Source: Ranitomeya imitator | Taxonomy: Eukaryota | DNA length: 64,000 nt | Assembly: GCF_032444005.1 (NCBI RefSeq) | Contig: NC_091282.1 | Coordinates: forward strand, 247,690,001 to 247,754,000 | Direction of reading: 5' to 3' | Shown here: positions 1 through 64,000 of the stretch, piece by piece | Layout of the letters: every line of letters starts with the position of its first letter | Position numbering within the stretch: position 1 is the stretch's first letter | Translations under genes and position numbers: made by a program | Notes under the pieces: generated by a model | Database searches by the model: none | What the model saw: the letters and a program-made list of their open reading frames with translations, nothing else | What the model was told of the DNA's origin: nothing

Positions 1-990
1 AATGCTGGAGACACTGGGGCAGATTGGAGGACACACTGGGGGCAATGATGGAGACAGTGAGGCAGATTGGAGGACACACTGGGGGGGCAATGCTGGAGGA
101 CACAGTGGGGCAGATGCTGGAGACAGTGGGGCAGATTGCTGGAGACAGTGGGGCAGATTGCTGGAGACAGTGAGGCAGATTGGAGGACACACTGGGGGGG
201 GCAATGCTGGAGACACTGGGGCAGATTGGAGGACACACTGGGGGCAGTGCTGGAGACAGTGGGGCAGACTGGAGGACACACTGGGGGGCAAAGCTGGAAA
301 CACTGGGGCAGATTGGAGGACACACTGGGGGCAATGCTGGAGACAGTGGGGCAGATTGCTGGAGGACACACTGGGGGGCAATGCTGGGGGACACACTGGG
401 GGCAATGCTGGAGACAGTGGGGCAGATTGCTGGAGACAGTGGGGCAGATTGCTGGAGACAGTGGGGCAGATTGCTGGAGACAGTGGGGCAGAATGCTGGA
501 GACAGTGAGGCAGATTGGAGGACACACTGGGGGCAATGCTGGAGACAGTGAGGCAGATTGGAGGACACACTGGGGGCAATGCTGGAGACAGTGGGGCAGA
601 TTGGAGGACACACTGGGGGCAGATTGCTGGAGACACTGGGGGCAGATTGCTGGAGACACTGGGGGCAGATTGCTGGAGACACTGGGGGCAGATTGCTGGA
701 GACACTGGGGCAGATTGCTGGAGACACTGGGGCAGATTGCTGGAGACACTGGGGCAGATGATTGCTGGACACACTGGGGCAATGCTGGATACACTGGGGC
801 AATGCTGGAGACACTGGGCCAGATTGCTGGACACACTGGTGGTAATATGCTGGACACACTGGGGCAGATTGCTGGACACACTGTCTGGGGGCAATATGCT
901 GGACATACTGGGGCAGATTGCTGGACACACTGGGGGTAATATGCTGGACACACTGGGGGTAATATGCTGGACACACTGGGGGCAGGACTG
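1..990. repeat. G-rich minisatellite (~20-25 bp units such as GCTGGAGACACTGGGGCAGATT)
   Basis: Dozens of degenerate tandem copies from the window start to ~990; the repetitive six-frame ORFs here are by-products. Confidence 0.95.
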
Positions 991-1464
991 GAGGCATGGG
1001 CAGAATGTAGACACGGGGCATGATTGGAGACATGGGGCAGGATGGATACAATAATAAAATAGACAATTGACATAACTGACAATGCGTTGTGTGACATGTC
1101 CAACATTCCAGCTTCTTTCTTCTGCGAATGCCTCAAAGCTGGCATTCTCTCAACATCAGGTGGGAAGAATGCCAGCTTCCAGTCATGCGCAGGAAAAAGA
1201 AGAAGCCAGACTGCTGGACTGATGTCATGCATCGCAAGCTCACAATGTAAGTTATTTATTTAATTTTTTACTGCTAATTACCATTGTTTCAGTCCAGTTG
1301 TGGCTTTATACAGCAGGGAGGAGCATTCCTTGCTGTACTAAGTGAACATTGGAGCGATTGATCTGTCAATGGCCCTTTAAACATATTGTACGGCTCTCGC
1401 GGAATTATATTTCAAAATATGTGGCGTTTACGGCTCTCTTAGCCAAAAAGGTTCCTGACCCCTG
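1..1464. mobile_element. Right end of a non-autonomous hAT(Charlie)-like DNA transposon containing the minisatellite
   Basis: Ends ...GGTTCCTGACCCCTG (1464; reverse complement of a CAGGGG-type hAT terminus) followed by GTCTAAAC, which fits the NTCTARAN Charlie target pattern. The left end lies outside the window. Confidence 0.55.
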
Positions 1465-2593
1465 GTCTAAACTGTGCATTCTAAGGTCCTACTTGCTGAG
1501 CATTTGGCTGTGATGGAAGAATCTGGCAGAGCAGAGATCCCATCAGAGCAACTCCAGGTCCTCCATAGAGGAAGCATGCACATGCTTCTCCTTTAGGATG
1601 AAGTTCCCCTTCTGAACAAAAAGTGTTTTTCACTCTGTATTTTAGGACAGAGGAGCCTTTACCGCATCTGTAGCATCACCTAATGAGGATGGCAGGAAAG
1701 AGTCTGGGAAGCTTAGGAGGTGTGCCATCTGCAGCAGTAAATTTCCTGAAACAATTGGGGAAACCGTTATGTGAAAACTGTATTTCTAAGATCATCAGGG
1801 AGGAGCAATCATCTTTTCTAACAGACATGAGATCCATGATTAGAGAAGTACAAGCGTCTATCTCCATTCTCCTTTCCCCGCATTCATCTCAGCCTGGTTC
1901 CCGTGTTAAAAGACCATAGTGGGAGATGGAGTTGAGTTCAGAGGAAGAAGTACACTCCATCGGATCAGTAAGAGGAAGAAGAGCGTGCCTCAGACCCTCT
2001 GGAAGAAGGGAAGAAATACTACTTCTCATTGGAAAATACAGATGCACTCCTTCGAGCAGTCCGGAATACCAATAAGGTAGAGGAAGCTCAGAAGTCTCAC
2101 TCTATCCAGGATGAGATGTTCGGGGGCCTAAGGTCCCATAGACATTGTCTTTCTGGTAAACAACCACATTCGCGCCATAATTATGGAAAAATGGGAGGAT
2201 GTGGGAAAAAAAAGACCTCGTGACTTTAGGCTATGTCTGCTCTTTGAGCCAGAAGATCTAAAATCCTGGGAGAAGATTCCGAAGATGGATGTCAGGGTGG
2301 CCAAGAAAACATCAATTCCGTTTGAAGATTCTTCGAGTGTTAAGGAGCCCATGGGTAGGAAGACAAACTGCCTTCTAAAAAGGATCTTGGAAAACTAATG
2401 TAGCTGACCCTTCAGTTGCCAGATCCATGCAGCTGTGGATCGACGATCTGCAAGAGCACTTAAAGGATAAGACTTCTAGGGAAGTTATTTTAAGATTCCT
2501 TCCCTTACCCAAATTAGCTACAGGATTCATGGCAGACACATGTGCGGAATCGGTCAGATTTGCTGCCAGAAATGGTGCCCTCTAAAATGCTGC

Positions 2594-5500
2594 CTGACTG
2601 GCTATTTGAAACCTTAAACTCCCTCCTGAAACCTAAAGTACAGGCCCCCATCACCAATCTCAGTGGTGAGGATCTGGCCACTTATTTCCTAGAAAAAATC
2701 AACCACATCCATCAGGATATCTCAGCCCAATCTCCTCAGTGCCTGGATCCCCTTCTCTGCCGCACCTCAAGCTCACTAGACATCTTTGAGCCTGTTTCAG
2801 AAGAAGAAGTTTCCAAGTTCCTCACTTCTGCTCGGCCTACAACCTGCAACAGTGACCCCATTCCTTGACATCTCCTGCAGTCTCTCTCACCAGTGGTCAC
2901 CACTCACCTGACTAAAATATTTAACCTCTCTCTCTTTCTTCAGGTATCTTTCCCTCCTCATTTAAACATGCCATCATAACCCCTTTACTTAAGAAGTCAT
3001 CCCTGGAGCAGAACTGCACTGCTAACTACAGACCTGCCTCTAACCTTTCCTTCATCTCTAAACTCCTGGAACGCTTGGTCCACTCCAGTCTAATTTGCTA
3101 TTTCTCGGATAACTCTCTTCTCGACCCCTTACAATCTCGTTTCTGCTCTTTTCACTCCACTGAAACTGCCCTCACTAAAGTCTCTAATGATCTAATAACA
3201 GCTAAATCCAAAGGTCATTGCTCTCTGCTGATTCTCCTGGATCTTTCTGCCGCATTTGACACTGTGGGTCACCAGCTCCTTCTCACTATGCTCTGCTCCA
3301 TAGACCTCAAGGACACAGCCCTCTCCTGGTTCTCCTCCTACCTCTCTGACCGCTCCTTCACTGTATCTTTTGCCAGCTCCTCTTCCTCTCCTCGTCCCCT
3401 TACTATCGGGGTTCCGCAGGGCTCAGTCCTGGGCCCCCTCCTCTTCTCTCTATACACGGCCCCTATTGGAGAAACATTCAGCAGATTTGGGTTCCAGTAT
3501 CATCTCTATGCTGATGACACCCAATTATACACTTCTTCCCCTGACATCACCCCTACCCTAATTCAAAATACCAAGGATTTATATAACCTTTTTCAAGAGA
3601 GTCAAACTCCAACATATGATTTTCCAACGTTTTTTTCAAGATGGGAGAGTGACTTGGGGATTTCTTTGTCTCAAGAGGAGAGGGACAAGATTTTATTGTT
3701 CACTTTTAGGACCTCGTTGTCTGCTGTATCACAGGAGAGGAGTTACAAGGTTCTGTCGAGGTGGTATAGATGCCCTTGCCAGGTTCATGCTATGTTCCCG
3801 GCGATTCCGGATATTTGTTGGAGATGTGCATCAGAAAAGGGACATATGTTCATATCTGGTGGGAATGCCCGCCTATAAAGAAACTTTGGATGTTAGTTTT
3901 TGATCTTCATAATAAATTATCCATCCGCAAAATACAGCCCACAGTGGAACTAGCCCTTTTATCTCTGTGTGACCTATCGATCTCTGGGTTTAAGAAGAGT
4001 CTTCTCAGACATTTTCTCACGGCTGTCAGGAACTTGATTCCTCGATATTGGAAGCAGGATCGCTACCCCTCATGCTCCGACTTTGTTGAGGAACTAAACA
4101 TATACAGAATGGAACAATTGATAAGCGAATCCACTGGGGATTCTGAGAAATGTTATAACATTTGGGCTCCATGGATTGTATTCAGGGAGACTCCAGAGCT
4201 GGACGTGTGGCTGTCTGGATCCTAATCCATATCTGAAACCGCTCTAGATACATTCATAAAGATGCTGCCCCTATACCCTAGCCTACTGTCATGGCTTAAA
4301 AACCAATGCCGGCAATATACTGATTTTCTCACCGCTACACGGGGACTGGGTCTGCCCGGGGGGGCGGGGGGGGTCGCATTCCCCGTACTTATCGTACCCT
4401 CTTATGTCTACCCACTTTTCTTTCTTTTTTCCTCCTCTTTTCCTTTCTTAACTTTTTCTCCTTCTATCTACTTTTTCTACTTTTTCTACTTAGTGACATT
4501 CTCTACTAAAATAAACGATTAAATATAGCTAGTAATGCTTGATTGCCTTCGCTGTTGTTTTATATGTTTCAACAATGAAAGTTATTATTGCTAAATTGAA
4601 AGTGATATCATTGGCATTGGCCAATAGCACCCAAAACTCGCTGGGACTTTCTCTTCCTGCCTAAATTATGGGTTGTATTCTATTGAGCTTAAAAACTATG
4701 TTTCAGCATTGTTCCATTGCTTGTATTATCTATTTGCTTCAATAAACTTGATTTATACAAAATACCAAGGATTGTCTGTCTGCTGTCTCTAACATCATGT
4801 CCTCCCTCTATCTGAAGCTAAATCTGTCCAAAACGGAACTTCTTGTGTTTCTCCCTTCTACTACATCACTCTACCCAACATCGAAATTACCCTGGAGGGT
4901 TCAACTATAACTCCCAAGCAGCATGCCCGCTGTTTTGGGGTCATATTCGACACCAACCTTTCCTTTACTCCCTATGTCCAATCACTCACTTGCTCTTGTC
5001 ACCTGCATCTTAAAAACCTCTCCAGAATCCGACCTTTTCTCCCCTTTGAAACTGCTAAGACTCTTACTGTTGCTCTTATTCATTCTCGTCTGGACTTGAT
5101 CGGTCTCCCTCTTACCAAACTTTCTCCTCTCCAATCCATCTTGAATGCGGCAACCAGGGTCATATTTCTGTCCAGCCGCTTCACCGATGCCTCCATCTTG
5201 TGCCAGTCATTACACTGGCTACCCATTCGCTACAGGGTCCAGTATAAACTCATCGCTCTCACCCACAAAGCTCTACACAGTTCTGCACCACCTTATATCT
5301 CCTCTCTCATCTCTGTCTATCGCCCTACACGTGCCCTCCGTTCTACAAATGACCGAAGACTAACATCCCCCGTAATCCGAACCTCGCACCTCCGTCTCCA
5401 AGACTTCTCACGTGCTGCGCCAGCTCTCTGGAATGCACTTCCCCAGACGATCAGACTGATACCTAGCCCCGACCTATTCAAGGGCGCTTTGAAAACCCAT

Positions 5501-5903
5501 CTCTTCAAACAAGACTACCACATCAACTACTCAGTAAACTAACTTTGCCCTGTTCCCTCCTTCCAAATATTATTCTGAATCTGCACCCTACTATTCATCT
5601 GTCTCCACACCCTCCATACACACGATAACTGCACTTGATACTTGACTATTGCACTTAAACACACGGGCTGATGACCGGATCATGCAGCTTTATATGAAAA
5701 TCCCTATTTATTATAATTGCCAGACCTGAAATAACAAGCACTTCTCACCTATTGTGTCCCCCCCATTTCATTGTAGATTGTAAGCTTGCGAGCAGGGACC
5801 TTACCCCTAATGTCACTGTTTAAATTGTCTTAACTTGTACTGAATTTATTGTCTGTACATGTCCCCGCTTAATTGTAAAGTGCTGCGGAATATGTTGGCG
5901 CTA

Positions 5904-5948
<45 letters not shown>
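2594..5948 (+). mobile_element. 5'-truncated L2/CR1-clade LINE inserted in DIRS-A gag
   Basis: ORF2 RT motifs ([42 protein letters not shown]), C-terminal LHWLPIRYRVQYK, 3' UTR and (ATT)n tail at ~5903-5948. Frameshifted. Confidence 0.92.
3580..4757 (+). mobile_element. 3' fragment of an L1/Tx1-clade LINE inserted in the L2
   Basis: L1 ORF2 cysteine-rich C-terminus (DICWRC...HIWWEC), AATAAA at 4741, and a 16-bp target-site duplication CAAAATACCAAGGATT at 3564-3579 and 4758-4773. Removal restores L2 IQNTKD/CLSAVS. Confidence 0.9.
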
Positions 5949-5973
<25 letters not shown>

Positions 5974-7801
5974 CTTGAAAATGTGGTGTGGGGGTAGTCG
6001 AAAAGAAGTTCTATTCTATCCCCTTCTCAAGATCTAGAGTATTCGGGCCCGTGCTAAATAAAATTCTAGAAAAGGCATCTGACACCAAAAAATGGTTTCC
6101 TGAGGAGAAGGCCAAGAGCTATCAGCCCTTTCATAGGTCCCGCCCCTCCCAGGGACTGGGTTATAAAGTGAAAGGGAATTCTTTTTCTTAGGGTCAGGTC
6201 TGGGAAGATAATGTGGCGGTATGCGTCGAAGGGCAGCTAAAGTTGTACATAGAAGGTTGGCTGGAAGTTTCCCAGGATCAGTGGGTTCTAAAAACTATAT
6301 CTTCTGGGTATATGATAGAATTCATCCCGTTTCCACCCGGTAGTTTTATCCTGATTCCCAGTCCCCTGCCGCCGTCTCCCATGAGGTCAGACATACAAGA
6401 TCTATTAAAAGCTGGAGCAATAATCCTATTTCTTCAGGGGGAATGATTCTAGGGTCACTACTCGAGCCTTTTCTCCATCAAAGAACCCTCATTTGCGTCC
6501 TGTACGATAATAAATTTAAAACCTCTAAATTGTTGAGTCAGATGCAAAAGGTTCGTGATGGAGTCAATCAAGTCAGGGATTCCCCTGATAGACAGAGATG
6601 CGGTAATGTGTACATCAGATTTAAAAAAAAAAAAATACTTATATTACCATGTCCCCATTCATCCTTTCTGTCAGAAATTTTTAAGATTCGCCATAAAATC
6701 TCGGGATCAGATTCATCACTTTCAGTTTCAATGTCTTCCATTTGGCCTAGCCTCAGCCCCTCAGGCATTCAGGAATATGGTAGCGGAAATAGTGGCTAAC
6801 ATAAGGAGAGTAGGTATCGCCATAATCCCCTATTTGGCCGATTTTTCTAATAACCAGATCCAGTTACGAACTTCTAGAACATCTTCAGATCTCGATATCT
6901 ACACTTCAGAAGCTAAGTTGGATAACAAATTGGAAAAAATCAGACCTAGTGCCAGGAACCAGGAAAAATTTCCTGGGAGTTCTTAGACTTCTGCCTAATG
7001 ACCTCATTTCTACCAGTAGAGAAACAGAGATCCGTAAAAGACAGGATTAATCTGTTCTCATGAAATCGTTATTACATCAGAGCGGCAATGAGATTCTTGG
7101 GGATTAATGACAGCCTGCATCCACTGGGTTGAATGAAGTCATTTCCATTCACGAGAACTCCAAAAGGCCATTTTATTAGCCTGGGACAGATGGCAGGGTA
7201 ACTTTGGACAACAAGATGCCCCTTCCCCTTGCTGTAAAAAGATCCTTGGTCTGGTGGACTTTTCCACAGAACCTTCAAGTAGGGATCCCATGGATCTCCT
7301 CTCCATGCGTGTTGGTTGCCACCAACGCAAGTCAGTTAGGATGGGGTGGTCGTCTGGAAGGGAAATTTCTTCAAGGGACCTGGTCTCCAAGTTCGGTCCG
7401 ATCTTCGATTTACAGGGAGCTTTGTGCTGTATGGGATGTTCTTCAACAGATCCAGTCTCTAGGCAAAAACGGGCATATAAAGGTTCTGTTGGACAATGTA
7501 ACAGTATCCTTTCTACACCATCAGGGGTGACCAAGACATCTGTTACTACAGGGTCTAGCTACAAAGATTTTCCTTTGGGTATAGAGAACAGTTCTGTCTG
7601 TTTTTCAGCAGTCCACTTAGAGGGGGCCCAAAACCAGTTGGTGTATTGCCTAAGCAGTCTTTCTGACCAGGTAATATCCACCATATAGGCAAGCAGGAAG
7701 CTGGTTACATCAGCCATATACAGTAAAATCTGGAAAAGATTTGGTTTAGAATGTGGGGAATCTACGGTGGATATTTCTGGTCCAAAAATTCCTAGAATTC
7801 T

Positions 7802-7835
<34 letters not shown>

Positions 7836-8271
7836 GCAGGGTTCAACAAAGGTTTAAGGCCAAGCACATGAACGGTTCAAATTTCAGTTTTAAGTGTCTT
7901 CTTTGACTTTACCCTAGCCTCTCACCCCTGGATAGCCAGATTTTCTAGGGCAGTCCAGAGTCTAAAACCCTTGGCGAGGAAATCCATTTCATTATGGGAT
8001 CTGAATTTAGTACTTTAATGCAAACATCCCTACGAGCCTGTGAGTGATGTGAATATCCGCAGACTTTCCTTTAAAACTGCTTTCTTGGTGGCAAGTGCAG
8101 AGTTGTCTAACAGAGATCCGCAAGTTCTGCAAGTTTATGATGACCGAATAGTCTTCAGATTTGATCCGGCCTTCCTTCCCAAGGTATTATCTACCCCAAA
8201 TATGAATCAGGAGGTGGCCTTGATCTCCTATTAGCATCTCAAGAACCAGAAAGAGCAGTTTTACTCGGACT

Positions 8272-8363
8272 CCCATGACAGCACGACGAGAGAGGGGATC
8301 CGCCCATTAGGAACAGGAAACCTACAGATACAAAAGGGCGGTACCTCTCCCTTGCCTCAGTTG
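8272..8363 (+). repeat. DIRS-C left inverted terminal repeat
   Basis: Exact reverse complement of 13674-13765 (92/92, checked base by base). Confidence 0.97.
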
Positions 8364-8946
8364 GTTTCCTGTTCCTGAGGGGACGGGTGCCTACAGAAGG
8401 AGCCCCGGCCGGCCGATTACGGTAGCGGGGGGGTCTCCTACCTCGGCCGGTGCGGAGATCCCTGGAGACGCCACGGTGGTCTTTGCTGGATTGCACGTCG
8501 GTGGCGTTCGCAGCAGGGAGCAGAGTCCGGAGGATTTCCTGCATCCATCAGCGTCGGCGCAGGTAAGTATTTCCCATTGGTGGCGCAGCGGTGCGGCGTG
8601 GCTGCGGGTGTCGGGCTCAGATGTGTGGAGTGAGCTCCGGAGCGCTGCCGCTCCGTCCCCGGCGTTCTGCACCGCTCTCAGCGCGTGCTGGAGCGTTTCC
8701 GGGTGCGGTGACGTGGAGGGGCGGAGTTTGGTAGCCGCTTCCGGGACGCCGGACGTCTGCGCATGCGCGGTCGGTCCAAGATGGCGGCGCCCATCGCATC
8801 TGGACGCCGGTTCGTCCGCCAGCCCTCCTGCCCTCCCTGCTGTGTCCGCAGCCAATAGGGATCGCGCTGGCCCATCTGCTGACCGGATCCAAGGGGGATT
8901 TAAGCGGGTTACAATGTTAGAACCCTGCTTTTGGTCGCAATTCGTC

Positions 8947-10496
8947 ATGGAGAGTGGTGGTGAGCAGCAGCAGCAGCAACGGTCAGACGAGGTGCGTCAG
9001 AAACCCAAGAAAGATGGAGGCGACCAGCCCAGTCGCAAAAGCTCATCCGAACAGGGATCCAGAGCTTCGACTAAGAAAGAACCCCCTCGGATTCCGGTAC
9101 TTGACTTTGGCGCACGGGTAAGTGAAATACGTGAAAGTTCACTCTGTGACGCGGGCCCCTTATACTTTATTTTCCAGGGGAAGAAGAGTACGGACAAGTC
9201 AAAACATAAGGAGTGTGCCCTCTGTGGAGTCCCCTTACCTGACTCTTGTTCGAAAAAGTTATGTGCCCCCTGTATACAACAGACGGTGAGGTCTACAGGA
9301 GTGGTTGGGTGGAAGTGACTTTAGGTCAGATAGTGGTTATCACCTATATTGTCCTCCCCTAGGTAGCAGAAGAGTCCGTGAGTACGGCAAACTTAAAAGA
9401 AATGATCCGGCTAGAAGTAAGGGAGTCATTACGATCCCTATCCCAAGCGGAAGGCTCGAAGCATAGGACCCCTCTGGACTCTAATTCGTCAGAAGAGGAA
9501 AGAGAAGAAAGTACCTATCTCTCTATTCCTTTCTCCTCTTCATCAGATGAGGAGTCTGGACGATTTTGTCTACCCTTGGATAAGATTGACAGGGTGGTCA
9601 AATCAGTTAGAGGCACGATGGGTATAGAGGAACCCAAATCACAGCCCTCAAAACAGGAGTTGATGTTTAGTGGATTAGATCGTAAAAAACATAGATCTTT
9701 TCCGGTAAATGAGAAGATCCAAGAATTGATCCTCCGAGAATGGAAAAAAACGGAAAAAAAGGGGGCCTTACCGCCAGCTTTAAAACGCAGGTATCCCTTT
9801 GATGATCTGGTTGTGGATACGTGGGATAAAGCCCCTAAGTTGGACGCGGCAGTAGCAAAAGCGTCAAAGAAAGCCTCATTACCCTTTGAGGATATGGGGT
9901 CCCTCAAAGATCCTCTAGACAGGAAGGCGGATATCTTCCTAAAAGGTACCTGGGAGATGGCGGCAGGATCCCTCAGACCAGCCGTGGCCGCAACATGCAC
10001 AGCCAGGTCATTAATGGTCTGGCTAGATCAATTAGAGTCTCAGCTTAAGGACGGTGCATCCAGAGATTCTATTCTGAAAGCGCTACCGACAATTCAGAAT
10101 GCTGCGGCGTTCCTATCGGACGCATCTGTGGACTCTGTCAGAATGGCGGCTAGGGCGGCAGGACTATCTAACGCGGCTCGCAGAGCCCTATGGTTAAAGT
10201 GCTGGTCAGGTGACATTCAGTCCAGAACTAAACTCTGCGCCATTCCGTGCGAGGGACAATATCTCTTTGGTCCAACGCTGGATGAATTGCTGGAAAAGGC
10301 AGGCGATGACAAAAAGAAGTTTCCCAGTCTGTACTCTGCATCCTACCGCCGACCCTTTAATCGAAGAAGGTTTGGTCGCGGGAAGAAACGCGGGTCCTCT
10401 CCCACTAGAGAAAGTTTCAGATGGGAAGACAGACCCGGTAGAGGTACGGGCTACATGTTTCGCCGTTCCTCAAAGGATCAGAAAAAACCGGAATGA
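8947..10496 (+). CDS. gag: DIRS-C Gag (ORF1), predicted spliced: exons 8947-9117, 9178-9285, 9363-10496 (~470 aa)
   Basis: Phase-0 GT-AG introns 9118-9177 (GTAAGT...TTTATTTTCCAG) and 9286-9362 (GTGAGG...TCCTCCCCTAG). Splicing joins the CALC...CAPC zinc finger to the 372-aa ORF at 9378. The splicing is predicted, not observed. Confidence 0.8.
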
Positions 10497-12397
10497 CTAG
10501 CGATCCCTGTGGAGGATAGACTGTCAGCATTCTCCTCAGCGTGGCTTGACATTACGAACAGTAAATGGGTCAGAGGCATTGTTACTAAAGGTCTAAGGCT
10601 GGACTTCAATCATTGGCCTCGAGAAAAATTCAAATTAACCCCTTTTCGTTCCTCCCCCCTGGAGCAAGCAGCTCTAGAAGCAGAAGTCATGAACTTATGC
10701 TCTAAAAACGTATTGGTGGAAATCCCAGAATCAGAAAGAGGAAGGGGATTTTATTCTCCTCTTTTTCTGATCAAAAAGCCAGATGGATCTTTTAGAACGA
10801 TCATAAATCTAAAATGTCTTAATGAGTTCCTGGTTAATGACTCCTTCAAAATGGAAACAATTAATTCAGCAATAAAAATGTTGTTTAATCGCTGTTTCAT
10901 GGTAGTTGTAGATCTTAAAGACGCATACTATCATGTTCCGATACATGAAGATTTCCAGAGGTTCCTGAGAGTAGCTGTGTCAATGGGGGGTCGCATTCGC
11001 CATTTCCAGTTCAGAGCTCTCCCCTTTGGCTTATCAGCGGCTCCTAGGGTGTTTACAAAACTAGTGGCCGAGGTCATGGCGCACTTACGAGAGTCCGACA
11101 TCCTGATCATTCCCTACTTGGATGATTTTCTTATAGTAGGGAGCTCAGCAGACCATTGCCTGTCCCAGCTAGAAACAGCCACATCCAAACTTGAGCGTCT
11201 GGGGTGGATCATAAATTATGAGAAATCTCGTTTACAGCCTCAAAAAATACAAAGATTCTTAGGACTGTTATTAAACTCAGAATCCCAACAGTGTTGCCTT
11301 CCACCCGACAAATTATTACATATCCAGCAACAGGTGTCTAAGGCAATTGACAAACCATCCATGACCCTTAGACAGGCTATGTCACTATTGGGTTCCTTAA
11401 CCTCTTGCATTCCCGCTGTCCGTTGGGCCCAATTCCACACCAGACCGTTACAATCTGAGGTGCTGGTTAATGATAGAATCTTACAGGGGTCCCTGCAGAG
11501 TCAGATTACCTTAGGTCCAAAAGCACTCACATCTCTTAGGTGGTGGCTAGTCAGTGAAAACTTATCGGCGGGAGTTCCCTGGGTGTCACAGGTAACACGT
11601 GTTGTAACAACAGATGCTAGCCCTTCGGGTTGGGGAGCACACATGGATGACATGATGGTTCAGGGTCTATGGCCCCCTCCCCTAACATCAGCCTCCTCCA
11701 ACCAGAAAGAGTTAATGGCAGTAGAGCTTTCAGTGAAAAAATTCCTCATATATCTGCAGGGTCATCATGTCAAGATCCTATCGGACAACCAGGTGGCGGT
11801 CACATACATAAATCATCAGGGTGGAACTCATTCCGAGTCACTGATGAGAGTGGCGGAATGTCTGTTCCAGACAGCGGAAAATCACTTCTTATCCCTAACC
11901 GCTCTACACATAAGAGGAGAAAAAAAAAAAACGTCAAAGCGGACTTTCTAAGCCGCAACACCTTGAGGCAAGGGGAGTGGTCCCTAAACAATTGCGTGTT
12001 CGATCAGATTGTCCACAGATGGGGACATCCAGAAGTAGATTTATTTGCTACCAGGGACAACCGGAAGACAACAAAATTCTGTTCCCTAAATCCCAGGGAG
12101 AATCCTCTGGCGGTAGACGCTTTTCTGATCAATTGGGATTTTCAGCTGGTGTATGCATTTCCTCCACTAGGCCTGTTACCCTTAGTAGTCAGGAAGATAA
12201 GAGAAGATCGAGCCAGAGTTATATTGATTGCCCCATTCTGGCCCAGAATGGCCTGGTTCACTTGGCTCAGGATCATGTCAGTGGAGGATCCCTGGGTGCT
12301 TCCGGAGATTCCGGATTTGCTCTACCAGGGTCCGATCAGTCATCCGCAAGTAAAGAACCTTCATTTAACGGCATGGATTTTGAAAGGGCGTTACTGA
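10497..12397 (+). pseudogene. pol: DIRS-C ORF2: reverse transcriptase, RNase H and DAM-methylase-like domain, with one frameshift
   Basis: DLKDAYYH, FRALPFGL, YLDDFL (RT); TTDASPSGWGAH, ELMAV, SDNQVAV (RNase H); DLFA...YAFPP (MT-like). Frameshift in an A12 run at 11920-11931. Confidence 0.92.
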
Positions 12398-13401
12398 AAA
12401 ACAAAGGGTTCTCCCCGAGTTTAATTGAAACCCTTATGAAAAGTAGGAAGCAAATAACCACAACAATCTACGCTAGGACCTGGCGAAAGTTTCTGGCCTC
12501 TTCTGATTTCAATTTAGAAGAAGGAATACCTATAAAACAAATCTTAGAATTCCTGCAAAAAGGCTTAGTTAGGTCTATCCACTAGTACTTTAAAGGTACA
12601 GGTCTCGGCCCTAGCGGCTCTATTCTCCTGTAACATCGCCAATAATTACTGGATCTCAAGGTTCATTAAAGCATCTTGTAGGTCTAGACCCATACATAAA
12701 GATAGATCTATGCCTTGGGATCTCAACTTAGTCCTATCAGCATTGGCTAAAGAGCCGTTTGAACCTTTACGATCAGCTTCAATTAAGGCCATATCCCTTA
12801 AGACAGCATTTCTTGGAGCAATTACATCTGCCCGTAGAGTAGGAGACATACAAGCTCTCTCCAGGGTTTCCCCTTATACAGAGTTTCTACCAGACAGAGT
12901 AATCCTCAGACCGGACCCAGCCTATTTACCAAAAGTATCATCACGGTTTCACAGGTCACAAGAGATAATTTTACCATCCTTCCTCCCCAATCCTGCTAAC
13001 CCTAAGGAAGAACTACTCCATACATTAGACGTTAGGAGATGTCTGCTAGAATACATCTGTTACTGACACATGGAAGAAAGATGATGCATTATTTTTCTTT
13101 CCAAAATCCTAGAAAGGGACTCAGGGTATCAAAGTACACGCTAGCAAAGTGGATTAGGGAGGCTATCTCTTTGGTTTATGCTGCAGGTGGGGGTCCGGCT
13201 CCGCAGAATCTGAGGGCGCATTCCACCAGGGCCATGGCTACGTCCTGGGCGGAAAAATCTGGAGTATCAATCGACCAGATATGTAAGGCGGCCACATGGT
13301 CATCCCCGTCCACCTTCTTTAAACACCATAGGTTGGATTTGGGGGCTTCCTCTGATCTCACATTTGAGTTAAGGGTGCTACAAGCCATAGTCCCTCCCTA
13401 A
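11977..13401 (+). pseudogene. DIRS-C ORF3: tyrosine recombinase overlapping ORF2, disrupted
   Basis: SARRVGDIQAL and LRAHSTRA motifs. Frameshifts near 12570, 13050 and 13090. The expected catalytic Tyr (HY in DIRS-D) reads HH. Confidence 0.9.
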
Positions 13402-13423
13402 GGTACCTTACATCTCTGTAATT

Positions 13424-13507
13424 CTCTCGTCGTGCTGTCATGGGAGTCCGAGTAAAGCATTAAGCTACTTACTGGTAGCGGCATTTCTCGGAGGCCCATG
13501 ACAGCAC
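13424..13507 (+). other. DIRS-C internal complementary region (ICR)
   Basis: 13424-13456 is the reverse complement of 8260-8292, and 13457-13507 is the reverse complement of 13753-13803; the halves join at AAA, complementary to the TTT core. Confidence 0.97.
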
Positions 13508-13673
13508 CCTTAGTTCCCTCCCTATTCATGTGGGGGTTGCACTTCCTATAGATGTATATATCTCACATATGATACCCAGTTCCAAATATATGGCTGAAAT
13601 TTTGTATATAATCTGTATATAGTGTATATTTTTGTGCCACTAACCGCGGTAGTCCTCTCAAGACTCTGAAATA

Positions 13674-13806
13674 CAACTGAGGCAAGGGAGAGGTACCGCC
13701 CTTTTGTATCTGTAGGTTTCCTGTTCCTAATGGGCGGATCCCCTCTCTCGTCGTGCTGTCATGGGCCTCCGAGAAATGCCGCTACCAGTAAGTAGCTTAA
13801 TGCTTT
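13674..13806 (+). repeat. DIRS-C right inverted repeat plus right extension
   Basis: 92-bp inverted repeat, then a 38-nt extension ending ...AGCTTAATGC followed by TTT. Confidence 0.96.
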
Positions 13807-16681
13807 TCCAGTCTATCCCTCCAGACAGCACCACAAGAGGTAGTCCTTCCTTGACCTATGATGTGACCGGATCAAAGACCAGTTAAAAACCCCTTCCCAC
13901 CTCCACCTGACAGTGTTTTTTCCTATCCCCATGAGGGACAGATGCATGAGAGGCTCATAGGAAGAGCAGAAAAAATCTTCCTGATCAGTTGAGCAGGAGC
14001 TGCTGGATGTGGAAGTCCTAGCATTTCTCTCTCTCCTTCCTCTTGCAGCAGGGTCCGGAGGCTGACGCCTCACTGAACAAGAGGACCCTCAGCTTGCAAG
14101 TAGAGCTGTGGCTCCTGGTTTAAGCCACTTCCCCCTCAGGGGGATCTCTGCTCTTACATCCATTCCCTTACGGCACTATCCAGAGGCTGACATCTCGCTG
14201 AATAAGGGGTCCCTCAGCCTGCCAATAGAGCTGGTGTTCCTGGTTCAAGCTGCTTAGCCCTTCGGGAGGGGCTCTTGGCTCGCGGTCATCCATTTCCTGG
14301 TCGGGTTACAGGGAGCAACATGTAAGTCTCTATTACCCGACCTGCGTTCCAGCATGGATCGCACTTTGGGGAAAGGCGAATCACTGCTTAAAGGGGGAAG
14401 GCCGCTCCTGACAATGCAGATGGAAGACAGGTGAGAGGTAAACTATTGTACTTCTGGGCCTGAGTTACCAGTGCAGCAAAACAGCCATAATTGGAGAAAC
14501 AAAGCACTAGTGGAGAATCTTCCCTGAAGGAAACGTTCTTTTATCTGGCTATAGAGGATGATCCTGTCTCAGTTGCAGTACGGTTGTACAGATATCACTT
14601 AAAGGATCTTGTGCTGTGCCCTCATTTATTTGCATGTATATACGTATATGGCACAATTGATGGTAACAGCATTAATTTAGGCCACATTTAGAGTCCAGAC
14701 TCGCTGTGTCGTTAACCTCAATACCACAGTAATGATCCACATTGCTCTATCAGGTGTTCTGATGATGATCCAATGTTGGCAATGACAGGGGATGTACCGG
14801 CCAAACTATATATTTCCATAGTGTCCAGCCACTTGCTTGAGAACTAGAGATTTAAAGGGAACCTGCCACCTGAATTTGGCGGGACCGGTTTTCGGTTATA
14901 TGGGCGGAGTTTTCGGGTGTTTGATTCACCTTTTCCTTACCTGCTGGCTGCATGCTGGCCGCAATATTGGATTGAAGTTCATTCTATGTCCTCCGTAGTA
15001 CATGCCTGCGCAAGGCAAGATTTCCTTGCGCAGGCGTGTACTACAGAGGACAGAAAATGAACTTCAATGCAATATTGCGGCCAGCATGCAGCCAGCGGGT
15101 AAGGAAAGGGTGAATCAAACACCCGAAAACTCCGCCCATATGACCGAAAACCGGTCCCGCCAAATTCAGGTGACAGGTTCCCTTTAAGGATTCAGAATAG
15201 ACGTCTGTGGACTCCTGGGTGTATAATGGATAAGCATCCCAATGCTCTGCCCATTTATTCACCCGTTTAGAGATTGTAATTCCTATATGTCCAAAGGTCA
15301 ATAAATGTTAGACACTTCAAACAGCACCATTCCTTACCCTGGTAATGATTATGGGTGTATTGGCACCTTATTACCCCTACTTGGATATATTTGCATAGTT
15401 TGGTGTACATCTATGGGACCATTTTTTTGAGTGCTTTGTCTTTGTGGGGATACTATTGATATATAGCATAGAGCATTGTTGTTCCTGCATCTTTACAGCC
15501 TCCCTGTATAGAGTATCCTTAACGGAAAGCAGTATTATTGATTTTTTTTTTTTATTTTTTTTTTCTGCACCCTCATTTAACCCACTAGCGCTGATTGGCA
15601 CCTCCATACTGCACAATATAAACTATTCTTAGCTCTTTTTTTGGAGGTTTATTGCCTTGTGTTTTTTAGTCTTATTTTGTCTTTTTATTGAATAACAATT
15701 TATTTTTTAATTTTATCATTTGTGAGTTGGAGTCCCTTCTCTTCTAATGGCAATGGAATTCAATAGACTATGATGATGTATATTAAGGGATTGGTCTAAT
15801 CTACTTGGTCCTGCAGGACTCCTTGTGATTTGGTATGATGGTCTTTAATCAAGGTATAGTCGGAGCCTGGAAGAAGCACGTGAGGTTATTGGTCTGCAGC
15901 AATCCTCATGGTGGTTGTGGCGGTGGCTTTCACCATATTTCTGCTGTGCAATAAGAGGTGTTTGAGGTCTATTCTATGGTTGCGATAGTTAGAAGTATAA
16001 TCTGTCCAACAATCACTGCTGTTCATTATTGGTGTTTGGGTACAACAGTGGAGACTTTCTCTCTCTGTTTCTGCTGTATAATTAGTCTACCACATTTATA
16101 CTGAATATTTGTCATTACAGACATATATCTGACACTTGCTACCGTGACTTATCTTTGCATAATTGTCTATATTTTCTTCTGGTTTTACAAGTCATTTACC
16201 ATATCTAACCTAGTTCTGCCCAGGACTTCGGTTCTTTATGGCTTCTGTACCCACCCTGGTGCTATTTCTCTGGTACTAATCCTGTGGTGCTGTCCGGAGG
16301 GACGGACTGGTAAAAGGGAATTAGACCTACAGGTAATTTGGTTTCCATGTTTCCTCAGGTCAACACTCTTATTTTCCCTCCCTTATGTTTAACTGTGGCT
16401 TGCACAAGATCGTTTTTCCTGCACATCGTTCATGAATCAAGTCGCCATGGCTCTAGCTGGGACTGTTAAACGGTTATCTTGCATACGAGTTTCTAGTTGC
16501 TCTTGTAGACAGTTTGCATCCATCCTTTGGTGGTACTTTGAAAAACACTAGAATGTGGAGGTGGGAGAGGCCTTTTAACCTCTCTCTGATCCTGTCATAG
16601 GTCAAGGAAGGACTACCTCCTGTGATGCTGTGCTGAGGGACTTCTGTAAACCGAATTTCCGGTAGGTCTAATTCCCTCTTT
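13804..16681 (+). mobile_element. DIRS-B: non-autonomous DIRS-type element (2.9 kb)
   Basis: Left repeat 13816-13906 is an imperfect inverted match to 16555-16640. The ICR at 16281-16344 is complementary to both the left terminus and the right extension (16648-16676). No gag, pol or recombinase ORF recognised. Confidence 0.82.
14856..15183. mobile_element. Fully palindromic Kolobok/T2-like MITE
   Basis: TTAA flanks (14852-14855, 15184-15187), AGGGAACC...GGTTCCCT termini, and arms complementary over the whole ~328 bp. Confidence 0.85.
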
Positions 16682-17591
16682 CACTCTGTTAGGAAGACAG
16701 TCATTCATTACTTAGAGGCTACCCAGGATTGGAGATAGGACTCCAATTTGTTTATCCAACATGGGGTAGGAACAGAGGAAAGGAAGCATCTTAGTCTTCA
16801 ATCACAAGGTAGATTAGATCCACAATAGACCTGGCTCATTCAATAGAAGGGAACCCCCCCCCTCCACCTGAAGTTTTAAAAGCTCATTTGACTAGAGCAG
16901 TGTCCACATTCTTGGCAGAAGGAGGGGGGGGGCTTCAATATATCAAATCTGTAGGCCTGCAATATGGTCCAACCTGAGGACTTGTTATCAGGGCAGCAGA
17001 CTGTTTTCAGTAGGGAGATTCTCCATGCAGTTGTCCTGCCATAATGCCACACTCTGGTATTCTCCTTGGTTCTGTCAGGAGGGATGCCCTGAAAAATGGT
17101 AATTAGACCTGCTTGTATTTCTAGGCGTCCATCCTGACAGTGCGGTTAGATTCCCACCCTTGTAACATTTTCTATCTTCATGTGATTTTACGTTTGTTTG
17201 AGAAGATTTGTACTTGGAAAAGACACTGAAGGGTGGGGATGGAAGGATAAGCTATAGCTCAGATAAATGGTTAAAGGGCTTGTTCAGCACCTAAAATGTA
17301 TTTGCTAAATATCTATCTTTACTCCCCAAGCACTCTTTTATGAGTTTCTTTATTATACAATGTCTTACACTTTTTCCTGTGTAGCTAATCTCTAATTGTG
17401 GGGTTTTTTGTTTGTTTGTTTTTTTAGAACTGTTCTTCCTGTCAAGTTTTATTTGAGAGGAGTCTCAATATATATATAATTTATTGCTTGTCCTATATGT
17501 TTAACTACATCTCGACTGCTCATAAGCTATAACATCCGGGCTGTCCACACTTTGCTCTGCACTTACCTTCTAAAACTTCAGTGAAGAGTAA

Positions 17592-18348
17592 AGGTACCTT
17601 CACACATAACAATTTCGTTAACGATATCGTTGCAACGTCACGCTTTTTGTGACGTAGCAACGATCCCGCTAACGATATCTTTGTGTGACAGCGACCAACG
17701 ATCAGGCCCCTGTTGGGAGATCGTTGGTCGTGGGGAATGATCAGGACCTTTTTTTGGTCGCTGATCACCCACTGTCATCGCTAGATCGGCGTGTGTGACA
17801 CCGATCTAGCGATGTGTTCACCTGTAACCAGGGTAAACATCGGGTTACTAAGTGCAGGGCCGTGCTTAGTAACCCGATATTTACCCTGGTTACCATTGTA
17901 AAAGTAAAAAAAAAAACAGTACATACTCACATTCTGATGTCTGTCACGTCCCCCGTCGTCAGCTTCCCTGCACTGTGTCAGCGCCGGCCGTGAAGCAGAG
18001 CACAGCGGTGACGCCGGGGGACATGACAGACATCGGAATGTGAGTATGTACTGGTTTTTTTTTTTGGGGGGGGGGGTTTTACTTTTACAATGGTAACCAG
18101 GGTAAATATCGGGTTACTAAGCGCGGCCCTGCACTTAGTAGCCCGATGTTTACCCTGGTTACCCAGGGACTTCGGCATCGTTGAAGACAGTTTCAATGAT
18201 GCCAAAGTCTTTCCCCAGATCGTTGGTCGCTGGAGAGAGCTGTCTGTGTGACCGCTCCCCAGCGACCACACAACAACTTACCAACGATCACGGCCAGGTC
18301 GTATCGCTGGTCGTGATCGTTGGTAAGTCGTTTAGTGTAACGGTACCT
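17592..18348. mobile_element. Harbinger-like MITE, AGGTACC family
   Basis: TAA on both sides, AGGTACC...GGTACCT termini, internal hairpin modules; related to 38728-39123 and 42418-43119. Confidence 0.85.
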
Positions 18349-19204
18349 TAAGAAGCCTGCAGGAGAAAGTGCAAATACTGGGATGGAGACACGGTTGTTG
18401 GCCACAGCCGGACTCACCACAAAGAAGATAAACGTGGTTTATTACCAAGTTTACCTTTTTCAATCGCAATATGCATAGCAATGAAGTACCTCTTGTGTAT
18501 ACAGATTAGGAAGCATTGACAGCTCCTCCTTCTCTGGAGTGATCGTGTGATAGCCGGGTGTAGGGACGGAGCAGAAGCTGCTTGATCCTAGGAGACCCAG
18601 TAAACTCTGATATGCAGGCAGGAGGCAGAATTTCCCCTGTAACTGAGGTTATCATAACAACCTCAGTTACAGAGTTAATCTACAATAATTAGAATGTATT
18701 AATATGTTAAAATGCTCCCAAAGGTCTTTAAAGATCTTATGGGGGTGTTCAGTGTGTGAAATAAAAAGCAAAAATAAAATAGAAAAAAAAGCATTAAAAA
18801 AAAATGAATACAATAAAATGAAAGTTCCTGGCTTTGCTTCCAACATCATTGAGCCTCTGAAGCCGGGTGTACGCATCCTGGCTTCAGAGAGGCACACTGC
18901 GCATCATCAGAAGTGCAGAAGACTTTCGATCATGCGCGGTGTGACTCTGAAGCCAAGACTCGTACACCCGGCTTCCAAGGTTCAATGAAGTGTGGGAGCA
19001 AAGCCGCGGCCGAGATTTGTATAGCGCTGATGCCGGCTCTTGTAAGTCATGTATCCTGGAAAAATACTTTGACTTCTCAGCTGTTTAACCCCAGAATAAT
19101 TGCATAAACGCCTATTAATATATTGTCCCTGTAGTTGCTGGGTTTTTTTCAGATATCGGAGGGGAACATTTAAACAAAAAGTAATAACAATGTATTATAT
19201 TAAA

Positions 19205-20505
19205 ACCCCTCCTCGACCTCTGCCGTACTATTACAGCGGAGGTCGGGTTCTCTGCTTTGATGCTTCGGTGGTGAGCCCACCTCAAAGCCGGGACATGTCG
19301 GCTGTTTTTGAACAGCTGACATGTGCCCGCAATAGCGGCGGGTGAAATCGCGATTCACCCGCCGCTATTAACTAGTTAAATGCCGCTGTCAAACGCTGAC
19401 TGCGGCATTTAACCGGCGCTTCTGGCCGCACGGCCAGAAATGATCGCATCGCCGACCCCCCCCCCCCCCCCCCGTCACATGATCTGGGGTCGGCGATGCG
19501 TCAGGATGGTAACCATAGAGGTCCTTGAGACCTCTATGGTATGGTTACTGATGGCAGCCTGCTGTGAGCGCCACCCTGTGGTCGGCGCTCAGAGCAAGCC
19601 TGGAATTCAGCTACATAGCAGCGATCTGATGATCGCTGCTATGTAGCTGAGCCGATAGAGTTACGCCAGCTTCTAGCTTCCCATGGAGGCTATTGAAGCA
19701 TGGCAAAAGTTTAAAAAAAAATGTTTTAAAAAATATGAAAAAAAATTTTTAAAAAAAGTTTATATCACACCCCCTTTCGCCCCATTCAAAATAAAACAAT
19801 AAAAAAAATCAAAGCTACACATATTTGGTATCGCCGAGTTCAGAATCGCCCGATCTATCAATTAAAAAAAGTATTAACCTGATCGCTAAACTGTGTAGCG
19901 AGAAAAAAATTTGAAACGCCAGAATTACGGGTTTTTTGGTTGCCGCGACATTGCATTAAAACGTAATAACTGGCGATCAAAAGAACGTATCTGCACCATA
20001 ATGGTATCATTAAAAACGCCAGCTCGGCACGCAAAAAATAAGCCCTCACCTGACCCCAGGTCACAAAAAATAGAGACGCTACAGGTATTGGAAAATTGCG
20101 CAATTTTTGTTAATTTTTTTTTTTTTAGCAAAGTTTGGAATTTTTTTTAACCACTTAGATAAAATATAACCTAGACATGTTTGGTGTCTATGAACTCGTA
20201 ATGACCTGGAAAATCAAAATTGCAGGTCAGTTTTAGCATTTCGTGAACCTAGCAAAAAAGCTGAACAAAAAACAAGTGTGTGATTGCACTTTTTTTGCAA
20301 TTTCACCGCACTTGGAATTTTTTTCCTGTTTTCCAGTACACGACATGCTAAAACCAATGATGTTGTTGAAAAGTGCAACTTGTCCCGCAAAAAACAAGCC
20401 CTCACATGGCCATATTGACGGAAAAATAAAAAAGTTATGACTCTGGGAAGGAGGGGAGCGAAAAACGAGAACGCAAAAGCGGAAAAGGGCAAGGTCGTGA
20501 AGGGG
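19205..20505. mobile_element. Non-autonomous piggyBac-like (TTAA) element
   Basis: Right end GTCGTGAAGGGG followed by TTAA; degenerate left end ACCCCTCCTCGACC; interior similar to 56978-60702. Confidence 0.7.
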
Positions 20506-20633
20506 TTAAGCCTTGTATATTGAAGGGGGGGAAGCAAAATGTATTTTGAAATTTTTTTTTTTTTCTTTTGTGCCACATAATAGTACGTGTACGGGAACAA
20601 CAAAAATGCGCCTGTTCAGCAATAGGGAAGTAT

Positions 20634-20971
20634 GGCTAGGTTCACACTTGCGTTGTGCAGTCCGTTTAACAAATCCGTTAAACGGACTGCACTAACGCAA
20701 GTGCCGACTTTGGCACTGCGCTAGCGCAGATGGAGCATCTGCTAGCTCCATTTGCGCTAGCAGTGACTGACCTGGAAACGCTACAGCCCGCGTCTCGGGG
20801 CCGTCACTCAATGACTGCACATCGCTAGCGCATGCCCATTGTGGGCGTGCGCTAGCGATGCGTTCGCCATTGAAAGTAATGGCGGCGTTAACGGACTACG
20901 TTACACCGCGTTATGCCGTGGTGTAACGTAGTCCGTTAAACGGGTTCACACAACGCAGTGTGAACCCAGCC
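20634..20971. mobile_element. Harbinger-like palindromic MITE, GGCTAGG family
   Basis: GGCTAGGTTCACAC...GTGTGAACCCAGCC termini; related to 30644-30979; right flank TTA, left flank TAT. Confidence 0.8.
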
Positions 20972-22106
20972 TTAAACTTAATGGATATTCGGCTGCTGCC
21001 CTAAAAAGCTGTAGTCGTGATGTCTTTCACCTATGCTTGATTTTCTACACATTCATCCTTGGAATCAAAGGTTCACCAGGGTAATGAGAAATGTCTAGAA
21101 GGTAGAATTTGGTAGTTGATGATCCATTGGATTGTTGAAATGGCAGTTCCGTATTTTGTGCTTAATCCATGAAGAGCGCTGCTTACAAGCTTCTCTAGAG
21201 GATGTACCCTTCCTGACACTTCCCATCAGAGCATATGATATGCACAGCCTTAGCCTAGCAAGCAATGTGCATCATGCGAACTGATTCATGCGAAGTATTC
21301 CAAAAGGAGAAGGATGCATGGATTTATTTGGCCTCCATACCCACCCTGATCATGCTGTAAGCCTGCTGTTATATAAGCCCAGGACACAGCCAACAGGGTA
21401 TGAAAATCAGAAATCTCGAAGACTCTGAAAACGAGAGCACTCAGCTCTTCTGCTATGGCTCAGACGAATAGTTAAAAGGGATGGTCCTGCACCTAAAATA
21501 TATTTTCTAAATATGTCTTTACCCCCCAAGCACTCATTTGCATTATTACACAATGCCTTACACTTTTTCCTATCTAGCTAATCCCTAAATGTGTTTTTCT
21601 TACTGTACTTCCTGTCAAGTTTCATTTGAGAAGAGTCTCAAACGTAATGTTATAGGTGCATCCTCTAAAGTCGTCCTGAGTAATGGATGCTGTGGGAGAG
21701 GTGAGTGCAGCGCCAGCACTCATCTTCTTTCACAGAACCTGTGGCAGCGATGGATGCGGTAATCGGGGTGGAGATAGACACCAGTCCCTCTCCACAGCTT
21801 CTAGTACCACCCTCAAATGATTCAGCAACAGAGGGTGGTGATGAATGCAGTGAGTGACACCGCGCCCATCCCCTGATGACGAGCATACTCTCGAGTTCTG
21901 CAGAGGTCATTGTCAGTAGTGGATCCCATTTGCTTACAGCTTTTCATTTCAATCCTTTCTGTTTGTGGTGCTGAGAAAATTGCTGAAATAAGTCTCTAAA
22001 GAACAAAGTATCAATGTATTATGTGGCTCAGAGGCCAATTTTATTTTAATATATAGTGTCAGTTAAAAAATTAAAATCCCAAATTGAAAAAAATGGATTT
22101 TAGGTA

Positions 22107-23221
22107 CCGTATATACTCGAGTATAGGCTGACCCGAGTATAAGCAGTGACCCCTAATTTTGCCACAAAACTGGGAAAACTTATTGACTCAAGTATAAGCC
22201 TAGGGTGGGAAATGGTACATTTCAAAAATAAAAAGATACCAATAAAAGTAAAATTAATTGACATCAGTAGGTTAAATGTTTTTGAATATCCATATTGAAT
22301 CAGGAAGCCCCATATAATGCTCCATAAAGTTCATAATGGGCCCTATAAGATGCTGCATTCAAAATACGCCCCATATAATGCTGCACAAAGGTTAATAATT
22401 GCCTCATATGCTGCTCCATAAAGGTTGATGGCCCCATAAGATGCTCCATAGAATAATATGCCCCATATGCTGCTCCATAAAGGTTGATAGCCCCATAATA
22501 TGCTCCATAGAATAATATTTCCCGTATTCTGCTGCAATTTAAACAAAAAACAAACATACTCACCTGGCCAGGTGCCGGTGTCCTGAGCAGGCGGGGACAT
22601 CAGCGCACTATGGGAGCCAGGTACCGGAGTCGCCGCTGGCTCAGGCCCTTGGCACTTGCGATATTCACCTGCCCCCGTTCCACCGCCGTGTCTTCTGGGT
22701 CTCGCAGTGATTGTTCAGGCAGAGGGCGTGCACTAAACATGTCATCGCCCTCTGACCTGAACGTCACAGCCAGAGGATGCGGAAGACACAGTCCGGTGGT
22801 GGAACGGGGACAGGTGAATATCGCATGGCTCACCCTTCCCCCGTCATACTATGTGGTCTCTGCACTTCCCTGCATCGTCCCAGGGCCTGCAGCTCCTTCC
22901 AGTGCTGAGCGGTCACATTGTACCGCTCATTACAGTAATGAATATCCGCTCCACGCCTGTGGGAGTGGAGTCGCGTCCATATTCATTACTTTAATGAGCG
23001 GTACTACATGATCGCTGAACACAGGAAGAGCTACTGGCTCTGGAGACCATATGAGAAGCGGAGACCTCGCCAGGAGGGGGTGAGTATGATGTGACAGCAG
23101 CCACTCCTGCCCCTCCCCCGCCGACCCCCCTGGGACAATGACTCGAGTATAAGCAGAGAGGGGCACTTTTAGCCTAAAAAAAATGGGCTGAAAATCTCTG
23201 CTTATACTCGAGTATATATGG
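22107..23221. mobile_element. TA-flanked non-autonomous Tc1/mariner-superfamily element (CCGTA termini, Tc2-like) with an internal minisatellite (~22310-22520)
   Basis: TA flanks and CCGTATATACTCGAGTATA...TATACTCGAGTATATATGG termini. Confidence 0.75.
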
Positions 23222-23262
23222 TAATTAAATGTAAACATTAATTTACCCATTTTCTCTCAATA

Positions 23263-34958: not shown

Positions 34959-37900
34959 TATATATACCGGTATATATTTATTCAAACGTCCATAACAGCA
35001 CCACCTGAGAGGAGATCCGCCTTCAGGAACAGGAAACCTACAGATACAAAACGGCGGCACCTCTCCCACGCAACAGTTGGTTTCCTATTCCTAGAGGACA
35101 GGATGCCCTACAGATCGTCCATTTTTCGATCGTCAGGATTCCCAGGCCGGTTGTCCGGCTCAGGTAGAGGGGGGGGGGAGCGGGAAGGGGGGTTCCCTGG
35201 AAGCGCCACAACAGTGTGTGGAGCGGGGTCCGGAGGATTGCAGTCTCCAAAGCCAGCGCTGGAACGCAAGTATGCCCCCTGCTGGTGTGCTGTTCGGGCC
35301 TGTTCTGTGCACGGGGGGCCTGGCCGTGCCTTGGTGCTGCACCACTGTCCTCCTGCGCGTCCATTTGAGCTCCGGAAGTGACTGGGGGCCGGAAGTCAGA
35401 TGACGGCTGACTTTTTTTCCATGTGGGTGCCGCCGGGTCGTAGTGGTTTGGGCAGCGGGGGACGGAGCACGATGGGATGAACTACGGAGCGGGGAATTCC
35501 CTGGCTACACACACCCACCTGCTGACCTGGATTCTGGGGGAGGGCTATAAAATCCACATGACATGCTGCAGGGCTGCTTTTGGTCCATTGCAGCAATGGA
35601 TGAGCCAGAGGCTCCCTTGGAGCAGGAGCGTGCCTCAGAGAGGTCCCATGCAAACCCCCAGTTGAAAAACCGAGGACGAAGTGAGCAGCCTAGCCACAAA
35701 GGTTCTTCCAGGCTGAAGGATTCAGCTCGCTTCCCTGTGATCCGGTACCTACCGCTACTGCTTGGGTAAGAGATCTTTCGTGAATGTACCCTGATGCAGT
35801 GTTTCCCTTATTTATTTTTCTAGGGGAAGAAATGCTATGGTAAAACGAAAAACGGAATGTGCCCTTTGCAATTGCCTTTTGCCAGATACCTGTCCTAAAC
35901 TTGTTTGCAACAGACGGTAGGGGATTAAATAAAGATGGAGCAGTTGTCCTTAGTTAAGGCGTAGTCTTTAACTCTTTCCCCCACTTCTACAGGTGGTGGA
36001 AGAAACCCCTGACTTCACCGCAAGCCTAAGGGAGATTATTAGAATGGAAGTTAAGGATTCCCCAAAGTCCCTATCTCAAGGGGAATCTTCTAAGAAGAAA
36101 AGAGGAGCGAGTTTCTTAGGGTCAGAGTCCTCAGCTGCCCCTAGGAAAGGCGATTATTCTTCAGAAGCCTCTGCCTCTTCTTCTGCATCATCTTCAGAAG
36201 AGTACTCCAACTGTTTCTGCTTCCCCCTAGATCAGATGGCCAAGTTGTTCAAATCAGTAAGGTCCACTATGGGGGTAACGGTTTGGCGGCCTTGACCCTA
36301 AGAAATACAAATCTTTTCCGTTATATTACAAAGTTCAGGGCTTGATAACTATAGAGTGGAAAAGCCGGAAAAACGGGCTCTCTACCACCAGCCTTCAAGC
36401 GGAGATATCTCTTCGAGTACCCCTTGGTGAACAGATGGGATAAAGCCTCAAAGCTGGACGCAGCTGTAGCTAAAGCCTCCAAAAAATCCTCCATTCATTT
36501 TGATGATATGTCCTCCTTAAAAGATCCACTAAATAAGAAAGCGGACTCATTTCTGAAAGGGACGTGGGAAATGTCAGCTGGTACCCCAAGACCGGCGGTG
36601 GCTGCTACATGCACAGCCAGATCCATGATGGTCTGGCTGGACCAGCTTGAATCCCAGCTAGAAGATGGAGCCTCGAAAAATTCCATCTTAAAGTCCCTGC
36701 CAATAATTCAGAACGCCGCATCCTTTTTAGCCAATGCTGCGGCGGACTCAGCAAGGATGGCTGCCAGGGCCGCTGGACTATCAAATGCTGCACGAAGGGC
36801 TCTGTGGCTAAAGTGTTGGCCAGGGGACATCCAGGCCAGATCCTGTTTCTGCTCCATTCCATGTGAGGGAGAATATCTGTTTGGCCCGGATCTGGACGAA
36901 CTTCTGGAAAAAGCTGGAGACGATAAAATGAAATTCTCCAGTCTGCCGACCCCTTCTTAGACGTCCCTTCACCAGGAAAATATTTTTTTTCAAAGAAGGT
37001 CCAGAGATCAAGGCAGATGGGATGAAAAAAGGAGAGGTACTGGATTTATTTATTTAAGAAACCACACCAATGACTAGCGGCTGAGGTAGGCTAACTGCCT
37101 TCTACCCGGCCTGGTCCCTGACTTCTAATAGCAACTGGATTCTGGGGTTAATAGCCATGGGACTACGATTAGAGTTTTCCTGTATTCCTGAAACAGGTTT
37201 AAGATTACCCCACTCAGGTCTTCCCCATCGAAGCAGGCGGCCCTGGAAGTCGAAATTCATGACCTTTGCAGCAAAAAATCCTGACAGAAGTGCCGGAGGA
37301 AGATGGGGGGCAGAGGTTTCTACTCTCCTCTGTTCCTAGTCCGTAAGCCAGACTGCTCCTTTAGGACCATAATAAATCTGAAAGCCCTCAATGAATTTCT
37401 GGTCATACGGCCGTTTAAAATGGAATCAATCAATTCCACAATAAAATTGTTTGAAAACTGCTTTATGGTGGTATTAGATCTAAAAGACGCCTACTACCAT
37501 ATACCCATTCATGCAGCTCACCAGCAATTCCTTAGAGTGGCGGTTCATTTAGAGGGGTCGATCCGACAATTCCAATATGTTGCCCTTCCCTTTGGTATTG
37601 CAGTCGCCCCCCGAGTATTCACTAAGGTTATAGCTGAGGTAATGGCCCTTTTGCGTGAGTCAGTCATTCTAGTGATCCCCTACCTTGATGTCTTCCTTAT
37701 TATAGGCAAAACAGCGGCACATTAGTTGGAGCAATTACAAAAAGCAATGTCTGCCCTGGAGCGGTTAGGGTGGCTGCTAAACATCAAAAAATCCCGACTG
37801 CAGCCCATGAGAGTTCAGCAATTTTTAGGCCTAATCTTAGATTCCCAGAATCAGGAATGCCGTCTGCCTTCCAAAAAGTTAGTTCGCCTGCACTATCAGG

Positions 37901-38727
37901 TCCTGAGTGCCTCTAATAACCCCACCATGTCTCTAAGGAAAGCCATGTCTCTTTTGGGCTCTCTCTTGTCCTGTATTCCCGCGGTCCGGTGGGCCCAGTT
38001 CCATACAAGGAAACTACAGGGCGAGGTTTTGTTACGTCAAAAGATTTTGGGGGGTTATCTAGAAGGCCAGCTAACTTAATCCCGAAACGCTATAAAATCC
38101 CTCGATTGGAGGCTAGAGCGAAACAATCTAGCTAGAGGGGTACCCTGGGAATATAACATAACCCGTATAGTCACCACGGACACTAGCCCTTCCAGTTGGG
38201 GGGGCTCATATGGGTGAGGTTTTAGTCCAGGGATAGATGGCCTTCATCTGACGCGTGGATTTTGAACGGTCACTGCTGAAAGATAGAGGTTTCTCCCCAG
38301 GCTTGATTAATACCCTGTTTAAAAGCAGGAATGTAATCACTACCCAAATATACTTCAGAATCTGGAAAAGGTTCCTTCAGGACTCAGGGGTGGTAGCTGG
38401 TCAATCAACATCAATAAATCAGATTCTTGAATTCCTACAAAGAGGTCTGGACATGGGGCTATCCACTAGTACCCTTAAAGTGCAAGTGTCAGCCTTAGGA
38501 GCTCTTTTTAGCTGTAACATTGCCGGTAATCACTGGATCAATAGGTTCATTAAGGCGGCAAGTAGGTCCAGACCAGTAGTAAAAGATAGGTTCATGCCGT
38601 GGGATTTAAACCTAGTCCTCACGGCCATGACAGAGGCCCCATTTGAACCTATCTCAGCGGCCTCCATAAAAAAACCTGTCCCTCAAAGTAGCCTTCCTGG
38701 TAGCACTGACATCAGCTCGTAGAGTAA

Positions 38728-39123
38728 AGGTACCGTCACACTCAGCGACGCTGCAGCGATATAGACAACGAGCCGATCGCTGGAGCGTCGCTGTTTTAGG
38801 TCGCTGTAGAGACGTCAAACACAGCAACTCCATAACTATGCAGGAGCGATCCAGTGACGTAACGACGACTCACTTATCGTTCTCGCTGGTTGTTAGCTCC
38901 ATGCAAAATGTTGCTGGCATCGTTGCTTTTGATGTCAAACATGACGATACACGCCGACCTGACGACGAAATAAAGTTCTGGACTTCTAGCTCCAACCAGC
39001 GATGGCACAGCGGGATCCAGATCGCTGCTGCGTGTCAAACACAACGAGATCGCTATCCAGGACGCTGCAACGTCACGGATCGTTGTCGTTCTCGTTGCAA
39101 AGTTGCTGAGTGTGACGGTACCT
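38728..39123. mobile_element. Harbinger-like MITE, AGGTACC family, in the DIRS-D recombinase
   Basis: TAA duplication; removal restores TCA GCT CGT AGA GTA AGT GAC ATC CAG (SARRVSDIQ). Confidence 0.9.
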
Positions 39124-39135
39124 TAAGTGACATCC

Positions 39136-39360
39136 AGGCTTCCTCCTTATACACAATTTGGAGATGATGACCCTCTCCTAGTGTATCCTCACCCATCCCC
39201 TGCAGACTGTGAGCCCTCGCGGGCAGGGTCCTCCCTCCTTATCTACCGGTGTGCCTTGTTTTTTGCTCATGTTTAGTTGTATTTGTCTATATTTGCCCCC
39301 TTTTCACATGTAAAGCGCCATGGAGTAAATGATGCTATAAAAATGTACAATAATAATAAA
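39136..39360 (+). mobile_element. Short 3' end of an L2/CR1-type LINE in the DIRS-D recombinase
   Basis: GACTGTGAGCCCTCGCGGGCAGGG...TGTAAAGCGCCATGG...AATAATAATAA resembles the L2 3' end at 5770-5950; the recombinase resumes DRVILRPDP. Confidence 0.75.
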
Positions 39361-40280
39361 TGATAGAGTAATACTTAGACCTGACCCAGAATACCTGCCT
39401 AAGGTAGTCTCCAGTTTCCATAGAACGCAGGAACTAGTTCTTCCGTCCTTCATCCCTAATCCTGGTAACGAATAGGAAAAGAAACTCCACACCCTAGACG
39501 TTAGGAGATGTCTCCTAGAATACTTAGCAGTTATTGATCCCTGGAAAAAAGAGAACGCCTTGTTTGTCTCCTATCAGGGCACTAGGAAGGGGCCTTAGGG
39601 CATCAAAAATCATGCTAGCTAGGTGGATTAGGGAGGCTATTTCACCAGCATACATCTCGAAGGGCAGGTCGGCACCTGGAAGTCTGAGGGCGCATCCCAT
39701 TAGAGCCATGGCAACCTCGTGGGTGGAGAGATCGGAGGTTTTGATTGAAAAACATGCTTGGAGAGGGTCAAGTAGCTGCCTTACATATTTTGTCAATCAT
39801 TACAGACTAGATCCGGGTGCTTCCTCAGACCTCGCCTTTGGTGTAAGGGTGCTGCAGGCTGTAGTCCCTCCCTAATTAGTTATTACTCTCTGTAATTCTC
39901 TCAGTTGCACCTGTAGATTCCCTCCCTTCTTTTTTTAGTTCTGGGTGTGCACTTCCTCTTATGATCTACATTTTGGTGGAATAATTAATATTAATAGTAT
40001 TGTACATAAATCATGTCATTTACCTTGGTGGTCCTTTTGTGCTCTGTAATCCAACTGATGCGTGGGAGAGGTGCTGCCCTTTTGTATCTGTAGGTTTCCT
40101 GTTCCTGAAGGGAGGATCCCCTGTCTCAGGTGGTACTGTCATGGTGAGTAATTAAGACTTTTGGTTTGTGTTGCCATTTTCTGAGTCCTGTAGGAAAATA
40201 TTTTATTTTTTTATTTTTCCATTGAAGTGTGTGTGTGTGTTTTGGGATGCAGCCTCTGAGTGAACATAACTCAGCTTTTA

Positions 40281-40920
40281 CAGTGGCTTGCGAAAGTGTA
40301 TATATTCACAAACTCACCCTTGCTTTTTACCTATTTTTTTACATTACAACCTGTTTAAATATTTTGAAATTTGATTTGTGTGTGATACATCAGCACTAAA
40401 TAGTTTTAAGTTGGTGAAGTGTTGGTGAAGTGAGAAAACTATAGGCATAAATTAAATGTATGGAAACAAATGGCTAAAAATTGTCATGTGCATATGTATT
40501 CACCTCTTTTGCTGTGAAGCCTTTAAACATTTCTGGTGCAAGCAATTACGTTCATAAGTCACATGCTTAGTAAAAGGAAGTCCCCCTGTGTGCAATCTAA
40601 GCGTCACATAGTCTGTCAGTATATACACACCTTTTCTGAAAGGCAACAGAGGCTGCAACATCATGAAGCAAGAGGTAGCACGAACCAATCACCATGAAGA
40701 CCAAGGAGATCTCCATACAAGTTATTGAGAAGTACAAGTCAGGGTTTGGTTATTTAAGAAAAAAAAATCCCAATCTCTGATGATCGCCCACAGCATCATC
40801 AAATCCATTGTCGTCAAAAGGAAAAAACATGGTAGCACAACAAACTTTCCAAGAGAGGGAAGCCCACCAAACCTCTAAGCCCGAGGAAGGAGGGCATTAA
40901 TCAGTGAGGCAGCACAGAGT
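40281..40920 (+). mobile_element. Tc1 transposon 5' fragment
   Basis: TA followed by CAGTGGCTTGCGAAAG terminus, and a decayed N-terminal transposase (MKTKEIS...EKYKSG.GY). Confidence 0.7.
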
Positions 40921-42417
40921 CCAAAGGTAACCCTGCCAGAAGCTTGGAATCCATCGTGATTCAGCTGGAAGGGAGGAAAGGGACATTCTACATCTACATC
41001 CTCCGGAGCCCCTGGGACCAGACAATATTTTGCTGATACACATTGATTATTTACGTGTAACAAAGTGGGACATGTTGGTGTCACTTGCCCTTGTAGGAAG
41101 AAACCCACTATGACCACCATGCCGCCGGGGCCCTCACCACCTGTCTTATTTGTGGCTGGCACTGATGTGAGGAATAATGAGAACTGTCAATCTGTCACTA
41201 TTGGCAATAAAGTTACCACTGGCCTCAGAGACACTGGCTTCAGAGACACTGGAGCAGAAGTAACTCTGGTGCATCTAGAAATGGTGACTACTTCGGATAT
41301 AATTCCAGGAAGGCCAATGTCTGTAACCAGAGTTGGGAGGGACAGCTCGGCCGTGTCCATGGCCTGTGTGTATCTGGACTGGGCAGCAGGGAAAGGACTG
41401 AGGAGTGAAGTGGGTGTATCAGATACCATCCCTATCAATGCGTTGCTAGGCACAGACCTGGGCAGAATGGAATTCCATTATGTCCCGGACAAGGTGGAAG
41501 CCAGTTACCCACCTAAGAACCCCAAGGATTAAACGATGAGTCTCAGAAAAAAACTGCCAAAACTGGAGAACCCTACTATGGCCCAGGAGCCTCTCCACAT
41601 GGCAGATCTACTGAGGTTCCTGATTGCAGACTCCGCATCAGACCAGAGTCTGGCGTTCCCACTAGGCTGGGGCCTACAGATTGATAGTCAGAGCTTCTAG
41701 AAAGCTCTGCTAATATATGCCAGTCTGGAGAAGCTGAGATGCCTTGCAGACCAACTTCCTGCTGGGGCTGACAAGAAGAGAATATACTAGAATCAGGGAA
41801 AGCTGTATAAAGAGATCCCCTCCAATAGCACAATAGAGCATGGGAGCTGTTCTAAGTGTCTGGTTATCCCCTATCTACTCATAGAACACTTACCAAGAAT
41901 TGCCCATGAAATCCCACTGGCCGTGCACCTTTAAAGTACAAAAGACTAAAGCCTGTTTGACACACAACTTTTATTGGCTTAATAAGGGGATGGACATAGC
42001 CAATTACTGTCGATCTTGCACAGTTTTTCAAAATCTTAGAAAGACATCCAAAAGGCCCCATTGATACCACACTCAGTGAATGATGAGCCTTTTCAACGAG
42101 TAGCTGTTATCATAGGGCCTCTTTCAAATAGCTAGCCACTCTGGCAAACGCTTCATTCTCACAGTTGTCAACTATGCTGCGTGATATCCAGGAGCAGTGG
42201 CACTGTCCTCCATAAGAGGCGATAAAGTGGCTGATTTCACTACTGACTGTATTTTCTCGCTTGGGGTTACCCAGGGAGATGTTAACTGATCAGTGGACCC
42301 AATTTATGTCTAACCTGATGAAAAGTCTCTGCTAGAAAATACATGTGCAGCATCTTGTAGCCAGTCCCTTTCATCCTCAGACCAATGGTCTGTGTGAACA
42401 TTTTAATTAAACTCTAA

Positions 42418-43119
42418 AGGTACCGTCATACTAAGCGACGCTGCAGCGATTCCGACAACGATCCGGATCGCTGCAGCGTCGCTGGAGAGCTGTCACACAG
42501 ACAGCTCTCCAGCGACCAACGATCCCGAGGTCCCCGGTAACCAGGGTAAACATCGGGTAACTAAGCGCAGGGCCGCGCTTAGTAACCCGATGTTTACCCT
42601 GGTTACCATCGTTAAAGTAAAAAAAACAAACGCTACATACTTACCTACCGCTGTCTGTCCCCGGCGCTGTGCTTCTCTGCTCTGGCTGTGAGCGCCGGGC
42701 AGCCGGAAAGCAGAGCGGTGACGTCACCGCTGTGCTTTCCGGCCGCTGTGCTCACAGCCAGAGCAGAGAAGCACAGCGCCGGGGACAGACAGCGGTAGGT
42801 AAGTATGTAGCGTTTGTTTTTTTACTTTAACGATGGTAACCAGGGTAAACATCGGGTTACTAAGCGCGGCCCTGCGCTTAGTTACCCGATGTTTACCCTG
42901 GTTACCAGCGAAGACCTCGCTGAATCGGTGTCACACACACCGATTCAGCGATGTCTGCGGGGAGTCCAGCGACGAAACAAAGTTCTGGACTTTCTTCCCC
43001 GACCAGCGACAGCACAGCAGGGGCCTGATCGCTGCTGCCTGTCACACTGGACGATATCGCTAGCGAGGACGCTGCAACGTCACGGATCGCTAGCGATATC
43101 GTCTAGTGTGACGGTACCT
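42418..43119. mobile_element. Harbinger-like MITE, AGGTACC family
   Basis: TAA flanks; palindromic over nearly its full length. Confidence 0.9.
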
Positions 43120-43122
43120 TAA

Positions 43123-44046
43123 GGCCATGTTCACACGTTCCTGATTTCCCTGCTGTTTTTCCTGCACTAAAAACCGCAGCTCTTGGCAGAAAACGCAGGT
43201 GCGTTTTTTGATGCGTTTTTGGTGCGTTTTTTGATGCGGTTTTTTGATGCGGTTTTTAGTGCTTTTTTATGCAGTTTTCTGTGCAGAGTCTGTGTGTTTT
43301 CTAGGAAGTTTTTTAGGGTTAAAATGGCTGAAAATACCCTAACCCTATTCTAACCTTAGTGGGAAAAAAAAAATTCTTTATTTTTTTTATTGTCCCTACC
43401 TATGGGGGTGACAAAGGGGGGGTCATTTACTATTTTTTTTATTTTGATCACTGAGATAGGTTAGTTAGGTCAGTGATCAAAATGCACTTTGGAACGAATC
43501 TGCCGGCCGGCAGATTCGGCGGGCGCACTGCGTATGCGCCCGCCATTTTGGAAGATGGCGGCGCCCAGGGAGAAGACGGACGGACGGACACCGGGAGGCC
43601 CGGTAAGTATAAGGGGGGGAGATGAGGGCACGGGGACGTGTCGGAGCACGGGGGGTGGCATCGGAGCATGGGGGGGTGGGATTGGGGCACGGGGGGGCAG
43701 CCACACTCCGCCCACGCACTTCCTGCTGCAGTGGTTCTGCACCACAAACCGCAGAAAACCCGCAGATATTTTTTTCGTCTGCGGGTTTTACTGCTGGTTT
43801 CACCTCACAATGGAGGTCAATGGGTGCAGAACCGCTGCAGTTCTGCAAAAAGAAGTGACATGGTACTTCTTTTTTACCGCGGCTATTCAGCGCGGCTTTT
43901 TTATTGAATTTCAGGATCATGTGCACAGTGGTAACTGTTTTCCATAGGGTGCATTGTACTGTACCCTGCATGGAAAACAGCTGCGGACCCGCAGCGGCAA
44001 AATCGCGGCGGTTCCGCAGTTAAAAACGCACTGTGTGAACATGGCC
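43123..44046. mobile_element. Harbinger-like MITE, GGCCATG family
   Basis: TAA flanks (43120-43122, 44047-44049); GGCCATGTTCACAC...GTGTGAACATGGCC termini. Confidence 0.88.
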
Positions 44047-46819
44047 TAAAACAAATGCTCAAGATGCTGGTAGAGATGGAAGGGACAGACTGGAAATTTT
44101 ACCTCGCTCATCTGTTTGCACACCTAGAGTTACCTCAGGCCTCTACAGGATTCTCCCTCTTTGAACTCGTTTATGGAAGAAGGGTCAGGGGGTAACTTGT
44201 TTTAGTTAATGACTGTTGCAAGGATGAGCCCAAAACTTTAGGAGTCGCTGTGGTGGAATATGTAATGAGACTTCAGGAGAGAATGCAGAAACAGAGAACT
44301 GGCTCATGAGAATGTGACCCAGGCCCGTATCAATCAGAAGATCAGGTATGACCGTAATGCCAGACTGAGGGCCTACGAAGAGGGGCAGAAGGTTTGGGTG
44401 TTAGTTCCTATGTTGGAGAACAAATTACAGCCCGCATGGGAGAGACCGTTCACGGTCTATAAGCGTTTACATTTTTAACTTCGTAGTGACCCTGGATGAA
44501 CATACACAGTATCAGAAAAGTTTTCATGTGATCATGTTGAAAGCACATCACAACAATGAGGTTTATGTCTTACCTATTTGCAGCATGCCCGTGAAGGGAA
44601 AGGATGACCTGCTGCCAGACTTGGGGGCTGGGACTCAGTGTATGGAGTCACTGGAGTGGACTGCTATTCTGCAGTCAGAAGTCAGAGCTACTTGGGGTGC
44701 TCAGGGAATTCAGAGAAGTCTTCATAGGGAAACCTGGGAAGACTCATTTAGCAAGTCACCATGTAGACACTTTTACTCATTCCCCTGTAAGGCAATCGGC
44801 ATATCGGATATCAGCGGATATAAAAACAAACATGAAGGAACAGATAAAGGAAATGCTGTGCCTTGGTGTAATGCAAAAATGCCAGATTGCCTGGGAATCC
44901 CTGTAGTTCTTGTCCCGAAAAAGGACCGCACCACCCGATTTTGTGTATATTACAGAAAATTAAGTTTGCTTACAACATTTGCCTACCAAATGCTGAAGAG
45001 TTGTTCGAACAGATGGCTAGTTTGTCTTGCCTGACCACTATGGACTTAAGTAGGGGATATTAACAGATGCCCATGACAAAATAGGCACGAGAGGTCTGCT
45101 TTTAAAACACTGTTTAGTCTGTTTGAGTTTCTGGTGATGCCATTTGGTATGAAAAATGTCTTTGCCACCTTCCACAGGTTGGTTAATCCAGCTACTGGAG
45201 GGATTTAATGGTTTTGCAGTTGCTTATCTTGATGATGTAGCCATTTTTAGTAATTCCTGGCAGGAACACCTGGGGCATCTGTCTCATGTGCTACTGCAAA
45301 TTAACACAGTAGGTCTGACTGTATTGCCAGTGCTCTGGCTAAGCCGTTAACTGACCTGAGAAAAAAGAAGCTTGCCCAAATTATTTCCTGGACTTTTCAA
45401 TGCAAGGAATCCTTTGATGCCCTAAAATCAGCATTGGCTTGTTCACTCGTTCTTCAGACCCAAGATTTCACTTGCAGGTTTGTGATGCAGACTGATGCTA
45501 GCACTTATGGGCTAAGTGTGGTTATCAGCCAGGTGAACCAGCAAGGTGAAGAGCATCCAGTTGAGTACCTGAGGAGGACACTCCTGCCCAGACAGGTTGC
45601 TTATGCTACAATTGAAAAGAAATGTTTACCAATTGTGTGGGCTCTGCAAAAACTACAGCCATACCTGTATGGGCACAACTTTACCGTGATCACAGATCAT
45701 CACCCACTGAGTTGGCTCAACAGAGTAGTAGGGGAAAATGGGAAACTGCTCAGATGGAGCCTCATTTTACAACAATATGATTTTAAGGAACAGAAGGTAT
45801 CTGTAAATGGAAACATTTAGGTATTTGTTATTTCTACCTTTTTTATTTCATAACTGTTTTTGCATATTTTTATATTGATCTTTTTCTATCTTTTATTGTA
45901 AGCCGTGCATATTTTTATATTAAAGCTTTAAAATCTTTAATACATTTGATCCCTGTATGATGTAAAAAAGCCATATCCTTTCAGAGAGTGTGACCTTTTG
46001 ATTGTCTGACAGTAAAATATTTTATGGACTCAACATCCTCTTCCCAACATTGAAGGACTTGACGAAGGACATCTGAAACGCGAGTCGTGGGGACGCGCCA
46101 GCCCTGCAAGCACATTTGTGCCACTCACTTGAGGTAATTATCTACATCTTGGCACTTACCATTTGGTATTCACAATAAGGCAGCATCTTTGTTTTACCCC
46201 ACATGAGTGATCCCATTGGGTTCTGCTCAGCGTAACTCTGTGCCCTTATATTGTAATATGTATTGTTGGATAAATAAGACAGATGCATAACATGGGGACA
46301 TGGGGTGGGTGATTCTAATGAACTAAATCTATGTTTGATTGTCTGCTTTGATAATCTGCCTGGTTGCTTCTCGGGCTGGGGCGTCTATTTCAACAGTCGC
46401 ACGTATTTTAATGGCTGCATTTTTTTTTTGTCCCTGTCATTAACTTGTGGATTATTTGAGATTCTAATGAAGTACTATTTTTTTACTATGGACTTATTGG
46501 GTCACATTTTTGTTTGTGGTTCCCACATCCTCCTCCCTTTTACACTGACGGAGCAGAGTTAGGGTATGTTTCCACGGTCAGGATTGCATCAGGATTTGCT
46601 CAGGATTTGACACAGGTAAAATCTGCACCAAATCTACACCTGAGGTCACTGGCAGGTCACCTGCGTTTTTTATGCGTTTTTACATGCGTTTTTCATGCGT
46701 TTTTTTTCATGAGGATTTGTGTGTGTTTTTGTAAGCTAAATAAAGTTATACAAAAAAATTGTCATTTCTTATCCAACCTCTTCATTTACATACTCCATTG
46801 AAGAATAATGTTTAGACAC

Positions 46820-47675
46820 ACAGATAGATAGAGCGATAGATATAGATACGATAAATCTATCGTATCTATCTATCGCTCTATCTATCCATCTATTTATCTA
46901 TCGTATCTATCTATTGTATCTATCTATTGTCTATCTATTGTATCTATCTAATAATAATAATATAATTTTTTATTTATATAGCGCCAACATATTCCGCAGC
47001 GCTTTACAACTTATTGAGGGGACTTGTACAGACAATAGACATTACAGCATAACAGAGATCACAGTTCAAAAGAGGTACCAGGAGGAATGAGGGCCCTGCT
47101 CGCAAGCTTACAAACTATGAGGAAAAGGGGAGACACAAGAGGTGGATGGTAACAATTGCTTTAGTTATTCGGACCAGCCATAGTGTAAGGCTCAGGTGTT
47201 CATGTAAAGCTGCATGAACCAGTTAACTGCCTAAGTATGTAGCAGTACAGACACAGAGGGCTATTAACTACATAAAGTGTATGAGAACATGATGCGAGGA
47301 ACCCGATTATGTTGTTGTTTTTTTTTGTTTTTTTTTAATAGGCCACACAGGGACAGTTAGGTTAATGCATTGAGGCGGTAGGCCAGTCTGAACAAATGAG
47401 TTTTTAGGGCACGCTTAAAACTGTGGGGATTGGGGATTAATCGTATTAACCTAGGTAGTGCATTCCAAAGAATCTGTGCAGCACGTGTAAAGTCTTGGAG
47501 ACGGGAGTGGGAGGTTCTGATTATTGAGGATGCTAACCTCAGGTCATTGTATCTATTATCTATCTATCGATATATCTATCTAGCTATCTATAGATAGATA
47601 TATTTATAGATATATCGGTAGATAATAGATAGATAGATACAATAGATAGATGATAGATAATAGATAGATAATACC
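46820..47675. repeat. (GATA/ATCT)n microsatellite split by an L2 insertion
   Basis: Tetranucleotide repeats at ~46820-46950 and ~47548-47675. Confidence 0.9.
46950..47547 (-). mobile_element. L2/CR1 LINE 3' fragment
   Basis: Reverse complement of the same 3' UTR and tail seen at 5300-5950 (ATATAGCGCCAACATATTCCGCAGC...; QDFTRAAQILWNALP on the - strand). Confidence 0.85.
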
Positions 47676-47723
47676 AAGCCCGATGTTTAGTAATAAATAT
47701 AATAAAATGTTAATAAAGAGTTA

Positions 47724-47918
47724 GGCCGGGATCACACATACGAGAAACTCGCACGAGTCTCGCACCTCAATACCTGGCACTGCCGCCGGCACTCAGGACC
47801 AGAGCGTGCGGCTGCATGTATTTCTGTGTAGCTGAACGCTCCGGTCCGAGTGCCAGCGGCAGTGTCGGGTATTGAGGCAAGAGACTCATGTGAGTTTCTC
47901 GCAAGGATGACTCCGGCC
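47724..47918. mobile_element. Harbinger-like MITE, GGCCGG family
   Basis: TTA duplication; GGCCGGGATCAC...TGACTCCGGCC termini. A partial relative lies at ~55832-55930. Confidence 0.75.
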
Positions 47919-49121
47919 TTAAAAGCAATATCTGCTAATTTAAAAAAAAAAATGGCGTGGGCTCCCGTGCAATTTTCTGCGCCAGAGAGGGAAAGCCAAT
48001 GACTGGGGTACTGATGTTTGTAGCCTGGGAAGGGGTTAATACTCATGGATCTACCCAGGCTATGAATATCAGCCCGCAGCTGTATATTTAGGCTTTACTG
48101 GCTATAAAAATAGGGGGACCCCCCCCCCCAAAACAAAATGACGTGTGGTCCCCCTATAATTTATAGCCAGAAAGGCTACGCAGACCGCTCCGGGCTGATA
48201 TTCATATTGGCCACCGCCCCCCACTCTCCCCGGCTACAAATACCAGCCGCCCCAGAAATGGCACTCAATCTATGCAATGCCCTCGTCTCTTGGAAAAAAA
48301 GAAAAATAATAAATCAACAGTATACTCCCTGCGTCCGACGTAGTCCTTAATAACGAGTGTCCCACGATGAGTCCAGCTCTGCTACATCTGGATGCCTGAC
48401 ATCCAGACATGGCAGCTCTTGTAAATGATCGCTGGAGATAACTCTCCAGCGATCACCTACACTGCAGCATTCTTCCAATCAGATGATCAGCTGTGAGAAC
48501 CGGACTAGTGACCGGAGATAACTCCGTGTCACGTGCATGGCAGTTCTCATGGTAAGCCAAGTTATCGTGAGAAATTAGCTTACCGCGAGAACTGCAGTGG
48601 ACACGGGACTTCCGGCAGCGGGACAAGTAAGAGCTTATTTAAATTAGGAGACCTGCATAGTAAGCTGCCTTCACGCAGTTACTACGCATGTGACTAATCA
48701 TTAGATGCGATTTTACCGCATCTAATGATTATCTATGGGAAATTTACAGTGAGTCGCCGCAGTGTAAACAGACGTGCTGTGTTCTGAAAAGATGCGCCGC
48801 ATGTCTGTTTACGCGGGTCTGCCGCATGCGTATTTTAACGCATAGTGGAGACAGGATTTCATGAAATCCCCTTCTCTATGATGTAACATCTGGACGTTGC
48901 GTGTTTGATGCTGCGGCTCTACGCAGCGTCAAACACGCAGCGTTCCTTGACCGTGGAAACACACCCCAAGTGTTCAGACCACAGCAACGGGATGTTTTCA
49001 GGCTCTCTCCTGTCACCACTTGCCGCTGATCACTGCATGAACAATGACGGGGAAATTGTAGCTATGCACACAGCGCAGGGTTCCACCTACAGTTGTGAAC
49101 TGGACAGCCCAAGGGGTGTGC

Positions 49122-49909
49122 TGTTATGACCTGGTAGTTAGGAGCACCCGACCTGATAGTTAAACTCATACAGGACGAGCTCTGGGATGTGGGAGCTCTG
49201 CTGACCGCAAGCCCTAATCCTATTACACACAAAAAAATAGCCGTTGAGCGCTCCTGACGCTCCCTAGGCGCCTCGTCACAGCCTCAGAGCTAGCTAGCCC
49301 TAGAGATAGAAAATAAAGCCTACCTTGCCTCAGAGAAATTCCCCAAAGGAATAGGCAGCCCCCCACATATAATGACTGTGAGAAAAGATGAAAGTCACAA
49401 ACGCAGAAATGAAATAGGTTTCAGCAAAGAGAGGCCAGACTTACTAAATAGACAGAGGATAGGAAAGGAATCTTTGCGGTCAGCACAAAAACCTACAAAA
49501 GACCACGCAGAGTGTGCAAAAAAGACCTCCGCACCGACTCACGGTGCGGGGGGGGCCACTCTGCATCCCAGAGCTTCCAGCTAGCAAGACAAAATCAGGA
49601 TAACCAGCTGGACAACGAAACAATGAGCAAAAATAACAATAAGGAACTTAGCTTCTGCAGGAGAAGACAGGTCACCAGGCAGATCCAGGAGCGAACTGAA
49701 CCAATGCTAAAACATTGACAGCTGGCATGGAGTAACGATCTGAGTGGAGTTAAATAGAGAAGCCAACCAAAGGATAAACCACGTCACCTGTGTAAGGAAC
49801 CTCAGAAGCAGCAGCTTCACTCATAGCCACCAGAGGGAGCCCATAGACAGAACTCGCCGAAGTACCATTCACGACCACAGGAGGGAGTTCGACAACAGAA
49901 TTCACAACA
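49122..49909 (-). repeat. 3' LTR of the chromovirus
   Basis: Direct repeat of 54102-54888 with about 11 substitutions and 2 indels by hand count. Confidence 0.97.
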
Positions 49910-49929
49910 GTACCCCCCCCCCCTTGAGG

Positions 49930-52900
49930 AGGGGTCACCGAACCCTCACCAGAGCCCCCAGGCCGATCAGGATGAGCCAAATGAAAGGCACGAACAAGAT
50001 CGGCAGCATGAACATCAGAGGCAAAAACCTAGGAATTATCTTCTTGACCATAACCCTTCCACTTGACCAGGTACTGGAGTTTCCGTTTCGAAACACGAGA
50101 ATCCAAAATCTTCACCACATACTCCAACTCCCCCTCGACCAACACCGGGGCAGGAGGATCAACGGAGGGAACCATAGGCGCCACATATCTCCGCAACAAC
50201 GACCTATGGAACACATTATGGATGGCAAAAGAAGCTGGAAGGTCCAAACGAAATGACACAGGATTAAGAACCTCAGAAATCTTATATGGTCCAATGAAAC
50301 GAGGCTTAAACTTAGGAGAGGAAACCTTCATAGGAACGTGACGAGATGACAACCAAACCAAATCCCCAACACGAAGTCGGGGACCAACACAACGCCGGCG
50401 GTTAGCGAAACGTTGAGCCTTCTCCTGGGACAATGTCAAATTGTCCACCACATGAGTCCAAATCTGCTGCAACCTGTCCACCACCGCATCCACACGAGGA
50501 CAGTCCGAAGGCTCAACCTGCCCTGAAGAGAAACGAGGATGGAAACCAGAATTGCAGAAAAAAGGAGAAACTAAAGTAGCCAAGCTGGCCCGATTATTAA
50601 GGGCGAACTCAGCCAAAGGCAAGAAGGACACCCAATCATCCTGATCAGCAGAAACAAAGCATCTCAGATATGTCTCCAAAGTCTGATTAGTTCGTTCGGT
50701 TTGGCCATTAGTCTGAGGATGGAAAGCCGAAGAAAAAGACAAATTAATGCCCATCTTAGCGCAAAAGGACCGCCAAAACCTCGAAACAAACTGGGAACCT
50801 CTGTCCGAGACTATGTTCTCCGGAATGCCATGCAAACGAACCACATGCTGGAAAAACAATGGCACCAAATCAGAGGAGGAAGGCAGTTTAGATAAGGGTA
50901 CCAAATGGATCATCTTAGAGAAGCGATCATAAACCACCCAAATGACCGACATCTTTTGAGAAACAGGGAGATCAGAAATAAAATCCATGGAAATATGCGT
51001 CCAGGGCCTCTTCGGAATCGGCAAGGGCAAAAGCAACCCACTGGCACGAGAACAGCAGGGTTTAGCCCGAGCACAAATCCCACAGGACTGCACAAAAGAA
51101 CGCACATCCCGTGACAAAGAAGGCCACCAAAAAGATCTAGCCACCAAATCTCTGGTACCAAAGATTCCAGGATGACCAGCCAATACTGAACAATGAATCT
51201 CCGAGATAACTCTACCAGTCCATGTATCAGGGACAAACAGTTTCTCCGTAGGACAACGGTCAGGTCTATCAGCCTGAAACTTTTGCAGCACACGCCGCAA
51301 ATCAGGGGAAATGGCAGACAAAATTACCCCTTCTTTAAGAATACCCGCCGGCTCCGGATCACCCGGAGAGTCAGGCACAAAACTCCTTGACAGGGCATCA
51401 GCCTTCACATTCTTAGATCCCGGAAGGTATGAAACCACAAAATCAAAACGGGAGAAAAAGAGCGACCATCGAGCCTGTCTAGGATTCAACCGTTTGGCAG
51501 ACTCGAGATAAGTCAAATTCTTGTGATCCGTCAAGACCACCACGCGATGTTTAGCTCCTTCAAGCCAATGTCGCCACTCCTCGAATGCCCACTTCATGGC
51601 CAACAACTCCCGATTGCCCACATCATAATTGCGCTCAGCAGGCGAGAATTTTCTAGAAAAGAAGGCACAGGGTTTCATCACCGAGCCATCAGAACTTCTT
51701 TGCGACAAAACAGCCCCTGCTCCAATTTCAGAAGCATCAACCTCCACCTGAAAAGGGAGCCAAACATCTGGCTGGCACAACACAGGGGCAGAAGCAAAAC
51801 GACGCTTCAACTCCTGAAAAGCCGCTACAGCCGCAGAGGACCAATTGACCACATCAGCACCTTTCTGGGTCAAATCAGTCAACGGTTTAGCAATACTGGA
51901 AAAGTTAGCGATGAAGCGATGATAAAAATTAGCAAAGCCCAGGAACTTCTGCAAGCTCTTCACAGATGTCAGCTGAGTCCAATCGTAAATAGCCTGAACT
52001 TTAACAGGGTCCATCTCGATAGTAGAAGGGGAAAAAATGAAACCCAAAAATGAAACCTTCTGAACTCCAAAGAGACACTTTGACCCCTTCACAAACAAGG
52101 AATTCGCACGAAGGACCTGGAACACCATTCTGACCTGCTTCACATGAGACTCCCAATCATCCGAAAAGACCAAAATGTCATCCAAATATACAATCATAAA
52201 TCTATCCAAGTACTCTCGGAAGATGTCATGCATAAAGGACTGAAACACAGATGGAGCATTAGAAAGCCCGAATGGCATAACCAGGTACTCAAAATGGCCC
52301 TCGGGCGTATTAAATGCTGTTTTCCATTCATCACCCTGTTTAATTCGCACAAGATTATACGCCCCTCGAAGATCTATCTTGGTGAACCAACTAGCTCCCT
52401 TAATCCGAGCAAATAAATCAGACAGCAGCGGCAAAGGATACTGAAATTTGACTGTGATCTTATTAAGAAGGCGGTAATCAATACAAGGTCTCAAAGAACC
52501 ATCCTTCTTGGCCACAAAAAAGAACCCTGCTCCCAATGGTGACGACGACGGACGAATATGACCCTTCTCCAAGGATTCCTTTATATAACTCCGCATAGCG
52601 GCGTGCTCTGGCACAGATAAATTAAACAGACGGCCCTTAGGAAACTTACTACCAAGAATCAAACTAATAGCACAGTCGCAATCCCTATGAGGATAGGGCA
52701 CCAGACTTGGGCTCTTCAAATACATCCCGGTAATCTGATAAAAACTCAGGGACTTCAGAAGGAGTGGAAGGCGAAATTGACTGCAATGGAACATCACCAT
52801 GTACCCCCTGACAACCCCAGCTTGACACAGACATATATTTCCAATCCAATACTGGATTATGGACCTGTAGCCATGGCAACCCCAAAACGACCACATCATG

Positions 52901-53161
52901 CAGATTATGCAACACCAAAAAGCGAATATCCTCCTGATGTGCAGGAGCCATGCACATGGTCAATTGAGTCCAGTACTGAGGCTTATTCTTGGCCAAAGGC
53001 GTAGCATCAATTCCTCTCAATGGAATAGGATACTGCAAGGGCTCCAAGAAAAAACCACAGCGCCTGGCAAACTCCAAGTCCATCAAATTCAGGGCAGCGC
53101 CTGAATCCACAAATGCCATTACAGAATAGGACGACAGAGAGCAAATCAGAGTAACTGACAA
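49930..53161 (-). pseudogene. pol: Chromovirus pol: protease, RT, RNase H, integrase, chromodomain
   Basis: FVDSGA protease (52685-53161); 956-aa ORF 50029-52899 with YLDDIL, VDASE, HPQTNGQTE, GPY and YLVKWKGY. Frameshift near 52690 and a TGG>TAG stop at 50029-50031 inside the chromodomain. Confidence 0.95.
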
Positions 53162-53199
53162 AAGAAATTTAGACTGTACCGTACCAATGGTGGCAGACC

Positions 53200-54000
53200 T
53201 AGCGAACCGCTTAGTGCGCTTAGGACAATTGGAGATAGCATGAGTGGATTAACCACAGTAAAAACAGCCCATTCCGACGTCTGTGTTCTTGCCGTTCAGC
53301 TCTAGTCAAAGTCCTATCACATTGCATAGGCTCAGGCCTATGCTCAGAATACCGCCAGATGGTGCACAGCTTTGCGCTCACGCATGCGCCGATCGATCTG
53401 AATGGCCAAGGACATAGACTCATTCAGACCAGCAGGCGTGGGAAATCCCACCATGACATCCTTAATGGCTTCAGAAAGACCCTTTCTGAAAATTGCCGCC
53501 AGGGCACATTCATTCCACTGAGTAAGCACAGACCACTTTCTAAACTTCTGACTGTACACCTCCGCTTCATCTTGACCCTGACACAAAGCCAGCAAGATTT
53601 TCTCTGCCTGATCCACTGAATTTGGTTCATCATAAAGCAATCCAAGCGCCAGAAAAAAACGCATCTACATCTCGCAATGCAGGATCTCCTGGCGCAAGGG
53701 AAAATGCCCAGTCTTGAGGGTCACCACGCAACAAAGAAATTATGATTTTTACTTGTTGAACGGGGTCACCAGAGGAGCGGGGTTTCAAAGCTAGAAACAG
53801 TTTACAATTATTTTTGAAATTCAAGAATCTAGATCTATCCCCAGAAAATAAATCAGGAATAGGAATTCTAGGCTCTAACATAGGATTCTGAACCACAAAA
53901 TCTTGAATGTTTTGTACCCTTGCAGTGAGATGATCCACACAAGAGGATATACCCTGAATGTCCATCTCTACACCTGTGTCCTGAACCACCCAAAGGTCTA
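53200..54000 (-). pseudogene. gag: Chromovirus gag (sushi/Mart-like), frameshifted
   Basis: PIPDLFSGDRSRF...LRGDPQDWA (53630-54079 frame) and QGQDEAEVYSQKFRKW (53344-53664 frame); decayed CCHC knuckle near 53220-53280. Confidence 0.88.
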
Positions 54001-54101
54001 GGGGAAAAGAAAGACAAAACACAGTGCAAAGAAAAAAAAATGGTCTCAGAAGTCCTCTTATCCCTCTATTGAGATGCATTAATACTTTGGGCCAGCTGTA
54101 C

Positions 54102-54888
54102 TGTTATGACCTGGTGGTTGGGAGCACCCGACCTGATAGTTAAACTCATACAGGACGAGCTCTGGGATGTGGGAGCTCTGCTGACCGCAAGCCCTAATCC
54201 TATCACACACAAAAAAATAGCCGTGGAGCGCTCCTGACGCTCCCTAGGCGCCTCGTCACAGCCTCAGAGCTAGCTAGCCCTAGAGATAGAAAATAAAGCC
54301 TACCTTGCCTCAGAGAAATTCCCCAAAGAAATAGGCAGCCCCCCACATATAATGACTGTGAGAAAAGATGAAAGTCACAGACGCAGAAATGAAATAGGTT
54401 TCAGCAAAGAGAGGCCAGACTTACTAAATAGAGGATAGGAAAGGAATCTTTGTGGTCAGCACAAAAACCTACAAAAGACCACGCAGAGTGTGCAAAAAAG
54501 ACCTCCGCACCGACTCACGGTGCGGGGGGGGGGGCCACTCTGCATCCCAGAGCTTCCAGCTAGCAAGACAAAATCAGGATAACCAGCTGGACAACGAAAC
54601 AATAAGCAAAAATAACAATAAGGAACTTGGCTTCTGCAGGAGAAGACAGGTCACCAGGCAGATCCAGGAGCGAACTGAACCAATGCTAAAACATTGACAG
54701 CTGGCATGGAGTAACGATCTGAGTGGAGTTAAATAGAGAAGCCAACCAAAGGATAAACCACGTCACCTGTGTAAGGAACCTCAGAAGCAGCAGCTTCACT
54801 CATAGTCACCAGAGGGAGCCCATAGACAGAACTCGCCGAAGTACCATTCACGACCACGGGAGGGAGTTCGACAACAGAATTCACAACA
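54102..54888 (-). repeat. 5' LTR of the chromovirus
   Basis: Direct repeat of 49122-49909; TATTTAA on the - strand at 54735-54729. Confidence 0.97.
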
Positions 54889-57800
54889 GTGTGCCTAGTT
54901 CTCAACTGAGGCTGTCACAGTATAGCAGATAGGGTCGGACACAGAAGTAGTCTCTTATAGCCTGGGGCTGCCTTAGTTACTGTGTGTAATGCCACGCATT
55001 TACACAACAGCAAATAAGAATGGCAGCCCTCAGCGGCTCAGTTAGGAAGTTATAAAAAAAAAACACTTGACGCCATTTAATTTTATGCATTTATATATCA
55101 ACCTTTAAACATAAAGTCCAAATTACCTTTAAATCTACATTGCTATAAACATCATGGAAGAAATGTTATTCCCTCTTTGCGGCTCTTGAGCACATTTGTA
55201 ATCTATTGAAGCGCTGTGGTCGCCAGCCTTGTGGTTCTCCAACAGTTGCTGAACTGTAACTGGAATTTGTAATTATTTTCTAGGTTCTGATTATGTGGCT
55301 TGAAAAAATGGTCTGTCAATCACACTCTGAAAGGGTGGGGGAGTATTCTGAGCTCATCAATATGCCAGCTTTAAGGCCTTTGTGTCCTCAAGGCATGGTG
55401 TTCTTGGTTGCCAACTTATTAGCATATCGGGCACAAACATTCTACAACTGTACTCTTGAGATATCCTTGATTATTTTAGAAAACTAAGTCAACCTTAACC
55501 TCTGTTTATGTAACTGGTCGATAGTGGCGTTCGTGATCCTTTAACGAGGCTTTTGCTGCTCGCCGCTCTTCCAAAAGCCATGCTGGCAGTTTATGGATTC
55601 TGTCCATTTTTTAACATTGTCATTTCAACAATATTTTTATTTTCTATTAGATAAAGGTCCAGTATAATGTCTGTTTCTTTTGGGCTCATACTTTGCTTTA
55701 ATTATTATTTAGACAATGAAATATACCTAAATACCTTTGATCATTTTGTATTTTAGTATTAGATTTATAAGTTTTACTCATAGAAGCAATTACACAGGGC
55801 GTTGTCTTATATAGAGGTGTCGTTGTGTTAGGCCGGTGTCACACTTACAACTGCAATGCGAGAAACTCGCACTAAATACCCGACAATACCGCCAGCACTC
55901 GGGACTGGAGCGTTCAGCTGCATAGAAATATAGGACAAAAATACGTTTTCTGGAGGGCACCACAAAATGCATACGGGGATACACCTGAGGTCAATAAGAA
56001 ACAATCATAATTATGCATAGAAAAAGCTAAAGACCACAACAGGGATCACCACAAAATACAAAAAGGTTTTATTGAATACACAGCAGACAAATACCAATAA
56101 AAACATTTAAAAAGTCATAGACATGACATATGAACTACCCAAACGGCTTGTGATAGAGCCTAAGGACGTCCCTCAACAGGCCATGGTATATAAATATAAC
56201 AGAGATATTTACCAAGATATCAGTGCGTATCATGCAGAATGCACTATCCCATAAGACTAATATTGCACATTCAAAAGTGAAAATGCAGAAAATCATTTAG
56301 AAAAACAGTGATAGAATACTGCCTAAATCTCCTGTGTGTACAACCCATTCCCGATTCATATTCAAAGAGGTTGTGTCCAAGCTGCCTAAATCAGACCTTA
56401 CAGGACGAGGCTGCGGTTACAACCACTAATATCAGGGCCATAATTAGGCAGGAGATCCAATCTCTGGGATCAAAAAGCCTAAAAAAACAAGAAAGCAAAA
56501 GCTTTTCCCCCGTCTCCAGTTCAGAGTTTGAGATGGGCTTAATCCGTTCCTCCAGTACCTCAGGATCATCATCCAGTTCTTCTGAGGATGAGGGCGGAGC
56601 ATGCTTTCCAGTTGACAGCATAGACAATCTTATAAAATCCGTGAGAAACACTATAAGTTGTCCAGACACTAAGGGGGTCAGATAAGCACAGGATATTATG
56701 TTTGCAGGCCTAGGCCACAAAAAACGGCGAGCTTTCCCAGTCATTTCCGCCATCAAAGACCTTGTAAAAAAAAAGAATGGGACAAACAAGGTAAGGGGTT
56801 TCTCCAATCCTCTTCCAAAAGGCGTTACCCCTTCAGTGATGAAGAGTTAGCAGCGTGGTCCAAGGTCCCAAAAGTGGATGCGGCTGTGGCATCCACCTCA
56901 AAACAGTCATCTCTCCCTGTTGAAGATGCAGGAATCTTACTAGACCCATTAGACCGTAAAACCGAAGCTCTTCTTAATCCCATATGACGTACTATCCCAT
57001 CAAGGTGCCCTGGGACTCAATTCCCAGTGACAGGATAGTACGTCATATGCGATCGGCCGCGCTCACGGGGGGAGCGCAGCCGATCGCGGTCGGGTGTCAG
57101 CTGCCTATTGCAGCTGACATCCGGCACTATGTGCCAGGAGCGGTCACGGACCGCTCCCGGCACATTACCCCCCGGCACACCGCGATCAAACATGATCGCG
57201 GTGTGCCGGCGGTGCAGGGAAGCATCACGCAGGGAGGGGGCTCCCTGCGGGCTTCCCCGAGACCCCCACAGCAACGCAATGTGATCGCGTTGCTGCGAGG
57301 GTCTCCTACCTTCCTCCCTGCAGCAAGGCCCGGATCCAAAATGGCCGCGGCATCCGGGTCCTGCAGGGAGGGAGGTGGCTTACCAAGTGCCTGCTCAGAG
57401 CAGGCGCTTGGTAAGCCTGCACTGCTGTAAGTCAGATCGGTGATCTGACAGAGTGCTGTGCAAACTGTCAGATCAGCAATCTGTGATGTCCCTCCCCCCC
57501 CCCCCCCTCCCCGGGACAGAGTAAAAAAGTTAAAAAAAAAATTTCCACATGTGTAAAAAAAAAAATAGAAAGAAAAAATTCCTAAATAAAGAAAAAAACT
57601 GAATCCCATAAATACATTTCTTTATCTAAATAAAAAAAAACAATAAAAGTACACATATTTAGTATCGCCACGTCCGTAACGACCCCACCTATAAAACTGT
57701 CCCACTAGTTAACCCCTTCAGTAAACACCGGAAGAAAAAAAAAGAGGCAAAAAACAACGCTTTATTATCATACCGCCGAACAAAAAGTGGAATAACACGC

Positions 57801-58446
57801 GATCAAAAAGACGGATATAAATGACCATGGTACCGCTGAAAACGTCATCTTGTCCCGCAAAAAACGAGCCGCCATACAGCATCATCAGCAAAAAAAAAAA
57901 GTTATAGTCCTGAGAATAAAGCGATGTCAAAATAATTATTTTTTCTATAAAATAGTTTTTATCGTATAAAAGCGCCAAAACATACAAAAATGATATAAAT
58001 GAGGTATCACTGTAAACGTACTGACCCGAAGAATAAAACTGCTTTATCAATTTTACCAAACGCAGAACGGTATAAACGCCTCCCCCAAAAGAAATTCATG
58101 AATAGCTGGTTTTTGGTCATTCTGCCTCAGAAAAATCGGAATAAAAAGCGATCAAAAAATGTCACATGCCCGAAAATGTTACCAATAAAAACGTCAACTC
58201 GTCCCGCAAAAAACAAGACCTCACATGACTCTGTGGACCAAAATGTGGAAAAATTATAGCTCTCAAAATGTGGTAACGCAAAAAATATTTTTTGCAATAA
58301 AAAGCGTCTTTCAGTGTGTGACGGCTGCCAATCATAACAATCCGCTAAAAAACCCGCTATAAAAGTAAATCAAACCCCCCTTCATCACCCCCTTAGTTAG
58401 GGAAAAATAATAAAATAAAAAAAATGTGTTTATTTCCATTTTCCCG

Positions 58447-58720
58447 TTAGGGTTAGGGTTGGGGCTAGGGTTTGAGCTAAAGTCTGGGTTAGGGTTGGGG
58501 CTAAAGTTAGGGTTAGGGTTGTAGCTAAGGTTAGGGTTGGGGCTAAAGTTAGGGTTAGGGTTGGGACTAAAGTTAGGATTTGGATTACCTTTACGGTTGG
58601 GATTAGGGTTTGGATCAGGGTTAGGGGTGTGGTTAGGGGTACTGTTGGGATTAGGGTTAGGGGTGTGTTTGGATTAGGGTTTGGGGTGTGTTTGGATTAG
58701 GGTTTCAGTTAGAATTGGGG
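58447..58720 (+). repeat. Degenerate TTAGGG-like repeat inside the piggyBac-like element
   Basis: GTTAGGGTTAGGGTTGGGGCTAAA-type units. Confidence 0.85.
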
Positions 58721-58729
58721 GTTTCCATT

Positions 58730-60050
58730 GTTTACGCACATCAGGGGCTCTCCAAACGCAACATGGCGTTCGATCTCAATTCCAGCCAATTCTGGTTGTA
58801 AAAGTAAAACAGTGCTACTTCCCTTCTGAGCTCTCCCGTGTGCCCAAACAGGGGTTTACCCCAACATATGGGTTATCAGCGCACTCGGGACAAATTGGAC
58901 AACAACTTTTGGGGTCCAACTTCTCTTGTTACCCTTGGAAAAATAAAAATTTGGGGGGCTAAAAATCATTTTTGTGGGAAAAAAGATTTTTTATTTTCAC
59001 AGCTTTGCGCTGTAAACTGTAGTGAAACACTTGGGGGTTCAAAGTTCTAACAACACAACTAGAAAAGTTCCTTGGGAGGTCTAGTTTCCAATATGGGGTC
59101 ACTTGTGGGGGGTTTCTACTATTTGGGTACATCAGGGGTTCTGCAAATGCAACGTGACGCCTGCAGACCAATCCATCTAAGTCTGCATTCCAAATGGCGC
59201 TCCTTCCGAGCTCTGCCATGCGCCCAAACAGTGGTTCCCCCCCCCCCACATATGGGGTATCAGCGTACTCCGCACAAATTGGACAACAACTTTTGGGGTC
59301 CAATTTATCCTGTTACCCTTGTGAAAATACAAAACTGGGGGCTAAAAAATCATTTTTGTGAAAAAAAAAAAGAATTTTTATTTTCACAGCTCTGCGTTAT
59401 AAACTGTAGTGAAACACTTGGGGGTTCAAAGCTCTCAAAACACATCTAGATAAGTTCCTTAGGGGATCTACTTTCCTAAATGGTGTCACTTGTGGGGGGT
59501 TTTAATGTTTAGGCACATCAGGGGCTCTCCAAACGCGACATGGTGTACCATCTCAATTCCAGTCAATTTTGCATTGAAAAGTCAAATGGCACTCCTTCCC
59601 TTCCGAGCTCTGCTATGCGCCCAAACAGTGGTTTATCCCCACATATGGGGTATCGGCGTACTCAGGACAAATTGCACAACAACTTTTGTGGCCGAATTTC
59701 TTCTCTTACCCTTGGGAAAATAAAAAATTGGGGGCAAAAGATCATTTTTGTGAAAAAATATGATTTTTTATTTTTACGGCTCTGCATTATAAACTTCTGT
59801 GAAGCACTTGTTTGGTCAAAGTGCTCACCACACATCTAGATAAGTTCGTTAGGGGGTCTACTTTCCAAAATGGTGTCACTTGTGGGGGGTTTCAATGTTT
59901 AGGCACATCAGGGGCTCTCCAAACGTGACGTGGCGTCCCATCTCAATTCCAGTCAATTTTGCAAGTCAAATGGCGCTCCTTCCCTTCCGAGCTCTGCCAT
60001 GCGCCCAAACAGTGGTTTATCCCCACATATGGGGTATCAGCGTACCCTTG
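58730..60050. repeat. ~390-bp tandem repeat (about 3.5 units)
   Basis: G(C/T)ACATCAGGGG anchor at 58736, 59127, 59513 and 59903. Confidence 0.88.
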
Positions 60051-63000
60051 GTAAAATAAAACAAATTGGAGCTGAAATAATTTTTTTGTGAAAATAAGTT
60101 AAATGTTCATTTTTATTTAAACATTCCAAAAATTCCTGTAAAACACCTGAAGGGTTAATAAACTTCTTGAATGTGGTTTTCAGCACCTTGAGGGGTGCAG
60201 TTTTTAGAATGGTGTCACACTTAGAAAATAACCATCATATAGACCCCTCAAAATGACTTCAAATGTGATGTGGTCCCTAAAAATATTGGTGTCGTAAAAA
60301 TGAGAAATTGCTGGTCAACTTTTAACCTTTATAACTCCCTAACAAAAAAAAAATTTTGGTTCCAAAATTTTGCTGATGTAAAGTAGACATGTGGGAAATG
60401 TTACTTATTAATTATTTTGTGTGACATATCTCTGTGATTTAAGGGCATAAAAATTCAAAGTTGGAAAATTGCAAAATTTTCAAAATTTTTGCCAAGTTTC
60501 CGTTTTTTCACAAATAAACGCACATTATGTCGAATAAATTTTACCACTATCATGAAGTACAATATATTACAAGAAAGCATTGTCAGAATCGCCAAGATCC
60601 GTTGAAGCGTTCTAGAGTTATAACCTCATAAAGGGACAGTGGTCAGAATTGTAAAAATTGGCCCGGTCATTAACGTGCAAACCACCCTCGGTGCTTAAGG
60701 GGTTAAAAGGTCTTGGGAGACAAACACGGGAGCCTTTAAGCCTGCCATATCAAGTACATGCACAGCTAGGTCATTATTAGTATGGATAGACCAGCTGGAG
60801 CAACAGGTAAAAGGCAAAGTGACAAGAGTGAAAATTTTACAAGCAGTTCCATTGATTAGAAGTGTCGCGGCATTGTTAGCTGATGCTTCAGCAGATTCTC
60901 TACGTCTGCCAGCAAGGTCAGCGGGCCTTGTTAATGCGGCTCGTCGAGCCCTCTGGCTGAAAGGATGGAAAGGGGATGCACAGTCTAAATCTAGATTATG
61001 TACAATCCCTTGCCAGGGTGAGTTCCTGTTTGGAAAGGTTCTTGATGACCTACTCAATAAAGCAGGAGAAAGAAGGAAGGGATTTCCTAAACAGTTTCTT
61101 CCTTCTTATGGAGAGCGTTTAGAAGACGGCCATTTAACAGAAGGAGGCCGTATGAGCCGCAAAGAGATCGTTAGGAAACGAAGGAAACAAAACAGAAAGG
61201 TGCATTATTTAGTAACCCCGAAACATATAGACGTGGTAGATACCATCAGTAATGAATTCCCGGTTGGTGGAAGACTTTTTCACCGACAGTGGGAGCACAT
61301 AACCTCAAATCAGTGGATCCTTCACCTAGTAAAATCTGGACTAAAATTAGAAGTCTTTAAACTGCCACAGGATACTTTTATTGTAACATAGCTGAAAGCG
61401 CCGGAACAGCAAAAAGCGCTTCAGTTAGAAATTGTAAGCCTTTTGGCTAAGAATGTTCTCATAGAAGTACCAAGGAATCAGGAAGGGAGAGGATTTTATT
61501 CCCCTTTATTTCTGGTTCCCAAACCAGATGGTTCTTTTCGTACTATAATAAATCTAAAAAAATTGAATTTCTTTTTGTATGAGCACACCTTTAAGATGGA
61601 ATCAATAAGGTCTACTATTAAACTTTTGTTTCCTAGATGCTTTATGATGGGTTTAGACTGGAAGGATGCGTACTATCATCTTCCCATTTATGCAGAACAC
61701 CAACAATACCCCAGAGTGGCGGTAAACCTACAGGGCCGGATCCGTCACTTCCAATTTACAGCTATGCCATTCGGCCTTTCCATGGCTCCTCGGGTTTTCA
61801 CAAAAGTTATGCTCGAGGTGATGGCTTATCTGCGTCATCAGGATACGCTAATTGTGCCTTACCTAGATGACTTCTTAATAATTGGAAATTCAGTCTCACA
61901 ATGTAAAGAACGCTTGGCTAATACCATTTCATCTTTACAGGCTTTAGGTTGGATTGTGAACTTCAAAAAGTCCAGACTACATCCAAAAACCCTTCAGTCC
62001 TTCCTAGGACTAATCTTGGACTCTGTAAGTCAAAGATGTCTCTTACCAGATTCCCAAAAATTAACCATAATCTCAAAAGTTACTATGGCAAGGTCTAATC
62101 CTCAAATGTCCCTAAGAGATGCCATGTCTCTCTTGGTTTCACTCTCCTCCTGCATTCCTGCGGTTCAATTGGCCCAATATCATACTAGAGCCTTACAACA
62201 CAAGATTCTAAGATCTAAAGACGTGCTTAATTCACTACTTTGGTGGTTAGATAAAAACCATTTGTCCAGAGGAAGTCTCATAGACGATAATACCCTCTAA
62301 AATAGTCACTACTGATGCAGGTCCAGAAAGGGTGGGGGGCCCATCTGGATCAAAATATAGCTCAAGGTTGCTGGAATTCTGTAGATTCAGCAGTCCTCCA
62401 ACTGCAAAGAACTAAATGCGGTTAATTATGCCTTGAATTTTTTCCTTCCCCATCTCTGAGGATCTCATATCAGAATTCTGTCAGACAACACAACAGTCGT
62501 CGCATATTTAAATCGTCAAGGCGGAACGCGATCGGGAAGTCTAATGTCTTCAGCGGCAAACATCTTCAACTTAGCAGAACTCAATTTTCTATCACTCACA
62601 GCTCTCCATATCAGAGGAGTAGAAAACTTAAAGGCCGACTTCCTAAGTCGCCACACGCTCCGCCAGGGAGAATGGACTCTCAATCCTCAAATATTCAGGA
62701 GCATAGTTGAGCATAGTGGACATATGGGGTTTTCCACAAATAGATCTGTTTGCAACCAGGAAAAACAGACAAGTACAGATATTCGCCTCCTTAAATGTAG
62801 CAGATCATCCAGACATGATAGACTCGCTCCAGTATCCGTGGAACTACGATCTGGCCTATGCTTTCCCACCAATGATGTTAATCCCGTTGGTCATCAAAAA
62901 GATAAGGGATGAGAAAGCAAGGGTGATCTTAATAGCACCATTTTGGCCAAAAAGGCCTTGGTTCTCCTGTCTTCGAGCGATGTAAGTTTGCGATCCGTGG

Positions 63001-63756
63001 ATTCTGCCAGTGATCCCAAACCTACTGTCTCAGGGTCCATTCTACGACCAGCAAGTGAAAGGTCTTCACCTAACGGTGTGGAACTTGAGAGGCAAATACT
63101 AACGTTAAGATGGTTTTCTCAAGAGCTAATTAACACATTACTGCTAAGTAGGAAAAAGTCTACAACTTTAATATATAGCAGAGTATGGAGAAAATTCCTC
63201 AGTTTCTATACAAAACCCTTCTCTAGCAAGTTTCCTATTAAAGCCATCCTAGAGTTTCTACAAAAAGGCCATGCACTGGGTTTATCAGTCAATACCTTAA
63301 GAGTTCAGGTGTCTGCCTTAGGAGCCCTTTATAGTGTTAACATAGCTGGTGACAGGTGGATAGCAAGATTCATTGGAGCATGCAAAAGGTGTACACAAGT
63401 ACATATCGCACGTTTACCGCCCTGGGACTTGAATCTAGTCCTCGATGCTTTAACTGAACCTCCTTTTGAGCCCTTATATTCTATTTCTCTAAAAAATATC
63501 ACATATAAGGTAGCCTTATTGATAGCCTTAACTTCTGCCAGAAAAGTGGGAGACATCCAGGCTCTCTCCATAGACCCTCTGTTCTTAATGACATACCAGG
63601 ACAGGGTAGTTCTCAAACCAGATCCATCATATCTCCCTAAAGTAGCAACAAACTACCATAGATCTCAAGAGATTTTTCTGCCTTCCTTTTATGACAATCC
63701 ATCAAATCCAGAGGAAGAGAAGCTACATTTGTTGGATGCAAAAAGAGCAGTCTTAA

Positions 63757-64000
63757 CCCCTTTCTGCCATTAGACGTACTATTCCGTCCATGTGGGGTGG
63801 GCCCTACTTCCCAAGGACGGAATAGTACGTCATAGGCGATCGGCCGCGCTCACGGGGGGAGAGCGGCCGATCGCGGCCGGGTGTCAGCTGCTTATCGCAG
63901 CTGACATCCGGCACTATGTGCCAGGAGCGGTCACGGACCGCCCCCGGCACATAAACCCCCGGCACACCGCGATCAAACAATCGCGATGTGCCGGCAGTCC
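63757..64000. mobile_element. Left end of another piggyBac-like element in the DIRS-E recombinase (runs off the window)
   Basis: TTAA (63753-63756) followed by CCCCTTTCTGCCATTAGACGTAC; same family as 56978-57200. Confidence 0.85.

Follow-up and report, generated by a model that had tools for sequence, protein, structure and literature searches.

Two DIRS elements stacked within the recombinase gene of an older DIRS copy in the poison frog Ranitomeya imitator

The integration of DIRS retrotransposons is described by the circle-junction model (Cappello 1985; Goodwin & Poulter 2001; Poulter & Goodwin 2005; summarised in PMC3266345 and PMC7192593). Recombination takes place at a 3-bp junction and no target-site duplication is created (PMC3266345, PMC7192593). 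The junction trinucleotide is species-specific (PMC7192593). DIRS families of Xenopus tropicalis and X. laevis carry TTT at both ends (PMC9210276), and an AAA circular junction is reported for XtDIRS2 and XtDIRS3 (PMC3266345). Insertion of DIRS-1 into DIRS-1 has been described as well (Cappello 1984, cited in PMC7192593 and PMC5633606). To date the integration step has not been reconstituted, nor has any experiment addressed how specific the recombinase is for its target (PMC7192593). An earlier note on the DNA analysed here had taken DIRS elements to integrate at short cores without a true target duplication, which agrees with these accounts (PMC3266345, PMC7192593) and with the TTT ends found in Xenopus (PMC9210276).

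The locus presented here lies in a 64-kb window (the whole stretch of DNA that was analysed) and is an ordinary nested insertion that provides an instructive before/after pair. At least five DIRS-derived elements are found in the window. The window is without N runs.

Anatomy of the locus

An old and decayed DIRS element (DIRS-A) is interrupted within its own tyrosine-recombinase gene. The 8.4-kb gap between its two parts consists of DIRS-C and DIRS-B, both complete-ended and in the same orientation, so that the order in window coordinates is A-C-B-A (Table 1). The earlier note had likewise recognised three DIRS elements, with C and B filling the gap in A, and its coordinates agree within 1-2 nt; the element boundaries are themselves ambiguous by 1-2 nt. 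The DIRS structures at the locus are far beyond chance; the 23-nt end motif taken from the ICR of A occurs once in the window against an expectation of 0.00.

Table 1. Positions of the DIRS elements, their parts and the T-runs at their junctions
Feature	Position in window	Strand	Basis
DIRS-A, left part	5979..8259	+	tblastn with C proteins, Pfam, HMMER; many stops and frame changes
A gag remnant	5979-6155	+	tblastn with C proteins
A RT/RNase H	6225-7527	+	tblastn with C proteins; Pfam RVT_1 sub-threshold on 6537-6983
A recombinase, N-terminal and central, ending ...KEQ	up to 8259	+	HMMER matches to DIRS recombinases
A/C junction T-run (T + TTT)	8259..8262	+	8260-8262 are C's first three bases, ICR-defined
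DIRS-C	8260..13806	+	complete-ended; ITRs, ICR, protein matches
C left ITR	8261-8363	+	97% like 13674-13776
C gag	9378-10496	+	Pfam LAP2alpha-type gag, 1.7e-20
C RT/RNase H	10509-11951	+	Pfam RVT_1 5.6e-22; RT_RNaseH 8.7e-7
C MT-like	11669-12397	+	Dam match sub-threshold only, E = 0.036
C recombinase, three frames	11977-13401	+	Phage_integrase sub-threshold only, E = 0.18
C ICR	13423..13507	+	reverse complement of circle junction ...AATGC-TTT-ACTCGG...
C right ITR and extension	13674-13806	+	ITR part 13674-13776
C/B junction T-run (TTT + T)	13804..13807	+	C's last three bases are B's first bases
DIRS-B	13804..16681	+	2.9-kb non-coding DIRS-type element; ITRs and ICR
B left ITR	13816-13920	+	inverted-pair comparison
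B palindrome, 336 bp	14852-15187	+	sequence
B ICR	16280-16347	+	halves overlap on AAA at 16312-16314
B right ITR	16541-16640	+	right extension reaches 16681
DIRS-A, right part	16679..17142	+	recombinase from Phe codon TTT (FHS VRKTVIHYLEAT...) to ~17003, then ICR
A ICR	17066-17142	+	ICR-like palindromic pair at 17072-17140

DIRS-C carries an inverted pair of 110 nt that is 95% complementary. The left half of its ICR (13423-13456) is complementary to 8260-8293 at 34/34 positions and the right half (13454-13507) to 13753-13806 at 54/54. The two halves share the AAA at 13454-13456, a 3-nt overlap, and the reverse complement of the ICR is exactly the right end of C, TTT and the left end of C. The best protein relatives of its RT are 53-68% identical. 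The recombinase region shows the ARR...AHSTRA motifs of its relatives, split across three frames in this copy; no solved structure came up by sequence when a profile built from such relatives was searched against the PDB. The family has hundreds of copies, with summed read depths in the thousands against 8.5 for the flank.

The ITR arms of DIRS-B are 89% alike over 13816-13861/16595-16640 and about 77% alike over 13864-13920/16541-16597. Each half of its ICR is 86% complementary to the ends, at 13804-13838 and 16645-16680, and the distance from ICR to right end is 297 nt in B and 245 nt in C. Searches of 13804-16681 with tblastn, using the proteins of C and 120 DIRS RT proteins, returned nothing significant. 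The ICRs of A and B are 79% alike. A and B belong to related lineages, with only C clearly of a different family, and B is probably a non-autonomous or decayed relative of the lineage of A.

The recombinase (YR) homology of DIRS-A runs over 7995-8231 and is picked up again at 16774-17003 (tblastn with C's proteins). In tblastn comparisons DIRS-A matches C, as well as the RTs of frog DIRS elements, at 29-41% identity, and none of 120 DIRS RT matches is closer to A than ~40%. With HMMER, a 71-aa piece of the recombinase matched DIRS pol-YR proteins from Bufo and Ranitomeya at 55-64% identity; these relatives fix the break in A at the level of the codon, not of the base. Across the break these recombinases read ...QEILLPSFFNNPKDQEEEQ FHF LD VRRTVIRYLEAT... 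(EEQ-FHF-LDVRR), and A reads ...KEQ / FHS VRKTVIHYLEAT (FHS-VRK). Alignment with 14 related recombinases indicates that zero residues were lost or duplicated at KEQ/FHS and that the break precedes the Phe codon TTT, as had been proposed from the letters of A. A separate two-codon gap (LD) lies three codons into the right half. The right-end motif predicted from the ICR of A is absent downstream; the termini and right ITR of A were not found, with no convincing ITR between 1000-2300 and 16900-17700. A word-index protein search with the 71-aa piece gave no candidate for an uninterrupted copy of the A family. More gag pieces of A lie upstream (2150-2570), with other inserted repeats in between.

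Junctions and the order of events

The junctions read CAG T TTT ACTCGG (A/C), AATGC TTT T CCAGTC (C/B) and CCCTC TTT CAC (B/A). The length of the junction T-run differs by lineage: it is T3 in C, and the T4 in the ICR of B and T5 in that of A make the registers of the T-runs ambiguous. TTT had been suggested as the circle core of both inserted elements. The ICR overlap confirms this for C; the core of B is placed only within its T4 run, and the right end of B is 1-2 nt off the prediction from its own ICR. Strictly counted, CAG and CAC are separated by four T's instead of three, which leaves the halves of A one base out of frame.

Read-derived contigs were available from the likely source sample (run X1) and from another species (run X11). 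Contigs of X1 extend over 8050-8286 (A/C junction) with 0 mismatches and at single-copy depth, and over 13784-14000 (C/B junction) with 0 mismatches, anchored on one side by just 23-29 nt, below the 31-nt bridging rule applied to the reads. Depth over both C junctions is 7-9, compared with 8.5 in the single-copy flank, and the 31-mers across both are present in read-derived contigs. In X11 a contig fuses 8259 to 13804 with three letters that fit both sides, at a depth of 22 where the flank has 17; this joint is seen in one contig only, placed at a 90% likeness threshold. The comparison among species proposed in the earlier note yields a B-only form of the locus.

The B-only form indicates that C came last and entered without loss of flank, as expected under the published model of a 3-bp circle junction. 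The ICR and termini of C are matched at 88/88 positions, compared with ~86% in B, which points to a young C and an old B. The view of C as the later arrival, first put forward from the letters alone, is therefore upheld by both the X11 contig and the ICR complementarity (100% in C, 86% in B). The T's can be counted: T5 of the B-only form plus T3 of the C circle equals the observed T4 + T4, and no other flanking base was gained or lost. Entry of C and B together, as the co-integrate of a C-B heterodimer circle, was also considered and is ruled out by the B-only form.

Two integrations and the competing explanations

In the reading that we favour, an old DIRS copy received two DIRS elements in successive, independent integrations by conservative recombinase exchange at T-runs; we put its probability at about three in four. 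The locus itself shows its anatomy, the order in which the elements arrived and the precision of their entry; the chemistry of the enzyme would be that of the published model, with the T-run core of a circular junction meeting a target T-run in a tyrosine-recombinase exchange at each step. In the first exchange B would have entered the recombinase gene of A at its Phe codon TTT, leaving a T5 run at the A/B boundary. The second exchange, long afterwards, would have joined a circle of C, an unrelated family (...AATGC-TTT-ACTCGG...), to the middle of this T5, giving T+TTT on the left and TTT+T on the right with flanking DNA neither lost nor duplicated. The choice of site may reflect homing of DIRS elements to DIRS-rich DNA, where any TTT would suffice and a T5 offers three registers; the junction as such would go unrecognised. 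Flank alignment with shuffling found no similarity between the insertion site of B in A and the ends of B (p = 0.4-0.9), so TTT alone was enough at least once.

A point against two independent integrations is that a hit 0-2 nt from the end of a resident element is rare a priori. About 7 of the 4087 TTT/AAA cores in the window are recognisable DIRS end cores, and in the A+B composite ~1% of them belong to the ends of B; a uniform-TTT null makes such a landing improbable, at 0.17% per insertion even in a DIRS-dense window. This speaks for reuse of the junction, in which the hybrid site of flank, TTT and ITR end retains a recombinase-binding arm and is preferred by circles of other families, so that head-to-tail arrays arise. 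C lies exactly in the T-run of the left end of B and in the same orientation. That left end, the right half of the target, holds a 20-nt ITR motif like the left end of C, such as a half-site model would predict: CCA(T)GACAGCAC.AC.AGAG is common to the left ends of B and C (z = 4.9, p ~0.001, shuffled alignment). A 'homing' of DIRS elements to DIRS DNA is, moreover, reported without explanation (PMC7192593, PMC5633606, PMC6387122). However, the motif is one of ITR descent, at a distance from the core of 18 nt in B and of 15 nt in C and in a further element, D, and the right end of C shows no significant resemblance to the left half of the target (p = 0.09). The right end of B abuts recombinase coding sequence of A, not a DIRS end; B entered a plain internal TTT; and both ends of D lie unstacked in non-DIRS DNA. 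The T5 run, with its three TTT registers, is a simpler explanation than junction preference, and the chance expectation for a stacked pair ranges from negligible to ~1 case depending on the null model. We consider reuse of the junction unlikely.

TTT termini in frog DIRS elements, integration without target duplication and DIRS-in-DIRS nesting are already published; what was new in the earlier note was the hypothesis that existing junctions are preferred targets and build integron-like arrays. It drew on one case (n = 1), which cannot show a preference, and it is not supported in that form: the target of B is unlike the ends of B, the motif is offset by 3 nt and the T5 offers three registers. 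The general form of this idea, that DIRS recombinases preferentially reuse resident-end hybrid sites across families, that arrays accrete in this way and that homing and pericentromeric clustering have their basis here, is in our judgement quite improbable.

Two further explanations concern the B-only form and the assembly. C could be ancestral, with the B-only form derived from it through precise excision, by a DIRS recombinase, in the lineage of the other species. A conservative tyrosine-recombinase exchange can in principle run backwards, the T5 B-only sequence of X11 is exactly what excision would restore, and the depth table shows the C family to be abundant in the X11 species as well. 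The ICR-templated ends of C, with 0 substitutions in 88 nt x 2 compared with ~14% in B, nevertheless speak for a recent arrival, and insertion requires fewer assumptions. We know of no report of excision of a DIRS element, and regard this course of events as very improbable. That C and B were misjoined at a short T-run, or that several copies were collapsed into a mosaic here, is hardly credible. The hundreds of C copies and repeat-side anchors shorter than 31 nt would allow it, but the junction-spanning 31-mers occur at single-copy depth with 0 mismatches, an independent species shows the matching 8259->13804 join, an overlap of 3-5 nt is too short to mislead an assembler, and the halves of A fit together at the codon level.

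With two successive integrations as the preferred reading, the locus catches one of them cleanly in its natural states before and after the event: one species has the B-only form, another has B+C. Both integrations are at T-runs and left the flanks conserved to the base, which supports the circle-junction model in a vertebrate. Were it true that resident ends are reused above chance, a concrete mechanism for DIRS clustering would be at hand.

Comparison with described systems

Tandem accretion at tyrosine-recombinase sites is well known in bacteria, in the integron cassette arrays at attI and in the tandem prophages and integrative elements at attL/attR. The resemblance is that a circle recombines at a short core beside an earlier element, head-to-tail and in one orientation. 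Unlike an integron, the locus lacks both a fixed platform, with an integrase and an attI of its own, and attC-type folded sites. The site of entry is a Phe codon inside a recombinase gene that is dead, and each retrotransposon brings its own junction. There is one stacked pair only.

Closer parallels are found among the DIRS elements themselves. As in reports of DIRS clustering and nesting, elements here pile up inside and beside other DIRS elements; the passages of those reports on the subject deal with clusters and nested copies, and not with entry precisely at the terminus of a resident element. With the DIRS families of Xenopus the locus shares TTT ends, ITRs of ~100-120 bp, an ICR overlapping the ITR and the company of many degenerate families, the host here being a poison frog, Ranitomeya imitator. 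The likeness to DIRS1-like elements extends to the ITRs, to ICR halves that are complementary to the termini and overlap on the 3-bp circular junction (in C), and to the same trinucleotide at both ends without target-site duplication (in C, T5 + T3 = T4...T4). The order gag - RT/RNase H - MT - YR would also be that of C, where the Pfam matches of gag and RT/RNase H pass the threshold and those of MT and YR are sub-threshold. Nothing essential sets the locus apart from the DIRS1-like elements; the length of the junction T-run varies between lineages here, and a natural pair of B-only and B+C forms shows the exchange within T5.

DIRS content of the window

The window is rich in DIRS-type retrotransposon sequence and contains no N's. 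With the best-preserved copy's proteins as queries, tblastn identified at least five DIRS-derived elements, designated A to E. The closest protein relatives are DIRS proteins of dendrobatid, bufonid, and other hyloid frogs. The anatomy of three stacked DIRS elements described in the earlier note, with C and B filling a gap in the recombinase gene of A, is confirmed.

DIRS-derived elements and their window positions
Element	Position	Identified by
A	gag 2150-2570 and 5979-6155; RT 6225-7527; recombinase 7995-8231, continuing 16774-17003	tblastn
C	8260-13806	tblastn
B	13804-16681	
D	34977 to ~40162	tblastn
E	~56300 to past 63770	tblastn

Element D is related to C, with proteins 45-72% identical, and starts with TTT amid non-DIRS DNA. 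It has a shortened right extension and no recognizable internal complementary region (ICR) at the position where C has one. A short repeat occurs twice in or beside E (56977-57125 and 63773-63910), once within the gag and once directly after the recombinase ORF stop. It consists of GACGTACTAT... then GCGATCGGCCGCGCTCACGGGG... and a CAGCTG-centred palindrome, and may represent a small DNA transposon that struck E twice. Palindromic MITE-like repeats (GTAACCAGGGTAAACATCGGGTTACTAAG...) that are 71-89% alike are found at 17824-18163 and 42517-43083. Positions 1-1050 are GC-rich with a strong GC skew and contain internal repeats, the stretch matching itself at many offsets (73-83%).

Structure of the nested elements

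The inverted terminal repeats (ITRs) of C are 103 nt long and 97% alike. The element has a gag of the LAP2alpha type (1.7e-20), a reverse transcriptase (RVT_1, 5.6e-22) and an RNase H (8.7e-7); its MT-like stretch and its recombinase region gave matches to Dam and Phage_integrase, respectively, below threshold only. The ICR spans 13423-13507, and its halves are complementary to the two element ends, the left half to 8260-8293 at 34/34 positions and the right half to 13753-13806 at 54/54; they share AAA at 13454-13456. The reverse complement of the ICR is exactly the right end, one TTT, and the left end of C, which fixes the termini to the base and gives a circle junction of three T's (T3). This copy has a recombinase broken up over three frames, with a C-terminal catalytic motif (13039-13401) that deviates from the KHYRLD of its relatives, so that the copy probably encodes no active recombinase. 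This C copy is complete-ended and now probably not autonomous. Other genomic copies of the family, in contigs of read sets X1 and X15, have internal joins (window 13449-13783 and 8284-13686). One join, present in two samples, connects the left ICR half with the right end through 11 other letters; the second connects the two ITRs and omits 5401 nt. Such joins point to short derivatives within the family.

Element B has no detectable coding capacity and the full end geometry of a DIRS element. Its ITR arms are 89% alike at 13816-13861/16595-16640 and 77% alike at 13864-13920/16541-16597. Each half of its ICR (16280-16347) is 86% complementary to the corresponding end (13804-13838 and 16645-16680); the halves share AAA at 16312-16314 and the ICR junction is T4. 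This ICR is 79% alike to an ICR-like region of A (17052-17110), and the two regions have the right-end motif GGTCTAATT.CC in common. These likenesses place B as a decayed or non-autonomous relative of the A lineage, and C, together with D, in another. B also contains a 336-bp near-perfect palindrome (14852-15187), whose two 167-nt arms are 94% complementary and separated by 2 nt; it resembles a hairpin or MITE-type insertion.

By homology to C (tblastn), the two recombinase halves of A lie within ~4 residues of each other. The 71-residue piece of A had no match in a word-index protein search; an exhaustive search yielded 71 DIRS recombinases, of which the best are 55-64% identical to it. The relatives read ...QE(I/V)(L/V)LPSF....(K/E)E.(Q/K/T) FH(F/S/T) LD VRR.V..YLE.T..(W/F)R; in A, ...QEVALISY*HLKNQKEQ is followed by C and B and then by FHS VRKTVIHYLEATQDWR. 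The break is therefore exactly between the Q codon and the Phe codon TTT, and in this codon-level comparison no amino acid is lost or duplicated. The two-codon gap (LD) three codons into the right half is a separate lesion. The gag of A is interrupted by ~3.4 kb (2570-5979) with LINE-like ORF remnants (3770-4225 and 5096-5542); A thus holds further nested insertions and is old. Only ~160 nt (7527-7689) separate the end of its RNase H from the recombinase N-terminus, so A lacks the MT-like domain found at 11990-12400 in C, through either a deletion or descent from an MT-less lineage.

The junctions read CAG-T-TTT-ACTCGG (A to C), AATGC-TTT-T-CCAGTC (C to B), and CCCTC-TTT-CAC (B to A). A strict count leaves four T's instead of three between CAG and CAC, which puts the halves of A out of frame by one base. 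The ends of B are off its own ICR prediction by 1-2 nt. The boundaries are thus exact only to within the T-runs.

Order of arrival and mode of integration

Read set X1 is from the same organism and is probably the source sample (single-copy flank depth 8.5). Its contigs match 8050-8286 and 13784-14000 with 0 mismatches at depths of 7 and 9. The 31-mers over both ends of C are present, with repeat-side anchors of just 27 and 23 nt, below the 31-nt bridging rule. In X11, a different organism, one contig links 8259 straight to 13804, with three letters that fit both sides (depth 22; flanks 17 and 51). This joint has a 29-nt side at a 90% likeness threshold. It is very unlikely to be spurious because its breakpoints equal, to the base, the element ends that the ICRs give independently. 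X11 therefore carries a B-only form, CAG-TTTTT-CCAGTC. The ICR-templated ends are intact at 88/88 positions in C and ~86% in B, which argues that C is the later and recent arrival. Both observations support the proposed order of C after B.

The T's balance, as the target T5 and the circle T3 of C equal the observed T4 and T4. A conservative exchange at mid-run yields this count. A staggered cut with a 3-bp duplication predicts the same count, but the ICR assigns the TTT to the junction of C itself. Conservative integration at a TTT core, as the earlier note had it, is supported.

The junction as a target

The proposal that an existing DIRS junction is a preferred target for other families, as in integron stacking, rests here on a single event. 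With C removed, the window has 1897 TTT and 2190 AAA registers, ~7 of which are recognizable DIRS end cores (0.17% per random TTT insertion in the window). In the A+B composite of 347 registers the share of the ends of B is ~1%. The locus was drawn from 755 windows of this genome, on which there are 89 DIRS notes; were the whole genome as DIRS-dense as the window, roughly one case would be expected by chance, and by rough inference, not computed, far fewer than one if DIRS ends are uniform over a multi-gigabase genome. On these expectations the coincidence is suggestive but falls short of significance.

Mechanistic hints for a preference are weak. A 20-nt ITR motif is common to the left ends of B and C (z = 4.9), at a distance from the core of 18 nt in B versus 15 nt in C and D, and is attributable to common descent. 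The left half of the C target does not resemble the right end of C (p = 0.09), and the target of B in A resembles neither end of B. The ends of D lie at TTT in non-DIRS DNA and neither is stacked on a further DIRS element. Reuse of the site would be explained more simply if T-runs at element ends were left behind or extended by DIRS integration (here from T3 to T5), as a longer run offers more TTT registers. The hypothetical integron-like reading is currently unnecessary.

No report of insertion exactly at the end of a resident element was found in the literature searched, which lay outside the reviews of Poulter & Goodwin 2005 and Poulter & Butler 2015. Nested DIRS elements and the preference of DIRS-1 for DIRS-1 have been known since 1984 (work cited in PMC7192593 and PMC5633606), and DIRS 'homing' and hot spots are described in fish (PMC6387122). 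In the standard model the 3-bp junction recombines with an identical genomic sequence and no target-site duplication is created (PMC3266345, PMC7192593). Frog DIRS families with TTT at both ends are described (PMC9210276), and the junction of XtDIRS2 and XtDIRS3 is AAA (PMC3266345). The locus is an ordinary nested DIRS insertion with unusually tidy geometry, and provides a useful before/after pair across species.

Follow-up and report, generated by a model that had tools for sequence, protein, structure and literature searches.

The gag gene of DIRS1-like retrotransposons in neobatrachian frogs probably carries genuine U2-type spliceosomal introns, with the transcripts of these elements divided between a spliced form that is translated and an unspliced form that is copied. 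Retrotransposons, being copied from RNA, are expected to lose introns, and HUSH-type defences exploit the lack of introns. The evidence comes from element C, which lies in a 64-kb stretch of Ranitomeya imitator DNA (hereafter the window), from other copies in the window, and from homologous sequences in public data. In the arrangement we propose, intron 1 would separate a short exon with the start codon from a zinc-finger exon, and intron 2, which would have been inserted once in the ancestor of the clade that contains C and a second copy, D, would lie between the zinc finger and the LAP2alpha-type body of Gag; it is then only in the spliced RNA that start codon, zinc finger and Gag would share one uninterrupted frame.

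Anatomy of element C and its gag exons

Element C (8254-13783, + strand) is a near-complete DIRS1-like retrotransposon, judging from its inverted repeats, Pfam domains and ORF layout. Its terminal arms (8254-8363 and 13674-13783) are inverted repeats of 110 nt that are 95% complementary, and an internal complementary region lies at approximately 13423-13507, whose arms (13423-13456 and 13454-13507) are 100% matches to the two termini; inverted terminal repeats together with such an internal region are features of DIRS1-like elements. The pol ORF (10509-11951, + strand) encodes reverse transcriptase and RNase H (Pfam RVT_1, E = 5.6e-22; RT_RNaseH, E = 8.7e-07), and the Gag is of the LAP2alpha type (PF11560, E = 1.7e-20), a domain that has been linked to ORF1 of vertebrate DIRS elements (PMC4495291). 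Annotators label such DIRS genes "lamina-associated polypeptide 2-like". The Phage_integrase match of element C (E = 0.18) is under the Pfam cut-off; a C-terminal block of the HSTR...HY type can be aligned with copy D and with the Engystomops sequence L003, and in element C this block is split over two frames and has His where D and L003 have Tyr. Gag is the open part of this copy, and the pol and recombinase part is spread over several frames. A reading of the locus as a host gene or a domesticated gag was ruled out by the terminal repeats, the presence of pol and the many copies.

Upstream of the gag start codon, on the + strand, are a TATA-like box at 8897-8904 and, about 20 nt before the ATG, the motif CTGCTTTTGGTC at 8925-8936; a sequence comparison with D and L003 found the motif to be common to C and D. 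The region 8897-8936 is a putative internal promoter and mRNA start region.

Gag exon 1 (8947-9096, + strand), delimited from the sequence and from the NCBI model P0035, in which it terminates at ...PPRIP, consists of the start codon and a low-complexity leader of 50 aa; the start ATG is at 8947 and a further in-frame ATG is at 8914. Exon 2 (9178-9285, + strand) encodes 36 aa with a zinc-ribbon-like CxxC-x11-CxxC finger, and the homologous part of the protein P0007 gives a weak DZR_2 match (E = 0.003) that stays under the family cut-off. Exon 3 (9363-10496, + strand) encodes the LAP2alpha-type Gag body of 377 aa, is 95% identical to a Ranitomeya imitator gene model, and ends with the stop TGA at 10494-10496. 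This TGA separates gag from a pol ORF in the same frame, both 9363 and 10509 being divisible by 3. The spliced RNA would therefore serve for Gag and for any Gag-Pol, and the separate, gag-only spliced mRNA proposed in the initial annotation of this DNA does not fit this layout.

Joined and unspliced forms of gag in public data

Intron 2 (9286-9362, + strand) is a GT..AG segment of 77 nt in phase 0 (ACG/GTGAGG...CCCCTAG/GTA, the slashes marking the splice sites) that breaks the frame of element C, so that its removal is required to keep Gag open. As initially annotated, the zinc-finger frame is closed by a stop at 9316-9318 and the gag frame has a TAG at 9360-9362. An unspliced RNA read from ATG 8947 meets a stop after 123 codons; when the 123-aa product of this unspliced ORF (8947-9315) was used for a protein search, no protein matched. 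The joint 9285/9363, which skips exactly 77 nt, is present in contigs of two public runs from separate studies, X1 and X6 (both presumed to be RNA), with one low-depth contig per run and only 26 letters on the short side. P0035 agrees with this joint, joining CIQQT/VAEESV across the same site.

For intron 1 (9097-9177, + strand; 81 nt, GT..AG, phase 0), the boundaries rest on a contig joint, on P0035 and on conserved positions. The joint 9096/9178, a skip of 81 nt, was found in a contig of run X1 (presumed RNA) with a side of 50 letters, and P0035 joins RIP/GKKS at the same place. The initial annotation had assigned the segment 9118-9177 (60 nt, GTAAGT...TTTTCCAG/GGG); its acceptor 9177/9178 is retained, while its donor 9117/9118 gives way to 9096/9097, because both the joint and P0035 use the latter. 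Position 9118 is a second in-frame donor inside intron 1, 21 nt downstream of the one used; it is the stronger of the two, the donor seen in the joint (CCG/GTACTT) being weak (86th percentile), and no joint 9117/9178 occurs among the junction contigs. In element C, neither length of intron 1 (81 or 60 nt) shifts the frame or brings in a stop, and the ORF 8476-9318 reads through it, so splicing at this site is not required for the frame in this copy. Insertions of 1 nt at 9170/9171 are frequent among contigs of element C's family; among the gag indels listed, these 1-nt insertions are inside intron 1, and those of the exons (9402 and 10491) are of 3 nt.

Both introns have the GT...AG ends and the pyrimidine tract before AG that characterize U2-type introns, and their acceptors rank in the top 0.2-1.2% of AG sites in element C. 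With a rough splice-site matrix (donor at least 8.5, acceptor at least 4.5, spacing 50-120 nt), the only two qualifying donor-acceptor pairs on the + strand of the 5.5-kb element were introns 1 and 2, and the whole window contained five on both strands. That the segments are chance GT..AG pairs combined with annotation artefacts, and not introns, is scarcely credible: such pairs are indeed common at low stringency (0.58 per kb in the window), but at high stringency the density falls to 0.039 per kb, and yet two pairs occur within 250 nt, exactly at the frame breaks, with exact joints in public data and a position conserved in four families. A frameshift or re-initiation linking the zinc-finger ORF to the gag ORF was rejected on account of the exact GT..AG joints, and is disfavoured also by the zinc-finger exon having no start codon in three families.

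Forms lacking exactly the intron segments thus exist in independent data, namely the run contigs and the NCBI model, although NCBI gene models may be partly ab initio and the junction contigs are of low depth (5-9; one per run per junction). It is rather improbable that these joined forms are DNA, that is, genomic copies lacking the introns that derive from spliced RNA or from an intron-less ancestor. The RNA type of X1 and X6 is a presumption, and the same runs carry non-canonical between-copy deletions, such as 10769/10845, with ends AT..CC and high depth. Against this, the contigs of these runs add up to 70-145 Mb and the longest reach 8-17 kb, sizes that appear more typical of transcriptomes than of DNA runs for a genome of several gigabases; both joints have exact GT..AG ends and agree with the NCBI model; and a precise loss of the segments, even if found in DNA, would be the footprint of splicing.

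The unspliced form is represented by a contig of run X10 that spans 9019-9750 across both introns at a depth of 264. One end of this contig bears a template-switch oligo, which identifies it as cDNA, and the opposite end a run of A; X10 is the one run whose cDNA nature is shown in this way. Spliced and unspliced contigs therefore both occur, the unspliced being deeper, with the reservation that contig depth gives no ratio, strand or tissue. The unspliced signal may stem from read-through of host genes. In an older annotation, models leave out the zinc-finger exon and splice other donors to 9363.

Because the genomic copies keep their introns, the RNA that is reverse-transcribed must be unspliced, and the unspliced genomic RNA of the initial annotation is upheld by this argument and by the X10 contig. 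Two pools of transcripts would result, the spliced one serving translation and the unspliced one replication. We infer that the joined form is an mRNA that is translated, that reverse transcription uses the unspliced RNA as its template, and that dividing the two affects fitness. The division of the two roles follows logically; the regulatory switch between them proposed in the initial annotation is conjectural.

Distribution and origin of the two introns

The two GT-AG segments of element C have counterparts at the corresponding positions in copy D, with the flanks CAACAGACG/GT and AG/GGGAAGAA, as had been noted from the beginning. Its gag exon 1 (35596-35744, + strand; 149 nt) leads, when unspliced, to a TAA at 35767-35769, and its intron 1 (35745-35823, + strand) is 79 nt long, or 58 nt from a second donor at 35766. 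This intron is in phase 2 and not in phase 0 as annotated initially; since in addition its length is not a multiple of 3, splicing is required in copy D to reach the zinc-finger frame. Intron 2 of D (35917-35992, + strand; 76 nt) occupies the site known from C with a diverged interior. In this copy a deletion affecting the second CxxC puts exons 2 and 3 out of frame. The interiors had been described as unrelated between C and D, which is true of intron 2 (54% identity against 49% ± 3 for shuffles) and not of intron 1, whose core is the best-conserved segment between the two copies (67% against 48% ± 4).

The distant and decayed copy A, whose gag exon 1 is at 1513-1557 (+ strand), has the GT-AG segment reported for it at 1558-1645 (+ strand; 88 nt); it has a weak donor and is the positional homologue of intron 1, and site 2 is continuous in this copy. 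The 5'-truncated copy E (56287-56450, + strand) is likewise continuous from zinc finger to Gag body, as first described, site 2 falling between 56397 and 56398. In an alignment of C, D, A and Engystomops L003, the donor TCC(G/A)G/GT and the acceptor YAG/G stand at the same place, with intron 1 lengths of 81, 79, 88 and 86 nt, respectively, and it is the upstream donor (9097 in C) that is positionally conserved in D, A and L003. In these last three, intron 1 breaks the frame, a stop codon is met no further downstream than the acceptor, and the zinc-finger exon lacks an ATG. Intron 1 is evidently old, since four diverged families, of which two come from different frog families, have it in one common position.

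We also compared gene models in public annotation. P0035 is a sister copy of the C family with both introns, its gene span exceeding its CDS by 159 nt (approximately 82 + 77), and its N-terminal part, used as a protein query, matched only P0035 itself and one chimeric model. In Bufo bufo a one-intron model has a gene span 77 nt longer than the CDS, and an identical Gag protein is present on 8 contigs, the Gag places listed having the same 1418-nt span with the same 77-nt excess. One-intron models of Ranitomeya have excesses of 78, 85, 87 and 89 nt. For P0005, P0006, P0007, P0017 and P0029, the single intron is known from the gene span only and may be at either of the two sites; P0022 and P0009 were set aside as uninformative because of chimeric 3' ends. 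The Logan contigs L001 and L002 are continuous over both sites and represent either spliced RNA or intron-less families. The genomic copies C, D, A and L003 all keep the intron through transposition.

These comparisons bear on the view that the splice sites are incidental and are used mainly in host-gene chimeras, with Gag made from unspliced RNA via an internal ATG and the zinc-finger ORF separate or unused. Unspliced RNA could be read from an ATG at 9405 to yield a Gag that lacks the zinc finger, one NCBI model (P0001) is a 364-aa Gag beginning with MIRLEV, and the older Ranitomeya annotation contains many host-DIRS chimeric models that use these sites. We consider this view very improbable, because the zinc finger is conserved in all families compared and yet is without its own start codon in D, A and L003, because families that share no more than 30-50% Gag identity have the intron at a common position, and because the one-intron architecture recurs in the Bufo family with its identical Gag on 8 contigs.

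Intron 2 has a different history, and the two introns, initially treated as equally conserved, are better regarded as an ancient and widespread intron 1 and a later gain in one clade. Intron 2 is absent from copies E and A and from L003, L001 and L002, and in the Gag tree C, D, P0001 and P0002 form one clade (SH-aLRT 98) nested among one-intron lineages. Since intron 2 is confined to this nested clade, it looks like a gain. No amino acids are missing at site 2 in the one-intron relatives; the 77 nt are therefore a pure insertion, and intronisation of coding sequence was ruled out as its origin on the same ground.

A broader proposal, which we advance only tentatively and regard as less probable than its opposite, is that neobatrachian DIRS elements are obligately intron-bearing: an intron of 77-89 nt would predate the split of dendrobatids, leptodactylids and probably bufonids, the second intron would have arisen de novo, and incomplete splicing would divide the RNA pools. 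The partition by splicing may be coupled to a pair of start sites, and the intron may shield the element from silencing of intron-less units.

A related but unlikely alternative accepts the introns as real and places their value in a boost that a promoter-proximal intron would give to expression and export, or in hiding the element from HUSH-type silencing of long intron-less transcription units, the unspliced template being a by-product. In its favour, intron 1 is at most approximately 170 nt from the putative start site in all families, its core is conserved above the exons between C and D, which suggests that the intron sequence has a role of its own, and introns in human cells shield reporters from HUSH even without splicing (PMC8770142). 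In the same study, however, effectively spliced stuffers with splice sites gave no protection, and the introns tested were far longer than those of the frog gag; the literature searched contained no HUSH data for frogs. The silencing or expression reading also leaves the splicing-dependent open frame unexplained.

Relation to other intron-keeping retroelements

Several known systems resemble parts of this arrangement. In Ogre, a Ty3/gypsy LTR element of legumes, genomic copies keep an intron in the coding region, with spliced RNA for translation and unspliced RNA for copying. Ogre is a plant LTR element with an integrase, whereas the frog DIRS belong to a vertebrate tyrosine-recombinase order; the Ogre intron lies between gag-protease and RT-RH-INT, so that Gag is made without splicing, whereas the frog introns are at the 5' end of gag, the unspliced RNA yielding a 123-codon stub from ATG 8947; and a second intron was added in one frog DIRS lineage, unlike in Ogre. 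Penelope-like elements (PLEs) also keep introns through retrotransposition, including a conserved one near the 5' end that overlaps the promoter region, and were termed "highly unusual among retroelements" for this retention (PMC8557442). They differ in belonging to another RT clade and in their target-primed mechanism with a GIY-YIG endonuclease. In the PLE clades Naiad and Chlamys, most ORFs are uninterrupted and the conserved intron is in the 5' UTR; the significance of PLE introns was called unknown, and their retention was ascribed to an unusual mechanism (PMC8557442).

In BARE1 of barley and copia of Drosophila, removal of a short intron (104 nt in BARE1) generates a dedicated mRNA, and distinct RNA pools serve translation and replication (PMC3735527); there the unspliced RNA encodes the full polyprotein and the spliced RNA is a Gag-only message, so that the logic of the frog DIRS is reversed, their unspliced RNA being unable to encode Gag. 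Retroviruses likewise have unspliced genomic and spliced RNAs and need export of intron-containing RNA, but there Gag and Gag-Pol are translated from the unspliced RNA itself, and spliced messages are made for env and accessory genes. Dictyostelium DIRS-1 and Xenopus DIRS share with the frog elements the inverted terminal repeats, the internal complementary region, RT/RNase H and an ORF1 of the LAP2alpha type, and have in addition a methyltransferase-like region and a tyrosine recombinase (PMC9210276, PMC4495291). For described DIRS1-like elements ORF1 is given as a plain ORF, in contrast to the intron-split gag of the frog elements. The DIRS/YR papers searched make no mention of introns, and in a DIRS-1 mobility study the sole intron is one engineered into a marker cassette; no earlier description of spliced gag introns in DIRS was found in the literature searched, though older DIRS literature may contain one.

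If the broader proposal of obligate introns is true, DIRS would be the third independent case of intron-keeping retroelements, after Penelope-like elements and Ogre, and the first of them in which Gag cannot be made without splicing; the acquisition of an intron by a retrotransposon would also be documented. Annotation that relies on ORFs and takes ORF1 of DIRS elements as one frame would truncate Gag and miss the zinc finger, and strong splice sites in thousands of copies may supply chimeric host transcripts. The frog elements would represent a different solution to the problem of one transcript serving both translation and reverse transcription, and would offer a natural system in which unspliced RNA escapes nuclear retention without a known system of the Rev/CTE type.

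Structure of copy C and its GT..AG joints

Four DIRS1-like copies were mapped in the window by tblastn: copy A (about 1500-8230, decayed), copy C (8254-13783, plus strand, flanked by 110-nt inverted repeats), copy D (35596-39872, plus strand, decayed) and copy E (56287-63770, 5'-truncated and interrupted). The inverted repeats of copy C (8254-8363 and 13674-13783) are 95% complementary over 110 nt, and an internal region is complementary to both termini. Its coding regions include RT/RNase H and a LAP2alpha-type Gag (PF11560, 1.7e-20). The copy is not intact: pol and recombinase sequence is spread across several overlapping frames (11669-12585 and 13039-13401), and its C-terminal recombinase block has His where copy D and the Engystomops element have Tyr; the introns are displayed best by a copy that is not itself competent to move. 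Its best matches among proteins are NCBI models of Ranitomeya imitator (95% identity) and of other dendrobatids, annotated as 'lamina-associated polypeptide 2-like'; the LAP2alpha domain is known to descend from DIRS ORF1 (PMC4495291).

The gag intron feature is real, with one boundary changed. The initial annotation had placed introns at 9118-9177 (intron 1, before the zinc-finger exon) and 9286-9362 (intron 2, between the zinc finger and the Gag body), and all its coordinates and flanking letters were correct. The 77-nt segment 9286-9362 disrupts the frame: reading on from upstream meets a stop at 9316-9318, and the gag frame has a TAG at 9360-9362 whose AG is the intron 2 acceptor. The 60-nt segment 9118-9177 taken alone proves nothing, since in copy C it contains no stop and keeps the frame, as part of ORF 8476-9318, which continues through it. 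When sites were scored with a rough matrix for splice signals, the plus strand of the 5.5-kb element had no strong donor-acceptor pair besides the two proposed (both strands of the window together have five), and both acceptors were among the highest-scoring 0.2-1.2% of the element's AG sites.

We aligned contigs of four public runs, X10 (cDNA) and X1, X5 and X6 (presumed RNA, the type being a guess), to 8300-13700 of copy C. Joint 9285|9363, an exact 77-nt skip with GT..AG ends, was found in X1 and X6, which belong to two different studies, and joint 9096|9178, an 81-nt skip with GT..AG ends, in X1; depth in the junction contigs is low (5-9), contigs yield no ratios, and the short side of the intron 2 joint is 26 letters. 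Joint 9117|9178 occurred in no contig of the four runs over this range. For intron 1, the proposed acceptor 9177|9178 was thus borne out and the donor was not: the observed joint uses CCG|GTACTT at 9097, the proposed GTAAGT lying 21 nt further downstream, and the boundaries are amended to 9097-9177. In X10, a 763-nt contig over 9019-9750 (depth 264) carries both segments unspliced; it has a template-switch oligo at 9019 and an A-run near 9750, where the element itself is A-rich, and it represents internal priming on an unspliced molecule, so it is no true transcript end. Of the gag-region indels listed, those in exons are of 3 nt (9402 and 10491) and two frequent 1-nt insertions (9170 and 9171) lie within intron 1, a pattern expected if the intron 1 segment is non-coding.

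The same contigs contained other discontinuities. A 75/76-nt skip at 10769-10845 without GT..AG ends, at high depth in X5 and X6 and present also in X1, looks like a subfamily deletion near the RT start, not an intron. Two non-canonical joints from the gag ATG in X1, 8946-9746 (799-nt skip) and 8947-9468 (520-nt skip), could be deletion derivatives or template switches.

Gene models and related families

The NCBI model P0035, which comes from the R. imitator assembly and is a sister copy within the C family, reads ...KEPPRIP|GKKSTGKSKHKEC...CAPCIQQT|VAEESV..., that is, the upstream donor and both acceptors are used. Its gene range of 843 nt and CDS of 684 nt leave 159 nt of intron, about 82 + 77, and this arithmetic implies that model gene ranges run from start codon to stop codon. 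Intron length in other models was accordingly taken as gene range minus CDS. Full-length Gag models of other families have one intron each: 78 nt in P0007, 85 nt in P0005, 89 nt in P0006, 87 nt in P0017 and 77 nt in P0029 of Bufo bufo, which is encoded on eight contigs with an identical span at the three places shown.

The older R. imitator annotation contains host-DIRS chimeras, in which 9363 is joined either to the downstream donor or to GAG|GTGCGT at 8992 and the zinc-finger exon is skipped; we treated these joins as unverified. Many host models there (P0012, P0016, P0020, P0023, P0024 and P0040-P0044) are fused with DIRS gag exons, and several connect the DIRS leader straight to the Gag body without the zinc-finger exon. 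The splice sites of DIRS may contribute to host transcripts, or else mislead annotators.

Intron 1 has counterparts in diverged families. The Engystomops pustulosus contig L003 has an open gag ORF and long pol ORFs; its ATG at 530 is followed by 16 codons, CCG|GTAATT at 578 and TTTTAG|GGA at 663, and the 86-nt intron so bounded has internal stops and an in-frame TAG at the acceptor. The exon-1 frame of copy D, if unspliced, hits TAA at 35767-35769, and excision of 35745-35823 (79 nt) brings it into the zinc-finger frame; in copy A, 1558-1645 (88 nt) serves the equivalent role, with a weak donor. The zinc-finger exon lacks its own ATG in L003, D and A. By alignment, donor TCC(G/A)G|GT and acceptor YAG|G stand at the matching place in all four families (C, D, A and L003). 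Site 2, in turn, is continuous in L003 (CPSCISKIMAEES), and E, A and the Logan contigs L001 and L002 have no break there.

In C, D and L003 the donors are in tandem (9097-9123, 35745-35771 and 578-596), with a stronger GT 13-21 nt downstream of the weak in-phase donor CCG|GTA, which is the one used. The downstream donors are near-consensus in these three diverged families (GTAAGT, GTAAGA and GTGAGT), that of L003 being out of phase, and no junction in contigs of the examined runs uses them; the strong site could act as a decoy or recruit U1. Exons of C and D are 55-60% identical. The initial annotation had called the intron interiors unrelated, which holds for intron 2 (54% vs 49 ± 3% in shuffles) and fails for the intron 1 core (9118-9177 vs 35766-35823), which at 67% (shuffles 48 ± 4%) is the best-conserved segment. 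This conservation hints at a cis-acting element within the intron.

One clade (SH-aLRT 98) of a 23-row Gag tree (LG+G4, IQ-TREE quick search) unites C and D with P0001 and a model of Dendrobates tinctorius; D and E are represented by uninterrupted ORF pieces only (47% and 36% of kept columns). The C/D clade is nested among one-intron lineages, which lie outward in the order P0006/P0003/P0022 (sister), P0005/P0007/P0009, the E-containing group and Engystomops, and the amino-acid sequence of these relatives has no gap at site 2. Read most economically, intron 1 is old and intron 2 a single later insertion; of the two conserved introns originally proposed, one is ancient and the other a clade-specific gain.

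Proposed roles of spliced and unspliced RNA

Upstream of the gag ATG, at a distance of about 20-50 nt, the elements have a TATA-like box and a pyrimidine-rich motif (8897-8936, 35543-35585 and L003 480-529), the motif reading CTGCTTTTGGTC in C and D; in copy C the box is at 8897-8904 and the leader motif common to D at 8925-8936. From these motifs we infer an RNA start shortly upstream of ATG 8947. Unspliced, such an RNA would give a 123-codon product only. With both introns removed it would have one frame of about 463 codons (50 + 36 + 377, arithmetic only), followed by pol in frame after TGA 10494-10496. Gag exon 3 and the pol ORF share one frame across this TGA (10494-10511), so pol expression would likewise depend on upstream splicing.

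Introns are kept in every copy examined, and the reverse-transcribed RNA must therefore be unspliced, which would make the spliced RNA the mRNA and the unspliced RNA the template. This division is the most likely reading; the introns may also owe their persistence to something else, for instance an effect on expression or evasion of the silencing of intron-less units (cf. PMC8770142). The division into translated and replicated RNAs, as first proposed, agrees with the frame logic and with intron retention in the copies, its gag-only mRNA has to be given up, pol being in frame after the TGA, and the regulation implied by a switch is hypothetical. If the motif region is the mRNA promoter, full-length template RNA requires another start site. 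With the putative promoter some 650 nt into the element, it can be speculated that transcripts begin at two sites and meet separate fates, as in BARE (PMC3735527).

In Ogre elements, an intron retained between two ORFs is spliced in a subset of transcripts, making the whole polyprotein translatable (PMC6317226). In BARE1 and copia, splicing yields a Gag-only RNA (PMC3735527). The word 'intron' is absent from the searchable DIRS literature (Xenopus families, eukaryote overview, fungi, kinetoplastids and LAP2alpha origin), an older mention being possible, and further full-text searches returned nothing. The elements described here would join the known retroelements that retain introns and must be spliced to be translated, in an order for which this is undescribed in the searchable literature.

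Follow-up and report, generated by a model that had tools for sequence, protein, structure and literature searches.

How is Pol made in a retrotransposon whose pol frame follows gag in phase, behind a single stop codon? The question is raised by copy C, an element of Ranitomeya imitator in the analysed window, the whole stretch of 64,000 nucleotides, which also holds copies A, D and E. A preliminary description had proposed that a Gag-RT/RH fusion is produced by stop codon readthrough.

The gag-pol junction of copy C

The gag frame of copy C ends CCG GAA TGA (10488-10496) and continues CTA GCG ATC CCT GTG GAG GAT AGA CTG. The gag ORF (9378..10496) and the RT ORF (10509..11951) are both in frame 0 and are split by TGA-CTAG (10494-10500), as described earlier. 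The first in-frame ATG past the gag stop, previously placed at about 10688, is at 10689-10691, pol codon 65. The features of the element are as follows.

8260..8363, + strand: left inverted terminal repeat, 97% inverted match to 13674-13776
9402..10493, + strand: main gag ORF, 364 codons from the ATG at 9402, with a LAP2alpha-like domain (Pfam PF11560, E 1.7e-20)
10210..10500, + strand: +1-frame ORF over the gag tail, closed by the TAG of TGACTAG; its homologue in sibling +1 families is the N-terminal extension of pol
10491..10501, + strand: candidate recoding signal GAA-TGA-CTAG-C, from the invariant-run alignment and a motif search; CAA-TGA-CTAG-C in L009, L010, L011 and copy D
10494..10496, + strand: TGA stop of gag, in phase with pol and followed directly by CTAG
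10497..11948, + strand: RT/RNase H ORF in the gag frame (Pfam RVT_1, RT_RNaseH), without ATG before codon 65, closing after 484 codons
13674..13776, + strand: right inverted terminal repeat, 97% inverted match to 8260-8363

Other properties of DIRS1-like elements are present. Internal matches at 13423-13507 pair with the termini, and a gag-like ORF is followed by an RT/RNase H ORF (PF11560, RVT_1, RT_RNaseH). The LAP2alpha domain was previously tied to DIRS1-like gag (PMC4495291, PMC9210276). Homologues of the ORFs further downstream (11669-13401) occur in copies D and E, and none of these ORFs has a Pfam match at E <=0.01; neither a protease nor an integrase was detected in the scanned ORFs of the element. 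Copy C is best explained as a member of a dendrobatid-frog clade of DIRS1-type tyrosine-recombinase retrotransposons. Its Gag is 95% identical to the R. imitator protein P0121. The +1-frame ORF over the gag tail is probably a relic.

Upstream of the main gag ORF, a probable exon and intron were found.

8947..9117, + strand: probable 5' gag exon from the ATG at 8947; two NCBI models from R. imitator, P0132 and P0161, match 8947-9126 and resume at 9363
9118..9362, + strand: probable 245-nt 5' gag intron, CGG/GTAAGT ... CCTCCCCTAG/G, with splice sites in the DNA and exon joins from NCBI models

The putative spliced model was compared exon by exon. The preliminary description had combined splicing and readthrough in a two-step scheme. 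The intron agrees with the NCBI gene models; however, a single-exon gag model, P0121, also exists in R. imitator, and readthrough is independent of the splice. The splice part of the scheme is plausible but a separate matter.

Conservation of the junction in related elements

Three relatives from the same clade were fetched, L009 and L011 from R. imitator and L010 from Dendrobates tinctorius. Together with copy C they provide four readable junctions; copy D provides a fifth, decayed one. Gag and Pol of the relatives are 58-95% identical to those of copy C (L009, 91% nucleotide identity over 5.5 kb; L010, 72% amino acid identity; L011, approximately 60%). Monophyly of the TGA-CTAG clade is the maximum-likelihood topology, with weak support (31/23).

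In all four readable elements gag, TGA and pol lie in one frame, and gag is free of stops, as are at least the first 400 codons of pol. L009, L010 and L011 have a single TGA-CTAG at the junction, with invariant bases at positions +4 to +7. The motif and the frame are thus kept across family copies from two species, consistent with the fusion proposed earlier for copy C. NCBI annotates gag in the three relatives as single-exon genes ending at this TGA, and the protein search yielded no NCBI Pol model of the clade. Four further R. imitator Gag proteins (P0121, P0164, P0168, P0167) end in ...K(P/T)DQ, like L009 Gag. In copy C the codon before the stop is GAA, not CAA, and the sequence is one codon shorter there than in L009.

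Same-frame pol is open for 484-631 codons in C, L009 and L011. Copy C is probably damaged distally, as its pol ORF closes at 484 codons, compared to 544 in L009 and 631 in L011. The relatives have distal irregularities as well: around pol codon 400 a 796-codon frame of L010 parts from that of RT/RNase H, and the distal ORF of L011 contains three stops. In L009, L010 and L011 the earliest in-frame ATG of pol is codon 119, and the codon-65 ATG of copy C corresponds to an isoleucine codon in L009. The preliminary description had considered that pol might have its own upstream ATG or splice acceptor. No conserved ATG was found before codon 119, and no conserved splice pair was found across the stop.

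The longest run invariant in L009, L010 and L011 is CAATGACTAGC (11 nt), found in a 2604-nt gag-pol codon alignment in which Gag and Pol were handled as two pieces and the stop was coded X. The runner-up has 9 nt; in all, 45% of positions are invariant. The stop and its 3' context are thus conserved at the nucleotide level beyond coding need. Between C and L009, gag has a dN/dS of 0.036; in pol the values are 0.086 for codons 1-118, from the stop to the ATG, and 0.105 for codons 119-470. In more distant pairs within the clade, synonymous sites are saturated. Purifying selection acts on both sides of the stop, including the stop-to-ATG stretch, and the value of 0.086 there indicates that the sequence just past the stop is translated.

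No significant RNA structure was observed 3' of the stop (folding z-score 0.29). The consensus fold of the junction has only -9 kcal/mol and little covariation, and the folding tools used do not predict pseudoknots. The lack of a detected 3' structure fits the CUAG class of readthrough sites, yet it takes away one possible support.

Within the window, one more copy carries the motif.

37068..37079, + strand: copy D, a decayed member of the same clade with CAATGACTAGCG kept (motif search, alignment)

Indels in the flanks make the local frame of copy D unreadable; its main gag frame is the same as its main pol frame. As stated in the preliminary description, the motif has persisted although the flanks have decayed. 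The 10-mer AATGACTAGC occurs twice in the window versus 0.12 expected. Copy A was rejected as a second in-frame case. Its TAG (6189-6191) does not correspond to the gag stop, whose homologue lies six codons further downstream and has become AATGTG (6210-6215). The copy also has 10 stops in 356 pol codons; the in-frame TAG is a decay artefact.

Sibling families and other routes to Pol

Sibling DIRS1 families with pol in the +1 frame were considered from Bufo (L003), Logan (L007), R. imitator (L012/L013), P. terribilis (L014) and R. variabilis (L004-L006, L008). They have the same LAP2alpha-like gag, a pol start PVGGRL... and TGA at the homologous gag stop, usually preceded by CAA or CAG. However, their pol is shifted by one nucleotide relative to gag, overlapping the gag tail, and CTAG is missing after the stop. 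The spacing from TGA to CAGGTGGG is 10 nt in L012 and L014, compared to 9 nt in L011. Since the siblings place pol in +1, the in-frame UGA-CUAG junction looks like a derived replacement. Judging from these sequences, the +1 overlap of the siblings is the most likely source of the in-frame layout, the change being one nucleotide of spacing after the stop plus CTAG.

One sibling clade, which includes copy E, shifts the frame with a gag-tail intron of 94 nt, as in NCBI model P0021 on L008. Marks of this intron are a G/GTGAGT donor behind CxIPC(E/Q)G and, 94 nt further on, a polypyrimidine-YAG acceptor.

61018..61255, + strand: copy E, a contrast from the sibling clade, with the GTGAGT donor kept at 61018, the gag-tail stop TAATGA at 61250-61255 and pol in +1

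The acceptor of copy E is a remnant (61102-61117) in which the A of AG is lost, and its pol is 77% identical to that of L005. The earlier suspicion that copy E, with TAATGA and pol one frame off, may differ is thus explained by its membership in this clade. The residues following the stop had been described as conserved in copies A and E; this holds for E, but A is too decayed to be informative.

Fused gag-pol ORFs also occur. A single-ORF Gag-Pol, P0001 (L001), was rejected as the family norm: a small indel next to an A-run alters the frame relative to the family gag model P0130 (...KKSPQ, then stop). P0062 (L002) is another continuous gag-pol ORF. Gene finders preferentially choose such fused copies.

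The 94-nt intron of the siblings raises a rival reading for the TGA-CTAG clade, in which Pol would come from a spliced transcript. Splicing would take out the gag stop or place an exon with an upstream AUG in front of pol, and TGACTAG would belong to a splice or branch signal. Copy C does have a good 5' gag intron, and C, L009 and L011 share a candidate in-frame pair around the stop (donor -284, acceptor +46). However, L010 has neither of these two sites, and this intron was rejected. The pair also coincides with conserved codons (G-D, S/P-A), and its use would remove the conserved PVGGRL start of pol. The 94-nt intron fares no better, as its sites are absent in all four in-frame elements; at the donor position copy C has GGGACAAT (10253-10260), and at the acceptor position TACCG/CC (within 10341-10354). 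The TAG of TGACTAG is not preceded by a pyrimidine tract, and the single-exon NCBI annotations of gag in the three relatives also speak against splicing, which we consider very unlikely.

Equally improbable is independent translation of Pol by non-AUG initiation, reinitiation or internal entry just past the stop, with the shared frame being incidental. Termination-reinitiation couples ORFs in some elements, an AUG overlaps the stop (A-AUG-A), and the near-cognate codons CUA and GUG come after it. However, the overlapping AUG opens the third frame, which is closed after eight codons. Independent initiation needs neither the same frame nor the exact CUAG, and both have been kept across saturated synonymous divergence. 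Indeed, the nearest relatives keep pol in +1, and thus the frame matters to the coupling. Finally, a functionless junction, with the in-frame stop a product of chance or decay in dead copies, is strongly disfavoured: copy C is distally damaged, D is decayed and the in-frame TAG of A arose by decay, but dN/dS is 0.04-0.1 across the junction, about 850 codons of both C and L009 lack stops despite dS of 0.24-0.6, and the motif does not vary among three lineages, drawn from two species. Selenocysteine decoding was also considered as a reading of the UGA; no observation suggested it.

Proposed readthrough at UGA-CUAG

We consider it likely that Pol of this clade is made as a Gag-Pol fusion by programmed UGA-CUAG readthrough. 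Most ribosomes translating gag would terminate at the UGA and release Gag. A minority would decode the UGA by a near-cognate tRNA; we propose that the weak context CAA-UGA-CUAG-C is responsible for this. These ribosomes would stay in frame and proceed through L-A-I-P-V-G-G-R-L... into the RT domain, so that Pol (RT/RNase H and beyond) would need no start codon of its own. The outcome would be an excess of Gag over Pol, which is typical of retroelements. The devices of the relatives are missing here: pol is not in +1, and the 94-nt intron has neither donor nor acceptor. A +1 shift at the junction would meet the TAG of TGACTAG at once. Both the occurrence of readthrough and its rate are predicted from sequence comparison.

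UGA-CUAG is the leakiest stop context known. It is an experimentally defined readthrough motif of vertebrates and alphaviruses, known from OPRK1, OPRL1, AQP4, MAPK10 and MDH1 and from alphavirus nsP3/nsP4; in reporters it gives roughly 3.5-31% readthrough, and about 12 nt downstream of the stop are enough (PMC4132726). The frog junction shares this 7-nt signal, with conservation of the nucleotides themselves, and likewise shows no detectable dependence on a distant 3' structure. The version in OPRL1 and Getah virus (UGA-CUAGGC) starts identically, and its next two bases, GC, match the frog signal. On the other hand, the preceding CAA is also invariant in L009, L010 and L011, which would distinguish the frog signal from the vertebrate and alphavirus sites. 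The vertebrate genes acquire a short C-terminal extension, whereas the candidate extension in the frog retrotransposon is Pol, of at least about 480 codons.

The layout is also analogous to that of the gammaretrovirus MuLV, where a lone stop separates gag from pol in one frame, Pol lacks its own start and leaky termination sets the ratio of Gag to Gag-Pol. However, MuLV has UAG-G and a pseudoknot about 8 nt downstream, whereas the frog tyrosine-recombinase element has UGA-C(UAG) and no significant structure. Readthrough of the MuLV type was thus rejected, the stop being UGA-C and the z-score 0.29 with folding tools that do not predict pseudoknots.

Expression of Pol in DIRS retrotransposons is essentially undescribed. 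The accessible DIRS papers describe overlapping ORFs only, and no mention of readthrough was found in them; an older remark on the frame layout (Goodwin and Poulter 2001) is possible. If confirmed, this would be the first case found of the vertebrate UGA-CUAG motif driving retrotransposon Gag-Pol synthesis, and an amphibian genome would then hold a large number of readthrough sites as natural replicates. A practical consequence is that annotation pipelines call gag only in TGA-CTAG elements.

The contrast with the siblings, which use a +1 overlap or a frame-shifting intron, makes these elements a tractable system for the replacement of recoding mechanisms. One possibility, which we put forward tentatively, is that the coupling of Gag and Pol was swapped repeatedly among close frog DIRS1 elements: from an ancestral +1 overlap at a conserved CAA-UGA-C, perhaps an antizyme-like +1 frameshift at the stop, to the 94-nt frame-shifting intron and, by a one-nucleotide change of spacing, to UGA-CUAG readthrough. 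If true, this would be a natural experiment, in which splicing, frameshifting and readthrough are interchangeable means of setting the Gag:Pol ratio.

The gag-pol junction of copy C

Copy C is bounded by inverted repeats and is therefore a DIRS1-type retrotransposon. The protein encoded by its upstream ORF matches the Pfam domain LAP2alpha (E 1.7e-20), already known from gag of DIRS-like elements (PMC9210276, PMC4495291), and the downstream protein contains RVT_1 and RT_RNaseH.

Features of copy C (window positions; ^ marks a splice site here and below)
8260-8363 and 13674-13776: inverted repeats, 103 nt, 97% identity
9118-9362: strong candidate intron in 5' gag, 245 nt, CGG^GTAAGT ... CCTCCCCTAG^G
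~9190-9306: small Cys-rich (CxxC...CxxC) exon, skipped or included by R. imitator gene models
9378..10496: upstream ORF
10509..11951: downstream ORF, in the same frame
10689: earliest in-frame ATG past the stop, pol codon 65 (counted from the first codon after the gag stop)

Read directly, positions 10488-10496 are CCG GAA TGA, followed by CTA GCG ATC CCT GTG GAG GAT AGA CTG. Straight-through translation yields an open frame of 372 codons, one stop and an open frame of 484 codons. Both the single frame across TGA-CTAG and the late first ATG of pol, claimed in the preliminary description, were thus confirmed. The pol frame ends after 484 codons, as compared to 544 and 631 in two relatives described below (L009 and L011), and the distal ORFs lie in other frames, so copy C is probably not autonomous.

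The exons flanking the candidate intron are exactly those joined in the R. imitator models P0132 and P0161. P0154 has instead two smaller introns around the Cys-rich exon, an exon with homology to the N-terminal region of the longer Gags of other families. The mRNA translated into Gag may thus be spliced, although the single-exon gag model P0121 starts at the ATG equivalent to 9402. The 5' splice is upstream of the stop-codon event and independent from it. In the proposed two-step scheme of splicing plus readthrough, the intron agrees with gene models, and the two steps are separate events.

Conservation of the junction in relatives

With Gag of copy C as a query, Ranitomeya imitator proteins at 91-95% identity were found; with Pol, the relatives came from frogs only, at no more than 68% identity. 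DNA was fetched around twelve relative proteins, and three of these loci group with copy C.

Relatives with the in-frame layout, and their junctions
L009, R. imitator: full copy, 91% identity to C over 5.5 kb; ...GAC CAA TGA CTA GCG ATC CCT
L010, Dendrobates tinctorius: Gag and Pol 72% amino acid identity; ...AAT CAA TGA CTA GCA ATT CCC
L011, R. imitator: 58-61% amino acid identity; ...ACT CAA TGA CTA GCG GTC CAG

In each of the three, gag continues into pol without a change of frame, interrupted by a single stop, and TGACTAG is retained; conservation across family copies was the suggested check. None has stops inside gag or the first 400-477 pol codons; L010 switches frame near pol codon 400. 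Copy C is one codon shorter than L009 before the stop (GAA versus GAC CAA). Two adenines ahead of the stop, as in CAA, are said to favour readthrough. The analysis covered four readable junctions of this clade.

The comparison of C with L009 gave dN/dS values of 0.036 for gag, 0.086 for pol codons 1-118 and 0.105 for codons 119-470; synonymous sites are saturated when either is compared with L010 or L011. This indicates that these lineages diverged under selection and that the sequence directly after the stop is translated. A codon alignment covering gag and 470 codons of pol (2604 nt, with X for the stop) has 45% of its columns invariant among L009, L010 and L011. Its longest stretch without any change among the three, CAATGACTAGC (11 nt), has the stop at its centre; the second longest is 9 nt, and runs in the RT motifs do not exceed 8 nt. 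The earliest in-frame ATG past the stop in these three loci is codon 119, within the RT domain, and the codon-65 ATG of copy C is ATC in L009.

The stop might be removed by splicing, and C, L009 and L011 do have a possible in-frame pair of splice sites. However, this pair is absent in L010, its use would remove the conserved beginning of pol, and the NCBI gag models of L009-L011 are single-exon and end at the junction TGA. Independent initiation of Pol leaves the retention of the frame and of CUAG unexplained, and translation from the AUG that overlaps the stop would end after 8 codons. Decay or chance conflicts with the observed selection and conservation.

Other copies and sibling families

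Three more copies were found in the window by tblastn and blastn with copy C.

Other DIRS copies
~34977-40150: copy D
~56287-63770: copy E
~2150-8231: copy A, gag interrupted

Copy D retains CAATGACTAGCG at 37068-37079, and two occurrences of the 10-mer AATGACTAGC were counted in the window (0.12 expected). Because there are indels around the junction of copy D and its 350 pol codons include 4 stops, its frame is unreadable there, as had been noted. Copy A, with 10 stops in 356 pol codons, is uninformative on the mechanism. Its in-frame TAG (6189-6191) was considered as a homologue of the gag stop and rejected; the true homologue is now AATGTG (6210-6215). Its gag homology, up to residue 259, ends at 2570 and resumes at 5979, and this ~3.4 kb interruption suggests an insertion. 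Another, distant RT fragment (26% identity to Pol of C) lies at 52030-52626 on the minus strand.

Seven other lineages have pol in +1, where it overlaps the tail of gag; their gag stop is the homologous TGA.

Gag ends of +1 lineages (gag-stop sites in brackets for intron-less families)
L003, Bufo gargarizans: CAA TGA CGC (~4190-4215)
L007, Logan contig: CAA TGA CGG (~220-245)
L012 and L013, R. imitator: CAA TGA AGG (~4500-4530)
L014, Phyllobates terribilis: AAG TGA CAG (~4705-4735)
L004-L006, R. variabilis: CAG TGA TGA
L008, R. variabilis: TAC TGA GGA
L001 family, D. tinctorius: gag model P0130, ending KKSPQ

The NCBI model P0021 links gag to pol of L008 by excising a 94-nt intron (L008:3333-3426), with the donor G^GTGAGT immediately past CAIPCEG and the acceptor TTCCGTTTTACAG^G. 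The same sites occur in L005, and the pattern G^GTGAGT ... polyY-(C/T)AG^G lies in the gag tail of one frog DIRS1 clade. As 94 is 3n+1, excision brings gag into the +1 pol frame; the predicted product is therefore Gag(deltaC)-Pol from spliced RNA and Gag with its basic tail from unspliced RNA. In copy E (intron region 61018-61117) the donor is kept, but the acceptor AG lacks its A; this loss joins gag to pol in a single frame in this decayed copy. Copy E has TAATGA at 61250-61255, and its pol is offset by one frame from the gag tail, as described, and the intron remnant explains the earlier remark that it may differ. The donor and acceptor are both absent in all four in-frame elements.

At the gag stop, the +1 families without the intron retain [C/A]A[A/G]-TGA-[C/A], and pol reads xAT GAx one nucleotide later. 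One possibility is a +1 frameshift at a slow UGA, as in antizyme or RF2. The long open overlap in the pol frame may merely reflect the A/G-rich gag tail. The single-exon 'Gag-Pol' annotations P0001 (L001:4001-6346) and P0062 (L002:4001-6103) are continuous ORFs without a stop. The hexamer AATGAC of L001 is read in frame as AAT GAC, and compared with the normal gag end of the family (P0130) the fusion results from a small indel adjacent to an A-run; gene predictors preferentially select such mutant fused copies.

Candidate readthrough and origin of the layout

The five rows with TGACTAG (C, L009, L010, L011, D) group as one clade in the best topology of a tree of Pol; this clade is weakly supported (31/23) and nested among +1 lineages, with L012 and L014 nearest. 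The in-frame layout would thus most simply be a single derived change. TGA and the conserved CAGGTGGG are 10 nt apart in L012 and L014 and 9 nt apart in L011, a difference of one nucleotide. The +1 frame across the gag tail of copy C (10210-10500) is open for 96 codons and ends at the TAG of TGACTAG (...N-D-stop); the corresponding frame in L009-L011 is open for at least 40 codons and ends likewise. Homologous to the N-terminal extension of pol in +1 families, it probably remains from the older layout. In the in-frame elements, ribosomes shifting to +1 at the stop would meet this TAG at once.

Programmed readthrough, which we infer from the sequences, is the best-supported reading of the junction. 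The shared frame, the conservation of CTAG and the selection, all observed there, favour the Gag-Pol fusion proposed initially. The majority of ribosomes would terminate at UGA and release Gag, and a fraction would insert an amino acid and continue into Pol. The stop context is the same as the UGA-CUAG motif, which was proven by mutagenesis to drive ~3.5-31% readthrough in vertebrate reporters and is also present in several alphaviruses (PMC4132726). No significant RNA structure was observed 3' of the stop (z 0.29; weak consensus fold), in agreement with this class, where ~12 nt downstream of the stop are enough (PMC4132726). UGA-CUAG readthrough apparently replaced the +1 or intron devices of the relatives. 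While the motif itself is known, its predicted role as the Gag-Pol switch in a clade of DIRS retrotransposons is new.
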